In this document: in pieces, positions 1 through 64,000 of the stretch
How positions within the stretch are numbered: position 1 is the first letter of the stretch
How the letters are laid out: each line of letters begins with the position of its first letter
Notes under the pieces: model-generated
Told to the model about the DNA's origin: nothing
Databases searched by the model: none
The model's input: only the letters and a program-made list of their open reading frames with translations
Assembly: GCA_000004985.1 (NCBI GenBank)
Contig: GG738857.1
Origin: Naegleria gruberi
Taxonomy: Eukaryota
Direction: 5' to 3' (one strand)
DNA: 64,000 nucleotides
Translations under genes and position numbers: made by a program

Positions 1-891
1 AGCAGCTGAGAGTTTACAAAGCAATTGATCTTTAACTTCAATTGTTTTGTAAAAGTGTCCATACCATTTAAAGGCAATTTTGTAATTATTCAAAGAATAA
101 CTAGTCAAGAATTCGATAATCAAAGGAAGAGAAACAACACCAGTGAATTCTTCACCCTTCTTCTTATTGGCCTCGTTCATCTTCATCATGATTGAGTTGA
201 TCAAATGGAAAGCCATCAATGGAGCCAAGTAATATTTAAACAAAGTCCAGAATCCACCAAACCAAACCATGAAATAGGTAAAGAAAGATGCGAATAGAAT
301 CAAGACAATGGAATTGGTAATCTTATTGAAAGTATTTCCTTTTGTGTCAAAGTAAATATTGGTAACAATGCATTCCCAAATTGAGGTAAAGAACCAGAGA
401 GGACTCTTTGCTAATTTGAGCATGGCACCAAACATGAAGTGTGGTTGTGAACTTTCTTGTGGATAGGTCTTGAGATATTTCACATTTTCGAATGGATACA
501 ACAATGGCAACATGCAAACTAAACCAACCAATTGGTTAAGCCATTCAGGAAGTGTCTTGACATTGAAGAATTGATTAGTGGAACAACCATACGCAACAGA
601 AACCAATCGACAAGCACAAAATCCCAAGAAAATCCAACAAATTGGAAGTAAATACCAAGGAATGTTTACAACAAACAAAACACCAATGAGAATTAAGAGT
701 AAAGTCATGGACAATTGGATGGCAGCTTTGAAATTTGAAGGGGTAAAGCTACCTTCTACATGTTTCAGAGCTTCATTATGAAGAATGGAATCTTCACTAT
801 TGGCAGCAAACTCAGTTTTTACACTGGCAGCTGTCAGAGAGGTAACAGATGACATTTTTTTGGGATGATATTGAGGATAATAATCACTCAT
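1..891 (-). CDS. Multi-pass transmembrane protein of unknown family. The N-terminal exon starts at ATG 891-889 and the reading frame stays open to the window edge, so the C-terminus lies outside the window.
   Basis: By-eye reverse-complement translation from 891 down to 1 has no stop (MSDYYPQYHPKKMSSV...IGVLFVVNIPWYLLPICWIFLGFCA...FGGFWTLFKYYLAPLMAFHLINS...). It contains at least 5 hydrophobic helices. The ORF track omits it because it has no stop inside the window. Confidence 0.45.
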   Translation of the reverse strand, partial: MSDYYPQYHPKKMSSVTSLTAASVKTEFAANSEDSILHNEALKHVEGSFTPSNFKAAIQLSMTLLLILIGVLFVVNIPWYLLPICWIFLGFCACRLVSVAYGCSTNQFFNVKTLPEWLNQLVGLVCMLPLLYPFENVKYLKTYPQESSQPHFMFGAMLKLAKSPLWFFTSIWECIVTNIYFDTKGNTFNKITNSIVLILFASFFTYFMVWFGGFWTLFKYYLAPLMAFHLINSIMMKMNEANKKKGEEFTGVVSLPLIIEFLTSYSLNNYKIAFKWYGHFYKTIEVKDQLLCKLSAA

Positions 892-1197
892 TGATGTTAT
901 AACAGCAAGATATGCCTTTTCAATTGCAAATTGCTCTTATTCTTCAACATTGTGTTTGGAAGTTTGAAGATTGTTGAATGTTTTTTGTGCGATAAAGTGT
1001 CCACAAAATTTTGTAAAGTTTTGAGACATCAATTTTATTGTAATGCGTGTATTTACAGTCTGTAGAAATTATTTGGGTAAATATTGAATGAGTCATTGAG
1101 GGTTTATTACAATTATGAATTGGTTCTAAAAAGGACACATGTTAAATTTCATTAAAGCTAAAGTTTATTCTGATTCAGAATTATAAAACTGAAAACA

Positions 1198-2531
1198 ATG
1201 AGTATGGATATATTAGTTCGTGATCAAGGTTACTGGAAAGATCCTTCATCATTACTGAATAACAGTCGTTTCATTTCTGTTTACGAAATTCTCAATGAAA
1301 CAGTTTCGAATGACGATTTGAATAATTACAATAACGATAGACACATTCTAATTTCCNNNNNNNNNNNNNNNNNNNNNNNNNNNNNNNNNNNNNNNNNNNN
1401 NNNNNNCGTTATTTTATATGAACATGTTAAACTCAATTATTTCACTCTTCTGAAAAATGTAAAGATTTTACATTTAGAATGGAAAGACCCCAATGTGGAG
1501 GGTTTATAAATTTTGAAAATGTAAGCAATTTAACAAAACTAGAAGCAAAGAGTATTCCCAAATATATATATGCAAAATTCAACTCTTCTCTAAGGGAATT
1601 GCACCTGTCAATGTCATCTTTCAATCTAGACAATAATTTTGATAATTTGAAAAAATTGGAACTCATCAATGTTGGAAATTTATTAAGAGCCACCAGCACT
1701 ACATTTCCCTCCTTGGAATATGCCTATTGTACGAATTGTAATTTTTCCTTTAATGGAATTGAGTTTTTTTCCCAAAGCAAAAATTTGAAGAATTTGATTT
1801 TGAGGTGGTGTGATCTAGGAAAGGTGGAAACAGCCGAATTTCATTGTAGAGAATTGGAAGAATTGGATCTGACTACTGAGAATCCAATTAATCTTGATCT
1901 TTCGACATTGAGAGGACTAAACTTGAAGAAGCTCACAATTTATCCGAAATATATCAATAACCAAATAGATCTTTCCGTAATTGAGCAAATGGCAAGTTTG
2001 GAATATCTGAATTTAGGCGAATATTATGAAAATCTATCATTTTCCCAATTGACCAAATTGAATTATTTAGAATTTCGAAAAATTCGCATTTCAAAAAAGA
2101 ATCTAAAGGTAGAAAATTTGCTTTATGAAAATTTACTAAGAAATTGCGTCATTTACTTTAATAGTATAACCATTGAAGAGCATTGCATGCCATTTCCAAT
2201 TTTATTCGAAAGTGGAACTTTGGAAGGATCATTATTCGAATTAATTGCTTTGAAATTGAGAGAGCTCTGTATTGGTGTGAAAGGTGTGAAATTTGCCTTA
2301 ATGTCAGAGAAATTTATCTATGTTTCGTTTAATAGACAATCAAAGAATAAGCTATATTCGTATCCAAGTTTTATTCTATTCGAAACTGAAAGTCCGAACA
2401 GAATTTTGGAGCACAGAAGAAGTTTGGAAAAGAAACAAGAATTTTTTAATTTTACATCAAGTATCGAATATTTAATGCAACTGAAAAATTATTCTACTGT
2501 ACGAAATGGACGAAAGTGTGAAATTCAGTGA
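1198..2531 (+). CDS. LRR-like (F-box-associated type) protein, paralogue A. The N-terminal part is interrupted by the N-gap, and the two ORF pieces are probably joined by a roughly 42-nt intron near 1494-1535.
   Basis: ORFs 1198-1509 and 1479-2531. The 350-aa part aligns along its length with the ORF at 3346-4497 (FPSLEYAYCTNCNF vs FPSLEYVYCLDCDF), and both end in KCEIQ*. A GTTTAT...AACTAG intron would restore the frame. Confidence 0.5.
1357..1406. other. Assembly gap (N run, about 50 nt)
   Basis: Literal n characters in the sequence. Confidence 0.99.
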
Positions 2532-2597
2532 ACTAGTGAACATTCGAATATAATTTTCATTTAATATTTAAAATAATTAAAAACTAAACTAAAAAAA

Positions 2598-3302
2598 ATG
2601 TCCCTTCTCGATCTTCCCAGAGAAATTTTCGTTCTCATCCATTCATATACCGATTTTCAAACTATTCTAAACCTCCGAACCATTTGTAAATATTTATCCC
2701 TCACTTCCAAATATTATCAATCAGAAGTTGTGGATTTTACAAAAGATTATTCTGATTATTATTCATTGGGCGAAACTATATTCGATTTTAAAGGAAAGGA
2801 AAATTTGAATAGTTACATTGAGCCGACAGTTTTGTTTCTCGGTGAAAATATTGGAAAAATTGAATCGGTTCAGGTTCAGATGGACGAATGTGGAGAACCA
2901 AGTTTCGGATTTATTGAAAATATATTCGAAAGTTGTTTACAGTCAATTTCAGAGCTGAAATTTGATTTGTGGTTTCCTAGAAAAAGTAGCAAAGCACAAG
3001 TCAACACAGAACATGGATTAGAATCAAGTCAGTCAAGATTCCTGTCAAAATTCATGAGATTGAGAGCACTGTCATTGATTTTAACACATACAAGTCATGA
3101 ATATTTTAATTTGATTTTAGATGAAATAGAAAGAGGAAATTTCAAAGAATTGAAGAAATTTGAATTGTGCATTCGATGTACAACTCTTTCAGATTCGAAT
3201 ATTCAACAACTGGAGAGAATAATCAATCGAATGAAGACATTGACGCATTTGACATTGGAAATATATCACACTCATGAGCAACAAGAGTTGGTGAATCAAT
3301 AA
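2598..3302 (+). CDS. F-box domain protein
   Basis: The N-terminus LLDLPREIFVLIHSYTDFQTILNLRTICKYLS matches the F-box consensus (LP.EIL..IF..L....L...R.VCK.W). Intact 234-aa ORF. Confidence 0.55.
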   Translation: MSLLDLPREIFVLIHSYTDFQTILNLRTICKYLSLTSKYYQSEVVDFTKDYSDYYSLGETIFDFKGKENLNSYIEPTVLFLGENIGKIESVQVQMDECGEPSFGFIENIFESCLQSISELKFDLWFPRKSSKAQVNTEHGLESSQSRFLSKFMRLRALSLILTHTSHEYFNLILDEIERGNFKELKKFELCIRCTTLSDSNIQQLERIINRMKTLTHLTLEIYHTHEQQELVNQ

Positions 3303-3345
3303 AGAAATCAATGTCATATATTCCATTCCTTAAATTGAGTTTAAA

Positions 3346-4497
3346 TTGAATAGTAATCTTATGATGGATTGTTTGGAAAGTATTTCCCAAAATTCGAAGG
3401 ATTTATCTTTGATATTGGAAGATGGAAATCTCATGTCCGATCAATTGAAATTGGATCAATTGAGGAATTTGTCAAAGTTAGAGATTGATTACCTGCCTTC
3501 CTTTGTTACCGTGATGAATCCGCATCTAGTTGAGTTGCAAGTTGGAAGTCTTTTGAACAACAATTTCTTTAACAGAACATTGACCAATACGTTGCTTTTG
3601 AAAAGTACATTTTATAATTTGAAAAGATTGGAACTAACCAACGTTGGAAATATGTCAGAAGCTCCTACCTATGTATTTCCCTCTTTAGAATATGTCTATT
3701 GTTTGGATTGTGATTTTGGTAGTGGAATTGATTTCTTTTCGAATAGTACAAAATTGAAGAGTTTAATTTTGATATGGTGTAAATTTAAGATTCTATCAAA
3801 AACTAAATTTCAATGTCAAGGATTGGAAGAATTGAATATTTCCACAACTAGTCCACACAAATTCTTCGATGTTTCCACATTGAAAGGACTACAACTAAGG
3901 AAACTAAATATTTATCCTGTAGGTATCACTGGCGTTAGTCCAGTAACAACAGCTGATCTTTCAGCAATCGAAGAAATGACGAGTTTGGAACATTTAACAT
4001 TTGGAGAATATATTGAGAAATTTTCATTTGCCAAATTGACCAATTTGAAATACCTACAGTTTCGTAAAAGTTTTGCATTTGTAGGAATTCTATCATTAAG
4101 CTCATATGAACACTTACTTCATAATTGTGTCATTTACTTTGACGTTGCAGCATCTGATGTTCCTGTACCTGCTTTTTCAGAAAATGGAAGAGTTATTGTT
4201 AATTCATCCACTTGTCGATTAATTGCTTCCAAATTGAAAGAGCTCAATATTAGTGTGAATGGTGTGAAATTTGTAATAATGACACCAACGTACATTTACG
4301 TTACTTTCAATATGCAATCAAGGAAACAATCTCATTATTCCTATCCTAGTTTTATTCTATTCGAAAGCAAACAACCACACACAATTGTAGCCAGCGGAAG
4401 AAGTTTGGAAAAGAAGATGGAAGTACCAAAAATCACCATTGATTATTTAATGAATTTAAAGTTTGAAACTAATGAAAAAAAATGTGAAATTCAATAA
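3346..4497 (+). CDS. LRR-like protein, paralogue B of the gene at 1198-2531
   Basis: Intact 383-aa ORF, collinear with paralogue A (about 40-50% identity by eye over the C-terminal 300 aa). Confidence 0.6.
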   Translation: MNSNLMMDCLESISQNSKDLSLILEDGNLMSDQLKLDQLRNLSKLEIDYLPSFVTVMNPHLVELQVGSLLNNNFFNRTLTNTLLLKSTFYNLKRLELTNVGNMSEAPTYVFPSLEYVYCLDCDFGSGIDFFSNSTKLKSLILIWCKFKILSKTKFQCQGLEELNISTTSPHKFFDVSTLKGLQLRKLNIYPVGITGVSPVTTADLSAIEEMTSLEHLTFGEYIEKFSFAKLTNLKYLQFRKSFAFVGILSLSSYEHLLHNCVIYFDVAASDVPVPAFSENGRVIVNSSTCRLIASKLKELNISVNGVKFVIMTPTYIYVTFNMQSRKQSHYSYPSFILFESKQPHTIVASGRSLEKKMEVPKITIDYLMNLKFETNEKKCEIQ

Positions 4498-4510
4498 ATT
4501 ACAATGAATA

Positions 4511-6343
4511 TTAATTTTGGAATGGTTGTGGAACAAATCCTGGTTGTTGAGTTTGTACTGGTTGTAAAGTAGAAACTGGAATTGCTTGGAGATAACCACC
4601 TCTACCTCTTCCACCCCTAATAGATAAGCCACCTCTGCCACCCCTAATAGGTAATCCACCTCTTCCACCCCTAATAGGTAATCCACTACCTCTACCACTG
4701 TAAGAATAAGTGCTACAGGTTATTCCTCTTGGCATTGTTCCTTTCGGTTGTTTTGTCCTTTCTGTGTTGGGATCTTTAAATTTTCCATTCTTTCTAGATC
4801 GTGGTCGTGCTTCCTCCAACAAATCATCAACATGTTGTTCATTAAATTCGAATTGAGGAAACTCTGCCCTTACAGAATCAATAATCTTTGCTTTGAACAT
4901 TAGCAAGGCATTGGTGAAAGACTTTCTTGGACCATCACTAAGGAACATGTGAAAAATCTCCTCCTCTGTTAAGGTTGAGTTTGGAAATTTCCACATGTGA
5001 AATTCTTTCCACTTTTGAATCATGAATACTGTAAAATTGGTAAAGATCTCGAGATTTGGTTTGCTCAAATCCAATGCACGTCTCTTCATAATTCTTCCTA
5101 GAACATGTTGATACAAGCTCATAAAATCATTTGTTCTTGGTGTCATTAATTTTGGGTTATTTTTGGTCTGTTTCAGTAATCTGAATTCTCCATGAGCGTA
5201 ATTTCTTTCAAACAGATGGAAGAATAAATTCTTTTCGTCCATTTTGGTTGCCAATCGTATCATTTCTTCCAAAGGTTTGCAGTCAATTTGCAAAGATTTT
5301 TCACTATGCTTAGGGGAGGTCTCGTTGAGTAAATAAAACTTTGTCCATTTGAAAACTTGTTCTGTAAAATCAAGATGAAGACGTTTTTCCATTTGTTTTT
5401 CAAACATTAGTTTCCAGTTTCTAACTTTAGATTTGGAGAGTCTCAATCTGTTGGAATCAAATAATAGAGAGTTCAATTTCATATCTAAACTCTCGAAAAA
5501 TTCAAACTCTTCATCTCCAAATGAAACTACTGGAATTCCTACCTTCTTTACATTAAGCAATGTTTCGTATAATCTCTCAACATTTCTGTGTTGCTTAATG
5601 TAGGAATGCATTGAGGTAGTGTCACCAAATTCCTCCTTTGAAGATAACCAGTGAGGGAAATACTTATTAAGGTCTCTAATAGAATTCTCCAATCTAAAGA
5701 AAACTTTTGATGCAGTAAATTCTGACTTGGGGTTTCGAATTTGTTTCTTCATTTCGCTTTTTTTAGCATAATAGTAAAAATAAACTTGCTCCTTATATTG
5801 TAATTGATTCCATTTCGTTTTCAATTCCTTACTTGTAGATACCAAATCATTCTTCCTATTAACAAACTTTTCCTTTCCATTCGCGTAATTCGAAAACCTT
5901 TCAATTTCATTTCGAATAGCCAAGAAGGTCAACAATTCATAATAAGGACTCGATCTCACCTTCTCCACTTCCATCTCTTTCAAACTAGAAACACCCAACA
6001 TTTTACAACTAATCTCTGAACTGATCAACAATAATTTCTTCACCACTCGATCATTCAAATCCAAAAACAAACAAATGTGAAAATAAATTTCCCAAGGCAA
6101 ATGCGCAAAATCTTCATCATGATCTCCTCGTTTCATAGGAATACTTGTATTTCGTCTGCTCCTGTGTGTAGTTTCAACATTATTCGAATCTTGAAGACCA
6201 AAGAGAATGAAATCCTTCTCTTTCCATTGATTCTTTCTAATATTCTTTCTTTTTTGCTTGTTTTTAATGCCCTGTTCTGAAAGACCAACAAGCCTTCGTT
6301 TAACACCTTTGGGGAGTGAATGGGGAAGGAAGTTTTGAGACAT
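4511..6343 (-). CDS. F-box-like protein with C-terminal Gly/Arg-rich repeats (GGRGGLPIR x4, RGG-box-like)
   Basis: 610-aa ORF. F-box-like segment HLPWEIYFHICLFLDLNDRVVKKLLLISSEIS; C-terminal ...GRGSGLPIRGGRGGLPIRGGRGGLSIRGGRGRGG. Confidence 0.55.
   Translation of the reverse strand: MSQNFLPHSLPKGVKRRLVGLSEQGIKNKQKRKNIRKNQWKEKDFILFGLQDSNNVETTHRSRRNTSIPMKRGDHDEDFAHLPWEIYFHICLFLDLNDRVVKKLLLISSEISCKMLGVSSLKEMEVEKVRSSPYYELLTFLAIRNEIERFSNYANGKEKFVNRKNDLVSTSKELKTKWNQLQYKEQVYFYYYAKKSEMKKQIRNPKSEFTASKVFFRLENSIRDLNKYFPHWLSSKEEFGDTTSMHSYIKQHRNVERLYETLLNVKKVGIPVVSFGDEEFEFFESLDMKLNSLLFDSNRLRLSKSKVRNWKLMFEKQMEKRLHLDFTEQVFKWTKFYLLNETSPKHSEKSLQIDCKPLEEMIRLATKMDEKNLFFHLFERNYAHGEFRLLKQTKNNPKLMTPRTNDFMSLYQHVLGRIMKRRALDLSKPNLEIFTNFTVFMIQKWKEFHMWKFPNSTLTEEEIFHMFLSDGPRKSFTNALLMFKAKIIDSVRAEFPQFEFNEQHVDDLLEEARPRSRKNGKFKDPNTERTKQPKGTMPRGITCSTYSYSGRGSGLPIRGGRGGLPIRGGRGGLSIRGGRGRGGYLQAIPVSTLQPVQTQQPGFVPQPFQN
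4594..4700. repeat. Tandem 27-nt repeat, about 4 units, encoding the PIRGGRGGL repeats of the gene above
   Basis: Units such as ccacctctgccacccctaatagataag / ccacctcttccacccctaataggtaat are directly visible. Confidence 0.6.
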
Positions 6344-6508
6344 TTTTTTTTCTAGTATTTACGGTCAAATATTTCGGAACTACTTCCGTAAGAAATCATC
6401 TCAAAGGAAGGACAATGATTGAAGTTCTGTTCGTGTTCCGCTTTACAACAAGGAGTATCTCAAAATATATTGTTAAGGTGGTGGGTGTGTGTATTAATAA
6501 TAGTTAGT

Positions 6509-6940
6509 TTACAATTTATTCTTGTCGGCAGTTGCTGCAAGAATGTAAATTCTACAATTTGCATTTCTTTGTCTATTCTCTTTCAAAATATCAAAGTATG
6601 TACTGTTTCTACTTTGTAACAAGTTAATATTATTCACAATGATGGTATTAAAGTGATTAATTTTGGCTTGTCCTGGATAATCACCTAAAACATCATTAAA
6701 AGCATCCCAATTATTTCCAAAATAATCCACAAATTGTAAAGTTTCATTAAAAGTTGTGAATAATGCTTGAGCCGAGTCCAGTTTATCTCCTCTCACATTG
6801 ATAATGGCCACATTTTGATTGGTATTCAATTTGTCCTTGCAACCTTGTTCGATTTGAGCAAGTTTACTTCTCTCTAAAAAGATAATTTCATCTTGTTGGT
6901 TATTCAAGATATCTTGAATCAATGTATTAAAATCTGACAT
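6509..6940 (-). CDS. Barstar-like (barnase-inhibitor fold) protein
   Basis: 143-aa ORF. The core NVAIINVRGDKLDSAQALFTTFNETLQFVDYFGNNWDAFNDVLGDY aligns with barstar ([40 protein letters not shown]). The C-terminal half also follows the barstar pattern. Confidence 0.6.
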   Translation of the reverse strand: MSDFNTLIQDILNNQQDEIIFLERSKLAQIEQGCKDKLNTNQNVAIINVRGDKLDSAQALFTTFNETLQFVDYFGNNWDAFNDVLGDYPGQAKINHFNTIIVNNINLLQSRNSTYFDILKENRQRNANCRIYILAATADKNKL

Positions 6941-7112
6941 TTTTTTCTATTGTTTTTGACCTCACCAAAGCTATGCTTTTAATCATGCTTTTAATTAGCA
7001 AGCGGAGTCATGATTTTATAAAAATAGCAAGTAACCTTCTAAATTTTCGATTATCCTTATTCATATTGGTGACTTGATTTTCTTTGAATTATTGTAATAA
7101 TGAAGAATCAAA

Positions 7113-7493
7113 TTATTGTAAAATCATTTTCAATTCTTGTCTTCTCTCCTCAAATCTCTGCACAATTTCCAAATAATCATTCATAACACAATTCTGACAT
7201 CCATTTCCACAGCACACTATTGTATAACTCTCCATATCTGGATATAATTTTTCCAAATCTTTAATATTATCCACTCGATTAATCTTTTCCAAAACTTGAT
7301 CCTTTTGCTCAAAGGTAAAACTCTTCAGCGATTGATGAAATGATGATTTGGTCAAAGTAGTCCACCCAAAACTAATACTATTATTCGGATTAGAATTACT
7401 ATTTATCAGCAACATCTTCTTTATATTGTTGCTCTTTGGAAAATTAATTCTTCCTCTTCCGAATGAAAAAAGACTTCCTAGATGATGAAACAT
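7113..7493 (-). CDS. Oxidoreductase-like-domain (OXLD1-type) protein, probably mitochondrial
   Basis: The C-terminus carries the diagnostic YTIVCCGNGCQNCVMNDYLEIV motif (CCGxGCxxCVW family). The N-terminus is basic and hydroxylated, resembling a presequence. Confidence 0.6.
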   Translation of the reverse strand: MFHHLGSLFSFGRGRINFPKSNNIKKMLLINSNSNPNNSISFGWTTLTKSSFHQSLKSFTFEQKDQVLEKINRVDNIKDLEKLYPDMESYTIVCCGNGCQNCVMNDYLEIVQRFEERRQELKMILQ

Positions 7494-7681
7494 TTTTTAT
7501 ATTTCAAAATTCAATCAAAATTAATCATTGCTTATTTAAATATTAAAACATTGATATCCAAGACATGCTGATGTTATCTTCTTTCAACATTCTAATTTCA
7601 ATTCTAGTTGATACCATACCAATTAGATGATGTTGATGAACATTATCTTTCAAAAGTTTTAACAGAAAAAATTGAGAGAAC

Positions 7682-9145
7682 ATGAAGCGGAGGTTATTGA
7701 GCATGATTCCTCAGCATCAGAGAGTGGTGGGATTGCTTGTGCTGATCGTGATGATGATGATAATAACATTAAATATTGTCGAGTCCGCATCAAACTCTAG
7801 AAATATTAAACTTGTTGATCAAAAAGGCTATATAGATAGCGATTGTACAAATTGTATAAAAAGTAATAAGGGTATGAAATCTTGATCAATTAATTGGATA
7901 TTCATTATAATTATATTATTAATTAATTAATTAATTAATTAATTGGAAATTTATTTCATTGTATTTGGAAAATATAGTTTGGTGTGCTTTGGAACATGTA
8001 TGCACCAATACTATCGCGGAATGCCAATCAAGACAGCCATTCAATGCTACATGGTTTGTTTCTCCATCTGTGAAGGATGGTTCATTAGAAAGTGTGGAAG
8101 CAATACCTCTTCATTGTCAGACAGGTATTATAACATCATTGGATCAATGTCCAAGTTTTAGATGTAAGTAATATTCCTCTAATACTATTGGAACTGATTA
8201 ACAAATATATTTACTATTGAATATTAAATATTATTAAATATTAATATGATGTAAATATTTTGGATTGAAATGTAAATAGTTGATGTTATACGTTCTTCGG
8301 AAAGTATTCTGAGAAACTTTGTGGTACCAATGACACAACAACCAATTCTTAGTTTACTATCAAAGAATTTGGAGCCATTCGAGTATCAATATGATCAAAC
8401 TAATGGAGAGAATAGGAATTTTGCTGTTGGAGCTTATTATGTATCGACACTTTCTTCATTAAAGGAAGGAAAACCAAAAGTCTCAGATAGACCTGGGCTC
8501 TACTTTTCATACAATTTTCACACAGATCATGTTTCACCAATTATTTATCAACCTGCTGTGAGTGTACAAGATTACAGACTTGTAAAGTTTGCTGATCTTT
8601 CTGTTGCAGTTCAACAACCTAATAATTATTATAGATTGGGATATTCTATCATTAGAAGAGTGGACATTGCTAATTCTTCATTCTCCTATCAATGTTCGTT
8701 CAATTCTACTAACTATGATGTTTGGATTGATCCGGATTACAAATTTACATACACTGGATTCCATGTTGTTGCTGGTATTCCATTGTTGGTTATTTCTGTT
8801 ACCTTACTCTCGGTTCTTTCCTTATGTTGTGTCAACAAGTTTGCCATCACCAAACACAACAGATCTCTCTTATTGAAGGATGAAGAGGAAGAACAATACT
8901 TTGATGAAATTCACACAGAAATGTGCATGACCTCAAAGGAAAAGGAAGGTTTCAAACAAAAAAAGAAGGATTATCAAGATTTTATCATTTACAAACACAG
9001 AAGAAACTTCTTTGGGGAGACACTATTCAAAAAACCAATACCTAACTCTGAAACTAATTCATTTGATCAAGCTGATGATGAGGAAAAGTTTACTGATCTC
9101 AAGAGCAAATTGAAGCATGTTTCAAGATTTTATAATCCATTTTAG
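7682..9145 (+). CDS. Type I membrane protein of unknown function with 3 exons (7682-7871, 7978-8163, 8280-9145). It has a signal peptide, a Cys-rich exon and a single TM helix.
   Basis: Donor GTATGA at 7872 and acceptor ATAG at 7977. Donor GTAAGT at 8164 and acceptor AATAG at 8279. The phases (1/1) join ORFs 7682-7885, 7959-8171 and 8321-9145 into one frame. Signal peptide VGLLVLIVMMMIITL; TM helix VVAGIPLLVISVTLLSVLSLCCV. Confidence 0.5.
7917..7946. repeat. (AATT)n microsatellite inside intron 1 of the gene above
   Basis: aattaattaattaattaattaattaatt is visible in the sequence. Confidence 0.8.
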
Positions 9146-9178
9146 AATTTTACCATCTCTCTTCTTTTTGATACTCAA

Positions 9179-11313
9179 TTGGTTAATCAATGTGGTACAG
9201 ATGTATACTATTATATGTGGTTCAGCAAGTATTTGATTGTTTATGTGGTTGTTTGTGGATTGGTTGCTTGTGGCTCTCTTTTGCCAACCTATTTGACCAC
9301 CACTGATTACAATGTCTCATTTGGTGACTTTTCTTCAACTAGTATTGCCAACATGAGTATCAAGACCAATGATAAGATTTACGTCTTTTTCCTTGTTACT
9401 ATTGCATTCCCAATCCTTGGTCTTGTCTTTATTTATGGTTTGAATAGATTGTCTAGACAGTTAATCAAGTCAAGAACCAACATTGGTTCCTTGTACACTG
9501 TCATGGTTAATGGAATTTCAAGAAGTGTAAGAGATAGGAAGAAATTATTGGAGGACTTTAAGCAAAGATATGGAGATTGTGTTGTTGATGCCCATTTAGC
9601 TCTTGATCTCAATAATTTGAGTGAATTGGATGAAAAGAGAGAGGATTTGGAGAGGATGTTGAGAGGAGCTGAACGTGAATATGAAAAGAGTGGCCGTAGA
9701 CCACAAATCAAAGTTAAGGGTCTGATGGGATTTTTCGGAAAGAAGGTTGATGCTATTGAAGAATACAGCAAGGCCTTGGAAAGTGTCAATAAGGAGATTA
9801 ACATTCTCAGACTCAATCCAAACAAGACTATTCACGGTACCGGATATGGATTTGTGACCTTCTCAACAATGGATGACGCACAAAGATGTCTCAATGAACA
9901 CAAGGATATCAATTGTTGTTGTGGTATTTCTATTCCTTGGTGGTTATGCTCTCCAAGTGGATGGGGATACGGAGGTATTGAAAGAGCTCCAGAACCAGAT
10001 GATGTTCTCTTTGAAAATTTGAGTATTGGATCAACCAATCGTTGGGTTAGATCATTGATCTCATCTGCTGTTATTACATCCTTCTTGCTTTTGATCTATG
10101 CCATCTCAACAACAGTTTCCTGGTACTATTGGTATAAGGGTCAAAACTATAGCTCTGTAAAAGATTACTTTATAGATACTGATGCTTCCGTTATTGGAGT
10201 TGATACTTTGGCCTTAGTTTTGATGGTTCTGGCCGAGTTGTTGCCTGAAGCCGTCTCACTCACCAATGAAATTGTTAAACCAGTCATTGAAGTTTTGAGT
10301 GACTATGAAAAGCATCCATCAAGAACATCCAGAAGAAAAACCATCCTCAGAAAGACAATTTTCTTTATTACCTTGTCTATTATGATCTTCCCATTCTTTA
10401 TCAGATGGATTAAGGCTGTGTGGGGTGTTAGTATGAATGCAGATTTTCCATTCAACAATTATGCCTATTTTTTCAACTTTATTGGCACTGAAGTGGCTAC
10501 ACTTATTATGGCTTTGTGTACAATTGCCAAATCTTTGGAATATACATTCATGTTTATCATTATAATGGTCAAGTATAGATTCAGTGACAATGGTAATGGA
10601 AATAGGGAATTAGAAAGACTTCCTTTCGATTATGAAGCCAACATTGGAGTCAAGATTGCAATTCTCATGCTAACCCTTCTTTACGGAAGTGCTGTCCCAT
10701 GCATGTTTGCATTCTCCTTAATTTACTATGTGGTTACTTATTATTTGGACAAGTATTTGATTTTATACTTTTTCGAGAAGGCCCCAGACAGTGATGGTAC
10801 TCTAATGAGAACTACTTCAGACACATTGGCTTACTATCTTTCCATCTATCCAATTTTGGTTATTTTCATGATTCCTTCATTGGCTAGCTTATGGTCAACT
10901 TGGCTTATTTACTTGCCAACTATTTTTGTTTTCTACATGGTTGTTCGTATTGTTAGAAATAGAATGTCAAGATCAGAGATGGACATGTTGGTAGTTTCCT
11001 TGAGTAGTATGCCTCATGATGATATTGAAAAACAAGAGGAAGTGGATATTAATGCAGGAGATAGTTTGGAAATGGAGGTTACCGATTCAGCTAGTCCATC
11101 TTCACCAATTTCCATTCCTCAAAGAATTCCAGTCAAGAATGGCATTGCCACATCCTCTATTAGGTCCTTGATGAGCTTTGTTGCTGGTGAGGAACAAGTA
11201 GTTTCCATCTATGATAAGGAAGTTGAGAAACGTCTTGATGTCGATCAAAGAGTATTGGCCTCTCGTTACAGACATCCATACTTGAAAAAGGATAAGAGAA
11301 GAGCTGCATCAGC
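9179..11313 (+). CDS. OSCA / TMEM63 / CSC1-family (DUF221, RSN1_7TM) stress-gated cation channel. The 3' end is lost in the assembly gap. The true start is probably the ATG near 9214 or an upstream exon.
   Basis: Domain order: N-terminal TM helices, then a cytosolic domain (..MVNGISRSVRDRKKLLEDFKQRYG.. and ..KTIHGTGYGFVTFSTMDDAQRC.., an RRM-like PHM7_cyt pattern), then a 7-TM block typical of CSC1/OSCA. Confidence 0.65.
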
Positions 11314-12236
11314 NNNNNNNNNNNNNNNNNNNNNNNNNNNNNNNNNNNNNNNNNNNNNNNNNNNNNNNNNNNNNNNNNNNNNNNNNNNNNNNNNNNNNNN
11401 NNNNNNNNNNNNNNNNNNNNNNNNNNNNNNNNNNNNNNNNNNNNNNNNNNNNNNNNNNNNNNNNNNNNNNNNNNNNNNNNNNNNNNNNNNNNNNNNNNNN
11501 NNNNNNNNNNNNNNNNNNNNNNNNNNNNNNNNNNNNNNNNNNNNNNNNNNNNNNNNNNNNNNNNNNNNNNNNNNNNNNNNNNNNNNNNNNNNNNNNNNNN
11601 NNNNNNNNNNNNNNNNNNNNNNNNNNNNNNNNNNNNNNNNNNNNNNNNNNNNNNNNNNNNNNNNNNNNNNNNNNNNNNNNNNNNNNNNNNNNNNNNNNNN
11701 NNNNNNNNNNNNNNNNNNNNNNNNNNNNNNNNNNNNNNNNNNNNNNNNNNNNNNNNNNNNNNNNNNNNNNNNNNNNNNNNNNNNNNNNNNNNNNNNNNNN
11801 NNNNNNNNNNNNNNNNNNNNNNNNNNNNNNNNNNNNNNNNNNNNNNNNNNNNNNNNNNNNNNNNNNNNNNNNNNNNNNNNNNNNNNNNNNNNNNNNNNNN
11901 NNNNNNNNNNNNNNNNNNNNNNNNNNNNNNNNNNNNNNNNNNNNNNNNNNNNNNNNNNNNNNNNNNNNNNNNNNNNNNNNNNNNNNNNNNNNNNNNNNNN
12001 NNNNNNNNNNNNNNNNNNNNNNNNNNNNNNNNNNNNNNNNNNNNNNNNNNNNNNNNNNNNNNNNNNNNNNNNNNNNNNNNNNNNNNNNNNNNNNNNNNNN
12101 NNNNNNNNNNNNNNNNNNNNNNNNNNNNNNNNNNNNNNNNNNNNNNNNNNNNNNNNNNNNNNNNNNNNNNNNNNNNNNNNNNNNNNNNNNNNNNNNNNNN
12201 NNNNNNNNNNNNNNNNNNNNNNNNNNNNNNNNNNNN
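11314..12236. other. Assembly gap (923 N)
   Basis: n run. The ORF-track entries translated as X across this span are artefacts. Confidence 0.99.
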
Positions 12237-14174
12237 CTCATCATTATCCTCTCCATCTGAAGATCGATTCGTATTTTTCACAAATAAACAGCAATAAATT
12301 GAACAACTCGAGAAACAGAGCAAAACTAAAAAGGTCAACCCTAACACTCCAACCATTCCATATCCAACCTCAATTGGGAATGTGTTAAAAATTGGAATCT
12401 TTGGACTTCTACTATAAATAAGTGGGAAGAATAAACAAATGGCAGAGAAGAGTAGAAAGATGAGTACAATAATCAATGTGCATAGCCCTCCAAAAGCACA
12501 GCACAGAGAATACCAAATATTATCACCTGGTGTTGAAGTTTGCTCAATCACTGCTGCAGGAATATAAATCCCAGAATTGTTACTTGTTGAAAAGGATGAA
12601 AAGTAGCTCGGTATCTTCTTAATTTGAACAATATTCTGATTCAAATCTTGTTGGTGAACTGCTTGTTGCTGCTGCTGACCTTCTTGATTGCCGATTGCTG
12701 CTGCTGTTGCATTAGTGTTAGCTCCATTTCCCTCTTCAAGTTTGTGTTGTTGGTTTGGATTTTCCATTGTATTGACATTCTGGTGTTCATTCTCGTCCTT
12801 TGTGTGAAGTTTGAAAAGTGTTTTAATTCCCTCAAAGTTTTCAGCACTCGTTATATGCAAATAACACAGCAATTGTTCACTCGTATACTTGGACAGCAAT
12901 CTCTTACTTCTATAATAGTCATAGTAACGATAGTTTTGTCTGAGCTTTCTTCTCTTTGATTCCAATTCTTCAACTTCTTGATTATCTATGATATTGTGAT
13001 AATCAAATTCAATTTCAAAATTTGGGAAAAACTTGACTCCAATATCATAAATTGCTTCCTCAAATACCTCGTGATAATGTGCCAGAGTTGACTTTCTAAA
13101 TTTGTGTTTTGGTCTATTCTTAATATTAAATACTATACAAAGGAGAATGCATCCAACAAGTGTAATTGTGAAAATTGCACTCAAAACTATTGAAAAAGTT
13201 CCTTCAGCAACTGCATCTTTTAAAACTACAAAGTAAATGAGAGCTAGTGCCAAAGTACCGACAGCAGCTGCCAAAGTTGAAACACACAAAATGAAAAGGT
13301 AGACATTGACAGATTCGAATATTGAACATTTCATCAATTCATCTTGAGTAATTCGTTTCATCACATTTCCCAATAGCATTAATTCCTTTCTCTGTTTATC
13401 AGTCAAATTCAATGAATGAAGTGAATAAATTATTTGTTGTTGTTGCAAAATGGTCAATCGTGTTCTCAAATGTGCTGGAATTTGTGGAATTTCAGAAAGT
13501 AAATCAAACGAAATTGGTGGAGGATCTTGACTTTTCAACAATTCCAATTCATCAGGTGTAAAATCAAGATCATTATCTAACAAATCATTTTCTGTATCGT
13601 CATCATCATAATCTTCCTTTCGTTTCTTTTTCTTCTTTTTTCCTGAATTTTCTTGTTTTTGATCTACTGCACCTTGTTGCTCAACTGTTGTTGCTGTTGC
13701 TGTTGCCACTACTACACCTGCTAATTGTTGTTGTTGTTGTGGTTGTTGTGGTGATTGAGGCACAGTGGAAGGAGAGGCAACTCTATTTGGTTGTAAAGGA
13801 TGATCATTGGTTGTAATGGGTGGTGAACAGGCAATATTTCCATCATTGTGAATGTTATTGTTGTTGGTACTGCTGTTGTTCGGAATATTGTTCAATTGTA
13901 CTGTCATTTCCTGTTGTTGTTGTTGTTGTTGCAAATTCAAATTCAAATTCAAATTATTAATAGTATTATTATTAGTATTGGAATTAATTTGATTTGGTGG
14001 TAATGAGACAAGTGTTGGTTGATCGAAATTTCTAGTGATGGTTTTTTCGGGAGAGTTATTGTTTATATCTGGTAGGACAACAATAATTTGAGAAGCATCA
14101 TGGTTAGTCGTGGCCACCTCCTCCAATTTGGACTTGTCACTTGCTTGTTCGTTATTGGGATGGAGTTGTGACAT
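12237..14174 (-). CDS. Poly-Q/N-rich multi-pass membrane protein. It starts at ATG 14174 and its C-terminus is lost in the gap.
   Basis: ORF 11160-14174 minus the gap portion. The N-terminus has long N/Q/T-rich tracts (NNNTINNLNLNLNLQQQQQQQ), followed by two hydrophobic multi-helix blocks. Confidence 0.5.
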
Positions 14175-14510
14175 TTTTTTACAGTTGTTGCGATGGCATT
14201 GATGAGTTTTCGTTGTTTATTTTGAAGCATTGTCTTCATTATCAGAAAAAGGAAGGTGGAGACTTTATGAATCAGGTGAGTATCACTTTCGGCGTTATCA
14301 TGTTTGTATTGTGGACGTCGTTGCTTGATATCATCATGTGTGCCTTGATTTTCAATGCAATTGATGAATGGGATTCTCTCTCTTTATGAAGGGAGGATGT
14401 TTTGTTGAGGAGAACAATAATTACAGTTCCTTATTAGCATTTGAAATATACGTACGAAATGAAGGAAGTTGGAAATGGAACTGCTTTAGAACAGTAGTAG
14501 TTCAGGATTT

Positions 14511-16724
14511 TTACATGACCAAACACTTGTCCTTATTATTTGGTCCTGTGGCTACGTGAAGTGTATCACCAAAGTTGAAGACATACTTGACGAAACTGTT
14601 CCAATCGATGGTTCTGGCTACTTTTCCAAATTTGTTGCACTTGTGGTACTGTTGGACAATGGCTTGTTCTAGTGCCTTATTATTGGTAATGTTTTCTCCA
14701 GTTTCACTGCTCACTTCAACATAGATTGGAGGAACAGAGCTGTAGATAAATTTGTTCTTGATGATATCTTCCACTTGTTCCTTAATATAAATGTGTTCAG
14801 CAACATCGTCCATAATATCTAACTTGTTACCACAAATAATGATAGGTATTTGTGAGAGTTCGAGAAAATGTTTCCTGTTGAGAATTTGATCAATAATCTT
14901 TTGAGTGTATGGGAGAGTTTGTTCTGAATTAGTCAAATCAAAAAGAAGGATGAATAAATCAAAATGACTAATATTGTAATCTAAAAGTATATCAGATACA
15001 TCTTGTCCAGGTGTATCAAAAATATCAATACTATAAGTTTCATTATCAATAGTTATCAAATCATCCTCTGGGTTATGCTCAAAGAATTCGTCATAGTTTC
15101 TGTGAGCAAATTTCATTGAGAGCATACTTTTACCTGTTGTCTTGTCTCCCATGATTGCTACCCTGATGATTCGAGATTGAGATTCTGTTGAGAACTTGTC
15201 ATTTTCCAAATATTCCTCTTCCTCAATTTGTTCCTCACTTTTTCTGAATGTTTTGTACATGGTTTCATAATCGAGAGTATTATTGGAGCTGTATGTACGT
15301 CTGTGAGATACTCGTGAAGGAGTGGCAGTTAAGCCGCCTGCACCACCTCTTTGTGGTGTAGTTGGAATGGAGCCCATTGATGTATTATGAGAGGGAGTTG
15401 GTGGAAAATTAAAGCTGTCATGAGGGAGCAATAGTAAATTTGAATTTGATGATGAATTGCTCAATCCTCGGTCTCTTGTAGTATCTGATAATTGATCAAG
15501 TGATACTCTGCCTGAATATTCTGTAAGTTCTTCGTTACTATTGCAATCGGTAGAAGTAAGGTTAGTGAGTGTGTTGGTATTATTATTTACAAAACTTCCA
15601 TTTCTTGATGGAGTTCTTGGAGAAGCTAAAGAACCAAAATTGGCACTACTTGGATAATCGAAACTATTCGTCACATTGAATGATTGAGATCTGCCGTGGC
15701 GTACTCTGGATGGATGTTTCCTCTTTCCTTTTTCAATTTCTGTATTTCTGTACAAATACCATGCGTGATTAATTTTTGAAAACAAACCCTTATAGTCTGT
15801 TGGATTGGATTGTGAAATATTGTCACTGATTGATTGTCTGTGGAAGTAATCAGTGTTTTTCAGAGCTGTCAGTGAGATTGCTTTATCAGGTTTCTTATCT
15901 GGCATTTGCTCACTTATGTGTTTCAGCTCGGTAACGTAATTTCTAATATCTCTGAGAATGAGCCTATTGGTATCCTCTGATGTCATCCACAAAAACTTTA
16001 AATGTAAAACATCTGCATAAAAGATTGGTGAAAAGTGCCTTCTCACAACAAAAAAGAAATCCTTATTGACAAGCTCCAAGCTATGAATGACATCTCTCAT
16101 AACAGTCACACAGTCAATCAATCCTATCATACCCTTTCCATATATTTTAGAAGGACGACGAGCTCTTCTACTGGAAGAATGCGACGTAGTATTTACACTA
16201 AGCAAATTCATTGCTGATTGAAAAATGTTATTCACCATACCCTTGCTTTCTGCAACATCCACTCTATCCGAAATGATTGGAATTAAAAACAAGAGAATGT
16301 GTTTAGTAATTTCTCTATTCCACATGATTTTTGTACTATGTCCAAATCCAAAATTAAATAAATTCTTCCTAACTGATCCTCCTTGAACATTTCCACGATC
16401 AATAGAAGTTCTTATATCGGATGAACGATCAATACTCGTTCTAGAAACTGCATTAGGTGGTGTTTTTAAAGGTGATGCTCCTTTTAAATTAGGTGTTGCT
16501 GGTGATATATTTTCATTAATATTATTGTTGGCCGTAGTGGCAAAAGTTATTGATGTTGTAGAAGGAAGAATTGATGATGATTTTGATGGTGTTTTACTCT
16601 CCTTTTCGGGTGGCGAAGCAATACTAACTGTTATCAGTGTATTAGAAGAATCGGATGTATTCTTGTTCTTATTTGTGTCCGACACTGATGATGATGAGGA
16701 TGTTGTTGATTGTTTACTCATCAC
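14511..16724 (-). CDS. Ras-superfamily small GTPase domain protein with a roughly 450-aa Ser/Thr/Asn-rich N-terminal extension
   Basis: C-terminal G-domain motifs: G1 IMGDKTTGKS, G3 DTPGQ, G4 GNKLD. 737-aa intact ORF. Confidence 0.6.
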   Translation of the reverse strand: MMSKQSTTSSSSSVSDTNKNKNTSDSSNTLITVSIASPPEKESKTPSKSSSILPSTTSITFATTANNNINENISPATPNLKGASPLKTPPNAVSRTSIDRSSDIRTSIDRGNVQGGSVRKNLFNFGFGHSTKIMWNREITKHILLFLIPIISDRVDVAESKGMVNNIFQSAMNLLSVNTTSHSSSRRARRPSKIYGKGMIGLIDCVTVMRDVIHSLELVNKDFFFVVRRHFSPIFYADVLHLKFLWMTSEDTNRLILRDIRNYVTELKHISEQMPDKKPDKAISLTALKNTDYFHRQSISDNISQSNPTDYKGLFSKINHAWYLYRNTEIEKGKRKHPSRVRHGRSQSFNVTNSFDYPSSANFGSLASPRTPSRNGSFVNNNTNTLTNLTSTDCNSNEELTEYSGRVSLDQLSDTTRDRGLSNSSSNSNLLLLPHDSFNFPPTPSHNTSMGSIPTTPQRGGAGGLTATPSRVSHRRTYSSNNTLDYETMYKTFRKSEEQIEEEEYLENDKFSTESQSRIIRVAIMGDKTTGKSMLSMKFAHRNYDEFFEHNPEDDLITIDNETYSIDIFDTPGQDVSDILLDYNISHFDLFILLFDLTNSEQTLPYTQKIIDQILNRKHFLELSQIPIIICGNKLDIMDDVAEHIYIKEQVEDIIKNKFIYSSVPPIYVEVSSETGENITNNKALEQAIVQQYHKCNKFGKVARTIDWNSFVKYVFNFGDTLHVATGPNNKDKCLVM

Positions 16725-16922
16725 GAATTTTTTTTTTAATTTAATTCAAAAAGACCATTTTTACTTTTAGTTAACGGTACAATTTTTGCGAGACAGGCAA
16801 CGTTTGCTTGCTTGAAAAAACAATATTAAGGGCGGGAAATCTTGAATAACTTTGCAAAACCAATTCATTTATTTAAAATTAAGGAATAGGCAAGCTTTTA
16901 AAAAAAAATCAACAATATCCCC

Positions 16923-17878
16923 GTGCGGATTTTTTCATTTTCGTTGAACGAGGATATGAAGAACGTTAATACAGCAATTGTGTTACGAGGACTCCTTCAT
17001 AATAATTGTTTCGGAGTGCTGAAGGGAAGGAATAGAATGGGAATCACGAGGAGAGGAGGATATAATCCCTTCGGAATTCAATTTTTGGTAGTATTCTTAA
17101 TAATTACGATTTATGTTACCTCGACTTGGAAGGAAACAGTTTTCTGCAGAGAACAAGTTAATTACCCTGCCCAGCAACATCAAAAGCTTGTGGAAAGTTT
17201 GTTGAATATTGTAACCTCTCCCAGAGAGAGAAACATATCGGAGACATTTTCCCTCTTGTCTCACAATTATTATTTAAAGGTTTACGGTTCTGTGAAGGAT
17301 TCATCAATTAGCTTTTCAGGCTCGTACAAAGGACCAAAAGCTTGGGAATTGTTTTACAAACAGTTGAGTAAGGTTTTCAATTTGAATAAGTATGAATTTA
17401 AGGAATACACATTCATGGCTGGTCCTACTGGTCAAGTGAATCAATCGAGCGTTGTTCAGTTATACGATATTCATCATACAATTTATCAGAGCCTTAAGGT
17501 TTCAATAAGTGAGATGATTTATTTCGAAAGTGATCCTCTCAATAATGTAATCACTGAAACTCATTTGTTTTGTGACACCAATCACTTGGCAAACGTTCTT
17601 TCAGTTGACAGTGGAAAGACAGACACTGAAACTTTCTTTGTTGTTGGAGCTGGATTAATTGGCATGCTAATCGGATCAGGTAGGTCAATTTCACGTATTT
17701 TATTTCCTAACTGGATCTATTATTGCTTTAAATGATCTTGTCAAAAGCCATTGCAACAACTGCCATTCTTCTTTGTCAAGATTTGAGAAGGAGAATAAAA
17801 CAAGCGGAAAAGGATAGGATGAGAAAGGTTACCCTCATGAACAATTCATTTACCGAGCCGCCAATGTTATTGAGATGA
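16923..17878 (+). CDS. Single-pass membrane protein of unknown function with 2 exons (16923-17679, 17748-17878). The first Met may instead be the one at about 17037.
   Basis: Donor GTAGGT at 17680 and acceptor AAAG at 17747, phase 1. The joined sequence gives a TM helix FFVVGAGLIGMLIGSAIATTAILLC followed by a basic tail QDLRRRIKQAEKDRMRK and a TGA stop. Confidence 0.5.
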
Positions 17879-18316
17879 AGCTCAAGTAATTTGATTTACA
17901 GTTTCGTTTTCAAAAGAGGATCTTGAAAAAACGGACTTATTTCTTCTGTGTTAGAATACAACTTGGAAATCGTCTCATATTGCTTTGGTAAATTGGAAAC
18001 AAACCAAGAAGACCGTTATTTTTAAAACGGCCGTACATTTACATAAGGTCCGCTAATGATTTTTTTAACAAGACGGTCAACCAGCAAGTCTCAATCAATT
18101 TGCTTCAACTCCAACTCAAATATTAGCGCACGATTAATTATAGCTTCCTACGCAGTATTGTGCACGTGTTGAAAATGTTGTTTTCCTTGATAACGCAATT
18201 ACGTAATGAAATGCATTACTCTCAACCAAAAAAAACAAATTGACAGCTCTCGACAGCAATCATTACAGCATAAAACATTCTCTAAACAACCATTTTACTA
18301 ACAGACTCAAATAAAA

Positions 18317-18828
18317 ATGGTTTCCGATAGTCACTTCCACTCCTCATCCTCCCAGCAGGATTTCCAACAAGTTGTGCAACAATACAAGTTTACCATAGAA
18401 GCAATTTTCGATAACCAAGAAGCAAGAGCTTTGTTTAGAAGCTTTTTGAAGAAGGATTTGAATGAAGGTATGTTGTGATGTTTAGTTTTATTGTTTATTA
18501 ATTACAAATTCTTTACAAATAGAACCATTCCTTTTCTATGAATCTGTTGAAAAGTATAACAAGACAAGACTTGATAAGAATAGATTCGAATTGGCTAGTG
18601 AAATAATAGACAAGTTTATGGTTGTGGGAGCTCAACACGAATTGAATTTGTCAACTACACTGAGGAATGACATTTTGAAATCATGGAAACAAATATACGA
18701 AAAGAATAAGGATTTACCTGACTCTGATTTGATAACGTGTCCAAAAGATTTATTCACTAAGGCCCAAGACATAATTTTCATTGAACTCAAACAAGATAAT
18801 TTCCCAAGATTTGTAAATTCAGAAACTT
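18317..18828 (+). CDS. RGS (regulator of G-protein signalling) domain protein with 2 exons (18317-18467, 18523-...). The 3' part is lost in the assembly gap.
   Basis: MVSDSHFHSSSSQQDFQQVVQQYKFTIEAIFDNQEARALFRSFLKKDLNE|EPFLFYESVEKYNK... matches the RGS-domain consensus (F..FL..E.SEEnL.F...v..Y). Intron GTATGT...AAATAG, 55 nt. Confidence 0.6.
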
Positions 18829-19993
18829 NNNNNNNNNNNNNNNNNNNNNNNNNNNNNNNNNNNNNNNNNNNNNNNNNNNNNNNNNNNNNNNNNNNNNNNN
18901 NNNNNNNNNNNNNNNNNNNNNNNNNNNNNNNNNNNNNNNNNNNNNNNNNNNNNNNNNNNNNNNNNNNNNNNNNNNNNNNNNNNNNNNNNNNNNNNNNNNN
19001 NNNNNNNNNNNNNNNNNNNNNNNNNNNNNNNNNNNNNNNNNNNNNNNNNNNNNNNNNNNNNNNNNNNNNNNNNNNNNNNNNNNNNNNNNNNNNNNNNNNN
19101 NNNNNNNNNNNNNNNNNNNNNNNNNNNNNNNNNNNNNNNNNNNNNNNNNNNNNNNNNNNNNNNNNNNNNNNNNNNNNNNNNNNNNNNNNNNNNNNNNNNN
19201 NNNNNNNNNNNNNNNNNNNNNNNNNNNNNNNNNNNNNNNNNNNNNNNNNNNNNNNNNNNNNNNNNNNNNNNNNNNNNNNNNNNNNNNNNNNNNNNNNNNN
19301 NNNNNNNNNNNNNNNNNNNNNNNNNNNNNNNNNNNNNNNNNNNNNNNNNNNNNNNNNNNNNNNNNNNNNNNNNNNNNNNNNNNNNNNNNNNNNNNNNNNN
19401 NNNNNNNNNNNNNNNNNNNNNNNNNNNNNNNNNNNNNNNNNNNNNNNNNNNNNNNNNNNNNNNNNNNNNNNNNNNNNNNNNNNNNNNNNNNNNNNNNNNN
19501 NNNNNNNNNNNNNNNNNNNNNNNNNNNNNNNNNNNNNNNNNNNNNNNNNNNNNNNNNNNNNNNNNNNNNNNNNNNNNNNNNNNNNNNNNNNNNNNNNNNN
19601 NNNNNNNNNNNNNNNNNNNNNNNNNNNNNNNNNNNNNNNNNNNNNNNNNNNNNNNNNNNNNNNNNNNNNNNNNNNNNNNNNNNNNNNNNNNNNNNNNNNN
19701 NNNNNNNNNNNNNNNNNNNNNNNNNNNNNNNNNNNNNNNNNNNNNNNNNNNNNNNNNNNNNNNNNNNNNNNNNNNNNNNNNNNNNNNNNNNNNNNNNNNN
19801 NNNNNNNNNNNNNNNNNNNNNNNNNNNNNNNNNNNNNNNNNNNNNNNNNNNNNNNNNNNNNNNNNNNNNNNNNNNNNNNNNNNNNNNNNNNNNNNNNNNN
19901 NNNNNNNNNNNNNNNNNNNNNNNNNNNNNNNNNNNNNNNNNNNNNNNNNNNNNNNNNNNNNNNNNNNNNNNNNNNNNNNNNNNNNNNNNNNNN
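18829..19993. other. Assembly gap (1165 N)
   Basis: n run. Confidence 0.99.
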
Positions 19994-20008
19994 TTGAATT
20001 ATTGTAAT

Positions 20009-20989
20009 TTACCACATTTCAGCCAGTCTGAAATTGCTTGCAAAGTAAGTTGTAATAAGACCTCCCCAAACATGTGGACCATAATAAGTAGATTGAATGT
20101 ACCACCTATCTGGATTCTTATAAGCAGCAGGAATATTATTTGCAGTGTCAGCAACAACTTGACGAAGTCTTGGCTTGACATCCTTAGAAAAGACAAGAGT
20201 TTGTCCCACAGTTGGATAGGTCAATTCATAGGAAGCAATCACATCATCATAACCCCATGTATTTGTAGTATTAGTGGCAGCTCCATTGAAAAACCAATTC
20301 TTATTTGGAACACGTGATGGACTAACTGAGGCATAATGCAAATTGAGTTGATAGAAAAGTGTCAAACTTGGAGCATCATAATTCTTCAACACAAATGAGG
20401 TAATGAAAGTAGCTTGAGTAATACATGAAGAAGCAACTTGTTGAATGTAATAGGGTCTTACATTTATGGTATGTAATAATTGCTTTCCATTATTGGCAAG
20501 TGGACCTTCAATTGCTGGAACGAAAGGGGCAGTATCATACGTATTGGAAGTGGTTGGTTCAGCAAATAAATTGGCTTCCACACCACAACCTAACAAATTA
20601 CCATTCAGGGCTAGCTCAATAGTATCATTTCCTGGAGTGAAAACAACACGAGAGCTTGGATTAGCTACAGAATATTGATTATTGAAAGCATTGAGTTCGT
20701 AAGCATTTTCCCATTGAGCAACATGCCAATTTGAAACACCAGGGGTTCCAGGAGTTTTCAAATTTCTATTGTAAACTTTGGCGCCCATCTTGTAACCTGT
20801 GGCTTTAGGTACAAGGTCATTGTAAGTGACAGCCAAAACCAAGACAACTTGATAGAGGAACACTGTTGTAAAGATTAAGAGAAATCTTGATGAATATTTG
20901 GATAACATTTTTTTTTTGAATGGAAATTTAGAGATCTTTAAAGCTGATGTTAAATAGCTTTTCGAAACTTGCCGAATCGTTCGTGTCAT
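20009..20989 (-). CDS. Secreted protein of unknown family, about 300 aa. The probable start is the internal Met of MLSKYSSRFLLIFTTVFLYQVVLVLA.
   Basis: Intact 326-aa ORF with an N-terminal signal peptide, and Gly/Asn/Trp-rich with no TM helix. No family recognised by eye. Confidence 0.5.
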   Translation of the reverse strand: MTRTIRQVSKSYLTSALKISKFPFKKKMLSKYSSRFLLIFTTVFLYQVVLVLAVTYNDLVPKATGYKMGAKVYNRNLKTPGTPGVSNWHVAQWENAYELNAFNNQYSVANPSSRVVFTPGNDTIELALNGNLLGCGVEANLFAEPTTSNTYDTAPFVPAIEGPLANNGKQLLHTINVRPYYIQQVASSCITQATFITSFVLKNYDAPSLTLFYQLNLHYASVSPSRVPNKNWFFNGAATNTTNTWGYDDVIASYELTYPTVGQTLVFSKDVKPRLRQVVADTANNIPAAYKNPDRWYIQSTYYGPHVWGGLITTYFASNFRLAEMW

Positions 20990-21217
20990 TTGTTTACAAT
21001 GTGGAAATGTGATATTAATGAACGAGCTAGAAGTTCGATAGAGAACTCGTTATTTCTTTCTTATAAGGAAATGGAATATTAACATCTTCTAATAAAATAC
21101 CCTCCAATTTCAACTACAATTTGTTTATTAGAAACCTTTCTAACTTATTTTACAACCATATAAATTTCATTGTTATTCATCAATGAAAACAGTTGAAATT
21201 ATTCATTGCCAGTAAAT

Positions 21218-21458
21218 TAGATTGTTCTATTGGAAATAGAACAGAAGAGATTTGTAAAATAAGGAATTATTTGATTGGTTAAATGATTAATTTCTATTGG
21301 TTGAACATGTTGTAAATATTGTGATGGAGCAATTCAATTTAGTATAAATTGAACGTTGACAACACTCAATAACACTCAAGAGCTCCAAAGAAAATGTCTC
21401 AACAACAACAATCACAACAAAATCAACAAACTCTACAATCCTACCAACCAACCAACAG
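21218..21458 (+). repeat. Terminal repeat A1 of the element. It contains the ORF1 start codon and the first codons of ORF1.
   Basis: Direct repeat of 25142-25374. A2 has a 9-bp deletion (taaaataag) relative to A1. Confidence 0.8.
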
Positions 21459-22122
21459 TTTTGATGCTTTCTCTACTAGAGATATGAATATTCCACAACA
21501 AAATCAACAACCTACTCAACAAACAACCCCACAAACAACTCAACAACCTAATCTCCAACCAAATCTTCAACCTAATCTCCAACCTCCTCAAGATGAAGAG
21601 GATGAAGAAGATGTTATCTTCAATGATAAAGAAGAAATTGATAATTTAACAGACCAACTCATGGAATTGTTTTACAAAGCAAAGCATAACAATATCAAGT
21701 TTGGTTCATTGCAAGATTTAGTTCTAATGACTTCATTTGAAAAACCAGTCATCAGTAAAGAGAAGGGTAAAGAATTACAACAGGAACTCAATTCCATTAC
21801 TGCTGGTCATTCAGTTCTGTTTGGTAATAATAGATCCAACGAGTTGACCAATGAGAAGTTGAGAAATGATTATAACTTTGTACTCATGGTTGGTAAAATG
21901 AGCGAAAGAATGTTCAAAGTTAGTTCTGCCCAAGAAATGTCTAACATTATGAACCTATTAATTAATGTTGCTACCTTTAGAAAGACAATTTATGATGTAG
22001 CATTATCCACCAATTCTGTAGATAAGATTGCAAATGTCGAAAATACGATGTCAGTTTCTGCTAATCCCTACACTAATGAGGTTATGAAGGAATTAAAAAA
22101 AAGAAAAGAAGAAAGAAACTGA
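21394..22122 (+). CDS. Element ORF1, a gag-like protein (Q/N/P-rich N-terminus, 242 aa)
   Basis: Position and composition are typical of DIRS-like ORF1. No zinc knuckle seen. Confidence 0.5.
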   Translation: MSQQQQSQQNQQTLQSYQPTNSFDAFSTRDMNIPQQNQQPTQQTTPQTTQQPNLQPNLQPNLQPPQDEEDEEDVIFNDKEEIDNLTDQLMELFYKAKHNNIKFGSLQDLVLMTSFEKPVISKEKGKELQQELNSITAGHSVLFGNNRSNELTNEKLRNDYNFVLMVGKMSERMFKVSSAQEMSNIMNLLINVATFRKTIYDVALSTNSVDKIANVENTMSVSANPYTNEVMKELKKRKEERN

Positions 22123-22220
22123 AACTAACATTTTCCAAATGGTAAAGAATAGAAATAATAATTACAGACACGACTATAACAAAAGGAAAAGAGACAGTAG
22201 TAGTTACAACCAAAAACAAT

Positions 22221-24176
22221 ATGATTACCAAAACAGAAGAGGTGGTAAACGGTATGACTATAATAACTCCAACAAAAATGGAGGAAAAAATGGAACCTCA
22301 AATTCCAAGTGACCCCATAATAGGGGGAAGGTTATCCAAATTTTCAAAGGAGTGGGAAAAGATAACCTCCAACAAAACAATATTAGATTGGGTAAAGAAT
22401 GGTCTAACAATCAACCACAACCCCCAACTAATCCATCCACTTCCACAGAGAGAACCAACGAAAGAGAAAGAGAAAATTTGGTTCCAAGAACACATAGAAC
22501 AACTGAAACAACAAGAAATGATTATAGAAGTTTCCAACAAAGAAGAAGTATTAATTCACCCAATCTACCTCATACCAAAGCGAAATTCAACAGAGCCATT
22601 CAGACCAATTTTAGATATGAGAGGGGCAAACTCTGGAATAGAAACGCTTCACTTCAAACAAGAAACGTTGAAGACAATAATGAAATTGTTAAAAAGAGGT
22701 CAATGGTGTGGAAAAATAGATCTGAAATCTGGTTACAATCACCTAAAAATAGAACGCAATTCACAGCATCTTCTAGCCTTCCAATTCAACAACAAAAGGT
22801 ACAAATACACAACTCTTCCATTTGGGCTAAATATCGCACCAAGAACATTTCACAAGATTATGAAAACAGCAATCACTCAATTAAGAAAAGAAAGTATAGT
22901 CATATTCTTCTATCTGGACGATATTTTAATAATAGGAAATTCCTTTCAAGAATGTCAGAAAAACATAGAAAGAACGAGACAATTATTAGAAAGTCTTGGC
23001 TTTGTAATTCAGATGAAAAAGTCAGTACTGTCTCCTGTTCAAGAAATAGATTTTTTAGGATCAACAATCAACACAAAACTAGGAACACTTTGTCTTCAGA
23101 AAGAAAAAATCAACACAGCCCAAAAGATCCTCAAGAAACTAGAATTGAAACATTTAAGTCAACGAAGAATCAAGATCAGAAAGTTCCAATCAATAATAGG
23201 GAAATTGATGTTCCTAAGTACAATAGACAAGAACTTAAGACCTTTTCTAATTCGACCTCAACATCACATTTCAAATATGGTAACAAAGAAAGGATGGTTA
23301 GGAGAAATGCATATCTTACGAAGCGATTTTCAAGATTTAAAGACAATCTCTGCAATCCTAAAACAATCAAAAGGAACAACGTTCGAACTAGAAACAACAT
23401 TACAAATCCTAACAACGGACTCATCGACGACAGGTTTTGGTGGAGTATCCAAAAACCTAATAATGCATGGCAGATGGAGCCATCAAATTCAAGAATACCA
23501 TATCAATTTAAAAGAATTACTAGCAGTCGAACAAATGATATTGGCAATTCAAAAGAACAAGTCTTTTTCAAAAGGAACACAATTTCACGTACGAACAGAC
23601 AATCAAGTAATCATGACTTACCTCAAGAATGGAGGAGGAAAAGTAGATTACTTAGCAACAGTAGCAAGAAGAATATGGAAAATATGTATCAACAACAATT
23701 GGCTAATCAGAAAAGTAACGTACCTTCCTTCCAAAGAAAATTTCTTTGCAGACAAGCTCTCAAGATTGGGAGAATGGGAAATAATCAATTCAACTTTCAA
23801 TCAACTCCAGCAAAAATTTGGTCCTTTCAGCATAGACCAATTTGCAAGCCAAACAAATTGCAAAGTAAGAAGGTTCGGTCAAAGAAACTTCTATCAGGAT
23901 GCTTTTTTGAACAATTGGGAACAGGAGAACAATTATTTGGTTCCTCCCTTAGGCTTAATCCTCCCAACAGTAACACACTTACTAAAAAGCAAAGCAAAGG
24001 CTCTTCTAATCGTTCCAAAATGGGAAAGCGCAGTTTGGTGGCCAGTTCTAATGAAGATAACACAAGAAACATTATTCTTAACGAAAGAGGACATGATCTT
24101 CAATCAAGACATGGAACTATCCAGAAACTCAGAATGGAACTTTGTAGCACTAAAGGTTCAAGCAACCACCTACTAA
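22221..24176 (+). CDS. Element ORF2, reverse transcriptase plus RNase H
   Basis: RT motifs ...LPFGLNIAPRTFHKIM... and YLDDILIIG. An RNase H-like C-terminal part follows. 651 aa. Confidence 0.75.
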   Translation: MITKTEEVVNGMTIITPTKMEEKMEPQIPSDPIIGGRLSKFSKEWEKITSNKTILDWVKNGLTINHNPQLIHPLPQREPTKEKEKIWFQEHIEQLKQQEMIIEVSNKEEVLIHPIYLIPKRNSTEPFRPILDMRGANSGIETLHFKQETLKTIMKLLKRGQWCGKIDLKSGYNHLKIERNSQHLLAFQFNNKRYKYTTLPFGLNIAPRTFHKIMKTAITQLRKESIVIFFYLDDILIIGNSFQECQKNIERTRQLLESLGFVIQMKKSVLSPVQEIDFLGSTINTKLGTLCLQKEKINTAQKILKKLELKHLSQRRIKIRKFQSIIGKLMFLSTIDKNLRPFLIRPQHHISNMVTKKGWLGEMHILRSDFQDLKTISAILKQSKGTTFELETTLQILTTDSSTTGFGGVSKNLIMHGRWSHQIQEYHINLKELLAVEQMILAIQKNKSFSKGTQFHVRTDNQVIMTYLKNGGGKVDYLATVARRIWKICINNNWLIRKVTYLPSKENFFADKLSRLGEWEIINSTFNQLQQKFGPFSIDQFASQTNCKVRRFGQRNFYQDAFLNNWEQENNYLVPPLGLILPTVTHLLKSKAKALLIVPKWESAVWWPVLMKITQETLFLTKEDMIFNQDMELSRNSEWNFVALKVQATTY

Positions 24177-25099
24177 CATTATTCAAAGCAAGAGATGTTA
24201 TCCTCAAATACAAGTTAGCTGATTCGACAATCAGAACATACAGAAACCACGTTAACAAATTTAAAGATTTTTGTTTCTGGTATAACATTGAAAGATGTTG
24301 GAATCTGAATTCCATTTCCCTTTATCTCACAAACATGTTATTGAAAGGCTCAGGTGGGTCAGTGAAACAAGCATGTGCCGCCCTTCAACATGAAACCAAA
24401 TGTTTGGGCATTGTGGTTGATTGGAAAAATTCAATAATTTCCGATATCAGATCATCTACAACAAAGATATGGTCTCTCTTTGATAGAGAAAAACTAATTA
24501 GAGAACCATTTGATTTAGCTAACCTAAAATATTGGTTAGAAAACCCACCAAACATTGACCCTTGGTCATTCAAACTCTATGCTGCAGTAATTGCTGTTGG
24601 TGTTCGTGCATTAATGAGACCTGGAGAGTTAGCGGATTTGTCATTCGGTGATGTGTCTTACAATAAGGATGGTCATTTAGTTTTCACTTTAGGACAAACA
24701 AAAACAGATCAACAAGGAAAAGGTGAAAAAATTACTATTGAACCTTCCTATTCCGAAATATGTCCTGTCAAAATATTCCAAACCTATTATGATCACTGTA
24801 AGCAATTTAAATCTCCTAAGTGCCCATTATTTAGCAACCCTAGATCCAACACATTCTTTAGAACTGCAGATATTTCTAATATAGTGAAATATGTATCACA
24901 ACATAATCCAAACAACACTTCAATTGTCTCTGGACATTCACTTAGAAAAAGAGGTGCTACACATCTTGCAAAATCTGGTTACACATCTTCTCAACTAAAA
25001 GTTGCTGGACGATGGAGATCTGATTGTTACTTAACATACATATCAGAAGAAATCTTACCTTCCTTAGGTACTTCAAATACTTTATTCTCGGGACAATAA
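24134..25099 (+). CDS. Element ORF3, tyrosine recombinase (phage-integrase-like). It overlaps the end of ORF2 in another frame.
   Basis: Catalytic-residue pattern R (ALMRPGELADL), H-x-x-R (GHSLRKRGATHLA) and the nucleophile Tyr region (WRSDCYLTYI). The upstream part of track ORF 22352-25099 is an overlapping-frame artefact. Confidence 0.6.
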   Translation: MELCSTKGSSNHLLTLFKARDVILKYKLADSTIRTYRNHVNKFKDFCFWYNIERCWNLNSISLYLTNMLLKGSGGSVKQACAALQHETKCLGIVVDWKNSIISDIRSSTTKIWSLFDREKLIREPFDLANLKYWLENPPNIDPWSFKLYAAVIAVGVRALMRPGELADLSFGDVSYNKDGHLVFTLGQTKTDQQGKGEKITIEPSYSEICPVKIFQTYYDHCKQFKSPKCPLFSNPRSNTFFRTADISNIVKYVSQHNPNNTSIVSGHSLRKRGATHLAKSGYTSSQLKVAGRWRSDCYLTYISEEILPSLGTSNTLFSGQ

Positions 25100-25141
25100 C
25101 CCAATTAGTATTTAAAATAATTTATTATTTGTAGAAATCTT
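25098..25141 (+). repeat. Element repeat B1 (44 bp), identical to B2
   Basis: aacccaattagtatttaaaataatttattatttgtagaaatctt occurs at both places. Confidence 0.8.
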
Positions 25142-25374
25142 TAGATTGTTCTATTGGAAATAGAACAGAAGAGATTTGGGAATTATTTGATTGGTTAAAT
25201 GATTAATTTCTATTGGTTGAACATGTTGTAAATATTGTGATGGAGCAATTCAATTTAGTATAAATTGAACGTTGACAACACTCAATAACACTCAAGAGCT
25301 CCAAAGAAAATGTCTCAACAACAACAATCACAACAAAATCAACAAACTCTACAATCCTACCAACCAACCAACAG
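25142..25374 (+). repeat. Element repeat A2
   Basis: Direct copy of A1, including the ORF1 start ATGTCTCAACAACAACAATCACAACAAAATCAACAA. Confidence 0.8.
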
Positions 25375-25832
25375 CCCACCCATTTAACCAATTCCTTAAC
25401 GGAATTAGTTAAATTCCCACCCTTTATACATATTATTGTAAGCAGTAACAAATAAGCACATTTGTTCACTTACCTCAGTAAGCTAGAGTTAGCAGACTTC
25501 TCTACAACTGAGTACACATCATTCTTAATTATAAATAGAATGAGTGAGTTCTCTGGAACAATTGGCCATAACGGTTGAATTTCAACTTCTAGGTCAAATT
25601 TATTAGAAAACTGCATTGTAATTTTAGATTCTCCAAAAAGTCTGTACAAGAAGGGACAAGAGAAAAGATCTTTAGCACTAAAGAGACAGACCTTTGAAAT
25701 GTGTATCTTCAAAGTAATACTTGTGCTTTAGTTTATTAAATCTCGATTTCTCGGGACCAAAGCTAAAATCTATCTCAAATTCCACTTTACTTGTAAAGCA
25801 AAATTTTGTGAGACATCTTATAGGAGTAATAA

Positions 25833-25876
25833 AACCCAATTAGTATTTAAAATAATTTATTATTTGTAGAAATCTT
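25833..25876 (+). repeat. Element repeat B2, the 3' terminus of the element
   Basis: Identical to B1. Unique flanking sequence resumes at 25877. Confidence 0.8.
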
Positions 25877-25881
25877 AATAA

Positions 25882-26895
25882 ATGTTTAAAAGAAATTACA
25901 AAAAAATGCAAGAAATCAACGAGCACCCATTCGACGATTTGATCATTAGTAAAATATTAGAATATCTATCCTCATCCACATTAGAAATCATCAATTTAGG
26001 ACAAGTTTGCAAATCATTCCGAAGAATTTGTCTTCATCCTTCCACAAAATTATCATTTTCCAATTATTTATCCAAAAATCGTGATGAAAATTGTGATGAA
26101 TACAATGATCATGATACAGTGAAGGAATATTTACCATTTAATTGGGAAGCATGTTTCGATTTTTTACAATATTTCACAACGATTGATTTGGGATGTCAAT
26201 TTGGGATGCCAGATGCAATGGATTATATTGTTAATGTGGCACTTGCATCGACGAAAATTGAAGAATTATATTTGAAAAATTGTGAAATTTATGCATTGAC
26301 TAATGTAAATTGTAAAATATCGAGATTGGAATGTTGTCAAGTTGTCGTTCCATTACAATTTGAAAGTATTATTCAATATTTTCCTTATTTGAAACATTTA
26401 AAAGTTGAAGATTGTCATGTCCAGTTGGAATGTTCACCAAAATTGCAAATGATATGCGAATGCTTGGAAAGTTTAGTTGCAATTGATTCGTTGAAAGATT
26501 TATTTACAATTAATATTCAATTTGGTCAATTAACAGAATTGACATTTATTTCAACGTTTGAACAGGAAATGTATTTTGAGAAAATTGATTATTGTATGAA
26601 TTATGAAAATTTTCCAAAATTGAAAAAGTTAACTTTGAAAGTTCCATCGAAATGCATTCAATTAGATTTACCAATTTTGGAAGAATTAGTATTGGAAGCA
26701 GAAATAGATTATTATGATTTTCGATCAATGCACACAATGCTTAAATTAGAAAATTTAAAAAAATTGGAAACTACTTCTTTCGATGTATGCAAAGCCAATT
26801 TAATTGCTCCAAATTTGGAAACTTTGATCATTAGAGACGAATTTAACATTGTAAAATCGTGGAATATTAATCCGATTCCCCAAATCGATAAATAA
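25882..26895 (+). CDS. F-box-like / LRR-like protein
   Basis: The N-terminus HPFDDLIISKILEYLSSSTLEIINLGQVCKSFRRICLHP is F-box-like. The C-terminus has repetitive Leu-rich segments. 337 aa. Confidence 0.55.
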   Translation: MFKRNYKKMQEINEHPFDDLIISKILEYLSSSTLEIINLGQVCKSFRRICLHPSTKLSFSNYLSKNRDENCDEYNDHDTVKEYLPFNWEACFDFLQYFTTIDLGCQFGMPDAMDYIVNVALASTKIEELYLKNCEIYALTNVNCKISRLECCQVVVPLQFESIIQYFPYLKHLKVEDCHVQLECSPKLQMICECLESLVAIDSLKDLFTINIQFGQLTELTFISTFEQEMYFEKIDYCMNYENFPKLKKLTLKVPSKCIQLDLPILEELVLEAEIDYYDFRSMHTMLKLENLKKLETTSFDVCKANLIAPNLETLIIRDEFNIVKSWNINPIPQIDK

Positions 26896-27181
26896 TTTTA
26901 TTGTAGTTTCTTTCCCTGGGGAACCCCTTTAATTTCTTAGAGTTCAACTATTACTAGAGCTAAACCTAATATCATACCAATGATTGATCTATTCGATTGT
27001 GTGTTTAATTGTTACATGTAAACTTGATCACTTTCCACTTTCTTTCCATTACAACATGCATTTTAGAAGAATATTTGATTTATCAATTTTCAATGAAACA
27101 TTGAGTTTTACGAGGTTTCACACATTCTGAGAAATAAATAGAGTGCCTCTTCCTAATTGGGAATGAGACAAGAGAAAAAAA

Positions 27182-30100
27182 ATGCAACAATTTGTAAAGC
27201 GAGCAAAGAGTAGGGAGAATGGAAGGGATGGCCAACTGTAAGTGTTTTGGTGTGTTTAGAATAATAATTATTGATGTTTCGAATAGTGGTCAAAGAGGTG
27301 AAAATGGTCATGTAAGTTAAAACTAAAGATATTCATCATACATTATTGATGTGCATAGACTGGAAGACACGGTGCTCACGGATATGGTCATGGAGGGAAT
27401 GGCTATCACGGAGAAAGGTAAATTAAACTAATATTTAACTAAAATATCTTCAAAAAGAGGAGGCAATGGATTTAACGCAACCAATGCTTGGCATGGTGAG
27501 AATGGTGAAGATGCAAAACACGGCAAAGATATTCACATTCTATTGGAAGGTGATGTCATGTCAACTGTTGTTGTGAGTGGTGACTTTAGTTATGGAGGAG
27601 GTGTTTGTGAGATGGTTTGTGTATCAGAGGGAGGAAAGTAAGTTTAGCTTTAAATGCACATGTATTGAAATTAATATTCGAAAGTGGTGGAAATGGTGGA
27701 AAGTAAGTTTGGTTTTGTGAATAATGTTATTAATTTACAAAAAAAATAGTGGTGGAAAGGGAGGCGAGTAAGTAGAAGAATTCCTATAGTTCTGTATTCT
27801 AATTTCGAATAGTGGTGGAGCTGGTGGTCAGTAAGTTTTACTTTAATTTCTATTCGAAATGAACATTTGAAAAAGAGGTGGAATAGGAGGTGCTGGTTCA
27901 CAAGGTAAAAGAGGTGCACCAGGTCAAAATGGAGAAAGGTAAGCAATTATTCTTAACATTAGATTCTAATATTAATATTCGAAATGTAGAGGTGGAAATG
28001 GTGGCAAGTAAGTTTTACATTTTGCAATTATACGAATCAATTCAGTGGTGGAGAGTAAGTTTTTCAAAATTTCATTAAAATTCACTTTTCAAGTGGTGGA
28101 GAGTAAGTAAGAAAGTCTTTTTTAAACTTTATTCGAAACTAATTAGTGGTGGCCATGGAGGAAAGTAAGTTGTTCCTTAATTTTGTAAACAATTTTTACA
28201 CAAACAAGTGGAGGAAATGGTGGCAGGTAAGTTGAAAAAAGGAAATTTCATATTCAAATAACCTTTCGAATAGAGGAGGAAATGGTGGAAATGGAGGATC
28301 AGTCTATATTGACACCACCAATCCATATTTATTGAATTATATTGAAGGAACGAGTATTTCAGGAAGAGGAGGATCTGGTGGTAGAGGTGGAAATGGAGGA
28401 ATTGGTGGCAGTGGTGGAAGGTAAGTGAACTTTCGAATATGTTGAAATTGCAACCTGTTTAAAAGTCCTGGAGAGGGTGGACATGCTGGAAAGGGAGGTG
28501 ATCCAGGTGATCCAATCACCATTACTAGAACTCTTCCAGATAATAGAGTTCACACAGAAATTAAGAGATTTCATCATGGACCAGATGGATCAAAAGGTTA
28601 CAGAGGAAAACAAGGAAAATCTGGAACTAATGGTCAATCAGGACAATCAGGACAACAAGGAACTGATGGAGTTTGTGGAGCTGTCATGTACAGAGTTCTT
28701 GATCCATTCACTAAAATGGTCATTGAACAATCAGCTAAAAAGTACAAACTCAAAGTTATTGATTTTTCATTTGTTCCATTAATTGATGATGGAATTTTGG
28801 AACCAGGAGAACAAGCCAAGATTACAAATTTTGTAATTAAGAATGAAGGTGGATTGACTGCTCCTGCAGGTGCTGAGGTTTCATTGACTGGTGATGGATT
28901 TACTGTTTGTAATATTCCAAAATTCATTCTTCCACAACCAATCGTGCCAGGTCAAGTAATTACTATCACTGATCAGGAATTTCTTGTCCGAGTTGAAGAA
29001 AGAATGAATAAGGAACCAAGAAATTTTGGATCTTTTGCTGCCAATGTCAGATTGAATACTCCAACTAAATATTATGATAAGAAACATGCTAAGGGATGTG
29101 AGAAGAATTTCACAGCAAGACTTCCATTGGCAATTGAATATGCCAACTGTACAAAGGCAATGGATAAACTTCAAAGAGGAATAATGAAGGTTGGTGTGAA
29201 GAATTTGGCAACATTACCTTATGGATCTATGAGTCAATCGATGGTTTGTCAAGTTGGATTGAAAATTGATTTTGATCCAAGAATGGTTGTTTTCCCAGAG
29301 TTGATTCCTAATGCAACAATGGTTGAACCAACCAGTCTCTATATTGAAATTCCAAATTTAATGGCTCTTTCATGTTTGGAACATAATATTGAGTTTGCAT
29401 TCACTGATAGAGTTAATTATTTCGACACCTTGTACTATTCCATTTCTCTTATTTATAAGGGAGAACAAATTGAAAAGCATCTGATGGATGTGAGAATGGC
29501 TCCTTCCTATATGCCTTCACCTCAAGGAGAAAATACATACGATGTCATTTTCTTTACTAATTCTCATATTAATAATGTGGAATTTATGAATTATATGAGA
29601 ATATTTGATGGATTAGCATTGAGAGTTAATTTCTGGGATATTCAAATTAATCAAGGATTGAGTTTCTTCAATAATGATGGAAGAACCAGACATCCAATTA
29701 CTTGGACCAATGATAATCAAGGAAAGGTAATTGTTTATCCAATGGCAAATGATATGGAATATCAACTCATGTTCTCCCATGATATTGTCAATATTGTAAA
29801 GCCAAATCCAGAAAACAAATTATTAGAAGGTGGAATAATTCTAGTTGGTAATGTAACCAATCAACAATTTATTGCCCATTTGAGAACTGCTTCAACAGAA
29901 GTCAAAATTCCAGACGATTCCATCTCTGACAGCTATGTCATTTCAAAGCCAGTTCGTGATCATTTAACTCAAAAATCCAATGAATACATTAAGAAGGTTG
30001 CAGTTACCAAACCAGCTCAGAATTTAGTACTTGGCAGAACTGTTTTCAATCCAAAGAAAATTGGTTCATTCAAAACGCTTTTAGGAGAAGCTTATTATTT

Positions 30101-30833
30101 GGAATTTGGTTTGTTGGCCAATGCCAATTGTTATGCCATCAATTCCAACTCTGCAAACTTCCTCTCACAACAAAGATCAGCCACTCTGTCCACACTCTCC
30201 GGTGTAGGTCAAATGACCATGTCAATCTTGTTGGCTCTTCCACTTCCAAAATTGTTGTACATTTTGAGAAATCCAACAGAATGGCTCAAGACAACAAGAT
30301 TTTACAATGAGTACAAATCTACTGAACAAGGATATTACGAATTGATTGCCTGTGCCTTGTATTGTAAGATTTATCATTCCATTATTTTGAATAGCAAATT
30401 GGAAGAGAATTTGAATTATATTTTACAAGAGTTTGAAAAGCAAACCTCCAATTATGAGAAGAATCCTGAAAAGATTGCCATTTGTGAAGCTCTCTTGTTG
30501 GCTTTCCATCATTTGGGTTCTCAAATCAAGTGGAAAGTTTCACTTTTTAAGAGCTTACCACAAAAAGATTCGTTTGACAAGTTTATGGAATCATTTTCAC
30601 AAGTTTTATCAAAGATTATTGGAGATCCTAATCATGTTAAGAATTTAAAGAAGAATCTTCCAACTATGATTAAGGATTTGGGAAGAGAAAATTATCTTCA
30701 CATTTTGGCAAGTATTCACAGACTTGTCTATGATCAATATCATAAGGCCATTGAGGATGAAATAAGATTGAAGGAAAAGACAGGTCTATTCGCATCAGTT
30801 TCGACTGATTCTCCTGTTAATTATTTAGATTAG
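27182..30833 (+). CDS. Collagen-like / Gly-rich repeat protein with a 780-aa C-terminal domain of unknown family. 15 exons: 27182-27237, 27287-27311, 27359-27417, 27458-27637, 27685-27702, 27750-27767, 27813-27830, 27876-27938, 27990-28007, 28046-28054, 28094-28102, 28147-28164, 28209-28226, 28274-28420, 28466-30833.
   Basis: Each exon ends at a GTAAGT, GTAAAT or GTAAGC donor and starts after a TAG, AAG or CAG acceptor. The phases are consistent throughout and run into ORF 28686-30833. Exons encode G-X-Y-like and GGNGG units (GQRGENGH, GAPGQNGE, GKSGTNGQSGQSGQQGTDG). Confidence 0.65.
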
Positions 30834-30886
30834 TTTTATAAATTCCCATTCCAATTTTATAGACGAAAGAATTTCATTGCATTATT

Positions 30887-31696
30887 TTACTTTCTCTTAT
30901 AAAGAATCATAAAGTTCTTTCTCAATTTAGCTTGTTCAACCTGTTTCTTAAACTCAACTCTTCTCTTTCTCCAATCAAATTCGTATTTGAGATTCTCTGA
31001 TTGCATATTGAGCTTGGCAGTTTCCAATTGAAGTAAATCTCTCTCGGAAAGAATGTACTTTAACTTGATGTTTCCACAAACTCTATCATGATATTTCATA
31101 TACTTGTTTTTAAAGTGTTTGTGGCATTTTGGACATTCTTCCAAACAATCGGCAGTTTTCTTCTTGTTTACACTCTTCTTTAGGAAGATTTTCTTTGGAA
31201 TGCACTCAGTTGAGTGAGATTTCTTGCAGGTTACTTGTTCTTCTCCTTTAGAATAGGCCTTCTTCAATTGCTCCTTGTAAAAGTTTCTTGATTCATAGTA
31301 CATTTCTTCCAATTGAGCAACTCTTCCTTTCATCATCATTAGTTCACTTTCTAATTGTTTCTTCTCCCTTAATAAAGCTTGAATAAACTCCATTTGCTTC
31401 ATTTCAGAGCTTTCACATTTTGTAACTGTTGGTTCTTGAATTTGAGGAACTTTTTCAACATTTTCATTAATTTCATTCTTGAAAATCTTTTTTTCTCTTT
31501 TCTTTTCGGAAGCTTTCAATGCCAAATCAACACGAATTGACTTTCTCTTCAAATAGGGTTGTTTCTTAACCCAAACCTTCTTTTGGATGACAACATTATC
31601 AAAATCATGACAATTTTCTTCATTAAAATGTTGACAATTGACTTGTTCTGGTTGACAAACTTCCAATTCTCCTTCCGTTGATTCAATAAAAGTCAT
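30887..31696 (-). CDS. Coiled-coil protein with a C-terminal C2HC-type zinc finger
   Basis: 269-aa ORF. Heptad-rich central region; CPKCHKHFKNKYMKYHDRVC fits the CxxC...H...C pattern. Confidence 0.55.
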   Translation of the reverse strand: MTFIESTEGELEVCQPEQVNCQHFNEENCHDFDNVVIQKKVWVKKQPYLKRKSIRVDLALKASEKKREKKIFKNEINENVEKVPQIQEPTVTKCESSEMKQMEFIQALLREKKQLESELMMMKGRVAQLEEMYYESRNFYKEQLKKAYSKGEEQVTCKKSHSTECIPKKIFLKKSVNKKKTADCLEECPKCHKHFKNKYMKYHDRVCGNIKLKYILSERDLLQLETAKLNMQSENLKYEFDWRKRRVEFKKQVEQAKLRKNFMILYKRK

Positions 31697-32743
31697 TTTT
31701 CAAATATTATACAATTTTTCACGTTAATTTCCTGCTCGTTAGTTGTTGCAGATTGGCGGCAATTGTTTTTTTTGTTTTTTTCATCTCCTTAACAAAATAC
31801 TGCCTTAAATTGCTGCTCAGCAAGTGAAATGAGAACTCAGTAAATATCTCAGCAATGAATTGTTGTTGATGTTACTTGGCGCGCTTAATATTAAATTTGG
31901 TATTTGTTTTACTAAGAACAAAGGAAGTTGGAACTCTGGAGATGTACAGCGTAATACTGTTGTGTTGATATTATTTCGAGGAGAAAATTAAGGATTCAAA
32001 ATTTCAGCTTTATTGAGAGAATAAATGAATGTGTAGAAAATGTTATACAACATGGGTTTGTAAAAATGATTTTAGTTTTTGAAAGAAGATTAGGATAAGT
32101 GACAAAATGAAATATTTAAGATTGGATTCTTTTGACCATATGTAACATTTCCAAAAACAAAGTTTGAAGACTTGCCAAATGATATTGTTATGGATGCATT
32201 GGTGGTTTCAGAAATGGAAATGTTTCGAATAATAGAAAATGAAATGGAAAATATAGCAAAATTCTAATGATTTCTCTTGTACTTGCTTATTATCAGAAAG
32301 CTTTCATCGTGTAGGGATTTTGCCCAACAGATATTGCTGTTACTTGATAGCGTTGGATATTTTTATTCGAAATCTTTCCCTCGGTTAACATCGAAAACCT
32401 AATAGTTTCGACAACGCTATTTTCAAACCCCTCAATACATTAGAGCATGAATATCCTCTTATTTTCTTGTATCTAAGGTTCAACATCAGGTAAACAAGTT
32501 TCGAATAAGTTTTGAAAAGTGCGAAGGGGAAATGCCAGTATACTTTTATAGTAAGAGTCTAATAATTTGGGTTGTGCCTGTTTATGATTGTATTTCGACA
32601 AAGTTGTAAATTTACCGTAACTTTCCTTTTTTGCTAAAGTTGGCTTTGTAGTTTGTACGAAACTAATGATGTTGTTGGGTATTGAACATCACTTGTTACA
32701 TTTTCACAACACAAAAAATTAAAAACAAAGAACCTCTGCTAAC

Positions 32744-33994
32744 ATGTCTGCCGAACTTGTTTCGAATGGTGTTTTGAATCTATTCGAAACGTTAGCAAGC
32801 AACTCAACAATAACAAACACAACACACGAATCTCTTGCCAGCACCTTTCCTCAATATTCCCAAAACGTTGGTTCGATTGTTGTATCATGTGTTTTCATCT
32901 CATGCTATGCCATTGTTGTTGCCATCATGAGTGGTATTCTTATTCGATACAGGAAGGAAATGAAGAGAAACCAAATTCTAGTCTTCTTCTTGGTGTTTTG
33001 GTGCATAGGTCAACAAACTCTTGCATTGATTTTTCGACTTGCCTATAATGGGAGAGCCCTCTGGATAAACTTGACTTATTCAGACTATACCAAGATTGAA
33101 AATTTCAATCAATTACTAATTCCACTCTATGTATTCTCTGCCATAGAGAGTGTTGCTGTATATTTGCAGGGAGCTGTAATTATAGTCATTATTTGTTTCA
33201 TTTTGAATATCTTGTAAGTATTTTCTTCATTGATTCGAATATTTAATTTTGGAAATAGTTTGGACACAGCTCGTGTTGTTAACGCCATGACCCAAAAGGC
33301 CCACAAATTCATCAAATACTTCTTCAACATCATATCTACCCTATTCGCTGTCCTAATCTTCCTACTTGCCTTTGTCCACGTTGGAGTTGTCCTCGCCTCA
33401 AAAGTTGCCACAAATTTCAAAGCCAATGTCATTGCAATTCTCATCGTTATCTTTGTAATCTTTGCAGTTACAATCACGATTGAATCTATCATGTTTGTTT
33501 TTGTAGGAGTTCGTCTAATTCTCTTTGTACGAAAGAATTCTCTTGGAATTTCACAAGCTAGCTCAAATTTCCTTCAAAGACCAGAAGTCAAAATTGGAGC
33601 ATTGATTGTTGGCATGTTGATTAGTGCCTATTTTCAATTACTAGCTTCGATTGTTGCGATTATTACTACGAGTTTCAATCCAGTGTTGCATGTAATTGAT
33701 TATAGTTTGCAAGCTTTGGGAATTTTACTCTTTTCCATATTTGTACTATTAGTTTACAATCCACTAGTTTCGTATAACATGATGAATAATAAGAAGGATG
33801 GGAAAGTGATAGGAAATACTACAAGTGAAATGAAATCTGAAAGATCAACAAATAATTCGAAACGATCAAAAGGTCTTTCACAAATTCCAAATTCACCAAA
33901 ATCACCAGTGGTTGACATTGCTCTTGCTGATTGTGTTTCACCTTCTGCTACCACAACAACTTCTGTTGATCAATCTGTAGAAGAAGATAAATAA
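32744..33994 (+). CDS. Seven-transmembrane receptor-like protein (possible GPCR) with 2 exons (32744-33213, 33259-33994)
   Basis: ORFs 32744-33217 and 33230-33994 are in the same frame and separated by a 45-nt GTAAGT...AAATAG intron. The joined protein has 7 hydrophobic helices and a Ser-rich C-terminal tail. Confidence 0.55.
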
Positions 33995-33995
33995 A

Positions 33996-34050
33996 TTTTT
34001 TAAATATTTTATTTTATTTTTTTATTTTTTTATTTTTATTAAATAACTAA
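33996..34050. terminator. T/A-rich spacer between convergent genes, likely containing the polyadenylation regions of both
   Basis: The sequence aaattttttaaatattttattttatttttttatttttttatttttatt lies between the two stop codons. Confidence 0.3.
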
Positions 34051-34051
34051 A

Positions 34052-37000
34052 TTAGGCATTGTAAATTTTCTCTAAACGATCAACAATTTCTTGAATATTA
34101 GGACGTGTAGAAGGAACGGGAGACCAACTTTGTCTAATTAATTCAGTCAAATCGAAAATTCTTTCGTACTCATCTGGAGAATCGAATTCCTTACACCATT
34201 CTTTGCATTCCTCCAAATCTGTGAATGGAATAATTGGTCTCAAATTATTTTCACAAATTCCCTTGTGAAGTTGATAGGAAGATTCAACATTGCTTGGTTC
34301 TTCTAATCTTAATTTTTGTAAAACTCGTGAGTTTCTACTCATGTATGGATCGGTACATTCGAATAGTACTTGCCAAATGATAATGGAGAAACTGTAAATG
34401 TCGATTGCTCTGGCATCTTCACCAAGTATATCGCTATTACTGGAAATCATTTCAGGACTTAAATAGTAACAGGTTCCTATTTGACTTGTGACAGAAGTTC
34501 TGTAATTGGATAACATCTTGCTGAGACCAAAATCACAAAGCTTACAAACTCCAAATCTGTCAATCAAAATATTGGCAGGTTTCAAATCTCTATGCAAAAT
34601 TGTTGGAGATAATGTATGAAGATAGAGAATTCCATTAGCAACATTTGTCAAAATTTCCAATTTTTGAGTGAGAGAATACTGAACTGATTGATTTTGCATT
34701 TCTGTTACTAAATTATCCAAACTCTTCTCCAAACACTCCATAGCAATGAATCTCTTTGTAGGACTCGAAGAAATTCCGTAAAATGTGATAATGTTCGGAT
34801 GTCTTAATTTCGAGAGAATGATAGCCTCCATGAGGAAATCCTTTTCAGAAATATTCATGTTGTTCATGTCAAATACCTTGACAGCAATAATGTTATTCTT
34901 CCAACGAGTTTGGAATACAGAACCAATTCCTCCTGAACCCAATCTCTTGATTGGTTTGTCCATGTTTAATTGTTCAATTGGAATAATGAATGAAGAATTG
35001 TCAGAGTTGTTAATGTCCATAAATTCAAAGGTTTCTCCAACTTCAGTTTGAGATAGTAATCTTTCGTCCAACATTTGATCCATTTCAATAATTTTCTTTT
35101 GCTTTCTATACTTGGAAAAGAAGATTACCATTGTTAACATGGAGAAACAAAGTAACAATAAAACAAATATACTAAATCCAACAATGGTTCCAATCAAAAC
35201 ACTGTTATGTTCACATTCCTTTCCAAAGCTATTACTGCATTGACAAATATCTGGAGCAACACACAAATTTCCATTGCATGCATCAGCTCCTGATTTTCCA
35301 AAGCAGGTGACCATTCTGCAATCTGTTCCAATATATCCATAGGAGCAGGAGCAAGTATCTGGTTTAAGACATGTTCCACTAGAATTGGAGCATACAGCCG
35401 AACTAGAACTTGAAATGCCAAAACAAACTGGATACTGACATTGATTTCCACTATATTGAGGGGGGCAAGAACAGGTATCACTATCTAAACATATTCCATT
35501 TCCGCTACATACTTTGGAATCCAAACTGGTCCACTCAAAACATTTTGGAATGCATCTAGTTTTCTCTGGATTAAGCACATAATTATTTTCACAGAATGGA
35601 ACTAGTTGTTTCACTACATTATTCAACGAGTCAGATACGAATATCTTTCCAGTATTATCCACAAATGATACGCCTTCTGGCTTTGAGAGAGGAACTTCCA
35701 CTGCTGTCAATGATGATTCAATAAGATAACTGGCAACAATATCGACAACATCAACTGTTCCGTTACCAGCCATTGAATAAATATATCTCTGGCCATTAAA
35801 ATTAAACACTCTTCGTAATCTTCCATTATTCTTATCACAAAAAACAAATTCTTCATAAGTTGGTGGAAGTAACATTATACATGTTGGTGAATTGATATCT
35901 GCATTGATGGCAAGACCATTATCTCCAGAAAATCCAATATTTCCAGTTCCACAAACTGTACTAATTGTTCCATCTTTGGAAGAAATCTTTCGAATTCTAT
36001 GATTGTTGGTATCGCTGAAATAGATATCTTCATTTAGGGGTGAAACTGCAATTCCAGATGGAAATGCCACAGTAGCACTTGTAGCTGGACCATTCTCTCC
36101 ATGGAATCCATAATCTCCAGTTCCTGCAATTGTACTAATAACTCCAGTCATTCCATCAATCTTTCTAATAATATTATTCAAATTATCTGTTATGTAAATG
36201 TTTCCACTTTTTGCTCTGACCATGCTTAGAGGAATAGCAGATGATTGATTGGCTGGAATATTATCACCAAAACCTCCAGAAATGGTTGTTAGTAAATCAT
36301 CCTTAATTGAGTACTTTCTAATCTTGTTATTCGACGTGTCAGCAATATAAATTACTCCATTTCTATAGTCCAATGCCTTTGGATATTTCAATTTGGCAGA
36401 TCTTCCTCGTGATGGTTCTGTTTCTTGAACATCATTGGCTCCACCAATAATCGTCTTGATTATTTTAGAATCTGCCCATCTTATTCTGCTATTGATAGTG
36501 TCAGCTATTGCGATTGGTTTTGGTAATGCACTAGCATACTGATTTTCGGATGAACTATCAGCAGTAGAAACAACAGAATATGGGTGAAAGAATTTTGCCA
36601 TTAATGGATCACCATTGTCACCACTGAAACCAGCTCCGAGTTGTGAGTCACCTGCAGTTACTGAGTACATCACTGGTCCATCACCATCACTAGTAAATCT
36701 CAATCTCTTAATTCGATTATTGTAAGTATCTGCTACATAAAATGCAAAACATTTATCACATCCGTGCACATCATGAGGTGTATTATAGTATCTACTATCA
36801 CTGCTTGCAACTCCCATTCCAGATATGCTAAGGATAGGGAAAATGGAAGATTCGTTCAGAGTGGCATTGAATTTGATAAATCTAATTCTGTGATTTAAAC
36901 TGTCAGCAAAGAGTATACCTTGTTGTTTTACAGGAATGTTAACTATGGTCATTCCTCTTGGCTAATTAATTATCAATTGATTGGTTGGAAAAAATTGTTT

Positions 37001-39044
37001 CATTTCAACTTACCTCATTCAACAGAGATTGTGTTGCATCATTAGAATTTCCATTATATCCAAATTGATCTGGAATACCAGCTAGTATTGTTATTACATT
37101 GGTTTCTAGATTGATTTTTTTGATGGCATGTCTTCCAGTTTCTGAAAATATTAAATATCTCGCTCCAGTGCTCGTCACATAATAAGCAAGACCAGTTGGT
37201 TTCTTCACATTCTTAACAATTACCTTGACATTATTAGTATTATCAATGAGCTTGATATTGTTATTGTATGTGTCAGATACGAAAATACCCATATCTGTGG
37301 CAACAATTCCCTCTGGCTGATTGTAGGTGACTGAGGAGGCATTCATATAAGTGGGCATTCTTGCAGTATTGTTAGGTCTCAAAGCATTTCCCACCACCAA
37401 TGATATTTGTCTTGCTTTTGAATAAATATTTTGGGAAACTCTGATAATGGCATCACTGTAAACTCCACTTTGTTCATTCAAAATGTAATATTCAATTGTG
37501 TCACCATTGACCACTCCAACACTAAGAGACATTGGTTTGGATGACAGGGAATAGTTTAAAGAAGAATCAATATAAGTGGAAGACTCCAAATTGACAAATC
37601 CAGGATTAAGAGTACGAACAGTTCGAGTTGTCAAATCATAATATCTAACTGCTCCAAAGTTTGATTCACTAATAAATAGTACCTTCTCCAATTTGTTTGT
37701 ATTCTCATTTAAATGATAATCGAAAGTAAGACCAGTTGGCTGTCTCAATGGGAACTTTATCCCTTTCATCCCATCCACTCTCGGTATTTGATCGCCATTT
37801 GAAAATACTGGAGAAATCATCTTGGTTTCCAAATTGAGAATTTTGATATTTTTCGAGTCTACCATTAAAACAGACTTTCCATCTGGAGAAATTATAAAAT
37901 TAGAAGAAAAAACAAAATGACAATCAAATGCTTGAGTTATTCCATCTTTGCATTCTTCTGCTGAGGAATCACTTTTTCCTGCCAGTATTTCCAGCTTTAC
38001 GGATCCATCTGTATTATTGATGGTCAACCTTTTCAATAAGCTCGAAGTATCAGTGAAATAAACCATATCCAATTCGTTCATAGTATAAGCTGATAAATAA
38101 GAGGGACAACTATAATCATATTCATCATCATAAGGACAAGTGGACATTGAAACTGGCAGAAGTGGAAATTCATGCCCATACATTGTTGTAATATTACCAT
38201 TCTGGAGAATCTTTCTGAACCTATTGGATCCCCTTTCTGAAATGTAAATCTCATTCTTGTCATTTAGTGAAATACTGTTAGGGGACAATAATGTTGAACT
38301 AATTGCAGGAAATTCGCTATCTAGATAAACTCCAGCACCTCCACAAATTCTATAAACAGTACCATTTTGAATCTTTCTCAGAATATTCAAATCCAGAACG
38401 ATAACATTCGCCTCTTCCACAGAATTCACCACTTTCGGATAAACAACCATATCACTCAATGAAAGGAATTTGATTTCACTTGCTGGAATCACATCTGGGG
38501 CCGCAAAATTCAAATTACCTGCCAGAATTCCAGCAATATGGTCAATAATTCCTGTCTTGGTTCGAATCCTCCTAACAGAAAACAAATCCACCAAATAAAT
38601 CACATCATACAAGTTTCCACTACTTTCGTCCTTTTCTGCAACCACATACAAATGATTCACAAATATAAACGTTGCATTTTTCACTGGTCCTCCATTTCCC
38701 TCAATACCTCTACCAGGAGATTCACTTCCTGTAATAAATTCCTGTTGTCCAGTTACAAAATCCAATTTAGCAATGACAACCTGATTCACGACATAATAAA
38801 ACGTATTTTCATATTGAACGGAAGGAGCTAACCCAACAAGTGAAAAGGTTTTTGTTTCTAATTTTGATGGGTAATCTAATTTTCCAATAATTGATTCTGC
38901 TTGATATTTAACTTGTGATTTTAAGAATCGGATAGTTTCGTTCAAATTACACGTCGAAAAGTGAGAGAAAATCATCAGAAGGCTGATGAATAAAAACATT
39001 CGGCATAGTGAGAATCGATTCTGCCGTAAACATTGTGTTGACAT
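34052..39044 (-). CDS. Receptor-like protein kinase of about 1645 aa with 2 exons (39044-37014, 36961-34052). It has a signal peptide, two large NHL-repeat (beta-propeller) ectodomains, an EGF-like Cys-rich module, a TM helix and a C-terminal Ser/Thr-type kinase.
   Basis: Signal peptide MFLFISLLMIFSHFSTC. At least 8 NHL-like repeats (N..IRK/IRF motifs). Cys-rich segment CSGNGICLDSDTCSCPPQYSGNQC.... TM helix IGTIVGFSIFVLLLLCFSMLTMVIFF. Kinase motifs HRDLKPANILID, DFGLS and SPE. A 52-nt intron (GTAAGT...AATTAG, phase 0) joins ORFs 37005-39044 and 34052-36952. Confidence 0.7.
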
Positions 39045-39911
39045 TTTTTTTAAAATGTTCCTGCGGAGTTTATTGTAATGAAACTCTTTATTTCAATGTT
39101 ATTGGAAAATGGAAGATTAAATGGAAAGATTATTGGAAGTTGGATGGAGTAAGTTGTGATCTATTGGAAAGATACTTGTTTGATTGGCGGAAAACAACTC
39201 CTTGATGGACGGGAGCATTATTCTAAAGGGTTTAGTTTCGTTTAGGATATTTAAAGATTGTTGTGAATGAGTGATCTTTTGTGATGTATTCATGACAGTG
39301 TATTGTTGGGTAATTGGTGTGTGATTCTTTTTGGTGACCTTTCGAATAGAAGTTGAAGGTTGTGAATTTTCTTTCGTAAAGAATAGAACAGATTCATAGC
39401 TCTGTATTGAAACTTTCTTCTTTTTAATGACGCTGAACATTGATTTGTTTGGTGTGTACACAACTCGATCAAAATTATAGTTGTGGTCACCCACCATTTT
39501 ACTTTCGTTTCTATTGACTTTATTCGAAAGCTCACTGTGTTTAGTTTGTTGCTTGTCCATTTTTTCTGTGTGTGTTTATTCAAAATCCCAAGTCACCAAG
39601 AATCAATCTGAAAACACACAACAAATCTGTGGAAGAAATAAATCCATTTCCAGATGAAAAAATTTACCAAAATCTAAGAAAAATTAAAAAATACAAAATT
39701 GTAAATTGAAGACTACTTTAAAAGCCATGAAAATTGATGAGAGATTCTTTGTGAAATGATGATCTTACATCTTCGAATACAAAAAGATGGATTCGAATAA
39801 GATTATTGGAAAGTAAAAACTTTCTTGTAATGGAAAGAAATTGACCTATTTGTAAAGATAAATTCTTTATTCAAACTTTACAATAAAATTAATTGCGTTA
39901 TTCGAAACTAT

Positions 39912-40633
39912 TTATCTAACTCTGTAAACCTTAGTGAACTTCAAATAAGCAGAGTAATAACCCATATCTCTTTGACGAACTCCAGTTCTAGAATTTTCAG
40001 CAGAAACAACTTGATTTCCACCAACATAGATACCAACATGCTAAAATATTCGAAACATTATTCGAAAGAAATTAATTTTTTTGTGAAAATTCAATTCAAC
40101 TTACACCTGGTCTGAACAAGATATCACCAACTTCCATTGGTTGTCCAGTAACTTCATAGATATTTCCATTTGGATAAACTCCAGTAGAAGTTGGAACTGT
40201 CTTTCCTTGAGATTTGTAAGCAGTGTAAACTATTTATCCAATAATAAATAATAAAATGGAGAATTGATGCACGATATTCATGAATTATTGATCAATAATT
40301 CATATAATTTCCATTTCCAAAAATACGAAAATTTGTTAATTTTCTAAATATGGAAAGTGTAAAAAAAAACAAACCTAAACCGGAACAATCAAAACATGGA
40401 TTACCAAGTCTATTTTGTTGAGAGTAACATTTACCAACTTGTTGTTGAGCAAATCTGGCAGCATTGACAGCAGCTGGTGAAGCAGTTGAAATGGCATCTG
40501 ACATTTCGTATTCCTTTTCGAAAGTACCCAAGATGGATTCGATAACGGCATCAGATGGGATAGCACTAGCAACAGCAAAAGTAACCAACAATGCGGCAAC
40601 GATTGCGAGAAGAATGACCTTGGAAATTGACAT
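39912..40633 (-). CDS. Secreted NlpC/P60-family cysteine peptidase-like protein of about 170 aa with 3 exons (40633-40375, 40229-40105, 40040-39912)
   Basis: Signal peptide MSISKVILLAIVAALLVTFAVASA. The NlpC/P60 signature NPCFDCSGL|VYTAY...GDILFRPG|HVGIYVGGNQVVSAENSRTGV shows the Cys and His catalytic contexts FDCSGL and HVGIY. Introns of 145 nt (GTTTGT...AAATAG) and 64 nt (GTAAGT...TTTTAG). Confidence 0.6.
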
Positions 40634-41527
40634 TTTTTTTTAATGATTTTTTACGTAAAGTCGATTGACAGGTTGAATTTGCTGCAGAAAAAGCATGTTG
40701 AGAGATAGTTATAATCGTGTGAATTTAGAAGGTCATATAGTATTCAAAGTAATTGATTATGTTATTCGAACATTGAGGTTTACAACATTTGTAAATTTTA
40801 AAAGTACAATTTTTCACTTACAGAAACAAAATGCAATTAATCTTTTGAAAGAAGAGAATCATTACAGTATAGAATTGAATCAAGAAATTGTTGAACAACA
40901 AATTAATCAAGCTCACGTGAAAAAGTTTTTTTTTCAATTTTCTAAAAAATCGCAATTTCATCATCACATGAAAACTTGAGCTTGTGCTTGGTATTTCTTC
41001 TTCTATCAACAATAATGGTGGTGAATATAGGGAAGGGTGATGATTGTGGCGTATTGGTATAAAACTTCAACATAAGCTGTTATTGCTCATCAATAATTAA
41101 TAATTAATTAATAATAATAATTATGATGATTTGGAAGGCCTCCTGCTTTATTCCTTTGTGGAAGTTTTAATCCGATTACCAATTTGCAAATCTCTGAATG
41201 TTTTAAACAACCAACAAGATTATTTACATAATGAAGAGGGATATCATGTTGTTGTTGTTGAAGGATTTATTTCTCCTGTTCATCAGCCAACAACATTTTC
41301 AACAATTAGACATGCAAGGATTGAAAAACTCCCTCAAACAGCACTAATTTCAAACTATGGTGATGAAGACTGGCCAAATTCTTGAAATCTATTTGCTGGG
41401 TGGTATTTTTGCTCCAGAGCAAAAACCACATCAACGGACCTTTCAAACTGATCTGAGGAACAACAAATAACTTTAAACTTGATTGTTCTTACTATGATGG
41501 TCATGTAGAAAAGAACAATAACAAAAA

Positions 41528-41803
41528 ATGAGTGCAATAGCAGTTATTCGATTGATCCTTGTCATTCTCTGTCCTCCTCTCGGCTTGTTGTTCATGTATC
41601 ACTTTGAAATGGATGCTGCAAGTAGACAAATATTTGATCGGAAGAATAACAAACCAATGTGGAAAGTCACTCTACTCAATGTTTTATTAACATTATTGGG
41701 ATATCTGCCAGGATTTACTCATGCCTTCTTGTTATCTTCAATAACAGGTACAAGATCAATAGAGGAAAGTCAGGGAATATTCACTCAGTGTGTAATATTG
41801 TAA
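41528..41803 (+). CDS. Pmp3/UPF0057 (RCI2-like) proteolipid with an unusual roughly 27-aa insertion between the two TM helices
   Basis: IRLILVILCPPLGLLF ... LLTLLGYLPGFTHAF corresponds to the Pmp3 consensus (ILAIILPPLGVF ... ILLTILGYIPGIIHA). Confidence 0.4.
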   Translation: MSAIAVIRLILVILCPPLGLLFMYHFEMDAASRQIFDRKNNKPMWKVTLLNVLLTLLGYLPGFTHAFLLSSITGTRSIEESQGIFTQCVIL

Positions 41804-41828
41804 ATAATGAACCATCATTCTTATAATT

Positions 41829-44800
41829 TTATTATTTAATTTTCAAGAGTTTGGATTTCAAGAATTGAAGAGGTTGATCTGATTTGGCTCCTAACAATTC
41901 AAATTTAATCTTGACATCTCCTAAATATTCATCTTCTTGATGGAGAGATTCTGGTGAAGGAATGATTTCCTTCTTGATCTTGTAATATTTAGTTCCATTT
42001 TCAATTTCAGAGAAGGGAATGAAAATAAATCCAATAACCTCAGTTGTCAACATGTCTCTATCACTGACAGAGAATAATAATCCATGCCTTTGAATAATTT
42101 CAGAAACATTTCTAGAAGAAGTGAATTAATTTCCAATAGATTCAAATTGATAACTTACAATGTAAACGTTTCATTATTCCAACGAGGATTCAAATTCTTC
42201 TTGATAGTTTTGGTCTTGTAGGTTTTCTTCTTCTTTTTGGAAGTTAATCCCTTCTCATTTTCAATATTGTAAACCTTTACAAAACCATCACAAAGTCCAG
42301 AAATGGCATCCATGACAGGTAAATTCCTTGCTTCCACAATTTGAACTTTGAGTATCTTTGGAATTGGTGCTAAGAATTTAGTCAATTCGCCACCCATTTG
42401 CTTTCGTTGCAGTATTGGATTAATATGCCAAACCTTGCTAGAGTTATCATTGGAGAAGATGGACCTGATACTACAGAGGAACAAGTGAGAATTAATCTTG
42501 GATTGATTTTCACCTGCCTTGTAAGGAATTTGAGAAGCAGGAATTGTAAATCTAAATGCCTCACTCTTAGTTTCCATGTTGTAAACCTTGATGACAGCAT
42601 TAAGCTGAGACAATAATTCAATTACATCTTCAGGTGGAATTTCCTTCGAGTTAATCACAATATAAATCTTCAATAGAATGGAAAAGTGATAAACTGGAAT
42701 TGGCTCAGGTAACATGAAATCCTTGTTTCTTCTGAATGACAGACGAACCATAGATGGGCTCAATGCTTGAACCTTGCTATCATCAACAGAGTCGAGCATC
42801 ATGTAGCATTGAGTCTCATCATATTCTCCTTGCATTGGCCATTGTACTGATGTGGCAGTTGGCAAGGCTCTATCAATGAGAGCAGCAAACTTTGTACTGT
42901 CATCAGCAAGGTACTTTTCCACACTGCCAGATTTTGGCATTGAATTTGAGGAGCTCAGTACCTTGGTAACATCTCCCTTCCAATTATAACAAATTGCCTT
43001 CATTCTTACAATGGTATGATCGATAAGGTTTTTTGTTTTCTGGGCTTTTTTAGTTGTTCCAGCTGTGAGAGGACTCAAATCACTTCTAAATGGAACCTTT
43101 TTGGTTGTATCTTCCAATCTTACACCAAAGCAAATATATTGTGAAGGAGAAGGAATGGGAGCATGAGACAATCTTTCATTGGTCACTCTTTTATACTTGG
43201 AATCTCCCATTAGGAAGAGATCTGACAAGTAATAAACCCATGAATCATCTCTTTTAGTAACGGAGGAATGGTCTACATCTATTGGCATCCATTCACCAAC
43301 GTAGGAAAGTGACCACTCTTCCTTTTGCTTTCTTTCCATTTTGAAAGCCAACAGGTGTTTGTATCCCTCAAAGTCAGCCACCTCCTTTGGGCCATTGTTT
43401 TCATGATTTGAAATCTTGAAGATATCACATAAAGGAAGAGAGAATAATGGTTTTCTTGTAACTGGATCGATAACAAAAATGTTTCGAATAGTTTCATCCT
43501 CTTCCTTTTCGGCAACAGAGTTTCTTGGTAAATCATCTTCATCCTCAAACGTGACAGTTCTGTTATCCTCCCTAACCGCATGTTCTCGGTAGGAAACAAT
43601 ACAAAAGACAATTCCTGCCTTTTCCACCAATCGAGGAATGATTGCCATTGGATCGATTACGCCATCCAAAATTGGGCCTTCTCTTCTCAATTCCACATGT
43701 TGTTTCTTCAAGAAATAGGCTTCCTTATCAAATGTGAATACAGTGAGTTTAACAAGCAAGTCTGAAGGTTTACAAAGATGAGGATGACTAGCTCCTTGAA
43801 ATTGTAACATGATTGGGTGAGAATTTGAAAACTTGACAGGAAAATCATAAGTTGTAATCTCTTGTCCTTCCTGAACTACAGCAGATCTACAAAGGGAATC
43901 AGCTCCCTTATTGAAATGGTAGTGTCTTATGTGTCTCACAATTGTTGAAAAGCAAGTTTGTTTTGGTTTCTTCTCAACTGACATGTGCTCACCAAGGAAT
44001 TTCATCACAAAGGATTGGCCAGTGGCGTGTGAAACCTTCCCCCAGATGATGCAATTACTTGGATGAGGAGGCGTTGGGAAGTTTCTAATGTTAACTTCAT
44101 TGTTTGACTTGTCAATATAACTCAATCCAAACGAAGAATCAAAAAAGAGATAGCTTGAAATGTTATTCGAAGCAGTGTTGGTAAGGCCCATTCGAGGTAA
44201 TTCTGAATGTTCATATCCATCTCCGATCATTGATACGAAATAAATTTCATGAATATGTTTCAAGTTTTCCAGTTTGAGGTCAAAGTAATCGAACGATGAT
44301 TCGAATGAATTATTGTTTCCTACAACACCAACAGCCATGTGACTGGAAATTGTTGGCTCTCCAGAAACAGTATGGTTACTAAATCTCTTATCGTGACTCA
44401 CAACATCAACAACTCCTCCAACAGAATCCATCAAGACACAGAAATGATTAGTTCTAATTGGTCTTATTCCAATAGCTCTATTCTCCTCTGTTATTCTCAA
44501 CCTCAATTTTTCACTGTCCACAAATATGGAGTTGTTTGAACCTGCTGCCTTTGGAGGAGAATTACTTTTCACATCTCTAGTTTCAAGTACAATGTTATGA
44601 TTCTCTCTAATTGGCTCCAAAACTTTAGGTAAATGGAAAAGACAACTATCATTTGGTAGAGGGAATGGCTGACAAGATAGGGAAGAATTATTGATAGAGC
44701 TGAGAGGATCTGCTAAATCAACCTTGTACTCTTTTTTGAGTCTGTCATAGGATAAACTGAATAATGTTGTAATGGTATTGCTCTTATTCATTAGAGAGGG

Positions 44801-46507
44801 TTGATTCACTTCAATATTCAAGTTATGAATGAACTTGGAGGCTGAAACACGATAGGCATTCTCTTCATGAATTTCAGACTTGGTAAATACCATATCATTC
44901 TCAAAGGAGACTTGAATATCACCTTCCAAACAGTTCAGGTCACCTTCTAAGAAGAATATCAGTTTGGTATATTCGCCAAATGGGTTATCACTAAGATAGT
45001 TACTGATTCGCTTTGATTTAGCAACATCATATTTTGTTAACATGACCTTATCGATGGTTTTTTTACAAAATTTGAAATCTTCCTTCTGTACAACCTTTTC
45101 CTCTTCATCATCAGATTGCTTTTGAACTTTCGTTGTTGACATTGTAAAGCTATTCAATAAATTATTGAAATCTGCTGCATAGCCATGGGTAAGATTTTGG
45201 AAAATTCCACTAGATTGATAATTTGTTTCATCATTGGTTTTCCAATCTCTGACTTGGATATTGAATGATTGTTTCAATTTTTCATAGGCCATGTCATCCT
45301 TCACATTTCTTGTATGCATCTCATCTACAATATTTGATAGTTTTTGATGTTTCTTTTCTGGTTGTTTGTTTTCCTCCTCATCAGCATTGGATTTTCTGTT
45401 TGTTCTCAATACAAAACCTCCAATAGTGGTCTTTCCTGATGAAGAAGTTGTTGTTGAGTTAGCTGATGTACTGTTATTGAGTGATCTCATTCCTAAATAC
45501 TTTCTTTGGGAGGAATCAGATAGCAAATCATTCAATTGACATTCCAATGCAACAAGTGGTGTTTGAGTGGTTGTAAGTGCAGAGTTTGCTTTTGCAGATT
45601 TCTTTGATTTACGACCACCACTTTCTTCCACATTATTTACAACTGCTTGATCCAATTCCTCAACATTTTCCATTCCTTTAAGGTTTAGAATATTTTCAAC
45701 ACAAAGTAAACTCTTTGCTTGCTCCACCGTAATGATATCAACAAGTTTTCCTTCAGAATTCAAGACGAAACAACCAACAGAGAGTGGAATCTTTTCAGTT
45801 TCCTTCTTTGATGAACCAGTCTTGGAAACTTGCATAGAAAAGTATCTACCCATTCCTCCCTGCAATAAGGCATTCCTATTTCTTAACATTTCGAATGAGA
45901 ATTTTACCGAGAGAGCCGATGAAGTCAAATTATATTCATCCATATCAACTATTTGATCATTATTATACGAAACTGACATTCTATTATTCGCATTCTTGGC
46001 ACTATTAATCCACAAGGAAGATGATGGAATAGTCACCAAACTGGGAGAATCCTTCTTTCCAATTCTTGACAAATTTCTCTTTTTAATATTTGCAGAGTTA
46101 CTAGGTTTCAATTCGTGTGGTGTTGTATCATAAACACCACTATTCGAACCATTTCCAGAACCATTCGATCTATTACTTCTAGCCGAAAGAGGAGACTTGG
46201 CCAATCTGAAACTCTTTCTATTCTGCTCACTTCCTGGTGAATTTGGAGGTGGCATTCGAATCCTCATTGAAGAGGCACCATTTGGTGATCTTGGCGAAAC
46301 AGGAGGAGAACCTACACTCTGATCATCCTGCACGGCTCGAATATTTGCTGTAGAAGTTGCCTGTGTTGTATGATGATGATTATTTGTTGCTGGTGATGAC
46401 TGATTGGAACTATTACTAGATCCCGAGGTTGATAAATTGTCATCCTCGTTTGTATCTTCTCGATTGTTTGGTTGTTTGTTGGAGGAGAGAGAGGCAGGTC
46501 TACTCAT
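41829..46507 (-). CDS. Large protein of about 1520 aa with a C-terminal C2 domain, 2 exons (46507-42159, 42110-41829). The Ser/Asn-rich N-terminus and the central region are of unknown family.
   Basis: A 48-nt intron (GTAAGT...TTCTAG, phase 2) joins ORF 42155-46507 to ORF 41832-42053, completing a C2 fold (KVQIVEARNLPVMD...NPRWNNETFTL|LNVSEIIQRHGLLFSVSDRD...IGFIFIP). Confidence 0.6.
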
Positions 46508-46710
46508 TGTTTTTGTTTTTTATGAAATGAATTGAATTTGCAGGAGTGAAGTTGAAATGGCGCCAAAAGTTTGATTTCATCAGACATCACGTGCTGGCAC
46601 TTCAGGTGATGAAGAAAGGTGAACTGTATTCATGAATAAGGGTTAATTTAAAAAAAAATGCAACCACATCACCTCCCACACCTTGATAGATTATTATTAA
46701 TTGAAAAAAA

Positions 46711-46939
46711 ATGGCCGATCACAAAATGGTCTGCAAATTGGGTTTGTGTTTTGAGATGCGAGATTTAAAATTATTTATTAAATGTGTGATGATTACAGGC
46801 TGATAGGAAATATGTGTTGGAAGCTGTTAAACAAAATGGGTTGGCACTTGAAAATGCCGATGAATCTGGAAGCTGTTAAACAAAATGGATTGGCAATTGA
46901 ATTTGCTGATTCATCATTAAAAAAGATAGAGAAATTGTA
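46711..46939 (+). pseudogene. Disrupted 5' region of DUF4116-kinase copy 1. The mini-exon 1 homologue is out of phase, a DUF4116 repeat unit is truncated, and a poly-A run carries a 1-nt deletion.
   Basis: Compared with copy 2 (59873 onward), this region shows three frame disruptions. The repeat-encoding frame switches from frame 2 to frame 0 and back to frame 2 around 46860 and 46905. Confidence 0.45.
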
Positions 46940-49699
46940 TTGGAATCTGTTAAACAAAATGGATATGCATTTAAATATGCCGATGAGTTATTGAAAAAAG
47001 ATGAAGAGTTTATATTGGAAGTTGTTAAACAAGATGGATTGGCAATTAAACATGCTGATTCATCATTACAAAAAGATAGAGAAATTGTATTGGAAGCTGT
47101 TAAACAAAATGTATATGCACTTAAATATGCAGATTCATCATTGAAAAAAGATAGAGAAATTATATTGAAATCTGTTAAGAAAAATGGATTGACACTTGAA
47201 TTTACTGATTCATCATTGAAGAAAGATAGAGAAATTGTATCGGAAGCTGTTAAACAACATGGATTGGCAATTGAGTTTGCTGATTCATCATTTAAAAAAG
47301 ATAGAGAAATTGTATTGGAAGCTGTTAAGCAAAATGTGTATGCAATTGAATTTGCTGATTCATCATTGAAGAAAGATAGACAATTTGTACTAGAAGCTGT
47401 TACGAAAAATGGATTAGTACTTGAATATGCTGATTCATCATTGAAGAAAGATAGAGAATTTGTATTAGAATCTGTTACGAAAAATGGATATGCATTTCAA
47501 TATGCTGTTTCATCATTTAAAAAAGATAGAGAAATTGTATTGGAAGCTGTTAAACAAAATGGAGCAGCGCTTAAATATGCTGATGAATCAGTTAAGGGAG
47601 ACAGAGAAATTGTATTGGAAGCTGTTAAACAAAATGGATTGGCATTTAAATATATTTATTCATCATTGAAAAAAAATAGAGAAATTATATTGGAAGCTGT
47701 TAAACAAAATGGATCAGCACTTAAACATGCTGATTCATTTTTGAAGAAAGATAGAGAAATTGTATCGGAAGCTGTTAAACAAAATGGATTGGCACTTCAG
47801 TTTGCTGATTCATCATTTAAAAAAGATAGAGAAATTGTATTGGAATCTGTTAAAAAAAATGGATCAGCACTTGAATATGCTGATTCATCATTTAAAAAAG
47901 ATAGAGAATTTATTTATTTGCTATTTAAATTGAACAAAGAAAATGCAAGAAACTTCTCACCATCTATATCCAAAACCATTGAAGAATGCTTAAATATTCA
48001 GAGAAAGCTGTCAAGCAATATAACTGAACAATACTCCAAAATATTTATGGATGAAAAGGATTTATATTATGCTATTGAATTAACAAGTCTCTTTAATCCA
48101 ACACCAAAAGGTACAATATTCAATTTCAATTCTATCTATACACCAATATTTATTGAAAAATTGATTATTTTTCAAATATTGAAACAAATGAACCATTCAG
48201 AATTGTCTAATGATATTATTGCTCTTATTGATTTACAAAGTACCAAAGCTAACTATTATTTATATTGTTTCAGATTGGACAAATTTCTTGAAGATAATCC
48301 CTGTCAATCAACAAGAATGAAAGATTTGAAGAATATTGTGGAACAAGTTGCAACAAACTTTGAAACGTCATTTTATACAAAACAGGAAATTAATGAAATT
48401 ATGATTTTTGCCAACAAGTGGTTTGAAAATGAGCAAACATTTGAAAATTACAAACAAATAATTTGTAAATATAATGAGCTGAGAGGAGATTTATCAAAAG
48501 TATTCAAATCTCTTAATTATTTCTATAATTATTTCAAAAATGATTATGATTTCATTTCAGTATTAGGATATGGAGGTGAAGGTGTTGCATTCAAAGTATT
48601 TCATAAAAGTAGTAAATCATTAAGGGCTTTAAAATTGAAATATGACCCAGAGGAATCTGAAGAATCAACAAAAGAAACCATTAATTTATTGAAAAGAACA
48701 GACATTGAAGGAAAGATCAAATGTTTTGATTGTGAAATTATTCAAAATCATTTATATTCAGTGATGGAACTTGGAGAGGAATCATTATCAAATTACATTT
48801 CAAGAAATAATGAAAGTGAAATTTATAGAAATGGATTCATTATTAAGGAAAAACTAATTGAAATTCTTGATATATTTATCAAAGTATTGAACTCAGTTCA
48901 ATCAATTCATGATCACAATATTTTACACAGAGATTTAGATCCTCAAAATATTGTCAAAGTTCAAGATTTATACAAAATTATTGATTTTGAAACATCAAGA
49001 GTGATCAAGACAGGTAATTCAATTACAATTGCTCGTGGAAAGTTTGCATACATGTCTCCTGAAGTTTCACATGATAATTATTCTGATGATTTATTGAAAA
49101 GTGGTAATGATGAAAAGCTTGCTCACAATGTTGGACAAATTACCATTTCATGTGATATATTTTCATTGGGATGTATTTTGTTGAAATTATTAACCAATTG
49201 TCCTTTGCAACTATGTTCAACATTTCTGAATGATTCAGATGTCTCTAAATATAATGATAATTACTTGTATTTTAGTGGACATGGAAAATATTTCTATACA
49301 GTTGTGACAACAACAGAGGGAGAAATGAAATTACATTATGCAATTGAAAAACTAATCAATGAAACAATTAATCCAGATTTAGGAGTGAATAACATATTGA
49401 TTAGAAGCATTATTAGCATGATTCAAAGAGATTCATCAAAAAGATTGGATTGTTATTCTCACAAGTTAACAATTGAGAATATTTTGAAATTTTTGAAAGG
49501 AGAAATCAAAGATATCACTTTCAATATTGAAAAACAAGTTGGAGAATTGAAGAAAATATCACCATTAAGAAGTTACTCTCAACTTGTAGAGGAAAATACC
49601 AAACTATTAGAAAGAATTAAATTATTGGAAGAGAACTCTTTATTGGAACGAATTAAAATGTTGGAAGAGGAAATAATAAATCTAAAAACAGACCAATAA
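46940..49699 (+). CDS. DUF4116-repeat protein with a C-terminal atypical protein kinase domain, copy 1. The long ORF is intact from the TTG at 46940, but no in-frame upstream ATG is available.
   Basis: About 11 tandem 29-aa DUF4116-type repeats (LEAVKQNGLALxYADSSLKKDREIV). The kinase part has GYGGEGVAFKV, HRDLDPQNIV, DFETSR and YMSPEV, followed by a C-terminal coiled coil. Confidence 0.6.
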   Translation: MESVKQNGYAFKYADELLKKDEEFILEVVKQDGLAIKHADSSLQKDREIVLEAVKQNVYALKYADSSLKKDREIILKSVKKNGLTLEFTDSSLKKDREIVSEAVKQHGLAIEFADSSFKKDREIVLEAVKQNVYAIEFADSSLKKDRQFVLEAVTKNGLVLEYADSSLKKDREFVLESVTKNGYAFQYAVSSFKKDREIVLEAVKQNGAALKYADESVKGDREIVLEAVKQNGLAFKYIYSSLKKNREIILEAVKQNGSALKHADSFLKKDREIVSEAVKQNGLALQFADSSFKKDREIVLESVKKNGSALEYADSSFKKDREFIYLLFKLNKENARNFSPSISKTIEECLNIQRKLSSNITEQYSKIFMDEKDLYYAIELTSLFNPTPKGTIFNFNSIYTPIFIEKLIIFQILKQMNHSELSNDIIALIDLQSTKANYYLYCFRLDKFLEDNPCQSTRMKDLKNIVEQVATNFETSFYTKQEINEIMIFANKWFENEQTFENYKQIICKYNELRGDLSKVFKSLNYFYNYFKNDYDFISVLGYGGEGVAFKVFHKSSKSLRALKLKYDPEESEESTKETINLLKRTDIEGKIKCFDCEIIQNHLYSVMELGEESLSNYISRNNESEIYRNGFIIKEKLIEILDIFIKVLNSVQSIHDHNILHRDLDPQNIVKVQDLYKIIDFETSRVIKTGNSITIARGKFAYMSPEVSHDNYSDDLLKSGNDEKLAHNVGQITISCDIFSLGCILLKLLTNCPLQLCSTFLNDSDVSKYNDNYLYFSGHGKYFYTVVTTTEGEMKLHYAIEKLINETINPDLGVNNILIRSIISMIQRDSSKRLDCYSHKLTIENILKFLKGEIKDITFNIEKQVGELKKISPLRSYSQLVEENTKLLERIKLLEENSLLERIKMLEEEIINLKTDQ

Positions 49700-50392
49700 G
49701 TGATAAATATTAAAAAACGAAAGTAAATGCAAGAGAGTTTCCCACACATTCATACTTCTTGCTAGAGATGCTTCCAAAAAGCCCAATTTTATCCTAAACC
49801 ATAAATCTGTGAAATTCTCTGAAAATTTACAAAATTTATTACATTCATTTTTCACAGATTGATTGGTGGCATGTCCAACTAGGTGTCTCTTCCTTCATTT
49901 CTTCCCCGTTACGTTGCACGGATTGAGGGGGGTTCTGGTCAACCTTACTTAAGAAAATGATCAACCAAATACTAAACAAAACCAAACACATAAACAAAAT
50001 TATTCGTCCGTTGCTTGCAGATACCAAACTACAACGTAAGCTAATTTGGTGGATCTGTTGGGAGAGATTCGGCATTAGGTGTTCCATTGAAGCTATGCTG
50101 GTAGATCCTTGTAAAAGGAGAGTTGGCATGTCATCATTTTAAGGTTTAGTTTTGTTTCTTCTTGAAAATATTCGAAAGATATGAGGTGTTGTGGATCTAG
50201 GTCTGGTCATAACTTGATGTTTTTTGAGTTTGCCGCTCAATCCTAATTAAGTAGCTTGTCAGTAATCAACTTTAAAAAAAAATATCAAAAACAAAACGCG
50301 AGTTTTCGTCATCCATTTATCAATTCTGAATACTAGTAGCCTTCTTCAAAGCCTTTAATTTTTTTCCAACTACAAAATAGTCAAACTGCCAA

Positions 50393-51865
50393 ATGCCAAG
50401 TTTCATCAAGAGATTATCGTTACGAAATTCATTTCAACAACGTCAATCCATTCACCAAGATCGTAGAAGAACGATCCGAGCCATTCCCTTCTTTCAAGAT
50501 TTTAAAATTGCCATCATTGGAGATGAATGTGTTGGAAAATCGAATATTGCAATGAGATGTGCTGGAAAGGAGACGTTTGTGCCAGAACATGAACCAACGA
50601 TTGAAGATGAGTATAATTGTAAGGTACAGTTTATGTTTAGGTTGCCAGCACCTTTGGTGGAAGAAATAGTTTCGAATGGTGGTGAAGGAGATTCGAATGA
50701 ATTAATGAGAAGTAATCCCAAAGGTGATATTTATGGATATAAACAATTGGCACATGATTTGGAATTAATACCAATGGAATTGAGAAATTATATGAAATTG
50801 GATAATACTTTGCTATCAATTATTCAACAAAAAAGAGAAAAGGAAGAGGAAATGAAAAAAGCACTTGAGGAGAAACAAAAGAAAATGTTTAGTTTATTCA
50901 AGAAGAAATCAACAACGAGTGATTCTCCACAAAAATCTTCTCATGAGCATGCTGGAAATAATCAATCAGGAGAGGATGGAGATTTTGGAAGAGTAATCAC
51001 TGAGGAAGAGGACATTGATGATTATGTGGATGAATTACTTTCGGATGTGGTTTATAATTTCGAGCAGGACATTATTTGTAGAGTGACCATTGTGGATACG
51101 AGTGGGAGATCGGAAGTGAGAAAGGAAGCAACTGATTTGTCTTCAGTGGATGGATACATGTTGGTTTTTGATATGAATAATAAGGCATCATTTGCCAAGA
51201 TTCAGAATTATATTGATGAGTGTAAATTTGCCTACTATGAAAATCCTGCAAGGAAACATTCGGATGCAGCTGCTTCACACAGTTCGAGTAGTGCTCGATT
51301 GTCCTCTGCAAGTAATAATAGTTCAGCAACAATGAATTCAACCTCCTCAGCAAGTGCTGCCTCTTCCAATGTAAATAGTTCTAAACCATCGACAATTGAT
51401 AATCCTCCAATGGTCCTTATAATGAGTAAATGCGATCAGAAACCATCAGCCCTCAAGACCATTAATGCAGAGTATGGCTATGCTCTTGGAGATACTCATC
51501 ATTTTCCATTCTTTGTCACTAGTGCATGTGAAAATTTGAATATCCAAGAAGCATTAGAAGGTCTCCTGAGTGAAATTATCAAGAAGAACATTGAGGAAGG
51601 AGTTTACGAAACTCAAAACAAATCAATGCCAACACCACTACCATCTGCTGATGAAACTTTAAGCAAGACCAATAGTAGAAACTTTAAATTTGAGAATCAA
51701 AATATCAGTATCAGTAGCAATGCCAGTGATTACACTCCTGAATTGTTAACGTTCAGTGTTGGAAATGGAGTTGTTCCACAGAGTCCTCCTGAGAAGAAGA
51801 TTGTTCGTCAGAGTGTCTCTGCAACTCTGAGAAAGTATGTCGTTCAACAATTTAAAAAGAAATAA
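50393..51865 (+). CDS. Highly divergent Ras-like GTPase of 490 aa with two large insertions and non-canonical catalytic residues
   Basis: KIAIIGDECVGKSNIAMRCAGKETFVPEHEPTIEDEYNCKVQF aligns with Ras residues 5-45. A roughly 150-aa insertion follows. Then CRVTIVDTSGRSE (DTAGQ replaced by DTSGR), a roughly 60-aa Ser-rich insertion, PMVLIMSKCDQ (NKCD replaced by SKCD) and TSAC. Confidence 0.6.
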   Translation: MPSFIKRLSLRNSFQQRQSIHQDRRRTIRAIPFFQDFKIAIIGDECVGKSNIAMRCAGKETFVPEHEPTIEDEYNCKVQFMFRLPAPLVEEIVSNGGEGDSNELMRSNPKGDIYGYKQLAHDLELIPMELRNYMKLDNTLLSIIQQKREKEEEMKKALEEKQKKMFSLFKKKSTTSDSPQKSSHEHAGNNQSGEDGDFGRVITEEEDIDDYVDELLSDVVYNFEQDIICRVTIVDTSGRSEVRKEATDLSSVDGYMLVFDMNNKASFAKIQNYIDECKFAYYENPARKHSDAAASHSSSSARLSSASNNSSATMNSTSSASAASSNVNSSKPSTIDNPPMVLIMSKCDQKPSALKTINAEYGYALGDTHHFPFFVTSACENLNIQEALEGLLSEIIKKNIEEGVYETQNKSMPTPLPSADETLSKTNSRNFKFENQNISISSNASDYTPELLTFSVGNGVVPQSPPEKKIVRQSVSATLRKYVVQQFKKK

Positions 51866-51913
51866 ATGAATCTCTTATAATATTCCTTTTGTAACATTGT
51901 TAGAGTTTTACAT

Positions 51914-53080
51914 TTAATTTGTACAATTTTGATTAAGCTGTATGGATTCTAATCTAGCCAACGTAGCTCTGTGATTCTCTCTACGTGTGCGTTTCCATTT
52001 GGACTCAAATGAAACCTTAGAGAGCAGGAAAACAAACATTAAGAAATATGCCAAGCAACAACAAATGAACGAAGTTATTGAAGGCAGGAGGGCTTGTGTC
52101 TTATGGCTAATTTCATAATAATTGGATAGATCAGTAGCGACTGGCTGAATATATAATTTAAATAAGCTCAGAAAAACCATGGTAAGGCAAGTGTAGCTAT
52201 AATAGTATAACAATACAGAGTCTAAAATAACCACAGAGAATGCAATTAACAATGCTAATACCCACAGTGATCGTTTGTGATCTATGAATAATAATCTTTC
52301 CTCTTCACTTCCTTTAATCAATTCTTGGATTTTCTTTTCTTCCAACTCTTTCAATTCTTCTTCCAAATTAGTATTGGATTCAACCTTGGTGACACTCGAA
52401 ATCACTATTTCCTCTTCTAAAGCTGCTTGTTTCAATTCATTATTAATTGAATTTAACACTGGTGGCACAACGGCAATATCCTCAACTGCCAGTGTATCTT
52501 GTAATATTGGTTGAGTACTTGTCGAAGGAGTTTGTAGTGCTCTGGCTGGTGTATCAATATTAGGAGTAGAGAAGAGTGACAGAATCTCTGATTGCTGAGC
52601 TGAATTGGGTACAATTGGTGTTGTGGAACCTCTCTTCACTTCCACATAATCCAACTCATCATCGACATCAACAAGAGACGAAGCCATTGGAGGAAGAACT
52701 GAAGTACTAAATCTATTAGGAGTTCTCATGAGTGCCTCATCAGAAATAGGTCTTTCCTCAGCAAAGGAACAAACCCTTCGTGAAGATGAATTTTTAAAGG
52801 TTCTTTCTTCTGGTTGTCTGTGTTGTGTTGGTGTTGCTTGTTGTTCTTCTTGTTCTATTGGTGTTGTTGTTGTTGGTGACGAAGATGGTGATGAATTGTG
52901 CAATTCCTTCTTGACTACTTTGATTTGCATAGAAGTTGGTGATTTCAAGTTGTAATCCTCTAATAATGAACGAAAATCATTGCCAGTCACTGGAGATGAT
53001 ACTTCATCTGTTTCTTCTTCAGTAGCAACAACAGCCTTTCTATTCTTATTCAAAGGAGTGAGGTTCAATTTTCTTTCCAT
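51914..53080 (-). CDS. Hypothetical protein with an acidic/Ser-rich N-terminal region and a C-terminal multi-TM region
   Basis: Intact 388-aa ORF. Hydrophobic segments WVLALLIAFSVVILDSVLLYY and ITSFICCCLAYFLMFVFLL. Confidence 0.5.
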   Translation of the reverse strand: MERKLNLTPLNKNRKAVVATEEETDEVSSPVTGNDFRSLLEDYNLKSPTSMQIKVVKKELHNSSPSSSPTTTTPIEQEEQQATPTQHRQPEERTFKNSSSRRVCSFAEERPISDEALMRTPNRFSTSVLPPMASSLVDVDDELDYVEVKRGSTTPIVPNSAQQSEILSLFSTPNIDTPARALQTPSTSTQPILQDTLAVEDIAVVPPVLNSINNELKQAALEEEIVISSVTKVESNTNLEEELKELEEKKIQELIKGSEEERLLFIDHKRSLWVLALLIAFSVVILDSVLLYYYSYTCLTMVFLSLFKLYIQPVATDLSNYYEISHKTQALLPSITSFICCCLAYFLMFVFLLSKVSFESKWKRTRRENHRATLARLESIQLNQNCTN

Positions 53081-53513
53081 CTTCTTGAATAATTAATGAT
53101 GATGATGAATATTAACCGATCGGGTGATGATGATAATTATCTTTCACGTTGATAATGAAGGTAATGAAGACTTGATAAATTAACAAAACTTGTTCTAGTG
53201 CCTACACGAACTCGAATAATAATACAAAGCCTTTTTCTTCTTAGAATTTTAGCAGCCTTTGCTGTTGTTTTTTTCGAATGATGAATTCAAAGCAAATTTT
53301 GGCGGTTTCACGTTTAACGCATTTTTTATGAAGCACAAGAAAAATTGTTTCCTTCTAAAATTTATGATGAAGACGAAACACCACGTGTTTGATACGATTA
53401 CAATATGAAAATAAGCTTTTTGATATAATACTTTTGAAAAGTTATTAAGTTGATATTTAAATATTAAATATTGAATATTGAATAATTAAAATCGGAAGAA
53501 GAAAAACAAAAAA

Positions 53514-56500
53514 ATGACAAAACTTGTTTCTTGCCTTGCCACGGCCATCAAACTCGGAGTGGTGAGCACGTTTGTGTGCTCTTTTGTTTTGTTTCATATT
53601 TATTTCTTTTTGGAGAGATCTCCACCAGCTAATACAAAGCATTTTGATGATATGAATACTAATCCTTTAAATTTTGCTGATTTGAATTTATTTTCCATTC
53701 ATGATGAGAGTAGTATTGTGAAGGAAGGTTCATCGTCATCACCCGGAAAGAATAGAAGAAGACTTGTTCAACCAAAGAGCTTGAGAAAAATTGCTCTTGA
53801 TGAAATCGGAACTGTAAATTCAACCAAAGTTGTGAATGATGGTATGTAATATTTGTACAATAATTTTCAATTAATAATTAATAATTAACAATAATATAAT
53901 ATACAATGCAATATTCATCAATGAATAACAATAATTTTGGAATACTTGGAAAAATCTTCATCATGTGGATTAACAACAGATGACGAAAAAACATATTATA
54001 CTATTTTCCAAATTCATGGAACTCCTGGATCTAGACGATGGAGGTATCCAGTTGATCATCACTTTGTGAGGACTTTCGGAGGAGACAAAAAGTTGAGAAT
54101 TCTCAGTCTTGATAGACCTGGTATTGGTCAATCTACTCCAATAATATCTAGTATTGACTCGGAAGGTAATCCTGTCTATAATTTGGAACCTTTCAATGTG
54201 GATTATTATGAAGCTAGTGCTTTGGACCTTTTATATGTTGTGAGAAAGTTGAGATTAAAGCACTTTTCACTCTTTGCTTATTCTCAAGGTGCTGCTCATG
54301 CTACAATGCTTTCACACTATTTGGAACAATTAAAGAAGAGAGAACGTGGTGAAAAGGTAACTCATGCTCACTTGAAGAGCACTGAAAGATTCCACAATGA
54401 CTTGATGACCAAGATTTTATTGTCAAAGGATTCCGAAAAGTATTGGACTTTTGAAAATGGAGTTTCAAACTATACATCATCTACTGAATGGTCATGGAAA
54501 GATGTTACCATCGACAGAGTTGTCTTGATGGCACCACAAGGTTTCTATTCAGAAAAGGTCAGACAAGCTCTCTTGAAAGAGCAAGACATGACCATTCCTG
54601 AGCACAAGAGATGGTCTTCAAACCTTCATCAAATTTATTCTTTCCACAATTATCAACCACCACTCGGAACTAATATTGTTCATGCTGTATACAAGATGGT
54701 TTCACAATTGGGATTTATCACTAATATCAAATATTGGGAAGAAAATATGAAATTCATGCTTGATCCTTTGGGAAGAGATTCATTCATTTTCCATGATGAA
54801 GCTACTGGATGGAAGAAGGCTTTTAACAATACCATGATTGATACCTACAGATTTACTACCATGACTTTCCTTGTAGAAGTTTATAATAGTTATTATTTCA
54901 CTGAAAATTATGGACCTAACTTTGATATTTCCTTGAAGAATATTCCAACATGGATTTTGAAAGCTGAGGATGATATTCTTGTTCCAATTGAAGCTTTTAA
55001 TACCTTTGTTGAAAAGGTTTGCACCAATAAGGAAACTTGTAATGTCACTGTTGCTTCCAACACTACCCATTTCCAAATTTTCAAGAATTATTACACACAA
55101 TCTATTCAACACCTTGTGAAGGGAGTTTTTGGAGAAAGTGTCAGCCTTAGAAAGCCAAGAAGAAAGATTATTGTTATTGGTAGTGGTCTTGCTGGCTTGA
55201 CAGCTACTCTCGAATCTGCCTACACCTACGATCAAGATGTCGTTCTCATTGAAAAGGAACCTAGACTTGGAGGAAACAGTGCCAAGGCAACCAGTGGTAT
55301 GAATGCTATCCAAACAACAACACAAAGAAACGTTCTCGTCTTTGATTCATATACTCACTTTTGGAATGATACTATCAAGTCTTTCACAGGAGGAAAGGTC
55401 TTGTCTACCCTCAAGGAAGCTAGAAGAATCATTAGAAATCCAAAGAATAAGAAGAAGGTTGAAGGAGAGGAAAATTTAATTACAGAAAATTCTTGGAGAA
55501 TTTTGGAAACTCTTGTCAAGGATTCCAAGCCAGCCCTCCAATTCTTACAATCATTTGATGTGAAAATGGATGTTGTTTCCCAATGTGGAGGCCACTCAAA
55601 GCCAAGAACTCACAGAAGCATTAACAAGAGTGACAAACCAATTAACATTGGAAGTGATATTATTTCCAAGCTCTCTGCTTTTATTAGAGAAAAATTGGCT
55701 GAGCGTGTTGTCATCAAGACTGAACATCATGCCATTCAATTAATTTCTGAAGAAAATGATCTTGGAGAAACCATTGTCAAGGGTGTCAAGGTTTTGAACA
55801 TTAAGGAAAATACTACTGAAACAATTATGGGAGATTCTATCATTTTGGCAGCTGGTGGTTATGGTCAAGATAGAGATGGTTATTTGAAGCAATTCGCTCC
55901 ACACTCTGTCAATTTACCATCAACTAATGGTTTGTGGGCAACAGGTGATGGTATAAAGATGGCTGTCAGAGATGTAAACGCATCCTTGATTGATATGGGA
56001 GAAATTCAAATTCACCCTACTGCCTTTGTTGATCCAGCCAATCCTACTGCAATGACATTAATTCTCGCTCCAGAATCATTGAGAGGTTATGGTGCTATTA
56101 TTGTCAATCAAGAGGGTAAGAGATTTGTCAATGAATTGGGTACAAGAGATGAAGTCAGTGATGCCATCTTTGAAAATTGTGGAAGGAAGGAAATTATCCT
56201 CACGTTACTGCCTACATGATTATGAATGAATTTGTTATGAAATCATTTGGTGAAAGCTTGACCTCCTTCTATGCCAAGAAGGGTCTCATTCGTAAATATG
56301 AAAACTTTGAAGATTTGTGTCAAAAGGAAGAATTGAACATGTCTGCCAACTTTTGTGCCAACCTCGAAGATACCATTATTGATTATGATTATTCAGTCGA
56401 TTATAGAAGATCAGATCCTAACTATAAGGATTCATTTGGAAAGACAGTTTTCCCATCTAAATTCAATTTGGAAAAGAGTAAGGAAACTACTCCATTCTTT

Positions 56501-56731
56501 GTGGCAAGAATTACACCTGCTGTTCACTACACTCAAGGTGGTCTCTTATTCAACAATAAGGCACAAGTTTTGCGTAGAAAGACTCAAGATACAAACGAAG
56601 TAATTAGAAATCTCTATGCTGCCGGTGAAGTCACTGGTGGATGTCATGGTAAGAATCGTTTGGCAGGTAACAGCTTGTTAGAATGTGTAGTTTTTGGTCG
56701 TATTGCTGCCTCAGAAGCTGCCCAAGAATAA
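53514..56731 (+). CDS. Fusion of an alpha/beta-hydrolase-like domain with a soluble FAD-dependent fumarate reductase (flavocytochrome/OSM1-type). There is a possible 5' signal-anchor exon at 53514-53841 and an apparent frameshift near 56175-56200.
   Basis: Hydrolase part: HGTPGSRRW...[13 protein letters not shown]...[13 protein letters not shown] part: [17 protein letters not shown]...[15 protein letters not shown] ... [34 protein letters not shown]. ORFs 53937-56219 (frame 0) and 56177-56731 (frame 2) overlap within the ggaaggaaggaaatt run. Confidence 0.6.
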
Positions 56732-56812
56732 ACTCTTATTAAAAACCCTATTTTATTCTCATTCACTTTCCAAGTATTTTAGAATTTCTTGACCATGACA
56801 AGCACTTGATTT

Positions 56813-57749
56813 CTAACACACGACAATTGAAATCAAGATCATTCCAAGAAACATTGCAATAGACACCAATGAAGAATCAAATAGTCCACTAGTTCCACTG
56901 CTGATATTCCTCGTAACAAACGAACCATACTTGTACGTTTCTCCAAACAATCGAATGGCACAATGTGTACAATTCTGCTTGTTATTATTCAACCAATAAA
57001 TCAAATCAATTGCATCAGCTATTATTCCCTCAACTGTTCCATCCATCACTTCCTGGAATATGCCATCATAATTCTCCTTATAAATAATGGATGCATTTGG
57101 AAAGGTGGCTTGACCCAAAGCAACAAAATAAGATCCCTTCAGAACTGTAAATGCTGGTGAAGGAGCTTTTTGTAAATCTTGAATTGAGGAATAGTTTAAG
57201 GCATGTGCCTTATTCGAAAGTAAAACTCCAGTGGAAGAACTTCCATATCCACAATTAAAATTAACTTTTCGTGCTCTTTCCTGTGAATAAATTGTATTAC
57301 TCGTGACAACATCACACAATCCACTGTCGACTGCTCTTGTCAATGTGTCAAAATATCCCAAAATGGAAGTATTAATAATGATATGATTGGCTTTCAATTT
57401 GGCATCTGGATATTTGGAATTTAAAGTGGAAACTAGTAAGTCACCTGCTTGTTTATAGAAATTTCTCCAGACATCTGTTGGTTCTTCATAACAAATGTTT
57501 AGTTTAGTTTTGGTTGTTGGAAAGGGATTCGAATTGGGATAAGAAGTTGTTCTTTCGACACAAGAAGGGACTTGGAAGGCTACTCACGACATCTGACATT
57601 GCTTTATCAATTGCTTGATAAATGTCATTCGACATGTATTGAGTTTCGGATAATGAGGGAGTAATATAGTCTGCAGAAACTCGGGGAGAAGTGAGTAGTA
57701 CAATAAATGTAAAGCAATAAAACATCAACGACAAGCAAAATAGTTTCAT
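56813..57749 (-). CDS. Secreted bacterial-type solute-binding-protein family 3 (periplasmic-binding-protein type II) domain protein with a hydrophobic C-terminal tail. It has at least 2 exons, and the intron boundaries are unresolved.
   Basis: Exon 1 is ORF 57504-57749, with signal peptide MKLFCLSLMFYCFTFIVLLTSPRVSA. The downstream frame is open from about 57540 to 56813 (...YKQAGDLLVSTLNSKYPDAKLKANHIIINTSILGYFDTLTRAVDSGLCDVVTSNTIYSQERARKVNFNCGYGSSSTGVLLSNK) and matches the SBP_bac_3 pattern. The two frames differ, so an intron or frameshift must lie near 57520-57560. Confidence 0.5.
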
Positions 57750-58033
57750 TTCGAATAAGTTTCTCCTAGAGCTAGTTTTGTTATTTTTTTAAGAGCTAAA
57801 TACGATGTACTAGTAGACAATGTTACTGAAGTTTGAATCTTTGATTCTTATCCCTTCCTTTCAGAACATAATTTACAGAAACTAGTCCGCTATACGAAAC
57901 TTCCTTAAACATGTCACTCATTGTCAGTTGGCATATCTCTGTAAGAAATTTGGGCTTAATGTACGAAATACAATTATGAGCTCATCCAACATCATTTATA
58001 GTCATAATTTCCATTCGTTTAACTAATTAAATT

Positions 58034-59705
58034 TTATTCGAAAGTTACTATTTCAGCGTTTTGTAAAGTATCTAATAGAAAAGATTTGGCAATTTCGAAA
58101 GGTGTCGCCTCAGCAAACAAACAAGTCAGTACAATCTTGACATTTTGTTTCCATGCGAAAATACTTGCAAAAATTCTTCCCTCCACAAGAATAATCTTGT
58201 CGAAAGTTGTATTCGAAAGTAGATTCGTAATTTCAGTGGTAGAAATTGGTTTCTTTTCTGCAATTTCTTTCATAAAATCAGAAGAATCGTCCAAATCGCA
58301 TTTTGCATTCAATATAAATCGAATAGTTTCGTATTCTCCAATTAACATGCTTTCAATTCTAGTTTTCTTCTCAACAAATGAAGATAGCAAATGTAATTTC
58401 AGAAACTTTCCAATACTAAACACATTTCTTCCATTCAAGTCAGTTGATTCTCCTTTAGGCCATTCCACTTTCGTCCTTTTTGGCAATTCTTGCATTCCAA
58501 GTTGTTTCGTCTCAGGTATATATTGGAAACGAAACTCGACATGAGCTAAACGATCGATAAATAATTTCTCCTCGTAGATTCTTCCAGGTTCCAAATCTTC
58601 TGGAAAGATTGATAATTTCTCAGTTTCGAATGAAACTTTCTTTCCATTGGACGAATCAGTTCCCATTACGGTAATTCCACCATTCCATCCATTTCCTGAA
58701 AAATTGTAATTCCATTCTCCATTCTTACCACTTTCTGCATAGAAAGATCCATGAGAATTCTTGGAATTATTACAAGCTGAAAGATTAGTGACATTTGAAA
58801 GATTGACAACTCTTTCTACCCAAAAATTCATAATTCCATTTGCAACTCTACTTCTCTTTTCCTTAATTCTCAAATCTTTTGCCAATCTTTGCAAAAATGA
58901 TAAAACTTGTGCAAATTCTTGTTGATTTTCATAATCTTTTAAAACTTGTTTACAAAATCTTACAATGGATTGATCGTATTTTACAAATAAATTATGGAAA
59001 ATTTGATTATTCTGAATAGATTGAGTGTAAATCTCCATTTCATATTTGAATTGTTCACTGAAAATTTGAAATTCCATTACAATTTCATGATGATCAATTG
59101 ATTGATCAATAATCAAGTTTAAATCTTGACGATTATTGTAATGTAAAATGCCAATTCGTTCAAAATCATTTTCTCTAAACCAAACTCTTCCCAAATCTTT
59201 ATCAGATTTTTCCATTGTAAAAGTGGAAGGTAGTTCAATTGACCAAGGATAAGTTTTGTAAAGTTTGAAACCTTCTGTAAGAGTTTCAGGTGGATTTACA
59301 ATAGAAAGTGAACATTCTAAATGTAAAACACCTCCTTTATCAAATGGGAGTTCTATGTATTTGCGCAAACCAGGTTTTAATTGGTCAATTGACAATTGGC
59401 AACTTCCAATCAATTTCTAATAAACTTTCCATCAATTTAAACTAAACTAATTGACTTACATTTGATTGAAAACGATTCCAGTCATATAACCGAAACATTA
59501 TCTGCTCATCATTCTGAAGAGATGTAAATTTCACATTCAAATTCCATTCGGGATTCAAAGTCTCCTTGATTACTGACGTTTTGATTGCATCATTTTCCTT
59601 CTCTGATTTTAAATAACAAGTTAAATAGGGATCACTCGTACCAGATCTATCAGCAGCATGAATATTTGTTGCTTTGATGATTTTTAATTGCAATTCAGTT
59701 GACAT
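58034..59705 (-). CDS. N-terminal C2-domain protein of about 550 aa with 2 exons (59705-59460, 59416-58034)
   Basis: MSTELQLKIIKATNIHAADRSGTSDPYLTCYLK...ETLNPEWN...RLYDWNRFQSN|KLIGSCQLSIDQLKPGL... shows C2 beta-strand motifs. Intron of 43 nt, GTAAGT...TTATTAG, phase 0. Confidence 0.6.
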
Positions 59706-59872
59706 TTTTTTTTTTGATTATTATACTAATCTGACACCTGATATTTCATTACCCAATTACAACAACGTACTATCCTCATGTCAAACCACAAATTTACAAA
59801 CCATTAAACGTGATCGGTAATGAGAAGGAATTAAATTATTAATATTTAAATTATTTTTATTATTTAAAAAAA

Positions 59873-61305
59873 ATGTCTGAAGATTGGGTTTGTGTTTTGT
59901 GATGCGATTTTATTAATGGGGGTGTGATGACTATCACAAATAATAGGCCGATAGGACATATGTGTTAGAAGCTGTTAAACAACGTGGAAATGCACTTAAA
60001 TATGCCGATGAAGCATTTAAAAAAGATAGAGAAATTGTATTGGAGGCTGTTAAAAAAAACGGATTAATAATTCAATATGCTGATTCATCATTGAAAAGAG
60101 ATAGAGAAATTGTATTGGAAGCTGTTAAACAGCGTGGATATGCAATTCAATATGCTGATTCATTGTTAAAGAAAGATAGAGAAATTGTATTGGAATGTGT
60201 TAAACAAGATGGATTGGCACTTGAATATGTTGATTTATCATTACAAAAAGATAGAGAAATTGTGTTGGCAGCTGTTAAACAAAATGGATTGGCACTTCGA
60301 TATGCTGATTCATCATTGAAAAAAGATAGAGAAATTGCATTGGAATCTGTTAAACAACGTGGATATGCAATTCAATATGCTGATTCGTTGTTAAAGAAAG
60401 ATAGAGAAATTGTATTGGAAGCAGTTAAACAAGATGGATTGGCACTGCAATATGCTTATTTTCAAAATGACAGAGAAATTGTATTGGAAGCTGTTAAGCA
60501 AAATGGATCAGCAGTTGAATACGCTGATTCATCATTGAAAAAAGATAGAGAATTTATATTGGAATCTGTTAAACAACATGGATTGACTCTTAAATATGCT
60601 GATTCATTATTGAAGAAAGATAGAGAAGTTGTTTCGGAAGCTGTTAAACAAGATATATTGGCACTTAAATATGTTGATTCATCATTTAAAAGAGATAGAG
60701 AATTTATATTGGAAGCAGTTAAACAACATTCATTGGCACTTGAATATGCTGATTCATCTTTACAAAGAGATATCGTTTTTACTTATTCACTTTTTAAATT
60801 GAACAAAGAAAATGCAAGAAAGTTCTCACCCTCTATAACCAAAACCATTGAAGAATCCATTAATCTTCAGAGAAAGCTGTCAAGCAATATAATTGAACAA
60901 TACTCCAAAATATTTATGGATGAAAAGGATTTATATTATGCTATTGAATTAACAAGTCTCTTTAATCCAACACCAAAAGGTACAATATTCAATTTCAATT
61001 CTATCTATACACCAATATTTATTGAAAAATTGATTATTTTTCAAATATTGAAACAAATGAACCATTCAGAATTGTCTAATGATATTATTGCTCTTATTGA
61101 TTTACAAAGTACCAAAGCTAACTATTATTTATATTGTTTCAGATTGGACAAATTTCTTGAAGATAATCCCTGTCAATCAACAAGAATGAAAGATTTGAAG
61201 AATATTGTGGAACAAGTTGCAACAAACTTTGAAACGTCATTTTATACAAAACAGGAAATTAATGAAATTATGATTTTTGCCAACAAGTGGTTTGAAAATG
61301 AGTAA
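59873..61305 (+). CDS. DUF4116-repeat + kinase gene, copy 2. Mini-exon 1 (59873-59887, MSEDW), an intron at 59888-59946, and a repeat exon from 59947. The reading frame ends at an in-frame TAA at 61303-61305, where copy 1 has CAA.
   Basis: Donor GTTTGT and acceptor AATAATAG, phase 0. About 10 DUF4116-type repeats. The downstream sequence stays collinear with copy 1 beyond the TAA. Confidence 0.55.
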
Positions 61306-62574
61306 ACATTTGAAAATTACAAACAAATAATTTGTAAATATAACGAGCTGAGAGGAGATTTATCAAAAGTATTCAAATCTCTCAATTATTTCTATAATTA
61401 TTTCAAAAATGATTATGATTTCATTTCAGTATTAGGATATGGAGGTGAAGGTGTTGCATTCAAAGTATTTCATAAAAGTAGTAAATCATTAAGGGCATTA
61501 AAATTAAAATATGACCCAGAGGAATCTGAAGAATCAACAAAAGAAACCATTAATTTATTGAACAGAACAGACATTGAAGGAAAGATCAAATGTTTTGATT
61601 GTGAAATTATTCAAAATCATTTATATTCAGTGATGGAACTTGGAGAGGAATCATTATCAAATTACATTTCAAGAAATAATGAAAGTGAAATTTATAGAAA
61701 TGGATTCATTAAGAAGGAAAAGTTGATTGAAATTCTTGAAATATTTATCAAAGTATTGAACTCAGTTCAATCAATTCATGATCACAATATTTTACACAGA
61801 GATTTAGATCCTCAAAATATTGTCAAAGTTCAAGATTTATACAAAATTATTGATTTTGAAACATCAAGAGTTATCAAGACAGGTAATTCAATTACAATAG
61901 CTCGTGGAAAGTTTGCATACATGTCTCCTGAAGTTTCACATGATAATTATTCTGATGATTTATTGAAAAGTGGTGATGATGAAAAACTTGCTCACAATGT
62001 TGGACAAATTACCATTTCATGTGATATATTTTCATTGGGATGTATTTTATTGAAATTATTAACAAATTGTCCATTACAACTATGTTCAACATTTGTTAAT
62101 GATTCAGATGTCTCAAAATATAATGACAAGTATCCATATTTTAGTGGTCATGGAAAATATTTCTATACAGTTGTAACAACAACAGAGGGAGAAATGAAAT
62201 TACATTATGCAATTGAAAAACTAATCAATGAAACGATTAATCCAGATTTAGGAGTGAATAACATATTAATTAGAAGCATTATTAGCATGATTCAAAGAGA
62301 TTCATCAAAAAGATTGGATTGTTATTCTCACAAGTTAACAATTGAGAATATTTTGAAATTTTTGAAAGGTGAAATCAAAGATATCACTTTGAATATTGAA
62401 AAACAAGTTGGAGAATTGAAGAAAATCTCACCATTAAGAAGTTACTCTCAACTTGCTGAAGAAAATAACAAAATTACAGATGAAAAAACCAAACTTTCGG
62501 ATGAAAATAGCAACCTGTTAGAAAGAATTAAAATGTTGGAAGAGGAAATAAGAAAACTCACACAAACCATATGA
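61306..62574 (+). CDS. Kinase-domain portion of copy 2, in frame with and downstream of the TAA. It is either a separated ORF, the tail of a pseudogene, or part of a readthrough product.
   Basis: Near-identical to copy 1 at 48430-49650 (GYGGEGVAFKV, HRDLDPQNIV, DFETSR). The C-terminal coiled coil differs (LAEENNKITDEKTKLSDENSNLLERIKMLEEEIRKLTQTI). Confidence 0.5.
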   Translation, partial: TFENYKQIICKYNELRGDLSKVFKSLNYFYNYFKNDYDFISVLGYGGEGVAFKVFHKSSKSLRALKLKYDPEESEESTKETINLLNRTDIEGKIKCFDCEIIQNHLYSVMELGEESLSNYISRNNESEIYRNGFIKKEKLIEILEIFIKVLNSVQSIHDHNILHRDLDPQNIVKVQDLYKIIDFETSRVIKTGNSITIARGKFAYMSPEVSHDNYSDDLLKSGDDEKLAHNVGQITISCDIFSLGCILLKLLTNCPLQLCSTFVNDSDVSKYNDKYPYFSGHGKYFYTVVTTTEGEMKLHYAIEKLINETINPDLGVNNILIRSIISMIQRDSSKRLDCYSHKLTIENILKFLKGEIKDITLNIEKQVGELKKISPLRSYSQLAEENNKITDEKTKLSDENSNLLERIKMLEEEIRKLTQTI

Positions 62575-63120
62575 GACATACATTCACAGCATACCAAAAC
62601 TCCCTTACCTCATATATAGCTATAGATATTTAAATTCTTGCTAGTTGAGTGCCAAGTTGGTTTGATTGCAACGTCAAATCGACTGTCTTAACAATTGAAT
62701 GATCATGTGATTGGTTGTTCTAATTTCATATTATGATAGTAATTCTTCCTTAAATAACATGACAATCATTGTCATCATGATGAATTTATTGTTTTTACCT
62801 TCATTTCTTATTATCCAAACTATTATAGTATTAAGCACTGTGCTTTTAAAACATGATCTTTCAATTAACTATATAAGTAGTTGTTAAAATATTGAATAAC
62901 AGCTATTGACATTTCACCAAAATTATGTAAAATTAATTTCCAAATATTATCATTATATTGAATGGAAAAATAAATTCCAATTTCATGATGATAATTACAT
63001 TCCATTAATCTTTGTCATGAACAAAAGAGCCAATTTTGAAATGTAAAATACCATAACCCATTACTGGAAATGACTTGTGTTTCAAAGATGTAATTGCTAA
63101 ACGACATGCTTCTGGCTCCA

Positions 63121-64000
63121 TTAATTTAGAGGCTCCCAAAAACCATTGTAAGGCACTTTTTCTATTAGATGCTCTTTTCTTGATAACGTGTTATCGTTCA
63201 ATTGTTTTTTTTGCCTTTGTTTCGAATACCACAAGAGTACATTCGTAAGCATTTCTCCTAGATGAATATCTTGCATCAACTGATATATCCAAAAATATTG
63301 CATCATGAATGAAGGAGTAAATCAATGCCGGAACTTCTCTTCCCAGTTCAAATGCAGAAATTAAAGGACCAAGCACTTGTTTCATTTTCTGATTTGCAAT
63401 CTTTTCCAATTCCTTGTCCATTTCTTGATTTAATACTTGACTACTACTGCTCCATAACTTGTTTGTTGCTTGATAATATGATTTCTTAATAATTATTGGC
63501 AATCCGACAAGGGTTGTAAATGTTTTAAATGATTCATAGGTAGAGTTCGAGAGTTCAAATGATTGAATAATATGTCTATTCAATTTAAGATTCCTTGGAC
63601 ATGTTCTAAAAACAAATACCGTATTACAAGCCAAGTAAAACGGAATATCTCTTCAAATCCATTTTTAGTAATTTCTCTTAAATGTATATTTGTGCTCTCA
63701 CAGATTTTACACTGTACTGGTTTCACAATACGAATCAAGTGGTCAGTTGGAATAATGGTAAGGCCGATATTTTGATTTTCTAAACTTTTAAATGGCTGTG
63801 GGTAAAAGGGTAAAATGTTACTTTCATTATTTCTCTGTGAAAGCTAGTATCTATTGATCAAAATTTGAATAATCATATGCGTGAATGCTTAAAATCCAGC
63901 AAAGTATTTGATTTTCAAAACCACAAAAAAAACAACTCTACTTTAAACTGAAAATTTGTGCTTGTTATGAAAGAGTACGATATTGGACATGGTTTGACAA
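63121..64000 (-). CDS. Multi-exon gene of unknown function. The 3' end is at 63121, there are at least 3 exons, and the 5' part runs to or past the window edge.
   Basis: Three ORF-track pieces in different frames are joined by plausible short introns. One is about 51 nt, GTATTCGAAAC...TTATCAAG, at roughly 63190-63240. Another is about 44 nt near 63580-63625. The joined sequence reads ...CKICESTNIHLREITKNGFEEIFRFTWLVIRHIIQSFELS...RRNAYECTLVKRASNRKSALQWFLGASKLMEPEACRLAITSLKHKSFP.... Confidence 0.35.

Follow-up and report, generated by a model that had tools for sequence, protein, structure and literature searches.

A stand-alone barstar-family gene in the amoeba Naegleria gruberi and its bacterial immunity relatives

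Introduction

The question that is raised by this locus is what a protein of the barstar family does in a soil amoeba when no barnase-like gene is found next to it. The gene lies in a stretch of 64,000 nucleotides from Naegleria gruberi (contig GG738857.1; the whole stretch is called the window here and all coordinates refer to it), and the original prediction, which was made from these letters, offered either protection against bacterial RNase toxins or a recruited regulatory role as the answer. Imm-Barstar was listed earlier for 'Eukaryotes: dictyosteliida, Naegleria, chlorophyta' (Zhang et al., 2012, Biol Direct 7:18, PMC3482391, Table 3), Tox-Barnase was listed in no eukaryote, and the occasional transfer of immunity genes to eukaryotes was discussed in the same work (Zhang et al., 2012). 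What was noticed is thus real, yet it had been catalogued before, and as the PF01337 label of the protein is also precomputed, it is less new than the original prediction implied. What is new here is a conserved heterolobosean clade with a triplication in Willaertia, an N-terminal extension of bacterial type, nearest bacterial relatives that are true immunity genes linked to toxins, and the finding that no RNase partner lies near the eukaryotic copies searched.

The gene and its host context

A reading frame of 143 amino acids with the peptide that was originally quoted is present at 6509..6940 on the minus strand. It belongs to a eukaryotic genome, as was assumed: the protein is 100% identical to a 'predicted protein [Naegleria gruberi]' of a 573-kb contig, an entry that already carries the PF01337 label. 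The start codon is unambiguous because the stop-to-stop frame reaches just two codons 5' of the ATG. The gene and its parts are as follows.

6509..6940, minus strand: barstar-like coding sequence, single exon, 143 codons plus the stop codon at 6509-6511 (open reading frame list, 100% identity over 100% of the annotated protein, PF01337)
6806..6940, minus strand: N-terminal extension, residues 1-45, with predicted helix 2-13, strand 19-22 and helix 24-36 (AF2, block pLDDT 72-92)
6512..6805, minus strand: barstar core, residues 46-143, with predicted strand 44-48, helix 57-68, helix 78-86, strand 99-103, helix 109-125 and strand 130-136
6677..6733, minus strand: predicted RNase-binding loop and helix, residues 70-88, FVDYFGNNWDAFNDVLGDY (alignments with barstar)
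6941..7112, minus strand: upstream intergenic region of 172 bp, which ends at the stop of the neighbouring minus-strand gene 7113-7493 (Oxidored-like domain; open reading frame map and Pfam) and presumably contains the promoter of the barstar-like gene

The protein is probably cytosolic, because its pI is 5.05 and there is no hydrophobic, signal-peptide-like segment at its N-terminal.

The barstar family is overwhelmingly bacterial, and one could suspect that the locus is not an amoeba gene at all but stems from contaminating bacterial DNA or a faulty assembly. Yet the gene is located inside the 573-kb contig between eukaryotic genes, several kb from the nearest assembly gaps, and its neighbours in the window encode F-box proteins, a CSC1/OSCA-type channel, Ras/Roc GTPases, NHL/EGF receptor kinases, DUF4116-repeat kinases and a DIRS-like retroelement. 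With 16 neighbouring reading frames as the reference, the values of the gene lie in their range: GC is 0.301 and GC3 is 0.271 (neighbour means 0.339 ± 0.026 and 0.288 ± 0.028), and a CAI-like codon index is 0.757 (neighbour range 0.665-0.777). Orthologues are found in host-like sequence, in Willaertia magna, where the GC content is about 24%, as well as on an environmental contig of eukaryotic origin with about 39%, and the best bacterial identity is about 40% over the domain. Since composition and codon usage match the host and the neighbours are eukaryotic, contamination is excluded and we give it practically no weight. The host-matching composition fits an old acquisition.

Predicted barstar fold and binding residues

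The match to PF01337 (Barstar) has an E-value of 1.5e-12 and 47.8 bits, above the gathering score of 23.4, and aligns residues 46-119 with profile positions 3-73 of 96. It is centred on a well-conserved motif, LQF-x-DYFGNNWDAFNDVL, and no low-complexity sequence is involved. Barstar membership along the domain, as originally claimed, is thus supported by the profile, and the predicted fold agrees with it. When a single sequence was used to search the PDB sequences, barstar was matched weakly (E about 0.5), and an NCBIfam search with the protein gave no match. An AlphaFold model built from a 97-sequence alignment (the single-sequence model, with pLDDT 39, was unusable) predicts the alpha/beta fold of barstar with three parallel strands packed against helices, and the N-terminal extension is predicted to form one added beta-alpha unit ahead of this core.

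The alignments place Y73, D79 and D83 as the equivalents of barstar Y29, D35 and D39, so that the tyrosine and the DxxxD pair are both present, and E121 is probably the equivalent of E76. The D39 equivalent is acidic in 93/93 relatives and the D35 equivalent is Asp in 72/93; N. gruberi has kept all the key acidic residues and the YFGxNW motif without change. Compared with the Bacillus amyloliquefaciens barstar (PDB 1a19, 1brs), the N. gruberi protein is of the same family by profile, predicted fold and binding motif and is likewise acidic without a signal peptide. It differs in that the identity is about 20%, a 45-residue helix-strand-helix is added at the N-terminal, Asn occupies the position of Trp38, no barnase gene is adjacent and the host is a eukaryote.

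Relatives in amoebae

An exhaustive phmmer scan of 1.84 billion representatives yielded two close relatives only (56% and 52% identity), followed by about 100 distant ones (E 1e-7 to 1e-3). The close relatives are Willaertia magna proteins and an environmental sequence, and a profile search then brought the W. magna copies to three and the environmental ones to two. In a metagenome scan for more copies of the amoeba type, the matches listed were distant relatives only, with 28-46% identity. One hit of the protein searches, P0004 (Algoriphagus aquaeductus, 1558 amino acids, 'beta strand repeat-containing protein'), reaches E 4.5e-8 through 15 separate stretches, the best-scoring of which covers residues 7-58; this match is probably due to composition or repeats and does not point to a barstar relative.

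The three W. magna genes are located within about 36 kb on one 222-kb contig, where the duplication covers the barstar-like genes alone and the neighbours include kinase, G-alpha, PEPCK, thiolase and Med23 genes. The environmental copy P0108 is found on contigs with kinesin, F-box-Ras/Roc and mitochondrial-carrier genes, and the other environmental copy, P0003, is the sole gene on a 687-nt contig. There is no conserved synteny between species.

All six eukaryotic copies (one from N. gruberi, three from W. magna and two environmental) are single-exon genes, they share 40 invariant positions that include the whole binding motif, and they form one clade in 100/100 neighbour-joining bootstraps. 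With dN/dS values of 0.15-0.54 (unsaturated pairs), this clade is under purifying selection. Such conservation bears on the possibility that the gene was transferred long ago, no longer has a function and is now decaying as a relic. The small size of the protein, the missing partner gene and the single copy in N. gruberi could be read in this way, as could the fact that no homologue was seen in N. fowleri or N. lovaniensis, where the searches were not decisive (a single-query word index missed an orthologue of 58% identity). Against this, none of the six copies, which come from at least 4 genomes, has a broken frame, and the invariant binding motif and the dN/dS values are not those of a relic, which we regard as very improbable.

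The clade also has changes of its own. The barstar Pro27 position, which is Pro in 90/93 relatives, has lost it in 6/6 eukaryotic copies, and a DLxW segment is replaced by DYPGQA in the amoeba copies. Two W. magna paralogues (L001:10001-10459 and L091:10001-10462, 97% identical) read NWHALLD, with His for Asp at the Asp35 position, where the third W. magna copy and all remaining amoeba copies keep Asp. The W. magna copies also have no acidic residue at the Glu76 position. Taken together, these two changes indicate an interface that is drifting or being retuned in the W. magna lineage.

Bacterial relatives and the N-terminal extension

The closest relatives outside the amoebae are bacterial 'long-form' barstars (Imm-Barstar) of about 155-175 amino acids from Nitrospirota, Actinomycetota, Chloroflexota and others, which are 30-45% identical over the domain at E 1e-7 to 1e-3 and have in common with the amoeba proteins the motif FPxYFGxNWDAFxDC as well as an N-terminal extension that is about as long. 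When the GTDB species genomes were scanned, 389 of 600 stretches that matched the pattern were confirmed as loci, and the best 80 of these were kept; these best 80 comprise 40 from Nitrospirota and 14 from Actinomycetota, and the rest include Chloroflexota, Planctomycetota and Bacillus. In 53 of these best 80 loci (an upstream reading frame was found in 76) the reading frame whose end lies directly ahead of the barstar-like gene has a match to PF00545 (barnase/Sa/T1 RNases). A metagenomic relative, P0007, likewise comes after a 1223-amino-acid RHS toxin with a PF00545 tip. The neighbour-joining sister group of the amoeba clade is bacterial, and its member P0011 sits after the C-terminal of a barnase-type toxin (E 9e-21). 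From this linkage to PF00545 and RHS toxins it follows that the subfamily is a genuine RNase-immunity family. Whereas the bacterial genes directly follow PF00545 RNase or RHS-RNase toxin genes or are part of polyimmunity arrays, the amoeba genes stand alone. We claim no donor lineage, because the identities are low and the GTDB list depends on the search pattern.

Two bacterial loci have arrangements that differ from these toxin pairs. P0005, another member of the sister group (L092:2-968), is located in a compact Imm53-Imm53-barstar array with overlapping frames, a polyimmunity locus with no toxin on its 1-kb contig. P0009 (L002:4207-5504) overlaps an upstream reading frame of 265 amino acids that has neither a Pfam match nor a hit to the barnase profile described below, and this frame may be an uncharacterised toxin type that is paired with a barstar-family protein. 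A giant-virus or phage route was also considered and set aside: it yielded one weak match, on a 51-kb IMG/VR viral contig (35%), and no BFVD match at E <= 0.001.

The comparison with the long-form proteins also changes the reading of the N-terminal extension, which was originally taken as a feature of the eukaryotic copy. The extension exists, with about 45 residues, but it is not a eukaryotic addition. The tyrosine of the motif is at a median residue of 66 (interquartile range 55-69) in 93 bacterial-type relatives, as compared with residue 29 in the Bacillus barstar, and therefore the 'long form' is the norm of the bacterial subfamily; in N. gruberi the same tyrosine is residue 73, and it lies at 68-76 across the amoeba copies. 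When HHalign compares the amoeba profile with that of the bacterial long form, it gives 99.3% and E 3e-20, with a local alignment that begins at residue 41, and sequence similarity within the extension is weak. Since the alignment starts only there, homology of the extension itself rests on equal length and is likely, not proven.

Search for a partner RNase

The RNase domains of the 53 bacterial partners were combined with barnase into a barnase HMM, and its positive control reached 1.2e-25. In six-frame searches nothing better than E 4.5 was found in the 64-kb window, in the 20-kb W. magna locus L001 (copy P0002) or in the environmental P0108 contigs; at W. magna this search covered L001 only, the locus of one of the three copies. 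For the window this bears out the original statement that no barnase-like partner is adjacent. As no barnase-like reading frame is linked in the loci searched, the protein is a member of the barstar family that is not part of a linked barnase-barstar pair, and its 'orphan' status is established for the neighbourhoods seen only.

A partner need not be linked. One possibility is self-protection, in which the protein would be an intracellular inhibitor of an unlinked, secreted barnase/T1-type RNase that the amoeba itself uses for feeding or for killing prey. This would be the canonical role of the family, which is paired with an RNase in the 53 bacterial loci mentioned above, and Naegleria took up bacterial toxin domains such as Ntox11 that are 'possibly secreted' (Zhang et al., 2012, PMC3482391). 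However, no PF00545-like reading frame was found in the window, the one W. magna locus or the environmental contigs, and the absence of Tox-Barnase from the eukaryotes listed also speaks against it, so that we hold self-protection to be rather improbable.

Another RNase was found near one copy. At L091:10001-11989 (JBEGDK010000038.1), a W. magna copy lies 584 nt upstream of a gene for an RNase T2 with a signal peptide (PF00445) on the same strand, and no RNase T2 was found near the other W. magna copies or in the N. gruberi window. Being restricted to one W. magna copy, outside the duplicated segment, this arrangement is a probable coincidence and RNase T2 was rejected as a partner. It can also be cited for a repurposed binder, a protein that kept the scaffold and took up another partner (a different nuclease of the amoeba, for example RNase T2, or a protein that is not a nuclease) in a regulatory role. 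The two W. magna copies with His in place of Asp35 and the loss of Pro at the Pro27 position would agree with such a change, and there are precedents in SuFu and the cargo-binding domain of myosin VI for immunity domains that were recruited in eukaryotes (Zhang et al., 2012, PMC3482391). Nevertheless, the adjacency is seen at 1/6 eukaryotic loci, and RNase T2 has an unrelated fold and takes a secretory/lysosomal route, whereas the N. gruberi protein has no signal peptide. The acidic residues and the YFGxNW motif that N. gruberi strictly retains are a further argument against a new partner. We regard repurposing as unlikely. By their retention, the binding residues favour protection from bacterial RNase toxins over a recruited role.

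A possible role in defence

The mechanism that best fits these data is that the protein is an orphan cytosolic immunity protein, acquired horizontally and directed against barnase-type RNases of bacteria, and we give this reading a probability of roughly 0.55. According to it, an ancestor of the heterolobosean lineage of Naegleria and Willaertia would have acquired a long-form barstar gene from bacteria by horizontal transfer, and the gene would since then have been maintained by purifying selection. The bacterial relatives plug the active site of the RNase with an acidic helix, which the amoeba protein retains, and because this helix is retained while no RNase gene is adjacent, an 'orphan' mechanism of immunity seems the most likely one. 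The protein would then bind and plug barnase-type RNases that enter the cytoplasm from bacteria that are eaten or fought, whether these RNases are secreted, injected or leaking from phagosomes, and the cellular RNA of this bacterivorous amoeba would thereby be protected. We infer that the N. gruberi protein still binds RNases and that its targets are bacterial.

Barstar is functional in the eukaryotic cytoplasm, as is known from the barnase/barstar cell-ablation and restorer systems, and Streptomyces RNases of the Sa group are also inhibited by barstar. On the other hand, we know of no barnase-type toxin that is delivered into amoebae, which counts against a role in defence, as do the Asn at the Trp38 position and the changes at the Asp35 and Glu76 positions in W. 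magna.

If bacterial barnase-type RNases are neutralised, the locus would be a clean and easily tested case of a predator protist that borrows the antidote of its prey, and it would bear on how amoebae survive among toxin-armed bacteria and on how frequently immunity genes cross kingdoms. A more tentative suggestion, which we consider possible but less likely than not, is that a bacterial immunity protein became, in heterolobosean amoebae, an inherited form of innate defence against the RNase toxins of prey or competitors, and that the three diverging Willaertia copies (Asp to His in the binding helix, dN/dS of about 0.5 between paralogues) show the protein being retuned to different toxins. 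Such a heritable defence, if true, would be a eukaryotic counterpart of the orphan-immunity arsenals of bacteria.

Comparison with other orphan immunity genes

Similar cases of immunity genes without their toxins are found in both bacteria and eukaryotes. In bacteria, orphan immunity genes and polyimmunity loci, such as the array of P0005, likewise keep an immunity gene without the toxin, presumably in order to resist the toxins of others; here, by contrast, it is a eukaryote that carries the gene, and the copies, of which W. magna has three, are scattered as single genes and form no operon-like array. PoNi in the Neocallimastigomycota gut fungi (bioRxiv 10.1101/2020.10.15.341461) is likewise a stand-alone bacterial immunity gene that became fixed in a microbial eukaryote living among bacteria, with a proposed anti-toxin role. 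It belongs to another protein family, and the transfer described here is old, with at most about 40% identity to bacteria as compared with >70% for PoNi. In Naegleria itself, Imm13 and Imm34 are also stand-alone bacterial immunity genes of another family (Zhang et al., 2012, PMC3482391).

Other features of the window

Runs of N, which represent assembly gaps, are located at 1357-1406, 11314-12236 and 18829-19993. Both large gaps give rise to spurious long reading frames in several frames, and the gap at 11314-12236 breaks the CSC1/OSCA-type channel gene (9179-12388). The minus-strand neighbour at 4511-6343 encodes 610 amino acids with no convincing Pfam domain and has RGG/PIRGGRGG repeats at its C-terminal. 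The DIRS-like retroelement is found at 22221-25099 on the plus strand, where one reading frame combines RVT_1 (E 5e-25) with a Dam-like N6-adenine methyltransferase domain and an overlapping frame encodes a tyrosine recombinase (Phage_integrase, E 5e-8). Two plus-strand genes, at 46940-49699 and 59962-62574, join 10-12 DUF4116 repeats to a protein kinase domain, and a DUF4116 kinase of a similar kind is located near a W. magna barstar copy (L001:490-4040).

Follow-up and report, generated by a model that had tools for sequence, protein, structure and literature searches.

[quoted passage not shown] DIRS-1 of Dictyostelium discoideum and the DIRS1-like elements have three ORFs, a pol with RT, RNase H and MT domains, a YR ORF that overlaps pol, and an internal copy of the joined ends; in DIRS1-like elements the terminal repeats are inverted and accompanied by an inverted internal complementary region. 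Two traits mark DIRS1-like elements, the MT domain and a long overlap of pol with the YR ORF that leaves the catalytic YR in the 3' part beyond pol; the overlap is found in about half of the described elements, and both traits are missing from Ngaro and VIPER (PMC3266345). Retrotransposition of DIRS-1 needs the internal junction (PMC7192593). PAT elements are members of the DIRS group with split direct repeats, in which the position of the internal repeat differs between forms (PMC4157794), and their monophyly is disputed (PMC6681497, PMC4157794). For Naegleria gruberi, DIRS1-like sequences were reported in 2011, comprising only 7 sequences in 6 families that were called degraded, with the assignment made by TBLASTX E-values (PMC3266345); a published description of a characterised DIRS/PAT element from this species was not found in the literature.

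Here we describe a 4.66 kb stretch (21218-25876) in a window of 64,000 nucleotides, the whole length of DNA analysed, which is probably a single full-length and structurally complete YR retrotransposon of the DIRS order, combining a DIRS1/PAT gene layout with PAT-type termini. The host is N. gruberi, as four ORFs in the window are exactly equal to N. gruberi proteins. The class of element is known, and what is added is a new, well-preserved copy and not a new kind.

Results

Coding capacity

A preliminary description of this DNA had proposed an apparently intact DIRS-order retrotransposon with three open ORFs, the second encoding RT and RNase H and the third an overlapping tyrosine recombinase in place of a DDE integrase. 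These assignments were reproduced by Pfam, alignment and HMMER searches (Table 1): all three frames are open, the third from 22313 to 25099, RT/RNase H is found together with a tyrosine recombinase, and a DDE integrase is absent, no ORF giving an rve match in Pfam. The word intact holds for the three open ORFs and does not extend to the 5' end of ORF3, which begins with GTG, the first in-frame ATG (22703) following 117 codons after the GTG at 22352.

The RNase H residues of ORF2 (D400, E432, D460 and D511, a D-E-D-D set) are, together with YLDD, invariant in an alignment of 25 pol sequences despite the weak Pfam match, and ORF2 keeps 35/35 of the invariant columns of that alignment. The search for pol relatives returned 495 sequences, many with both RVT_1 and Dam, and the closest relatives of pol and of the YR are only ~32-35% identical. 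ORF2 also contains a Dam/MT-like domain (34.5 bits against a cut-off of 28.1), which is an addition to the preliminary description. Its motif reads VPP, not D/NPP, and the domain looks inactive, consistent with the inactive state that has been described for this motif (PMC4738411).

The similarity of ORF3 to tyrosine recombinases is significant (33.3 bits for Phage_integrase against a cut-off of 27.1) and the catalytic set is complete: R 24617, K 24701, the H-x-x-R pair at 24935 and 24944, W 25013 and Y 25037 align to Cre and are invariant among the relatives, 2822 of which were detected by exhaustive HMMER. A word-indexed homology search with the YR had returned only a bacterial integrase, and its YR-profile version mainly bacterial integrases; an acquisition of the YR from bacteria was dropped because the exhaustive HMMER search exposed the word-indexed result as a sensitivity artefact. 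A structure of the YR predicted by AlphaFold from the one sequence was of too low confidence for use (pLDDT 33). Among the best 150 YR relatives, 15 are proteins of 870-985 aa, and each of the ten long relatives that were scanned has a C-terminal integrase domain only, without an RT domain; the N-terminal parts of five long relatives are weakly collinear with that of ORF3. The overprinted part of ORF3 and a 57-aa ORF in frame 2 gave no Pfam match.

ORF1 is rich in Q, P and T at its N-terminus and contains no cysteine, and it therefore has no zinc knuckle. No homology to any Gag was detected: Pfam gave no match, and a comparison with the first ORFs of four related elements revealed no similarity.

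Overprinting of pol

The overlap of ORF3, which had been noted before without its extent, takes in the whole of ORF2 in the -1 frame and not just its end, so that the first ~608 codons of ORF3 are overprinted. This frame of ORF2 contains one stop, against 30.5 +/- 3.9 expected from synonymous shuffling, and none of 20000 shuffles (0/20000) had one stop or fewer. Codons ending in T and followed by AA, AG or GA occur once in ORF2, where 36.5 are expected, and third-position T stands at 18%, compared with 36-41% in ORF1 and the host genes; no such stop avoidance was seen in host genes or ORF1. The same -1 overlap is present in two related elements (L003 and L002). The element has the long YR/pol overlap of DIRS1-like elements, its catalytic domain falling in the 3' part of ORF3 beyond pol. 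That the YR is reached by a programmed -1 frameshift close to where pol ends was set aside as an idea, because it would not explain a frame kept open for ~600 codons.

Table 1. Features of the element, with positions in the window
Feature	Position	Strand	Remarks
A1, 5' split direct repeat	21218..21458	+	241 nt; presumed 5' UTR and first 65 nt of ORF1
ORF1	21394..22122	+	242 aa; Gag-like from position alone
ORF2 (pol)	22221..24176	+	651 aa, YLDDILIIG; Pfam and alignment
RT domain	~22572-23069	+	RVT_1 4.7e-25 (Pfam)
RNase H domain	~23406-23753	+	RT_RNaseH 2e-3, under the Pfam cut-off
Dam/MT-like domain	~23775-24101	+	PF05869 2.1e-8; ORF2 residues 519-627
ORF3	22352..25099	+	915 codons from GTG 22352; frame open from 22313
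Tyrosine-recombinase homology region	24131..25096	+	Phage_integrase 5.1e-8; Cre alignment; HMMER relatives; invariant columns
B1, internal copy of 3'-terminal repeat	25098..25141	+	44 nt; starts within the ORF3 stop codon, adjoins A2
A2, internal copy of 5'-terminal repeat	25142..25374	+	233 nt
Spacer between A2 and B2	25375..25832	+	458 nt; unique, apparently non-coding
B2, 3'-terminal repeat	25833..25876	+	44 nt; ends 5 nt short of the ATG of the host F-box/LRR ORF

Terminal and internal repeats

The element starts with TAGATTG and ends with ...GAAATCTT. Split direct repeats of near-identical sequence, with B1 abutting A2 and the ORF1 start codon inside the A repeat, had likewise been claimed, and blastn and a repeat search returned the same arrangement at the same positions. 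A1 and A2 are 96.7% identical over 241/233 nt (E 4e-113), the sole difference being an 8-nt indel, TAAAATAA, carried by A1; 21263-21458 equals 25179-25374 exactly. B1 and B2 are identical at 44/44 nt (E 1.6e-16), and 277/277 repeat positions are identical outside the 8-nt indel. Where B1 and A2 adjoin there is a 1-nt overlap (T), as position 21217 also matches 25141, and the ATG of ORF1 at 21394 has a duplicate in A2 at 25310. A1 further contains a palindrome with a 9-bp stem at 21223-21243 (TGTTCTATT-GGA-AATAGAACA). The B1/A2 boundary has the sequence that joined element ends would give, as in a circle junction.

PAT-type split direct repeats, with A1 at the 5' end, B1A2 internal and B2 at the 3' end, are present in one copy, from which both the layout and the A/B boundaries, as putative ends of the family, were read. 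Recent activity, which the preliminary description suggested from the intact ORFs and near-identical repeats, would likewise be read from this one copy. No second copy is present in the 64-kb window, and none was found elsewhere by exact protein look-up or in scans of metagenome contigs (one with a single protein, the other for exact matches to the A-repeat terminus). None of the ORFs of the element is present in the protein collections searched, and looking up exact sequences gave no match for ORF2 or for either flanking ORF.

A2 and B2 are not adjacent, unlike in the textbook B1A2B2 scheme, a point that the preliminary description left unstated. The spacer that separates them matched neither the rest of the element nor the window, showed no similarity to the internal region at the DNA or protein level, and its ORFs are without a Pfam match.

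Discussion

Relationship to known elements

The coding layout is that of the DIRS1/PAT lineage and not of Ngaro, as indicated by the Dam/MT-like domain of ORF2 and the long pol/YR overlap. The label Ngaro/PAT-type that had been given to the element therefore stands in its PAT half, with split repeats and an MT domain, and falls in its Ngaro half, since pol has an MT domain and is overlapped over its whole length. By structure the element appears to be PAT-type, with the Toc3 form of Chlamydomonas nearest. With Toc3 and the echinoderm Pat1 form it has in common the MT-like domain in pol, the order A1...B1A2...B2, a forward YR downstream of pol and internal repeats downstream of the YR. The lack of a zinc-finger motif in ORF1 is likewise a property of the first ORF of Toc3, and for this reason the element resembles the Toc3 form and is not Pat1-like. 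It differs from the described PAT-type elements, to which it is likened by structure, in its heterolobosean host (Discoba) and in the unique 458-nt sequence between A2 and B2.

With DIRS-1 and the DIRS1-like elements it shares the three ORFs, the RT-RNase H-MT pol, the YR ORF overlapping pol with its catalytic 3' end, the internal copy of the joined ends, the apparent lack, in this one copy, of a target-site duplication and the size (4.66 kb, within 4.0-6.3 kb), whereas its repeats are all direct. Ngaro elements, known from zebrafish, fungi and Cafeteria, have the same gene order of gag, RT/RNase H and YR; they have no MT domain, usually no ORF overlap and a contiguous B1A2B2, and the N. gruberi element differs in all three respects. 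VIPER and TATE of the kinetoplastids are the other YR retroelements known from Discoba, and so belong to the same supergroup. VIPER copies resemble the present element in having A1...B1A2B2 repeats and differ in having no MT domain; no sequence affinity to VIPER/TATE was observed among the best matches.

Possible route of replication

Each step of the proposed route, from transcription and reverse transcription to circle formation and integration, is taken over from published models. An RNA that starts inside A1 and extends to B2 would be translated and reverse-transcribed. The internal B1A2 junction, carrying the sequence of the joined ends, could then serve as template or splint, so that the termini are restored and can be joined into a circle, which the recombinase would insert by conservative site-specific recombination, without target-site duplication. 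The site of insertion would have been a divergent intergenic region of ~233 bp, and the crossover would have involved no more than one shared T.

Alternative explanations

Two alternative classifications have little to recommend them. An element DIRS1-like in the strict sense, with inverted terminal repeats and an internal complementary region, would have an identical coding architecture; those RT relatives with readable termini (L001, L004 and L006) have inverted repeats and an internal complementary region, and not split direct repeats, when analysed with the same tool, and the N. gruberi sequences of 2011 were assigned to this group by TBLASTX E-values (PMC3266345). However, at 26.3 bits the best inverted self-match of the element falls short of the average for its shuffled versions (mean 28.5, maximum 36.2, 30 shuffles), and its only significant repeats are direct; because there is no inverted repeat, we regard a strictly DIRS1-like element as very improbable. 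A Ngaro element is more improbable still, given that MT domains are absent and overlaps usually absent from that group (PMC3266345), while here Dam lies above the Pfam cut-off and the overlap is extreme.

More weight is due to two readings that concern the unity and the state of the copy. It is conceivable, though unlikely, that the locus is a composite or tandem, in which A1-ORFs-B1 (21218-25141, 3924 bp) forms an autonomous unit and A2-spacer-B2 (735 bp) a further unit placed head to tail with it; this partner, non-autonomous or rearranged, would have arisen by recombinase-mediated integration beside or into an existing copy. The B1/A2 boundary is how a head-to-tail junction would look, and the non-adjacent A2 and B2 enclose unrelated sequence; DIRS-1 reportedly prefers to insert into existing copies (PMC7192593), and the metagenomic relative L002 was assembled as 1.39 perfectly identical unit lengths, implying a circle or a tandem array. 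Yet the spacer, having no DNA or protein similarity to the internal region, did not derive from it by deletion; in nematode PAT and kangaroo elements, too, the internal repeats are set far apart from the terminal ones, by the YR gene (PMC4157794), and the replication model itself requires the joined ends to be present inside the element. A single complete element thus remains our preferred reading, and within it there is a real, if minority, chance that the copy is immobile, a young relic present once, with the start codon of its recombinase ORF lost. Among the related long ORF3 proteins, several start with MG where ORF3 has GTG, and a change between GTG and ATG would be synonymous in pol (GAG versus GAA); the 2011 survey found few and degraded sequences in N. 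gruberi (PMC3266345), and there is no further copy within 64 kb. Against such a relic stand the three open ORFs, the stop avoidance preserved over ~600 overlapped codons and the identity of the repeats bar one indel. The N-terminal alignment to the relatives is too poor to prove that their starts and GTG 22352 are homologous. With G at -3 and at +4 the GTG is favourably placed, and its use could be a means of keeping initiation weak.

Significance and insertion site

The copy is complete, its termini are clean, and its host is a free-living protist that can be cultured and transformed. With it, the range over which the DIRS1/PAT lineage is well documented comes to include Discoba. It also bears on whether direct and inverted termini arose repeatedly, and might serve for detecting circle junctions and for learning how the ~600-codon overprinted extension of the recombinase is translated. 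We raise, tentatively, the possibility that it is the first structurally intact, possibly mobile YR retrotransposon with split direct repeats (PAT-type) from Heterolobosea/Discoba, its pol and coding layout lying among inverted-repeat DIRS1-like elements. If true, the element would represent a separate change between the inverted and the direct type of terminus, and would offer a natural test case for templating of end-joining by the internal junction.

For genome annotation, ~4.7 kb should be labelled as transposable element; it lies in the divergent intergenic region, and a host F-box gene follows 5 bp downstream. The flanks (...CAGTAAAT on one side, AATAAATG... on the other) show no duplication adjoining both ends in this one copy, apart from the 1-nt T overlap, and the predicted empty site reads ...CCAGTAAATAATAAATGTTT....

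Repeats and Family Assignment

The YR (tyrosine recombinase) retrotransposon is a real, well-preserved and previously uncharacterised element of a known class, and its preliminary description as a DIRS-order element is supported in a sharper form, as a member of the DIRS1/PAT lineage with PAT-type termini. Piednoel et al. (2011) reported DIRS1-like sequences in Naegleria gruberi, preferring DIRS1-like over PAT by TBLASTX E-values, judged these sequences too damaged for phylogeny or repeat analysis and advised caution on the Excavata; copy number is reportedly very low, with 7 sequences in 6 families (PMC3266345). Our literature search found no paper characterising an intact element of N. gruberi or the termini of one, the protein collections searched contain none of the three ORFs, and the nearest pol and YR relatives reach only 32-35% identity.

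Features of the element and its surroundings (window positions)
Feature	Position	Remark
Assembly gaps (runs of N)	1357-1406, 11314-12236, 18829-19993	
F-box/LRR-like ORF cluster	1479-4497	ORFs 1479-2531, 2598-3302, 3346-4497
Neighbouring feature, 5' side	20009-21217	
Element	21218-25876	
A1	21218-21458	
Palindrome	21223-21243, 25147-25167	9-bp stem, perfect
ORF1	21394-22122	
A8 run (A AAA AAA)	22095-22103	ORF1 ends in this run
+1-frame region	22096-22312	open from 22097; ATG 22139; TGA 22310
ORF2 (pol)	22221-24176	
ORF3	22352-25099	frame open 22313-25099
B1	25098-25141	
Inverted TAGAA/TTCTA motif	25131-25152	B1|A2 junction
A2	25142-25374	
Spacer	25375-25832	458 nt
B2	25833-25876	
Neighbouring feature, 3' side	25877-26895	F-box/LRR ORF 25882-26895
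G-skewed region	27288-28420	
Paralogous gene	46940-49699	
Paralogous gene	59962-62574	ORFs 59962-61305, 61558-62574

Repeat alignments confirmed the repeat coordinates of the preliminary description to the base. A1 and A2 share 96.7% identity, with an 8-nt indel as the sole difference and 196 nt contiguously identical, and B1 and B2 are identical over 44 nt. A2 directly follows B1, and since 21217 also matches 25141 the two share one T where they meet inside the element. A includes the start codon of ORF1, which hence recurs in A2, where the reading frame ends after 25 codons. The proposed formula A1-ORFs-B1-A2-B2 holds for the repeats but omits the spacer between A2 and B2, which are not contiguous, although it was implicit in the coordinates. 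This spacer resembles nothing else in the element or the window, either as DNA or as protein, and Pfam gave no match for it.

With a single copy seen, another reading, which we consider improbable, makes A2, spacer and B2 a second unit joined head-to-tail to the first; in nematode Pat1 and kangaroo the entire YR gene separates B2 from the internal repeats (PMC4157794), so that the spacer falls within the known range. The identity of the repeats at 277 of 277 positions, indel aside, argues for a young insertion or homogenisation, age and boundaries alike being read from one copy in the 64-kb window, which holds no second.

DIRS1-like elements have inverted repeats and an internal complementary region, PAT elements have split direct repeats, and both carry a methyltransferase (MT) domain; Ngaro and VIPER lack this domain and usually also ORF overlaps (PMC4157794, PMC3266345, PMC6681497). 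The best inverted self-match of the element reaches 26.3 bits against an average of 28.5 for shuffled controls, so that inverted repeats and a complementary region are absent and DIRS1-like termini were rejected; the same tools readily detected both in the related elements L001, L004 and L006. Because it has both an MT domain and an ORF overlap, the element is not Ngaro, which contradicts one half of the earlier "Ngaro/PAT" label. [quoted passage not shown] In its forward YR and lack of a Gag zinc finger it resembles the Toc3 form more than Pat1 or kangaroo.

Coding Capacity

ORF2 matches RVT_1 (4.7e-25), the Dam N6-adenine methyltransferase family (2.1e-8, above the curated cut-off) and, weakly, RT_RNaseH in Pfam. 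Aligned with 24 relatives, it keeps 35 of 35 invariant residues, among them the YLDD box and the acidic quartet of RNase H. Its MT-like motif reads VPP, not D/NPP, which agrees with a published description of the MT domain in these elements as catalytically dead (PMC4738411). For ORF1, described earlier as gag-like, we found no detectable homologue, Pfam match or cysteine, and position alone favours that name. The +1 frame beyond its terminal A-run encodes a very basic, K/R/N/Y-rich, RGG-containing peptide of 57 aa that stops immediately upstream of the point where this frame reopens as ORF3; the idea that slippage by +1 on the A-run adds a nucleic-acid-binding-like tail to Gag is pure speculation.

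The condition named as refuting the preliminary description, an ORF3 lacking similarity to tyrosine recombinases, does not apply. Phage_integrase is matched above its cut-off by the C-terminal ~300 residues of ORF3, whose catalytic region can also be aligned with Cre. When 1.84 billion representatives were searched exhaustively with HMMER, 2822 relatives emerged, 158 of them at E <= 1e-10 (best identities 32-35%), and an alignment with nine of these relatives shows no variation at R163, K191, H269-x-x-R272, W295 or Y303. A word-indexed protein search with the YR returned bacterial integrases only, a miss that is no evidence of isolation given the thousands of relatives, the long-ORF3 type among them, in the exhaustive search. 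All ORFs are open, as the word "intact" had implied, but the 5' end of ORF3 lacks a nearby ATG: a start is first conceivable at GTG 22352 (G at -3, G at +4), and no in-frame ATG follows until 22703. Five of 15 long ORF3 relatives start with "MG", against "VG" in N. gruberi, in an alignment too poor there to prove homologous positions. The start codon may be mutated, or deliberately weak.

The reported overlap of ORF3 covers all of pol, not merely its end; in the one frame left, 87 stops fall within this stretch. Synonymous-codon shuffles that keep the ORF2 protein predict 30.5 +/- 3.9 stops in the ORF3 frame, against 1 observed, and none of 20000 had <17. T-ending codons before AA/AG/GA number 1 against 36.5 expected, and third-position T is 18% in ORF2 versus 36-41% in ORF1 and host genes. 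Since the same analysis found no such avoidance in ORF1 and three host genes, the ORF3 frame is kept open by selection.

The related element L003 shows the same -1 relationship (0 stops versus 13.8 expected; a 1172-aa ORF with terminal YR), as does L002. Proteins of 870-985 aa make up 15 of the best 150 YR relatives, all ten long ones scanned have an integrase domain only, C-terminal, and no RT domain, and five have N-terminal parts with weak, collinear similarity to the overprinted ORF3 segment (best P0147, 1.4e-11). Such a long overlap is a published DIRS1-like trait, a family hallmark and no novelty. The contig of the DIRS-like L002 (1-6204, JGI metagenome 3300035317) spans 1.39 lengths of a 4465-bp unit, and as 1-1739 repeats at 4466-6204 at 100% it is a circle or tandem array; its pol and YR ORF overlap runs across the unit boundary.

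Proposed Integration and Genomic Context

The internal junction is essential in DIRS-1 (PMC7192593), and a replication model has been cited for split-repeat elements (PMC6681497). By analogy with both, RNA running from within A1 to B2 would be reverse-transcribed; the internal B1A2, as the sequence of the joined ends, would restore and bridge the termini into a circle, which the recombinase would integrate conservatively. Such integration fits the flanks, because no duplication adjoins both ends and a single T is shared at the predicted crossover (predicted empty site ...CCAGTAAATAATAAATG...). The palindrome TGTTCTATT-GGA-AATAGAACA, 5 nt inside the A repeats, and the TAGAA/TTCTA motif inverted about the B|A junction, TAGAAATCT-TT-AGATTGTTCTA, are possible recombinase binding sites in AT-rich DNA.

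The window is gene-dense (G+C ~33%), four of its long ORFs being identical to annotated N. gruberi proteins from one 573-kb scaffold. None of its three assembly gaps falls inside the element; the last ends ~1.2 kb upstream and breaks ORFs on both strands. The element interrupts a divergent intergenic region of ~233 bp, and as only 5 nt separate the end of B2 from the ATG of the F-box/LRR ORF, the upstream region of that host gene is now element sequence. The gene could be driven or disturbed by A2, a duplicate of the element's 5' region located ~0.5 kb upstream of it.

The F-box/LRR-like cluster at 1479-4497, two ORFs of which have long similar C-terminal halves in common, seems to be of the same family type as the gene beside the element. 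The G-skewed region (GC skew as high as 0.40) contains GGT/GGA-rich repeats of 9 and 27 nt as well as ~65-nt repeats containing GTAAGT, and probably represents a glycine-rich gene interrupted by short introns. The two paralogous genes, ~13 kb apart, share long almost identical stretches, and in both, VKQNG...KKDREIVLEAV-type repeats precede a C-terminus resembling a protein kinase; the second gene is broken into two ORFs.

Follow-up and report, generated by a model that had tools for sequence, protein, structure and literature searches.

A Naegleria gruberi locus predicted to encode a type I receptor-like kinase with stacked NHL propellers

Gene structure and public annotation

The window analysed here is a 64,000-nt stretch of contig GG738857.1 from Naegleria gruberi NEG-M. 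One gene occupies the minus strand at 34052–39044, exactly the interval given in a preliminary description of the locus. Its two long ORFs encode 679 aa (39044..37005) and 966 aa (36952..34052). By our own estimate from base composition, stop codons are expected at ∼7% of codons in DNA of ∼33% GC, so ORFs of these lengths are not due to chance. Removal of one short intron between them yields a coding sequence of 4941 nt for a protein of 1646 aa. An apparently AT-rich block at 18.8–20 kb of the window is no genuine feature and reflects a gap in the assembly. Features of the gene are as follows, with residues numbered in the spliced protein.

37014..39044, minus strand: exon 1, codons 1–677, ATG at 39044; signal peptide, propeller 1 and blades 1–4 of propeller 2 (ORF and splice reconstruction)
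36962..37013, minus strand: intron of 52 nt, GTAAGT...TTAATTAG, phase 0, containing an in-frame TGA
34052..36961, minus strand: exon 2, codons 678–1646, stop codon at 34052–34054; final two blades of propeller 2, propeller 3, EGF modules, transmembrane (TM) helix and kinase
38952..39044, minus strand: signal-peptide-like N-terminus, aa 1–31, with basic n-region, MFLFISLLMIF core and ...STC|NL (from hydropathy)
37785..38867, minus strand: putative propeller 1, aa ∼60–420, very divergent NHL-like blades
36593..37772, minus strand: propeller 2, aa ∼425–800, six blades; the intron lies inside these coordinates
35558..36595, minus strand: propeller 3, aa ∼800–1145, six clear NHL blades starting at aa 812, 868, 914, 976, 1033 and 1102
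35213..35593, minus strand: Cys-rich stalk, aa 1134–1260, a C1134–C1147 loop and three 6-Cys EGF modules at 1151–1185, 1190–1225 and 1230–1260 (from Cys positions)
35117..35200, minus strand: TM helix, aa 1265–1292, followed by the stop-transfer sequence SKYRKQKK (from hydropathy)
34082..34951, minus strand: protein kinase domain, aa 1348–1637 (Pfam Pkinase, 1e-43, 150 bits)
34055..34963, minus strand: the only annotated portion, 303 aa (aa 1344–1646), EFC46875.1 / XP_002679619.1 / NAEGRDRAFT_32030 / D2V8X1

Every element named in the preliminary description was found, and in the order it had claimed: NHL blades behind a signal peptide, then an EGF-like Cys-rich module, a single TM helix and, last, a kinase of the Ser/Thr type. 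Its proposal of a single two-exon gene also holds up, on the strength of the long ORFs, a canonical in-phase intron (GTAAGT...TAG) and a blade that is completed across the junction. That blade is the NHL repeat 'LNE|PRGMTIVN...ILFADSLNHRIRFI', which a repeat HMM follows through the exon boundary; modelled propeller 2 likewise spans it in the predicted structure. The model is a predicted one, built from sequence logic and structure prediction.

The GenBank entry covers the kinase domain alone, leaving ∼4 kb of coding sequence at the locus unannotated, and neither the spliced protein nor either ORF had an exact match in the protein collection; contigs encoding the neighbouring gene were likewise looked for and none came up. 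EFC46875 is the only model that GenBank holds between the minus-strand models EFC46874 and EFC46876, whose accessions are consecutive with it, and this would suit a reading in which the locus comprises separate genes. In one version exon 1, read to the TGA, encodes a secreted NHL-like protein of 679 aa beside a downstream gene; in the other there is just a small soluble kinase of 303 aa, with the upstream ORF untranslated. We consider separate genes quite improbable. NHL blades, EGF modules, TM helix and kinase all lie within the single uninterrupted ORF of exon 2; because these 966 codons, in DNA of 33% GC, reach the kinase from the NHL blades without a stop, the 303-aa model is clearly truncated. 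A gene made of exon 2 alone would begin three codons past a perfect acceptor site and would place ∼585 aa of Cys-rich ectodomain ahead of the TM helix. Hydropathy reveals no signal peptide in exon 2, so this NHL/EGF part could presumably not be translocated without exon 1. The in-phase intron with its shared blade also argues against separation, as do homologues (below) that carry NHL, EGF, TM and kinase in one protein. The single two-exon gene corrects the reference model from 303 to 1646 aa.

The NHL ectodomain and its EGF stalk

The ectodomain matched two Pfam profiles of the NHL type, NHL (PF01436; 2e-21, 75.1 bits against a cutoff of 20) and TEN_NHL (PF25021; 1e-12, 48.1 bits against a cutoff of 27.1), and a custom repeat HMM found 10 repeats, their i-E-values lying between 4e-9 and 2e-22. 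The description of these repeats as NHL-type, which failure of the profiles would have undone, is borne out both by these scores and by models in which they fold as NHL propellers. Its estimate of ∼1100 aa of repeats stands as well; its division into two propeller-sized blocks does not, since the repeat region comprises ∼18 blades in about three such blocks, the first divergent and putative. Only the C-terminal ten blades (aa 574–1145) are clear NHL repeats by sequence, and the AF2 model also has ten confident blades.

A closed six-bladed propeller of four-stranded blades appears in the predicted structure. The register in which blades are assigned to propellers is one that we infer, because AlphaFold is inclined to form a closed propeller from any run of six NHL blades. 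In the region of propeller 1, two to three blades were detectable by sequence: the best TEN_NHL stretch was aa 148–291, the repeat HMM matched at aa 156, 220 and 252, and AF2 gave blade-like islands in a region where pLDDT was mostly <50. Propeller 1 is kept as a putative assignment, since hhalign against an NHL-blade profile gave one convincing blade (94%, aa 252–290) and one marginal.

Sequence matches in the PDB were to a bacterial teneurin-like protein (TLP; 9ifo, 5e-53), SOQ1 and NHLRC2. These bear on the idea that the propellers are enzymes of the six-bladed lactonase, strictosidine-synthase or PAL families, which would make the protein an extracellular enzyme, anchored in the membrane and joined to a kinase. 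Matches to those three families do occur, all under the curated cutoffs, and reflect the common six-bladed fold. In both sequence and structure the propellers instead matched best the non-enzymatic NHL domains of the teneurin-like protein, SOQ1, NHLRC2, TRIM proteins and PknD. We rejected an enzymatic role, for which only sub-threshold matches could be cited, as scarcely credible.

In the stalk that follows the propellers, EGF_2 scored barely over its Pfam cutoff (22.3 against 22.1), and EGF_TEN and EGF_Teneurin fell under theirs. The junction of the last blade with the EGF region is conserved in two homologues, P0252 and P0397, described below.

Membrane topology and kinase

Hydropathy marked an N-terminal hydrophobic segment at aa 11–31 and a sole strong TM segment at aa 1265–1292, with basic residues after it and the kinase C-terminal to it. 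This is the layout of a type I single-pass receptor kinase, with cleavage and topology as predicted from sequence.

The kinase domain has a complete set of catalytic residues: G-loop GSGGIGSV, K1372, E1389, HRDLKPAN (D1469), DFG (D1487) and SPE. Together with the Pkinase match, these predict an active Ser/Thr kinase. A family-specific insert surrounds NLRPIIPF in the C-lobe. The best solved relatives were CTR1 (7e-32), ZAK, TNNI3K, TAK1, RIPK2 and BRAF, with a Src-Abl ancestor ranking third. In line with an earlier guess, these closest solved kinases and the HRDLKPAN loop mark it as a TKL-like Ser/Thr kinase; membership of the TKL group itself is tentative, given the third rank of the Src-Abl ancestor. 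The catalytic loop of tyrosine kinases is HRDLAARN or HRDLRAAN, and a receptor tyrosine kinase was rejected on account of the HRDLKPAN loop.

Homologues and a provisional receptor-kinase family

In word-index searches with the full protein or with aa 900–1646, bacterial NHL-repeat proteins crowded the results, and both the 303-aa fragment and the N. lovaniensis homologue were missed; the apparent length window of these searches was ∼0.55–1.75 times the query. Relatives were recovered when the ectodomain was masked by X, leaving a kinase-only query.

The preliminary description had called for a search for the same architecture in related genomes, and NHL-EGF-TM-kinase proteins were found in N. 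lovaniensis (P0252) and on one intron-containing environmental contig (P0397). P0252 is C9374_001816 (KAG2387484.1 / XP_044551476.1), a protein of 1239 aa annotated automatically as 'protein kinase domain-containing protein'. Like the N. gruberi protein, it has a signal peptide, NHL blades, the last-blade EGF junction 'C-E-x-x-Y...C-x-P-x-CF...VCSGNG-C' and a single TM helix; the acidic juxtamembrane segment and the kinase, C-lobe insert included, are shared too. The two proteins are 46% identical in the kinase domain and 31% identical across 799 aa. P0252 differs in having ∼12 blades (9 detected; two propellers) rather than ∼18, and one EGF module rather than three. The N. gruberi and P0252 loci have no neighbours in common, and because the genomic neighbourhood differs P0252 is probably a paralogue. 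P0397 has the same arrangement of last blade, EGF, TM helix, juxtamembrane segment and kinase, and contains a GTGAGT intron. Limited searches found no N. fowleri counterpart. The layout was found only in Naegleria or a Naegleria-like environmental eukaryote, which fits the earlier suggestion of a lineage-specific surface receptor.

Besides P0252, top matches to the kinase-only query were Naegleria receptor kinases with different ectodomains (PMP or beta-helix repeats). Alignment showed that an 'LRPxIPF...W' C-lobe insert is common to P0252, P0393, P0394, P0396 and P0401. We use a provisional grouping of our own, a Naegleria receptor-kinase family whose members have the kinase after a TM helix and an 'xLRPxIPF...W...CW..P..RP' insert, as the N. 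gruberi protein does. With kinase, insert and juxtamembrane segment in common and ectodomains that differ, the family seems to owe its origin to the shuffling of ectodomains. A metagenome scan with the kinase-family alignment returned only generic kinases of 24–33% identity, none with NHL blades in the same ORF. Literature searches gave nothing specific, whether on the gene identifiers, on NHL and kinase together in Naegleria or on transmembrane kinases of this genus.

Relatives of full length came from N. lovaniensis and N. fowleri in the kinase-only search and none came from N. gruberi, a hint that the 2010 annotation may have truncated further receptor kinases of the latter species.

Proposed function

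We think it probable that this is one two-exon gene for a type I single-pass receptor-like kinase whose ectodomain, signalling and family relations are as proposed here, on sequence and modelling grounds. The signal peptide would send ∼1230 aa outside the cell, where three NHL propellers of six blades each, the first of them very divergent, would form on a three-EGF stalk. An extracellular partner may bind the propeller faces and alter oligomerisation or geometry; the partner might be a constituent of bacterial prey, the substrate or another cell. In response, the TKL-like Ser/Thr kinase in the cytoplasm would trans-autophosphorylate and signal inward.

The same protein might serve chiefly in adhesion or particle capture (of prey, substrate or cells), as teneurins, LRPs and nidogen do, with the kinase a secondary modulator and no ligand-gated signalling. 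Naegleria does have kinase-less NHL-EGF surface proteins, with 6 or ∼17–18 blades (P0265, P0322, P0338, P0347), and the ectodomain resembles both the NHL/EGF modules of teneurins and the propeller-EGF arrays of LRPs. However, every catalytic residue is kept in the kinase, and kinase and juxtamembrane segment are conserved among family members with unrelated ectodomains, which argues that signalling is the selected function. A chiefly adhesive protein is thus unlikely, although adhesion and signalling are not mutually exclusive.

The signalling receptor would be a eukaryotic receptor kinase with stacked NHL propellers as sensor, parallel to bacterial PknD. It would also illustrate cleanly how different ectodomains are shuffled onto one conserved kinase; the lineage is an excavate one, whose surface receptors have hardly been studied. 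The N. lovaniensis relatives and N. fowleri family members are a putative entry to the sensing of prey or host surfaces. A bolder proposal, which we regard as doubtful, is that Naegleria (Heterolobosea) independently built a receptor-kinase repertoire in which bacterial/teneurin-type NHL-EGF ectodomains, possibly acquired from bacteria, serve as pattern-recognition sensors of bacterial prey or other amoebae. If true, this repertoire would represent functional convergence with both plant RLK immunity and bacterial PknD, and would be largely hidden in the N. gruberi annotation, where models are truncated to kinase fragments.

Comparison with known systems

Tandem propeller-EGF ectodomains of the LDLR, LRP4 and LRP5/6 type, together with HHIP, offer another comparison; these have YWTD blades, an EGF module after each propeller and no kinase. 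LRP4 signals through a separate kinase, MuSK.

Teneurins and TLP (PDB 9IFO/9PT5) have blades of the 'TEN_NHL' type, and the TLP NHL domain was the best PDB sequence match. In teneurins, too, EGF modules adjoin the membrane and the NHL propeller is distal (PMC13018210). The teneurin superfold consists of FN-plug, NHL and a YD/RHS shell (PMC13018210). A Pfam scan of the N. gruberi protein gave no RHS/YD (PF05593) or plug match at E<=1, and no FN-plug, YD/RHS shell or toxin domain. Membership of the teneurin/TLP group was rejected, there being no YD shell and only NHL- and EGF-type similarity in Pfam. Teneurins are moreover type II proteins with one propeller, whereas the Naegleria protein is predicted to be type I, with three propellers and a cytoplasmic kinase.

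Entamoeba and other amoebal TMKs, oomycete LRR-TMKs and plant RLKs share with the Naegleria protein its type I topology and TKL-like Ser/Thr kinase. The general picture for protist and plant receptor kinases is of lineage-specific ectodomains recombined with a conserved kinase (PMC10463195); the main text of that survey mentions neither NHL nor Naegleria. Their ectodomains are Cys-rich, LRR or others.

A further system to compare is Mycobacterium tuberculosis PknD (PDB 1RWI/1RWL), a receptor Ser/Thr kinase with an NHL propeller as sensor, the fold common to both proteins. The PknD order, kinase-TM-NHL, is the reverse of NHL...TM-kinase in Naegleria, which sets the latter outside the PknD type. 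PknD also differs in its single compact propeller, its lack of EGF modules and its kinase, which is of the bacterial PknB type and not TKL-like as in Naegleria. The two are independent fusions, and their architectures are not homologous. The combination of domains at this locus is uncommon, yet it is not a new kind of system, because PknD is a bacterial precedent for an NHL sensor on a receptor kinase and the Naegleria receptor is a eukaryotic variant.

Gene structure of the receptor kinase locus

Two long ORFs lie on the minus strand at exactly 34052–39044, confirming the preliminary description of the locus.

39044..37005, minus: ORF 1, 679 aa
36952..34052, minus: ORF 2, 966 aa
37013..36962, minus: intron, 52 nt, canonical ends, phase 0

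The stretch joining the two ORFs reads ...TTGAATGAG/GTAAGT...TTAATTAG/CCAAGAGGAATG..., and splicing yields a CDS of 4941 nt and a product of 1646 aa. ORFs of 679 and 966 aa in AT-rich DNA cannot have arisen by chance, as estimated from base composition. The window is gene-dense at ∼33% GC, on a scaffold of 573 kb, and is N. gruberi NEG-M nuclear DNA, since neighboring ORFs exactly match Naegleria gruberi proteins EFC46868, EFC46878 and EFC46767.

We read the locus as a single two-exon gene on five points from sequence and structural model. The intron between the exons is canonical and in phase, and past the splice donor of exon 1 an in-frame stop comes after two codons. Exon 2 lacks a signal peptide of its own despite ∼585 aa of Cys-rich ectodomain ahead of its transmembrane (TM) helix. 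One NHL blade and one whole modelled propeller span the exon junction; the split repeat, at aa 675, takes “LNE” from exon 1 and “PRGMTIVN...ILFADSLNHRIRFI” from exon 2. Finally, the exon 2 ORF by itself holds NHL blades, EGF modules, TM helix and kinase.

Domain architecture

The predicted product is a type I receptor-like kinase. The signal peptide, NHL repeats, EGF-like module, TM helix and kinase proposed earlier were each detected, and the preliminary interpretation is supported overall. Hydropathy gave a signal-peptide-like N-terminus (aa 11–31) and one strong TM helix (aa 1265–1292), followed by SKYRKQKK. Pfam matched Pkinase (1e-43, aa 1348–1637), NHL (2e-21) and TEN_NHL (1e-12); within aa 1159–1264, EGF_2 was at threshold, and EGF_TEN and EGF_Teneurin were below their own cutoffs. 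Cys spacing in the stalk shows a small loop (C1134–C1147), then three six-Cys EGF modules (aa 1151–1185, 1190–1225 and 1230–1260).

The kinase has the full catalytic motif set: GSGGIGSV, K1372, E1389, HRDLKPAN, DFG and SPE. Its nearest solved relatives are TKL kinases, CTR1 (7e-32), then ZAK, TNNI3K, TAK1, RIPK2 and BRAF. TKL-like Ser/Thr kinase is the description that fits it best.

A repeat HMM trained on the protein's own repeats gave ten clear NHL repeats that begin at aa 574, 617, 675, 736, 812, 868, 914, 976, 1033 and 1102, and weaker ones at aa 156, 220, 252 and 433. An AlphaFold2 model covering aa 33–1232 has ten four-stranded blades at aa 573–1150 (pLDDT about 80–97); the N-terminal half of the ectodomain is of low confidence, with blades as islands only. 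Foldseek with the modelled ectodomain and sequence search of the PDB gave as top matches the bacterial teneurin-like protein 9IFO, SOQ1 and NHLRC2, then teneurins and the tandem propeller-EGF receptors LRP4, LRP6 and LRP2. Counting blades backward from the EGF stalk assigned these units:

aa ∼800–1145: propeller 3
aa ∼425–800: propeller 2, spanning the intron
aa ∼60–420: propeller 1, divergent

The propeller blocks of the preliminary description thus stand, but their number is more likely three than two; we infer the register, because AlphaFold is prone to closing any run of six NHL blades. Propeller 1 has limited support, namely TEN_NHL at aa 148–291 (Pfam), a few HMM and hhalign matches, and blade counts of relatives: 6 or about 17–18 in Naegleria NHL-EGF proteins, and about 12 in the kinase-bearing homolog P0252.

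Public annotation

An exhaustive representative search found a public protein 100% identical to the product, of merely 303 aa. This “predicted protein” (EFC46875.1/XP_002679619.1/NAEGRDRAFT_32030/D2V8X1) covers aa 1344–1646, the kinase domain. Its accession is consecutive with those of the flanking ORFs:

30887–31696, minus: EFC46874
39117–39560, minus: EFC46876/NAEGRDRAFT_65314, 147-aa “predicted protein”, upstream, ending 72 nt from the receptor kinase start codon

The top 150 matches included no further protein of high identity to the ectodomain in exon 2. With a kinase-only record and no such ectodomain match among these 150, the signal peptide, all propellers, EGF stalk and TM helix (34964–39044) are publicly unannotated, making the locus a worthwhile annotation fix.

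Relatives

Of the 150 best representatives, just two carry a kinase: the 303-aa fragment and P0252 (N. lovaniensis C9374_001816, 1239 aa). P0252 comprises a signal peptide, about 12 NHL blades, a single EGF module, TM helix and kinase, and shares with our protein the last-blade-to-EGF junction and a C-lobe insert; the two loci show no synteny. The P0252 locus adjoins other NHL and EGF_TEN genes, with two NHL or NHL-EGF_TEN genes within about 10 kb (1–728 and 15619–17571, N. lovaniensis PYSW02000013.1), suggesting local clustering of the NHL ectodomain family in N. lovaniensis. Kinase-less NHL-EGF proteins also occur in Naegleria (P0265, P0322, P0338 and P0347).

A kinase-only search, with the query ectodomain masked by X, ranked P0252 first, then receptor kinases of N. 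lovaniensis and N. fowleri, Tritrichomonas kinases, and P0397. Ectodomains of P0393, P0394, P0396, P0401 and P0403 (N. lovaniensis/N. fowleri) are Chlam_PMP, beta-helix or without Pfam match. P0397, an NHL-plus-kinase protein on a 4-kb environmental contig, agrees with our protein in EGF junction, TM helix and juxtamembrane motif, and a GTGAGT intron breaks its ORF; it is therefore eukaryotic and of the same family. Scanning metagenomes with the kinase alignment returned generic kinases only, with no NHL-kinase fusions. Our protein belongs to a Naegleria family joining one kinase module to different ectodomains. Full-length receptor kinases in the kinase-only search came from N. lovaniensis (several) and N. 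fowleri (one), none from N. gruberi, where further receptor kinases may be truncated in the reference annotation.

Other features of the window

46940–49699, plus: DUF4116 gene 1, 25-aa repeats, 75-nt tandem array at 46867–47908, Pkinase (Pfam)
59962–62574, plus: DUF4116 gene 2, 25-aa repeats, 75-nt tandem array at 59961–60772
14511–16724, minus: large Ras/Roc-type GTPase gene, Pfam Ras 1e-16, long extra regions
50393–51865, plus: large Ras/Roc-type GTPase gene, Pfam Ras 1e-18, long extra regions

The DUF4116-repeat genes are paralogous, and their kinase stretches (61630–62070 in gene 2) are ∼30% identical to the receptor kinase domain over 150 aa. Tail-to-tail with the receptor kinase gene, 57 nt from its stop codon, a multi-pass membrane protein is encoded at 32744–33994 (plus) in two same-frame ORFs, 32744–33217 and 33230–33994, with a single stop codon between; a short in-frame intron probably joins them into one gene. 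Its exact ORF product had no match in the protein collection. The ORF at 53937–56219 (plus) combines alpha/beta-hydrolase and FAD_binding_2 domains, perhaps through fusion or through the merging of two genes. Very long opposite-strand ORFs overlap at 9179–12388 (plus) and 11160–14174 (minus), suggesting a low-complexity or repeat-coding region. An assembly gap, the run of N at 18830–19995, accounts for a bin of 14% GC and for two spurious long ORFs, 18591–19997 and 18819–20015.

Comparison with known systems

Other single-pass receptor kinases suggest, by analogy, a likely mechanism in which the propellers would bind ligand, the receptor would alter its oligomeric state, and the kinase would trans-autophosphorylate. 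A literature search for the gene found no paper. Surveys of protist transmembrane kinases emphasize lineage-specific ectodomains; in the main text of one of them (PMC10463195), NHL and Naegleria both go unmentioned. Both module types, NHL and EGF, match the teneurin or bacterial kind, but the teneurin-defining superfold (PMC13018210) is absent by Pfam. An NHL propeller as kinase sensor is already known from PknD of Mycobacterium tuberculosis, a receptor Ser/Thr kinase (PMC1262709, PMC6107167) whose domain order is opposite and whose kinase is of an unrelated lineage. With that precedent for the sensor itself, the Naegleria protein adds a eukaryotic variant to a known receptor type.

What the first reader, a model, noticed from the sequence alone, without database searches (positions are those of the whole stretch)
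39912..40633. Bacterial-type NlpC/P60 peptidoglycan peptidase encoded by a three-exon eukaryotic gene with a signal peptide
The protein carries the canonical NlpC/P60 catalytic contexts (FDCSGLVYTAY ... GDILFRPG ... HVGIYVGGNQ) that are characteristic of bacterial cell-wall hydrolases. The gene nonetheless has two spliceosomal introns (145 and 64 nt) and a eukaryotic signal peptide. One intron splits the conserved GDxxF/HVGIY block. This makes it a candidate ancient horizontal acquisition that has since been domesticated. It may function as a secreted bacteriolytic enzyme.
Basis: partly seen in the sequence, partly recalled or inferred. Interest (0 to 1): 0.65.

Follow-up and report, generated by a model that had tools for sequence, protein, structure and literature searches.

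The report
Bacterial-origin cell-wall peptidase gene in Naegleria
This is a real amoeba (Naegleria gruberi) gene with two introns, already in GenBank as an uncharacterised protein, that encodes a small secreted enzyme of a bacterial cell-wall-cutting family; it was probably taken from bacteria long ago and is most likely used to digest bacterial prey, a kind of gene already documented in other protists.

Summary
On the minus strand, 40633..39912 holds a three-exon, 513-nt CDS with GT-AG introns of 145 and 64 nt. It encodes a 170-aa protein identical to Naegleria gruberi XP_002679621.1 (NAEGRDRAFT_65315, "predicted protein").

The protein scores 48.8 bits on Pfam NLPC_P60 (cut-off 23). Its model folds as an NlpC/P60 papain-like domain, and it has a signal-peptide-like N-terminus.

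The gene sits among typical eukaryotic genes, and its GC3 matches theirs. It belongs to a eukaryote-only clade (92% NJ bootstrap) that includes:
- N. fowleri
- Willaertia
- an Acrasis-like heterolobosean
- the oxymonad Blattamonas

Bacterial and viral relatives reach only about 40-45% identity. An old bacterial acquisition followed by vertical descent is therefore supported.

The introns are younger than the acquisition. Willaertia and N. fowleri have none in the domain, and a close Naegleria relative has a different set.

Purifying selection (dN/dS about 0.2) argues that the gene is functional.

The catalytic Cys83 and His129 are intact. The usual third residue (His) is Ser141, and a clade-specific Glu143 lies two residues downstream.

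The most likely role is a secreted or phagolysosomal peptidoglycan DL-endopeptidase. Activity, expression and localisation are untested.

This is a new member of a known kind, of moderate to low interest.

The parts
40375..40633 (-). Exon 1 (259 nt, residues 1-86 plus the first base of codon 87). It encodes the signal peptide, the acidic pro-segment, the first helix of the domain and the FDCSGL motif.
   Evidence: The spliced product is identical to XP_002679621.1.
40562..40633 (-). Signal-peptide-like segment, residues 1-24 (MSISKVILLAIVAALLVTFAVASA|IP).
   Evidence: Kyte-Doolittle 12-residue maximum of 3.52, with an A-x-A motif before the predicted cleavage site. It forms a low-confidence N-terminal helix (3-22) in the model. 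11 of 14 clade members have the same kind of N-terminus. This is heuristic, as no SignalP was available.
40490..40561 (-). Acidic pro-segment, residues 25-48 (IPSDAVIESILGTFEKEYEMSDAI, pI 4.05), ending in the clade-wide [A/S]-D motif.
   Evidence: One search gives the pI (the domain has pI 9.5). One search shows helix 28-45 at pLDDT about 65. Searches show the motif conservation. A propeptide role is an inference.
40385..40387 (-). Codon TGT for the catalytic Cys83 (FDCSG).
   Evidence: This column is invariant in 125 of 125 aligned sequences. It lies at the start of helix 83-92 in the model.
40230..40374 (-). Intron 1: 145 nt, GTTTGT...ATAG, phase 1, 21% GC. It contains a 24-nt perfect palindrome at 40280-40303.
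   Evidence: It is absent at this site in L004/L005, N. fowleri and Willaertia.
40105..40229 (-). Exon 2 (125 nt, residues 87-128), ending in GDILFRPG.
40041..40104 (-). Intron 2: 64 nt, GTAAGT...TTTTAG, phase 0, between Gly128 and His129. It contains two TTCGAA copies.
   Evidence: It is absent in N. fowleri and Willaertia. L004/L005 have an intron 2 nt away (phase 1) plus two more.
39912..40040 (-). Exon 3 (129 nt, residues 129-170 plus TAA). It encodes HVGIYVGGNQVVSAEN and the C-terminal helix and strand.
40038..40040 (-). Codon CAT for the catalytic His129.
   Evidence: This column is invariant in 125 of 125 aligned sequences. It lies in strand 129-135 of the model.
39996..40004 (-). Codons TCT GCT GAA for Ser141-Ala142-Glu143. 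Position 141 is the canonical third triad position (His + 12).
   Evidence: At position 141 the bacterial sequences have H 79, D 22, A 3, E 3, S 2, Q 1, N 1, and the eukaryote clade has S 3, N 5, H 6. Glu143 occurs only where 141 is S or N. The 8er5 alignment puts His opposite Ser141.
39866..39871 (-). AATAAA hexamer starting 40 nt downstream of the stop codon; a possible polyadenylation signal.
   Evidence: This is a sequence match only, and its function is inferred.

Best explanation
The locus is the N. gruberi nuclear gene NAEGRDRAFT_65315.

Origin: it descends from a bacterial P60-type NlpC/P60 (MEROPS C40) peptidoglycan endopeptidase gene. That gene entered a eukaryote before Naegleria, Willaertia and Acrasis-like heteroloboseans diverged. 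It has been inherited vertically since, its composition has become fully host-like, and in the N. gruberi lineage it has acquired two spliceosomal introns.

Product: a 170-aa pre-pro-protein.
- A signal peptide (residues 1-24) takes it into the secretory/endolysosomal route.
- A short acidic segment (25-48) precedes a basic 13-kDa single-domain papain-like peptidase.
- Cys83 is the nucleophile and His129 the general base.
- Cys69-Cys80 probably form a disulfide.

Inferred function: it cuts the stem peptide of bacterial peptidoglycan, most likely the gamma-D-Glu-diamino-acid bond as in its characterised relatives. This would happen in phagolysosomes or outside the cell, helping the bacterivorous amoeba kill and digest prey.

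What is shown: gene structure, family membership, fold, eukaryotic integration, clade distribution and purifying selection.

What is inferred: secretion, propeptide processing, the disulfide, substrate and bond specificity, and the biological role.
For: - Gene structure and identity to the public model.
- Family: PF00877 scores 48.8 bits against a cut-off of 23.
- Best matches among solved structures are NlpC/P60 hydrolases: C. innocuum 8er5, Cg1735, MepS/Spr, CwlO, LytE and RipA.
- AF2 model: domain pLDDT is about 97, with Foldseek TM up to 0.81 per target.
- D82, C83, S84, G121, D122 and H129 are invariant across 123 homologues.
- Eukaryotic context and host-like GC3.
- The eukaryote clade has 92% NJ bootstrap support. 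Its internal topology (Willaertia, (N. fowleri, (N. gruberi, L004))) matches the species relationships.
- Members lie on contigs with Spt16, Arf, SNARE and F-box genes.
- The Spt16 on L007 is 58% identical to that of Acrasis kona.
- The best identity is 41% in 185,579 prokaryote genomes and 45% in IMG/VR.
- dN/dS is 0.22 over the domain against L004.
- Signal-peptide-like N-termini occur across the clade, and the acidic pro-piece contrasts with the basic domain.
- Positions 69 and 80 are mostly Cys/Cys or Gly(Lys)/Ser across the clade, though P0113 and P0114 carry Gly69 with Cys80.
- Functional precedent: laterally acquired NlpC/P60 enzymes of Trichomonas are DL-endopeptidases with a Cys-His-His triad of the same spacing, and they are used against bacteria (PMC6299479). 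Expanded NlpC/P60 genes are proposed for prey digestion in Trepomonas (PMC4967989).
Against: - No transcript, proteomic or enzymatic data were available, so expression, secretion and activity are unproven.
- The third triad position is Ser141, found in only 2 of 111 bacterial sequences sampled. Activity could therefore be reduced or altered.
- The protein lacks any cell-wall-binding module (SH3b, LysM) such as many bacteriolytic NlpC/P60 enzymes carry.
- The N. fowleri orthologue carries a 10-nt frameshifting insertion. The gene is therefore dispensable in at least one relative.
- The bacterial sister group is unresolved, because the tree is NJ on 114 columns.
- The direction of transfer is inferred from the overwhelmingly bacterial distribution of the family, not from a rooted tree.
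Confidence: 0.72

Rival explanations
1. Catalytically weakened or inactive derivative. The protein would be a peptidoglycan- or muropeptide-binding pseudo-enzyme (a lectin, sensor or opsonin) rather than a hydrolase, as with RipD-type inactive NlpC/P60 proteins.
For: - The third triad residue is Ser141 instead of His/Asp/Glu.
- NCBIfam gives a weak hit to the inactive RipD model among others (21.7 bits, far below its cut-off of 215).
- The N. fowleri copy is frameshifted, and its annotated product lacks the Cys.
Against: - Cys83 and His129 and their DCSG and GHVGIY contexts are strictly conserved in all 14 clade members.
- dN/dS is about 0.2.
- The third position varies naturally in active enzymes. 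For example, RipA has C383/H432/E444 as named in PDB entries, and Asp is common in bacteria.
- Glu143 co-occurs with Ser or Asn at 141 and lies two residues along the same strand, so it could substitute.
Confidence: 0.12
2. The enzyme acts on a non-peptidoglycan substrate of the amoeba itself. Candidates are a gamma-glutamyl or isopeptide bond in a cyst-wall or surface component, or it could be an acyltransferase or phospholipase like the LRAT/H-REV107 branch of the superfamily.
For: - The NlpC/P60 superfamily includes eukaryotic acyltransferases (established knowledge: Anantharaman and Aravind 2003, cited in PMC4967989).
- The protein has no wall-binding domain.
Against: - The protein matches the P60-type family PF00877 in the non-permuted Cys-then-His order. 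The permuted YaeF/C92 model scores below its cut-off (18.6 bits against 27).
- All nearest solved structures are peptidoglycan hydrolases.
- Secretory targeting and a basic mature domain fit an antibacterial role.
Confidence: 0.08
3. Artefact: bacterial contamination or a mis-assembled bacterial fragment in the Naegleria scaffold, with the 'introns' being annotation patches over frameshifts.
For: - The domain family is overwhelmingly bacterial.
- Annotation pipelines do invent introns to bridge frameshifts, as in the N. fowleri model and possibly the Willaertia model.
Against: - Both introns have GT-AG ends and 20% GC against 35-41% in the exons. Their removal gives a gap-free alignment to homologues.
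- GC3 is 0.23, like the neighbouring genes.
- The gene lies inside a 573-kb scaffold between clearly eukaryotic genes, with no assembly gap nearer than 18829-19993.
- Independent assemblies of related eukaryotes carry orthologues.
- No prokaryote genome has a relative above 41% identity.
Confidence: 0.01

Closest known systems
Trichomonas vaginalis NlpC/P60 peptidoglycan hydrolases (NlpC_A1/A2, B3; PDB 6bim, 6biq, 8ev4; PMC6299479, PMC10461829)
   Same: - Bacterial P60-type NlpC/P60 domain in a protist, laterally acquired.
- A signal peptide is predicted.
- Papain-like fold with Cys...His and a third residue 12 positions after the His.
- A demonstrated DL-endopeptidase used against bacteria.
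- Foldseek probability 1.00.
   Different: - Only 23-26% identity, which is more distant than many bacterial enzymes. This points to an independent acquisition.
- The Trichomonas A-type enzymes carry two SH3b domains and a Cys-His-His triad. The Naegleria protein is single-domain with Ser at the third position.
- The Naegleria gene has introns.
- No biochemical data exist for the Naegleria protein.
Bacterial single-domain C40 DL-endopeptidases (e.g. C. innocuum CI_01448 domain 8er5, B. subtilis CwlO/LytE, E. coli MepS/Spr, M. tuberculosis RipA/RipB)
   Same: - Same Pfam family and fold.
- Conserved DCSG and GHVGIY motifs.
- 32% identity to 8er5 over the whole domain, TM 0.80-0.81 per target.
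   Different: - Clade-specific sequence signatures: YSQ instead of Y-x-W-G-G, P-T-x-T-G-x-YP, (S/N)AEN, an extra C-terminal helix and the YR(P/V) ending.
- Eukaryotic gene structure, a signal peptide and an acidic pro-piece.
- Ser141 in place of His/Asp/Glu.
House dust mite LytFM 14-kDa bacteriolytic NlpC/P60 enzyme (PMC5586350) and NlpC/P60 expansions in the free-living diplomonad Trepomonas (PMC4967989)
   Same: - Bacterial-type NlpC/P60 genes in bacterivorous or microbe-associated eukaryotes.
- LytFM is also a small (about 14 kDa) single-domain secreted enzyme with one catalytic Cys and a putative disulfide.
- The Trepomonas genes are proposed to be for prey cell-wall digestion.
   Different: - These are different lineages and presumably different transfer events. 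Their sequences were not compared here.
- The heterolobosean clade is older and spread over several genera.

Membership tests
NlpC/P60 (Pfam PF00877; MEROPS C40), P60-like branch | Profile HMM score above the curated family threshold | tested here: met
   48.8 bits, E = 7.7e-13, cut-off 23, covering residues 80-158. A profile search retrieves 2,911 PF00877 proteins at E <= 1e-6.
NlpC/P60 (Pfam PF00877; MEROPS C40), P60-like branch | Catalytic Cys at the N-terminus of a helix, in a D-C-S-G context | tested here: met
   Cys83 lies in FDCSG. D82, C83 and S84 are invariant in the 123-sequence alignment and in all 125 sequences of the tree alignment. Helix 83-92 is present in the model.
NlpC/P60 (Pfam PF00877; MEROPS C40), P60-like branch | Catalytic His on a beta-strand downstream of the Cys (non-permuted order), in a G-H-V-G-I-Y context | tested here: met
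   His129 is invariant and lies in strand 129-135. The permuted C92 model scores below its cut-off.
NlpC/P60 (Pfam PF00877; MEROPS C40), P60-like branch | Third polar triad residue (His, Glu, Asp, Asn or Gln) about 12 residues after the His | tested here: inconclusive
   The position is Ser141. Bacteria have H 79, D 22, E 3, A 3, S 2, Q 1, N 1, and the eukaryote clade has H 6, N 5, S 3. Glu143 accompanies S or N. Whether Ser or Glu143 fulfils the role cannot be decided without coordinates or an experiment.
NlpC/P60 (Pfam PF00877; MEROPS C40), P60-like branch | Papain-like alpha+beta fold | tested here: met
   The AF2 model has mean pLDDT 87.6, with the domain at about 97. There are 54 PDB matches at E <= 1e-3, and all those listed are NlpC/P60 domains or proteins containing one. 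TM normalised by target reaches 0.81.
NlpC/P60 (Pfam PF00877; MEROPS C40), P60-like branch | Hydrolysis of peptidoglycan stem-peptide bonds | not testable with these tools
   This needs recombinant enzyme and muropeptide analysis.
Functional bacterium-to-eukaryote gene transfer | Gene physically integrated in a eukaryotic chromosome | tested here: met
   - It has GT-AG introns.
- It is flanked by eukaryotic multi-domain genes.
- It lies on a 573-kb scaffold.
- Its GC3 is host-like.
Functional bacterium-to-eukaryote gene transfer | Phylogeny and distribution: a narrow eukaryotic clade within an otherwise prokaryotic family | tested here: met
   14 eukaryote-type sequences are monophyletic at 92% NJ bootstrap among 111 sequences taken as bacterial (most are unnamed metagenome proteins). 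The bacterial sister group is not resolved, the tree is distance-based and no ML tool was available.
Functional bacterium-to-eukaryote gene transfer | Retention under purifying selection in related species | tested here: met
   Orthologues are present in Willaertia, N. fowleri and a Naegleria-like metagenome species. dN/dS is 0.22 for the domain against L004, with dS about 1, near saturation. The N. fowleri copy is frameshifted.
Functional bacterium-to-eukaryote gene transfer | Expression of the transferred gene | not testable with these tools
   No transcript data are held, and no paper in the library cites the accession.
Trichomonas NlpC/P60 clades A/B | Close sequence relationship, and (for clade A) tandem SH3b domains | tested here: not met
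   Identity is 23-26% by Foldseek. These proteins are absent from the phmmer PDB hits at E <= 1e-3. No SH3b domain was found by Pfam.

The most novel reading that the evidence does not exclude
The gene represents a previously undescribed, ancient family of secreted NlpC/P60 enzymes. The family spans the Heterolobosea and is shared with an oxymonad, possibly by eukaryote-to-eukaryote transfer. It would have three unusual features:
1. A re-wired catalytic centre: Cys-His with the canonical third His replaced by Ser or Asn, and a compensating Glu two residues downstream.
2. Synthesis as a precursor processed at a conserved [A/S]-Asp site. In some lineages (Willaertia, Acrasis-like) the same precursor also carries arrays of cationic amphipathic, antimicrobial-peptide-like segments.
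3. An unusually active site of intron gain around the catalytic His, including 8- and 10-nt micro-exons in a sister species.
Probability: 0.3. Interest if true: 0.5.

Novelty: new member of a known kind. Interest (0 to 1): 0.33.

Why it matters
If the enzyme is active, it adds Heterolobosea to the list of bacterivorous eukaryotes that took a peptidoglycan endopeptidase from bacteria and turned it against them. The list already includes Trichomonas, Trepomonas, Acanthamoeba and mites.

- The family is old enough to be shared by Naegleria, Willaertia and Acrasis-like amoebae.
- It is also a dated natural experiment in intron gain. The same foreign gene has 0, 2 or at least 3 introns in close relatives.
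- It offers a small (13 kDa), single-domain, naturally Ser/Glu-substituted NlpC/P60 for studying what the third triad residue does.
- The apparent frameshift in the N. fowleri copy is a minor lead for comparing the pathogen with its harmless relatives.

None of this overturns current understanding.

Tried and rejected
- Paralogues in the window: tblastn of the protein against all 64 kb found only the gene itself.
- Introns as copies of a mobile "introner": blastn-short of both introns against the window found only chance 11-18 nt matches and an internal 24-nt palindrome in intron 1.
- Viral vector: the IMG/VR scan gave at most 45% identity, no closer than the best bacterial homologues found (up to 44-49% identity in the protein searches).
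- Recent bacterial donor: the scan of one genome per prokaryotic species gave at most 41% identity, from Cutibacterium, Nocardioides, Arthrobacter, Streptosporangiaceae, Treponema and Archangium. The top named protein-database hits were myxobacterial MAGs. No donor can be named.
- Literature:
  - No paper in the library combines Naegleria with this NlpC/P60 gene or cites its accessions.
  - The Trichomonas paper's supplementary tables do not list Naegleria.
  - The Naegleria pangenome and Willaertia genome papers mention peptidoglycan degradation only generically.
- A Biopython NJ bootstrap timed out and was replaced by a numpy implementation.
- The very low GC at 18-20 kb is only an assembly gap of Ns.
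Full report
**1. What is in the sequence**

Reading the minus strand from 40633 gives an ATG-initiated ORF that runs into a stop after FDCSGL. Splicing out two segments restores the reading frame:
- 40374..40230 (145 nt, GTTTGT...ATAG)
- 40104..40041 (64 nt, GTAAGT...TTTTAG)

The result is a 513-nt CDS encoding 170 aa and ending at TAA 39914-39912. Intron 1 is phase 1 inside codon 87, directly after FDCSGL. Intron 2 is phase 0 between Gly128 and the catalytic His129. Exons are 35-41% GC and introns about 20% GC.

The spliced product is identical, end to end, to the Naegleria gruberi protein XP_002679621.1 / EFC46877.1 / NAEGRDRAFT_65315 / UniProt D2V8X3. It is annotated only as "predicted/uncharacterized protein" and lies on a 573-kb scaffold.

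No transcript data were available. Comparative evidence supports the junctions. With the introns removed, the protein aligns without gaps across both junctions to intron-less homologues in Willaertia, N. fowleri and bacteria.

**2. Family and fold**

- Pfam NLPC_P60 (PF00877) scores 48.8 bits (E = 7.7e-13, cut-off 23). The permuted C92 family and Amidase_5 stay below their cut-offs.
- phmmer against PDB sequences finds only NlpC/P60 hydrolases. The best is the C. innocuum domain 8er5 (E = 3.9e-9), followed by Cg1735, BCE_2878, Spr/MepS, CwlO, RipA-type proteins and LytE.
- An AlphaFold2 model built on 123 homologues has mean pLDDT 87.6. Residues 50-170 are at about 97, and the N-terminal 49 residues at 63-73.
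- Foldseek against the PDB returns 54 hits at E <= 1e-3, and all those listed are NlpC/P60 domains or proteins containing one. They include the Trichomonas enzymes 6biq, 6bim and 8ev4, with TM up to 0.81 per target.
- D82, C83, S84, G121, D122 and H129 are invariant in the alignment.

**3. The catalytic centre is not fully canonical**

The third triad residue lies 12 residues after the His. Examples are His246 in Trichomonas NlpC_A1 (Cys179-His234-His246) and Glu444 in RipA (the PDB entries for the C383, H432 and E444 mutants).

In the N. gruberi protein this position is Ser141, and the 8er5 alignment puts His opposite it. The distribution in my sample is:

| Group | Residue at position 141 |
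|---|---|
| Bacteria (111 sequences) | H 79, D 22, A 3, E 3, S 2, Q 1, N 1 |
| Eukaryote clade (14 sequences) | H 6, N 5, S 3 (N. gruberi, its close relative L004, Willaertia) |

Within the clade the motif is either H-A-A-N or (S/N)-A-E-N. A Glu at 143 therefore appears exactly where the His is lost. The two positions are two residues apart on one modelled beta-strand (138-144), so Glu143 may have taken over the orienting role. That is an inference, because I could not inspect coordinates.

Positions 69 and 80 are mostly either Cys/Cys or Gly(Lys)/Ser across the clade, although P0113 and P0114 carry Gly69 with Cys80 plus extra Cys residues in an insertion. This suggests a disulfide, as expected for a secreted protein. 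This too is an inference.

**4. Targeting and architecture**

- Residues 1-24 (MSISK, a 17-residue hydrophobic core, A-S-A|IP) look like a signal peptide. 11 of 14 clade members have the same kind of N-terminus, and the others look like truncated ORF calls.
- Residues 25-48 are acidic (pI 4.05) and modelled as a low-confidence helix.
- The remaining 13.3-kDa domain is basic (pI 9.5).
- There are no N-glycosylation sequons, and Pfam detected no wall-binding module. I saw no transmembrane or retention signal in the sequence.

**5. It is a eukaryotic gene, not contamination**

- The flanking ORFs are typical eukaryotic multi-domain proteins: an NHL/EGF/protein-kinase receptor at 34052-36952, an NHL-repeat protein at 37005-39044, a 1,450-aa C2-domain protein at 42155-46507 and a repeat-plus-kinase protein at 46940-49699.
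- GC3 of the gene (0.23) lies within the range of these neighbours (0.18-0.33).
- The nearest assembly gap is 20 kb away.

**6. Relatives and history**

A single-sequence search found Willaertia magna (54% identity) and a metagenome protein (53%), followed by unnamed metagenome proteins and bacterial C40 peptidases at 44% or less.

A profile search found more eukaryote-type relatives:
- N. fowleri FDP41_012196
- Blattamonas nauphoetae BLNAU_14136 (an oxymonad), at 49% identity
- several metagenome proteins at 45-73% identity

Context shows that the metagenome members are eukaryotic:
- P0112 lies next to a Longin/Synaptobrevin SNARE and to F-box and RGS genes.
- P0226/P0109 lies next to Spt16, Arf and uS15. 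That Spt16 is 58% identical to the Spt16 of Acrasis kona, against about 35% to other named eukaryotes (fungi, animals, plants, oomycetes) in the hit list. The organism is therefore an Acrasis-like heterolobosean.
- L004 and L005 carry spliceosomal introns.

In a neighbour-joining tree (125 sequences, 114 columns, 500 bootstraps) the 14 eukaryote-type sequences form one clade with 92% support. Within it, N. gruberi + L004 (85%) and the three Naegleria sequences (69%) have bootstrap support; Willaertia joining them is the best-tree topology but is recovered in only 42% of replicates. That topology matches the organismal relationships. The bacterial sister group is unresolved.

The best identity is 41% among one genome per prokaryotic species and 45% among IMG/VR viral contigs. 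There is therefore no recent donor and no sign of a viral vector.

dN/dS between N. gruberi and L004 is 0.22 over the domain, with dS about 1.

The simplest history is one old transfer from a bacterium into a heterolobosean ancestor, followed by vertical descent under purifying selection. The position of Blattamonas could reflect a second transfer between eukaryotes or from a related donor. My tree cannot decide this.

The Trichomonas enzymes are much more distant (23-26% identity). They were not in my tree, so I infer independence from that distance. It agrees with the Trichomonas authors' finding that their genes were acquired independently of the other eukaryotes they sampled.

**7. The introns are young**

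| Species / locus | Introns within the domain |
|---|---|
| Willaertia | none; the domain is encoded contiguously |
| N. fowleri | none at either N. gruberi site |
| L004 / L005 (about 70% identical to N. gruberi) | none at site 1; three introns of 38-44 nt within 22 nt of coding sequence around the catalytic His |
| N. gruberi | two (145 nt and 64 nt) |

In L004 and L005 the three introns leave micro-exons GACATGTTGG (10 nt) and TATYTATG (8 nt). The micro-exons are 100% and 88% identical between the two contigs, while the introns are 72-82% identical with indels. The first of these introns is phase 1, 2 nt from N. gruberi intron 2. Intron content therefore changed after the transfer and within the genus.

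**8. Function**

The shown facts (family, fold, intact Cys and His, secretory-type N-terminus, selection) point to one most likely role. So does the precedent of laterally acquired NlpC/P60 DL-endopeptidases that Trichomonas uses against bacteria (PMC6299479), and the precedent of NlpC/P60 expansions proposed for prey digestion in Trepomonas (PMC4967989). That role is a secreted or phagolysosomal peptidoglycan endopeptidase that helps a bacterivorous amoeba break down prey walls.

Bond specificity, activity with Ser141, processing of the acidic pro-piece and localisation are all inferred.

**9. Novelty**

The gene model is public. The category is established: bacterial NlpC/P60 genes in protists, mites and fungi. 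I found no paper that mentions this gene or a heterolobosean NlpC/P60 family. It is a new, undescribed member of a known kind. The modest extras are its clade-wide age, the altered third residue and the intron turnover. I score interest at 0.33.

Noticed in passing
L004:1295-1429 and L005:1246-1385 (ENA metagenome contigs of a Naegleria-like species): The orthologue has three introns of 38-44 nt packed into 22 nt of coding sequence around the catalytic His. They leave micro-exons of 10 nt (GACATGTTGG) and 8 nt (TATCTATG / TATTTATG). The micro-exons are conserved between the two contigs while the introns diverge. Splicing them out gives a 169-aa protein colinear with the N. gruberi one.
   Followed up: partly
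L002:4001-4532 and L003:4001-4532 (N. fowleri GCA_008403515.1): The N. fowleri orthologue carries a 10-nt insertion (ATCCAACTTT at L002:4299) that shifts the frame. Deleting it restores an intact 173-aa colinear ORF. The public model instead splices out 103 nt, including the catalytic Cys. It also has YDCSS instead of FDCSG. This is a possible pseudogene in the pathogen; both contigs are identical here.
   Followed up: partly
L001:5001-6237 (Willaertia magna); also proteins P0109 and P0110: The annotated 475-nt 'intron' of the Willaertia homologue reads on in frame as repeats of Lys-rich amphipathic peptides (for example KFFKKLGKLFKKALPYLKAGVKEYV and FKFGKLLKKIGKVGLKLGKAYL). Each repeat is preceded by an acidic x-[S/A]-D spacer. 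A single 1-nt frame change would join the repeats to the NlpC/P60 domain. The same [A/S]-D motif precedes the domain in most clade members, including N. gruberi (EMSD|A). This may be a polyprotein precursor combining antimicrobial-peptide-like units with the hydrolase.
   Followed up: partly
Whole window; cluster at 39341-40770: The palindromic hexamer TTCGAA occurs 67 times against 18.4 +/- 4.6 expected from shuffles (maximum 31). Its extended consensus is WTTCGAAW. Nine copies lie around this gene, two of them inside intron 2. The meaning is unknown.
   Followed up: partly
window 40280-40303 (inside intron 1): A 24-nt perfect palindrome, ATGAATTATTGATCAATAATTCAT.
   Followed up: no
window 1357-1406, 11314-12236, 18829-19993: Runs of N (assembly gaps of 50, 923 and 1,165 nt). 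They explain the apparent very low GC near 11-12 kb and 18-20 kb in the composition profile.
   Followed up: yes
window 34052-36952 (-), 37005-39044 (-), 46940-49699 (+): Large intron-free ORFs: an NHL-repeat/EGF-like/transmembrane/protein-kinase receptor, a second NHL-repeat protein, and a protein with many tandem KQNG/DREIVLEAV-type repeats followed by a kinase domain. The descriptions are from reading the translations only, with no domain search run.
   Followed up: no

What the first reader, a model, noticed from the sequence alone, without database searches (positions are those of the whole stretch)
46711..49699. Two near-identical DUF4116-repeat + kinase genes 10 kb apart, each with a different ORF-disrupting lesion
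Copy 1 (46.7-49.7 kb) and copy 2 (59.9-62.6 kb) are almost identical at nucleotide level over the 3' ~1.7 kb (linker plus kinase). They diverge in the repeat array and in the last 40 codons. Copy 2 has a perfect mini-exon 1 and intron but carries TAA at 61303 where copy 1 has CAA, which separates the repeat domain from the kinase domain. Copy 1 has an intact repeat-to-kinase ORF, but its 5' end has three frame disruptions. One of them is a 1-nt loss in an A7 homopolymer. Possible explanations are reciprocal pseudogenisation after recent duplication, ongoing gene conversion, or homopolymer/base-call errors in a draft assembly. DUF4116 arrays fused to kinases are themselves poorly characterised.
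Basis: seen in the sequence. Interest (0 to 1): 0.6.

Follow-up and report, generated by a model that had tools for sequence, protein, structure and literature searches.

The report
Two damaged Naegleria DUF4116-kinase paralogs
Two neighbouring copies of a Naegleria gruberi repeat-plus-kinase gene each carry reading-frame-breaking changes in the reference sequence, which the public annotation hides behind invented introns; this looks like ordinary gene-family turnover or sequencing error, not a new mechanism.

Summary
The window is Naegleria gruberi NEG-M. Copy 1 (46711-49699) and copy 2 (59873-62574) both encode a mini-exon, a short intron, a 75-nt DUF4116 repeat array, a helical linker, a TTK-like kinase and a coiled-coil tail. 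Over 1,664 nt of linker plus kinase they align without gaps at 97.3% identity. Copy 2 has GAG-TAA-ACA (61303) where copy 1 has GAG-CAA-ACA. Copy 1 has an extra G in exon 1 (46729), a 26-nt deletion (46866|46867) and a 1-nt loss (about 46918-46924). The GenBank models XP_002679510 and XP_002679513 avoid these lesions with ad hoc introns.

- This is not a recent segmental duplication. Flanking DNA and neighbouring genes are unrelated, and the repeat arrays are about 82% identical.
- The high 3' identity comes from purifying selection (dN/dS 0.13 overall, 0.08 downstream of the TAA) and gene conversion. The evidence is a 409-nt identical tract (P about 1e-4) and a mosaic pattern among six paralogs.
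- The lesions are therefore very young mutations or null alleles, or they are assembly errors. No reads or transcripts were reachable, so I could not decide between these.

This is ordinary biology and mainly an annotation caveat. Interest is low.

The parts
46711..46741 (+). Copy 1 exon 1 (ATG 46711, second in-frame ATG 46726). An extra G at 46729, relative to copy 2 and the paralogs, leaves the exon in phase 1.
46742..46798 (+). Copy 1 canonical 57-nt intron (GTTTGT...ACAG), homologous to the copy 2 intron. Both splice sites are intact.
46799..46924 (+). Copy 1 start of exon 2, with damaged repeat units a (46802-46866) and b (46867-46924). There is a 26-nt deletion at 46866|46867 and a 1-nt loss in TT(N)AAAAAA at about 46918-46924. 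The GenBank model XP_002679510 treats 46742-46925 as one 184-nt intron with an AAG acceptor.
46925..47899 (+). Copy 1: 13 intact 75-nt DUF4116 units (25 aa each, DREIVLEAVKQNGxALxYADSSLKK).
47900..48544 (+). Copy 1 helical linker with no Pfam family. It contains the CAA codon at 48434-48436 that is TAA in copy 2.
48025..48433 (+). 409-nt tract identical to 60894-61302 (inferred gene-conversion tract). The C/T difference that makes the stop is the first mismatch at its 3' edge.
48545..49587 (+). Copy 1 protein kinase domain (Pfam-matched part 48545-49207) and C-lobe extension. Motifs: GYGGEG, ALK, HRDLDPQN, DFE, SPE.
49588..49699 (+). Copy 1 coiled-coil tail and stop codon (TAA 49697-49699). 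It diverges from copy 2 by indels.
59873..59887 (+). Copy 2 mini-exon 1 (ATG TCT GAA GAT TGG), phase 0.
59888..59946 (+). Copy 2 59-nt intron (GTTTGT...ATAG).
59947..60768 (+). Copy 2 start of exon 2 and 11 DUF4116 units. Unit 7 is 69 nt, an in-frame 6-nt loss.
61303..61305 (+). In-frame TAA (GAG TAA ACA) in the copy 2 linker, where copy 1 has CAA and the paralogs have Q or K. The truncated product would be 457 aa.
60980..61429 (+). The 450-nt in-frame 'intron' of GenBank model XP_002679513 (NAEGRDRAFT_65322). It removes 150 codons (GTIFNF...NYDFIS), including the TAA. The same sequence is coding in copy 1 and all paralogs.
61306..62574 (+). Copy 2 rest of the linker, kinase domain (Pfam 61414-62076), coiled-coil tail and stop (TGA 62572-62574). 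The first in-frame Met lies after the ATP-binding Lys, so no kinase can be made from this part on its own.

Best explanation
Copy 1 and copy 2 belong to a Naegleria gruberi-specific family of about a dozen genes. At least five of them sit on this 573-kb scaffold. Each gene encodes a DUF4116 alpha-solenoid array, a helical linker, a divergent TTK-like kinase and a coiled coil.

The family evolves in concert. Ectopic gene conversion and purifying selection keep the linker and kinase nearly identical between dispersed copies, while the flanks and the repeat arrays drift. Against that background both copies in the window carry very young disabling mutations.
- Copy 2 has a single C-to-T nonsense change in the linker, possibly only one allele of this heterozygous strain. 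It cuts the kinase off from the repeats.
- Copy 1 has three small indels confined to the first 200 nt. With canonical splicing they stop translation after 11 codons.

Both are therefore nascent unprocessed pseudogenes or null alleles. They could still be repaired by conversion from intact paralogs. The reference annotation conceals the damage with ad hoc introns.

Shown: the anatomy, the lesions as they appear in the sequence, the constraint, the conversion signal and the annotation patches. Inferred: that the lesions exist in the organism, that they are young rather than tolerated, and the biochemical role (solenoid as binding platform, coiled coil as dimeriser for the kinase).
For: - Organism and models.
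- Lesions.
- Not a recent segmental duplication: homology is limited to the gene body and the neighbouring genes are unrelated.
- Constraint: dN/dS is 0.13 overall and 0.084 downstream of the TAA. Copy 2 has no private residue in its linker or kinase, against 6-15 in four other close paralogs and 9 in copy 1.
- Conversion: the 409-nt identical run has P about 1e-4, and 238 of 435 site pairs are incompatible. dS varies from 0.03 to 0.30 by segment.
- TAA is the normal terminator: it ends 14 of 19 long ORFs in the window, and ORFs of up to 1,454 codons lack it. The TAA-A context is a strong stop by general knowledge.
- The 26-nt deletion does not look like a base-calling or repeat-collapse artefact. 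It is not a whole 75-nt unit and its junction has no long identity.
- The copy 2 rescue 'intron' removes 150 codons that are coding and conserved in every paralog. It also removes the predicted helical linker and the start of the first kinase strand.
- The copy 1 rescue intron needs a weak AAG acceptor, although the canonical ACAG acceptor upstream is intact.
- A third paralog model, NAEGRDRAFT_65328, contains LKKIEKL|EIVLES. This is the +1-frame reading of the same LKKDRE motif, which suggests recurrent lesions in this family.
Against: - No read-level or transcript data could be reached, so the reality of the lesions is unproven.
- The window is draft quality. It has three N gaps, and a fumarate-reductase-like gene shows an apparent 1-nt frameshift at 56174-56219. 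Single-base errors are therefore plausible here.
- Copy 1 shows three indels but no excess substitutions in the damaged 200 nt. That ratio suits sequencing error better than neutral decay.
- The three copy 1 lesions are clustered (scan P about 0.013) upstream of an open 2.76-kb ORF. This could mean the downstream part is still expressed and selected, which would favour the rescue-splicing rival.
- The four-gamete test used amino-acid sites, so homoplasy inflates it somewhat.
Confidence: 0.55

Rival explanations
1. Assembly or base-call errors. The TAA and the two 1-nt indels, and conceivably the 26-nt gap, are artefacts of the 2010 draft Sanger assembly. Both genes would then be intact canonical DUF4116-kinase genes.
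For: - Neither copy shows any decay: dN/dS 0.08-0.13, and no private residues in the copy 2 linker or kinase.
- Repairing the three indels restores a perfect N-terminus.
- Indels occur without accompanying substitutions.
- The same window has N gaps and another apparent 1-nt frameshift in a conserved enzyme gene.
- Two lesions lie at short homopolymers.
Against: - A 26-nt deletion that is not a whole repeat unit is not a typical base-calling or collapse error.
- Even if both 1-nt indels are errors, the 26-nt loss alone still breaks the copy 1 frame.
- From general knowledge, Sanger consensus substitution errors are rare, so one landing on a CAA codon to create a stop is a low-prior event.
- A third paralog model shows a similar frameshift signature, which fits a real mutational hotspot equally well.
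Confidence: 0.22
2. The GenBank models are right and both genes are functional through unusual splicing. Copy 1 would have turned its two damaged repeats into intron sequence (a 184-nt intron, 46742-46925). Copy 2 would splice out 450 nt (60980-61429) that contain the stop.
For: - Both rescue introns have GT...AG ends and keep the frame.
- The three copy 1 lesions all fall inside the proposed intron, while the following 2.76 kb stays open (scan P about 0.013). This is what relaxed constraint on an intronised segment would produce.
Against: - Gene modellers pick any frame-preserving GT...AG, so the models are not evidence, and no EST or RNA support was found.
- The copy 1 canonical ACAG acceptor is intact and closer than the weak AAG.
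- The copy 2 'intron' is 99.8% identical to the copy 1 exon, is coding in every paralog, and removes a predicted folded helical linker plus the first kinase strand.
- The same GT and AG are present in copy 1, where the model does not splice them.
Confidence: 0.13
3. Reciprocal decay of a recent tandem or segmental duplication. In this view the high identity reflects how young the duplicate is.
For: 97.3% identity over 1.66 kb, with the copies only 10 kb apart.
Against: - Identity ends at the stop codon and just upstream of the ATG, and the flanking genes differ.
- The arrays are 82% identical, have different unit numbers (15 versus 11) and show no unit orthology.
- dS is heterogeneous, and each copy shares segments with different third paralogs.
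Confidence: 0.05
4. The TAA is decoded, either by readthrough or by an altered genetic code, or copy 2 is a deliberate split into a repeat-only protein and a kinase-only protein.
For: The frame stays open on both sides of the single stop.
Against: - TAA terminates most long ORFs in the window.
- The TAA-A context is not a known leaky context (general knowledge).
- No paralog has a stop at this position.
- The first Met after the stop lies beyond the glycine loop and the catalytic Lys, so no active kinase could start there.
Confidence: 0.03

Closest known systems
Young unprocessed (duplicated) pseudogenes or null alleles in multigene families that evolve by gene conversion (textbook examples from general knowledge: CYP21A2/CYP21A1P, globin pseudogenes)
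   Same: Dispersed paralogs with homology restricted to the gene body, identity tracts and mosaic relationships between copies, and a few disabling point lesions in otherwise pristine copies.
   Different: No relaxation of constraint is measurable yet (dN/dS about 0.1). The lesions are unverified at read level. Whether either copy is truly silent is unknown.
DUF4116 repeat proteins (Pfam PF13475)
   Same: 12 and 10 Pfam stretches with E-values of 7e-200 and 2e-179, and a 25-aa unit encoded by a 75-nt tandem repeat. The family was modelled as an alpha-solenoid in PMC8078820.
   Different: Most family members found are repeat-only, or are fused to other domains, in bacteria (including Parachlamydiaceae, Rhabdochlamydiaceae and Mycoplasmopsis) and in metagenomes. 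Here the array is fused to a eukaryotic protein kinase.
TTK/Mps1 dual-specificity kinases
   Same: Best solved-structure sequence match (E 1.8e-12, aligned across the kinase core, including the long insert before the SLGCIL helix). One paralog is named 'TTK family protein kinase' in GenBank.
   Different: Identity is only about 20-25%. The structure search gives a generic kinase fold, with CDK2 and Pho85 on top. The catalytic loop reads HRDLDPQN (Asp where Ser/Thr kinases have Lys), with DFE instead of DFG. There is no evidence for a mitotic-checkpoint role.
Solenoid-repeat plus kinase signalling proteins (LRR-, ankyrin- or TPR-kinase fusions such as ROCO/LRRK; general knowledge)
   Same: The same architectural logic: an N-terminal repeat solenoid, a linker, a kinase and an oligomerising tail.
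   Different: The repeat type is different and there is no GTPase module. The analogy is inferred and was not tested.

Membership tests
DUF4116 (PF13475) repeat family | Multiple matches to the 49-residue Pfam profile above the gathering score | tested here: met
   647 bits with 12 stretches (copy 1) and 582 bits with 10 stretches (copy 2), against a cutoff of 24.9
Eukaryotic protein kinase (PF00069) | Pfam Pkinase match above the gathering score | tested here: met
   84 and 88 bits against a cutoff of 31.7. The AF2 model has a kinase fold, Foldseek probability 1.0.
Eukaryotic protein kinase (PF00069) | Canonical catalytic residues: glycine loop, VAIK Lys, HRD Asp, catalytic-loop Lys and Asn, DFG Asp | tested here: inconclusive
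   GYGGEG, ALK, HRD, the Asn and the DFx Asp are present. The catalytic-loop Lys is Asp (HRDLDPQN) and DFG is DFE in most of the close paralogs. Activity cannot be judged from sequence.
TTK/Mps1 kinase family | Orthology to TTK (reciprocal best hits or phylogenetic placement) | not tested
   Only a weak top hit to TTK chains in the PDB (E 1.8e-12). No kinome phylogeny was run.
Unprocessed pseudogene | ORF-disrupting lesion relative to intact paralogs | tested here: met
   TAA at 61303, and +1, -26 and -1 indels in 46729-46924
Unprocessed pseudogene | Relaxed selective constraint (dN/dS approaching 1, private degenerative changes) | tested here: not met
   dN/dS 0.13 overall and 0.084 downstream of the stop. 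Copy 2 has no private residue in its linker or kinase. Only a very young pseudogene or null allele remains possible.
Unprocessed pseudogene | Lesions present in the organism, and no full-length product | not testable with these tools
   No reads, ESTs, RNA-seq or proteomics for these loci could be reached
Interlocus gene conversion / concerted evolution | Identity tracts longer than expected from overall divergence | tested here: met
   A 409-nt run with 45 differences in 1,664 nt. It was matched or exceeded in 0.011% of 200,000 permutations.
Interlocus gene conversion / concerted evolution | Phylogenetic incompatibility (mosaicism) among paralogs | tested here: met
   238 of 435 pairs of informative amino-acid sites fail the four-gamete test. 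Copy 1 and copy 2 each share segments alternately with NAEGRDRAFT_65330, 65328 and 65349.
Recent segmental duplication | Homology extends into the intergenic flanks | tested here: not met
   blastn and global alignment lose homology at the stop codon and about 25 nt upstream of the ATG. The flanking genes are unrelated.

The most novel reading that the evidence does not exclude
Copy 1 may be a live example of exon-to-intron conversion. After a frameshift in the mini-exon, splicing would have moved from the canonical ACAG acceptor to an AAG acceptor 127 nt downstream. The first two DUF4116 repeats would then be intronic and free to collect indels, while the other 13 repeats and the kinase stay under selection. 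On this reading the clustering of all three lesions inside the annotated 184-nt intron reflects function and is not an annotation artefact.
Probability: 0.1. Interest if true: 0.45.

Novelty: new member of a known kind. Interest (0 to 1): 0.2.

Why it matters
The value is mainly practical. Two GenBank/RefSeq proteins, XP_002679510 and XP_002679513 (NAEGRDRAFT_65322), and probably NAEGRDRAFT_65328 as well, owe their 'intact' status to introns invented to step over lesions. One of those introns deletes 150 conserved codons. These models feed UniProt, EukProt and kinome counts.

Biologically, the locus is a clear small example of concerted evolution in a lineage-specific solenoid-kinase family of a free-living amoeba. 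It also adds to the few data on DUF4116, a repeat that is abundant in amoeba-associated bacteria and barely studied. Nothing found here points to a new mechanism.

Tried and rejected
1. Independent N. gruberi sequence. Exact-product look-ups for a neighbouring gene and for the GenBank models found nothing. A search of 5.8 billion proteins with the linker plus kinase returned only the NEG-M reference proteins and no run-assembled or transcript-derived sequences. The lesions therefore could not be checked against reads.

2. Expression evidence. No paper in the library cites these accessions. The supplements of two N. gruberi omics papers held nothing for them. A kinetochore preprint does not mention Mps1/TTK or DUF4116.

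3. Paralog DNA for a nucleotide-level conversion test was not retrievable, so I used the protein models instead.

4. Alternative genetic code or readthrough was rejected, because TAA ends 14 of 19 long ORFs.

5. Rescue of copy 1 by other start codons or splice sites.
- The upstream ATG at 46658 restores the ancestral exon-1 frame, but translation then stops at the 26-nt deletion.
- The -26 and -1 indels sum to -27, but the 57-nt shifted stretch between them contains stops.
- Only the acceptors at 46925|46926 (AAG) and 46931|46932 (GAG) give an open frame.

6. Co-duplication of the divergently transcribed upstream neighbours (both contain C2 domains) was rejected. They share no similarity.

7. 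The structure search of the AF2 model gave only a generic kinase fold and no assignment for the linker.
Full report
**Identity of the window.** A protein search with the long copy 1 ORF returned Naegleria gruberi NEG-M proteins at 100% identity, all on a 573,072-bp scaffold. Copy 1 corresponds to EFC46766 / XP_002679510 ('serine-threonine kinase', 934 aa). Copy 2 corresponds to EFC46769 / XP_002679513 (NAEGRDRAFT_65322, 730 aa). Three more close paralogs lie on the same scaffold: NAEGRDRAFT_65328, 65330 and 65349. Another, XP_002671661 ('TTK family protein kinase'), lies on a 304-kb scaffold. At E <= 1e-20, the linker plus kinase finds only ten proteins, all from N. gruberi. The N. lovaniensis DUF4116-kinases are far more distant. 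This is therefore a species-level expansion. Only two copies are in the window.

**Anatomy.** Both genes have the same plan.
- A mini-exon.
- A short intron with an unusual but conserved GTTTGT donor.
- A tandem array of 75-nt units, each encoding 25-aa DUF4116 repeats. TRF reports 13.9 and 10.9 copies. Pfam E-values are 7e-200 and 2e-179.
- A linker of about 215 aa with no Pfam family.
- A protein-kinase domain (Pfam 84-88 bits).
- A coiled-coil tail.

An AlphaFold2 model of the copy 1 linker, kinase and tail has mean pLDDT 73. It shows a helical linker (helices at residues 82-212), a kinase fold and a long terminal helix. Foldseek sees only a generic kinase fold. By sequence the nearest solved kinase is TTK/Mps1, weakly (E 1.8e-12).

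**Check of the observation.** The block 47924-49587 aligns with 60793-62456 without gaps: 45 substitutions in 1,664 nt, or 97.3% identity. The C/T difference at 48434/61303 turns GAG-CAA-ACA into GAG-TAA-ACA. It is the only internal stop in copy 2. The copy 2 5' end is canonical: ATG 59873, exon 59873-59887, intron 59888-59946, giving MSEDW|ADRTYVLEAVKQ. This matches the paralog N-termini MNINEW|ADRKYVLEAVKQ and MNKNEW|ADRKYVLKAVKQ.

Copy 1 carries three lesions.
- An extra G at 46729, so both ATGs (46711 and 46726) end the exon in phase 1. The intact canonical acceptor at 46798|46799 then gives MADHKMVCKLG-stop.
- A 26-nt deletion across the junction of repeat units a and b (46866|46867).
- A 1-nt loss in TT(N)AAAAAA near 46918-46924.

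T3 to T2, or loss of a G, fits the sister units at least as well. Reversing the three indels yields a flawless canonical N-terminus.

**How the public annotation deals with the lesions.**
- XP_002679510 joins exon 1 to an AAG acceptor at 46925|46926 (MADHKMVCKL|DREIVLESVK). This makes 46742-46925 a 184-nt intron that swallows all the damage.
- XP_002679513 removes 60980-61429, an in-frame 450-nt GT...AG segment holding the TAA (PTPK|VLGYGGEG).

That 450-nt segment is coding in copy 1 and in all paralogs. In the model it spans the folded linker and the first kinase strand. I regard this intron as an annotation patch. The copy 1 intron is less absurd, but it requires skipping an intact and closer ACAG acceptor.

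The model for NAEGRDRAFT_65328 contains LKKIEKL|EIVLES. LKKIEKL is exactly the +1-frame reading of the LKKDRE motif, as seen in the copy 1 shifted ORF. A third paralog therefore probably has the same kind of lesion and patch. This is inferred from the protein sequence alone.

**Age and mode of the duplication.** Homology ends at the stop codons and about 25 nt upstream of the ATGs. The neighbouring genes differ, and the two divergently transcribed upstream genes share nothing. The arrays have 15 and 11 units, are 82% identical on the best diagonal, and show no unit-to-unit orthology. This is not a recent segmental duplication.

Synonymous divergence differs by segment: 0.03 in the linker, 0.12 in the kinase and 0.30 in the arrays. 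A 409-nt identical run is expected in only 0.011% of permutations. In an alignment of six close paralogs, copy 1 and copy 2 side alternately with different third genes. Examples are EECLNIQ with 65330 versus EESINLQ with 65328, and GFIIKEKLIEILD with 65328 versus GFIKKEKLIEILE with 65349. Overall 238 of 435 pairs of informative sites fail the four-gamete test. These are amino-acid sites, so some homoplasy is included, but the signal for interlocus gene conversion is strong.

**State of the two genes.** dN/dS between the copies is 0.13, and 0.084 for the 1.15 kb downstream of the TAA. Copy 2 has no private residue in its linker or kinase. Four other close paralogs have 6-15 private residues in total, and copy 1 has 9. 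The first in-frame Met after the TAA lies beyond the glycine loop and the catalytic Lys, so the kinase cannot be made separately. TAA is the standard terminator here. The TAA is therefore either extremely young (or one allele of a strain reported to be heterozygous; Naegleria is described as mainly a heterozygous diploid in PMC9928731), or it is a sequence error.

In copy 1 all three lesions fall within 200 nt of a 2,989-nt gene (scan P about 0.013). The damaged units show no excess substitutions. Three readings fit this:
- very recent damage;
- conversion keeping the body of the gene fresh while its 5' edge escapes;
- errors in the two 1-nt indels;
- continued expression through the downstream acceptor.

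The 26-nt deletion is unlikely to be an artefact, and it breaks the frame on its own.

**Calibration of the error hypothesis.** The window has three N gaps. A fumarate-reductase-like gene is split by an apparent 1-nt frameshift between 56174 and 56219. The joined translation aligns continuously with yeast fumarate reductase 5GLG, which leaves no room for an intron. Single-base errors, or real frameshifts, are therefore not rare in this scaffold. This keeps the artefact explanation alive at roughly one in five.

**Verdict.** The best reading (about 0.55) is that these are two barely damaged members of a concertedly evolving, lineage-specific DUF4116-kinase family: nascent pseudogenes or null alleles whose damage is hidden by annotation patches. 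The rivals are assembly error (about 0.22), genuine rescue splicing (about 0.13), recent duplication with reciprocal decay (about 0.05) and decoding of the stop (about 0.03). Nothing here departs from known kinds of genome evolution. The useful outputs are the annotation correction and a compact example of gene conversion. Read mapping and RT-PCR across the four sites would settle the question.

Noticed in passing
window 53937-56731 (+), break at 56174-56219: A gene fusing an alpha/beta-hydrolase domain to a fumarate-reductase-like domain is split into two overlapping ORFs by an apparent 1-nt frameshift in GGAAGGAAGGAAATT. The joined translation (...[10 protein letters not shown]|[15 protein letters not shown]...) aligns continuously with yeast fumarate reductase 5GLG, so no intron fits. 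It is either an assembly indel or a real frameshift.
   Followed up: partly
window 1357-1406, 11314-12236, 18829-19993: Three runs of N (2,138 nt in total) show that the scaffold is draft quality.
   Followed up: no
window 22146-25099 (+): Two long ORFs (651 and 915 aa) in different frames on the same strand overlap over about 1.8 kb, in a region of strong AT skew. By eye the first looks like a reverse transcriptase/RNase H and the end of the second like a tyrosine recombinase, which suggests a DIRS-like retroelement. No domain search was run.
   Followed up: no
window 48980-49060 and 61850-61930 (kinase catalytic loop and DFx), and most paralogs in the alignment: Most of the family has HRDLDPQN, with Asp where Ser/Thr kinases have the catalytic-loop Lys, and DFE instead of DFG. 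The domain is nevertheless under strong purifying selection (dN/dS about 0.09). This may be an atypical or pseudo-kinase mechanism.
   Followed up: partly
paralog NAEGRDRAFT_65328 (P0003), outside the window: Its GenBank model contains ADSILKKIEKL|EIVLESVKQDG. LKKIEKL is the +1-frame translation of the LKKDRE repeat motif. This implies another 1-nt loss at the same A/T-rich site, patched by a model intron of probably one repeat unit (75 nt).
   Followed up: partly
window 46658-46741: An upstream ATG at 46658 is in frame with the ancestral exon-1 reading (…KWSANW|ADRKYVLEAVKQ), with no stop before the donor. It would neutralise the extra-G lesion, but translation then stops at the 26-nt deletion. 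The -26 and -1 indels sum to -27, so the frame returns after a 57-nt shifted stretch that contains stops.
   Followed up: yes
hits (not in the window): Long DUF4116 arrays are common in amoeba-associated or host-associated bacteria (a Rhabdochlamydiaceae symbiont of Dictyostelium, Parachlamydiaceae, Mycoplasmopsis) and in many unassigned metagenomic contigs. Several of those contigs also carry the DUF4116 + Pkinase architecture. This hints at exchange between amoebae and their symbionts.
   Followed up: no
window 59442-59705 and 58034-59413 (-): A C2-domain gene transcribed divergently from copy 2 has a 43-nt GTAAGT...TTAG intron (about 59408-59450). It gives a local example of the usual N. 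gruberi splice signals, against which the GTTTGT donor of the DUF4116-kinase genes looks atypical but conserved.
   Followed up: partly
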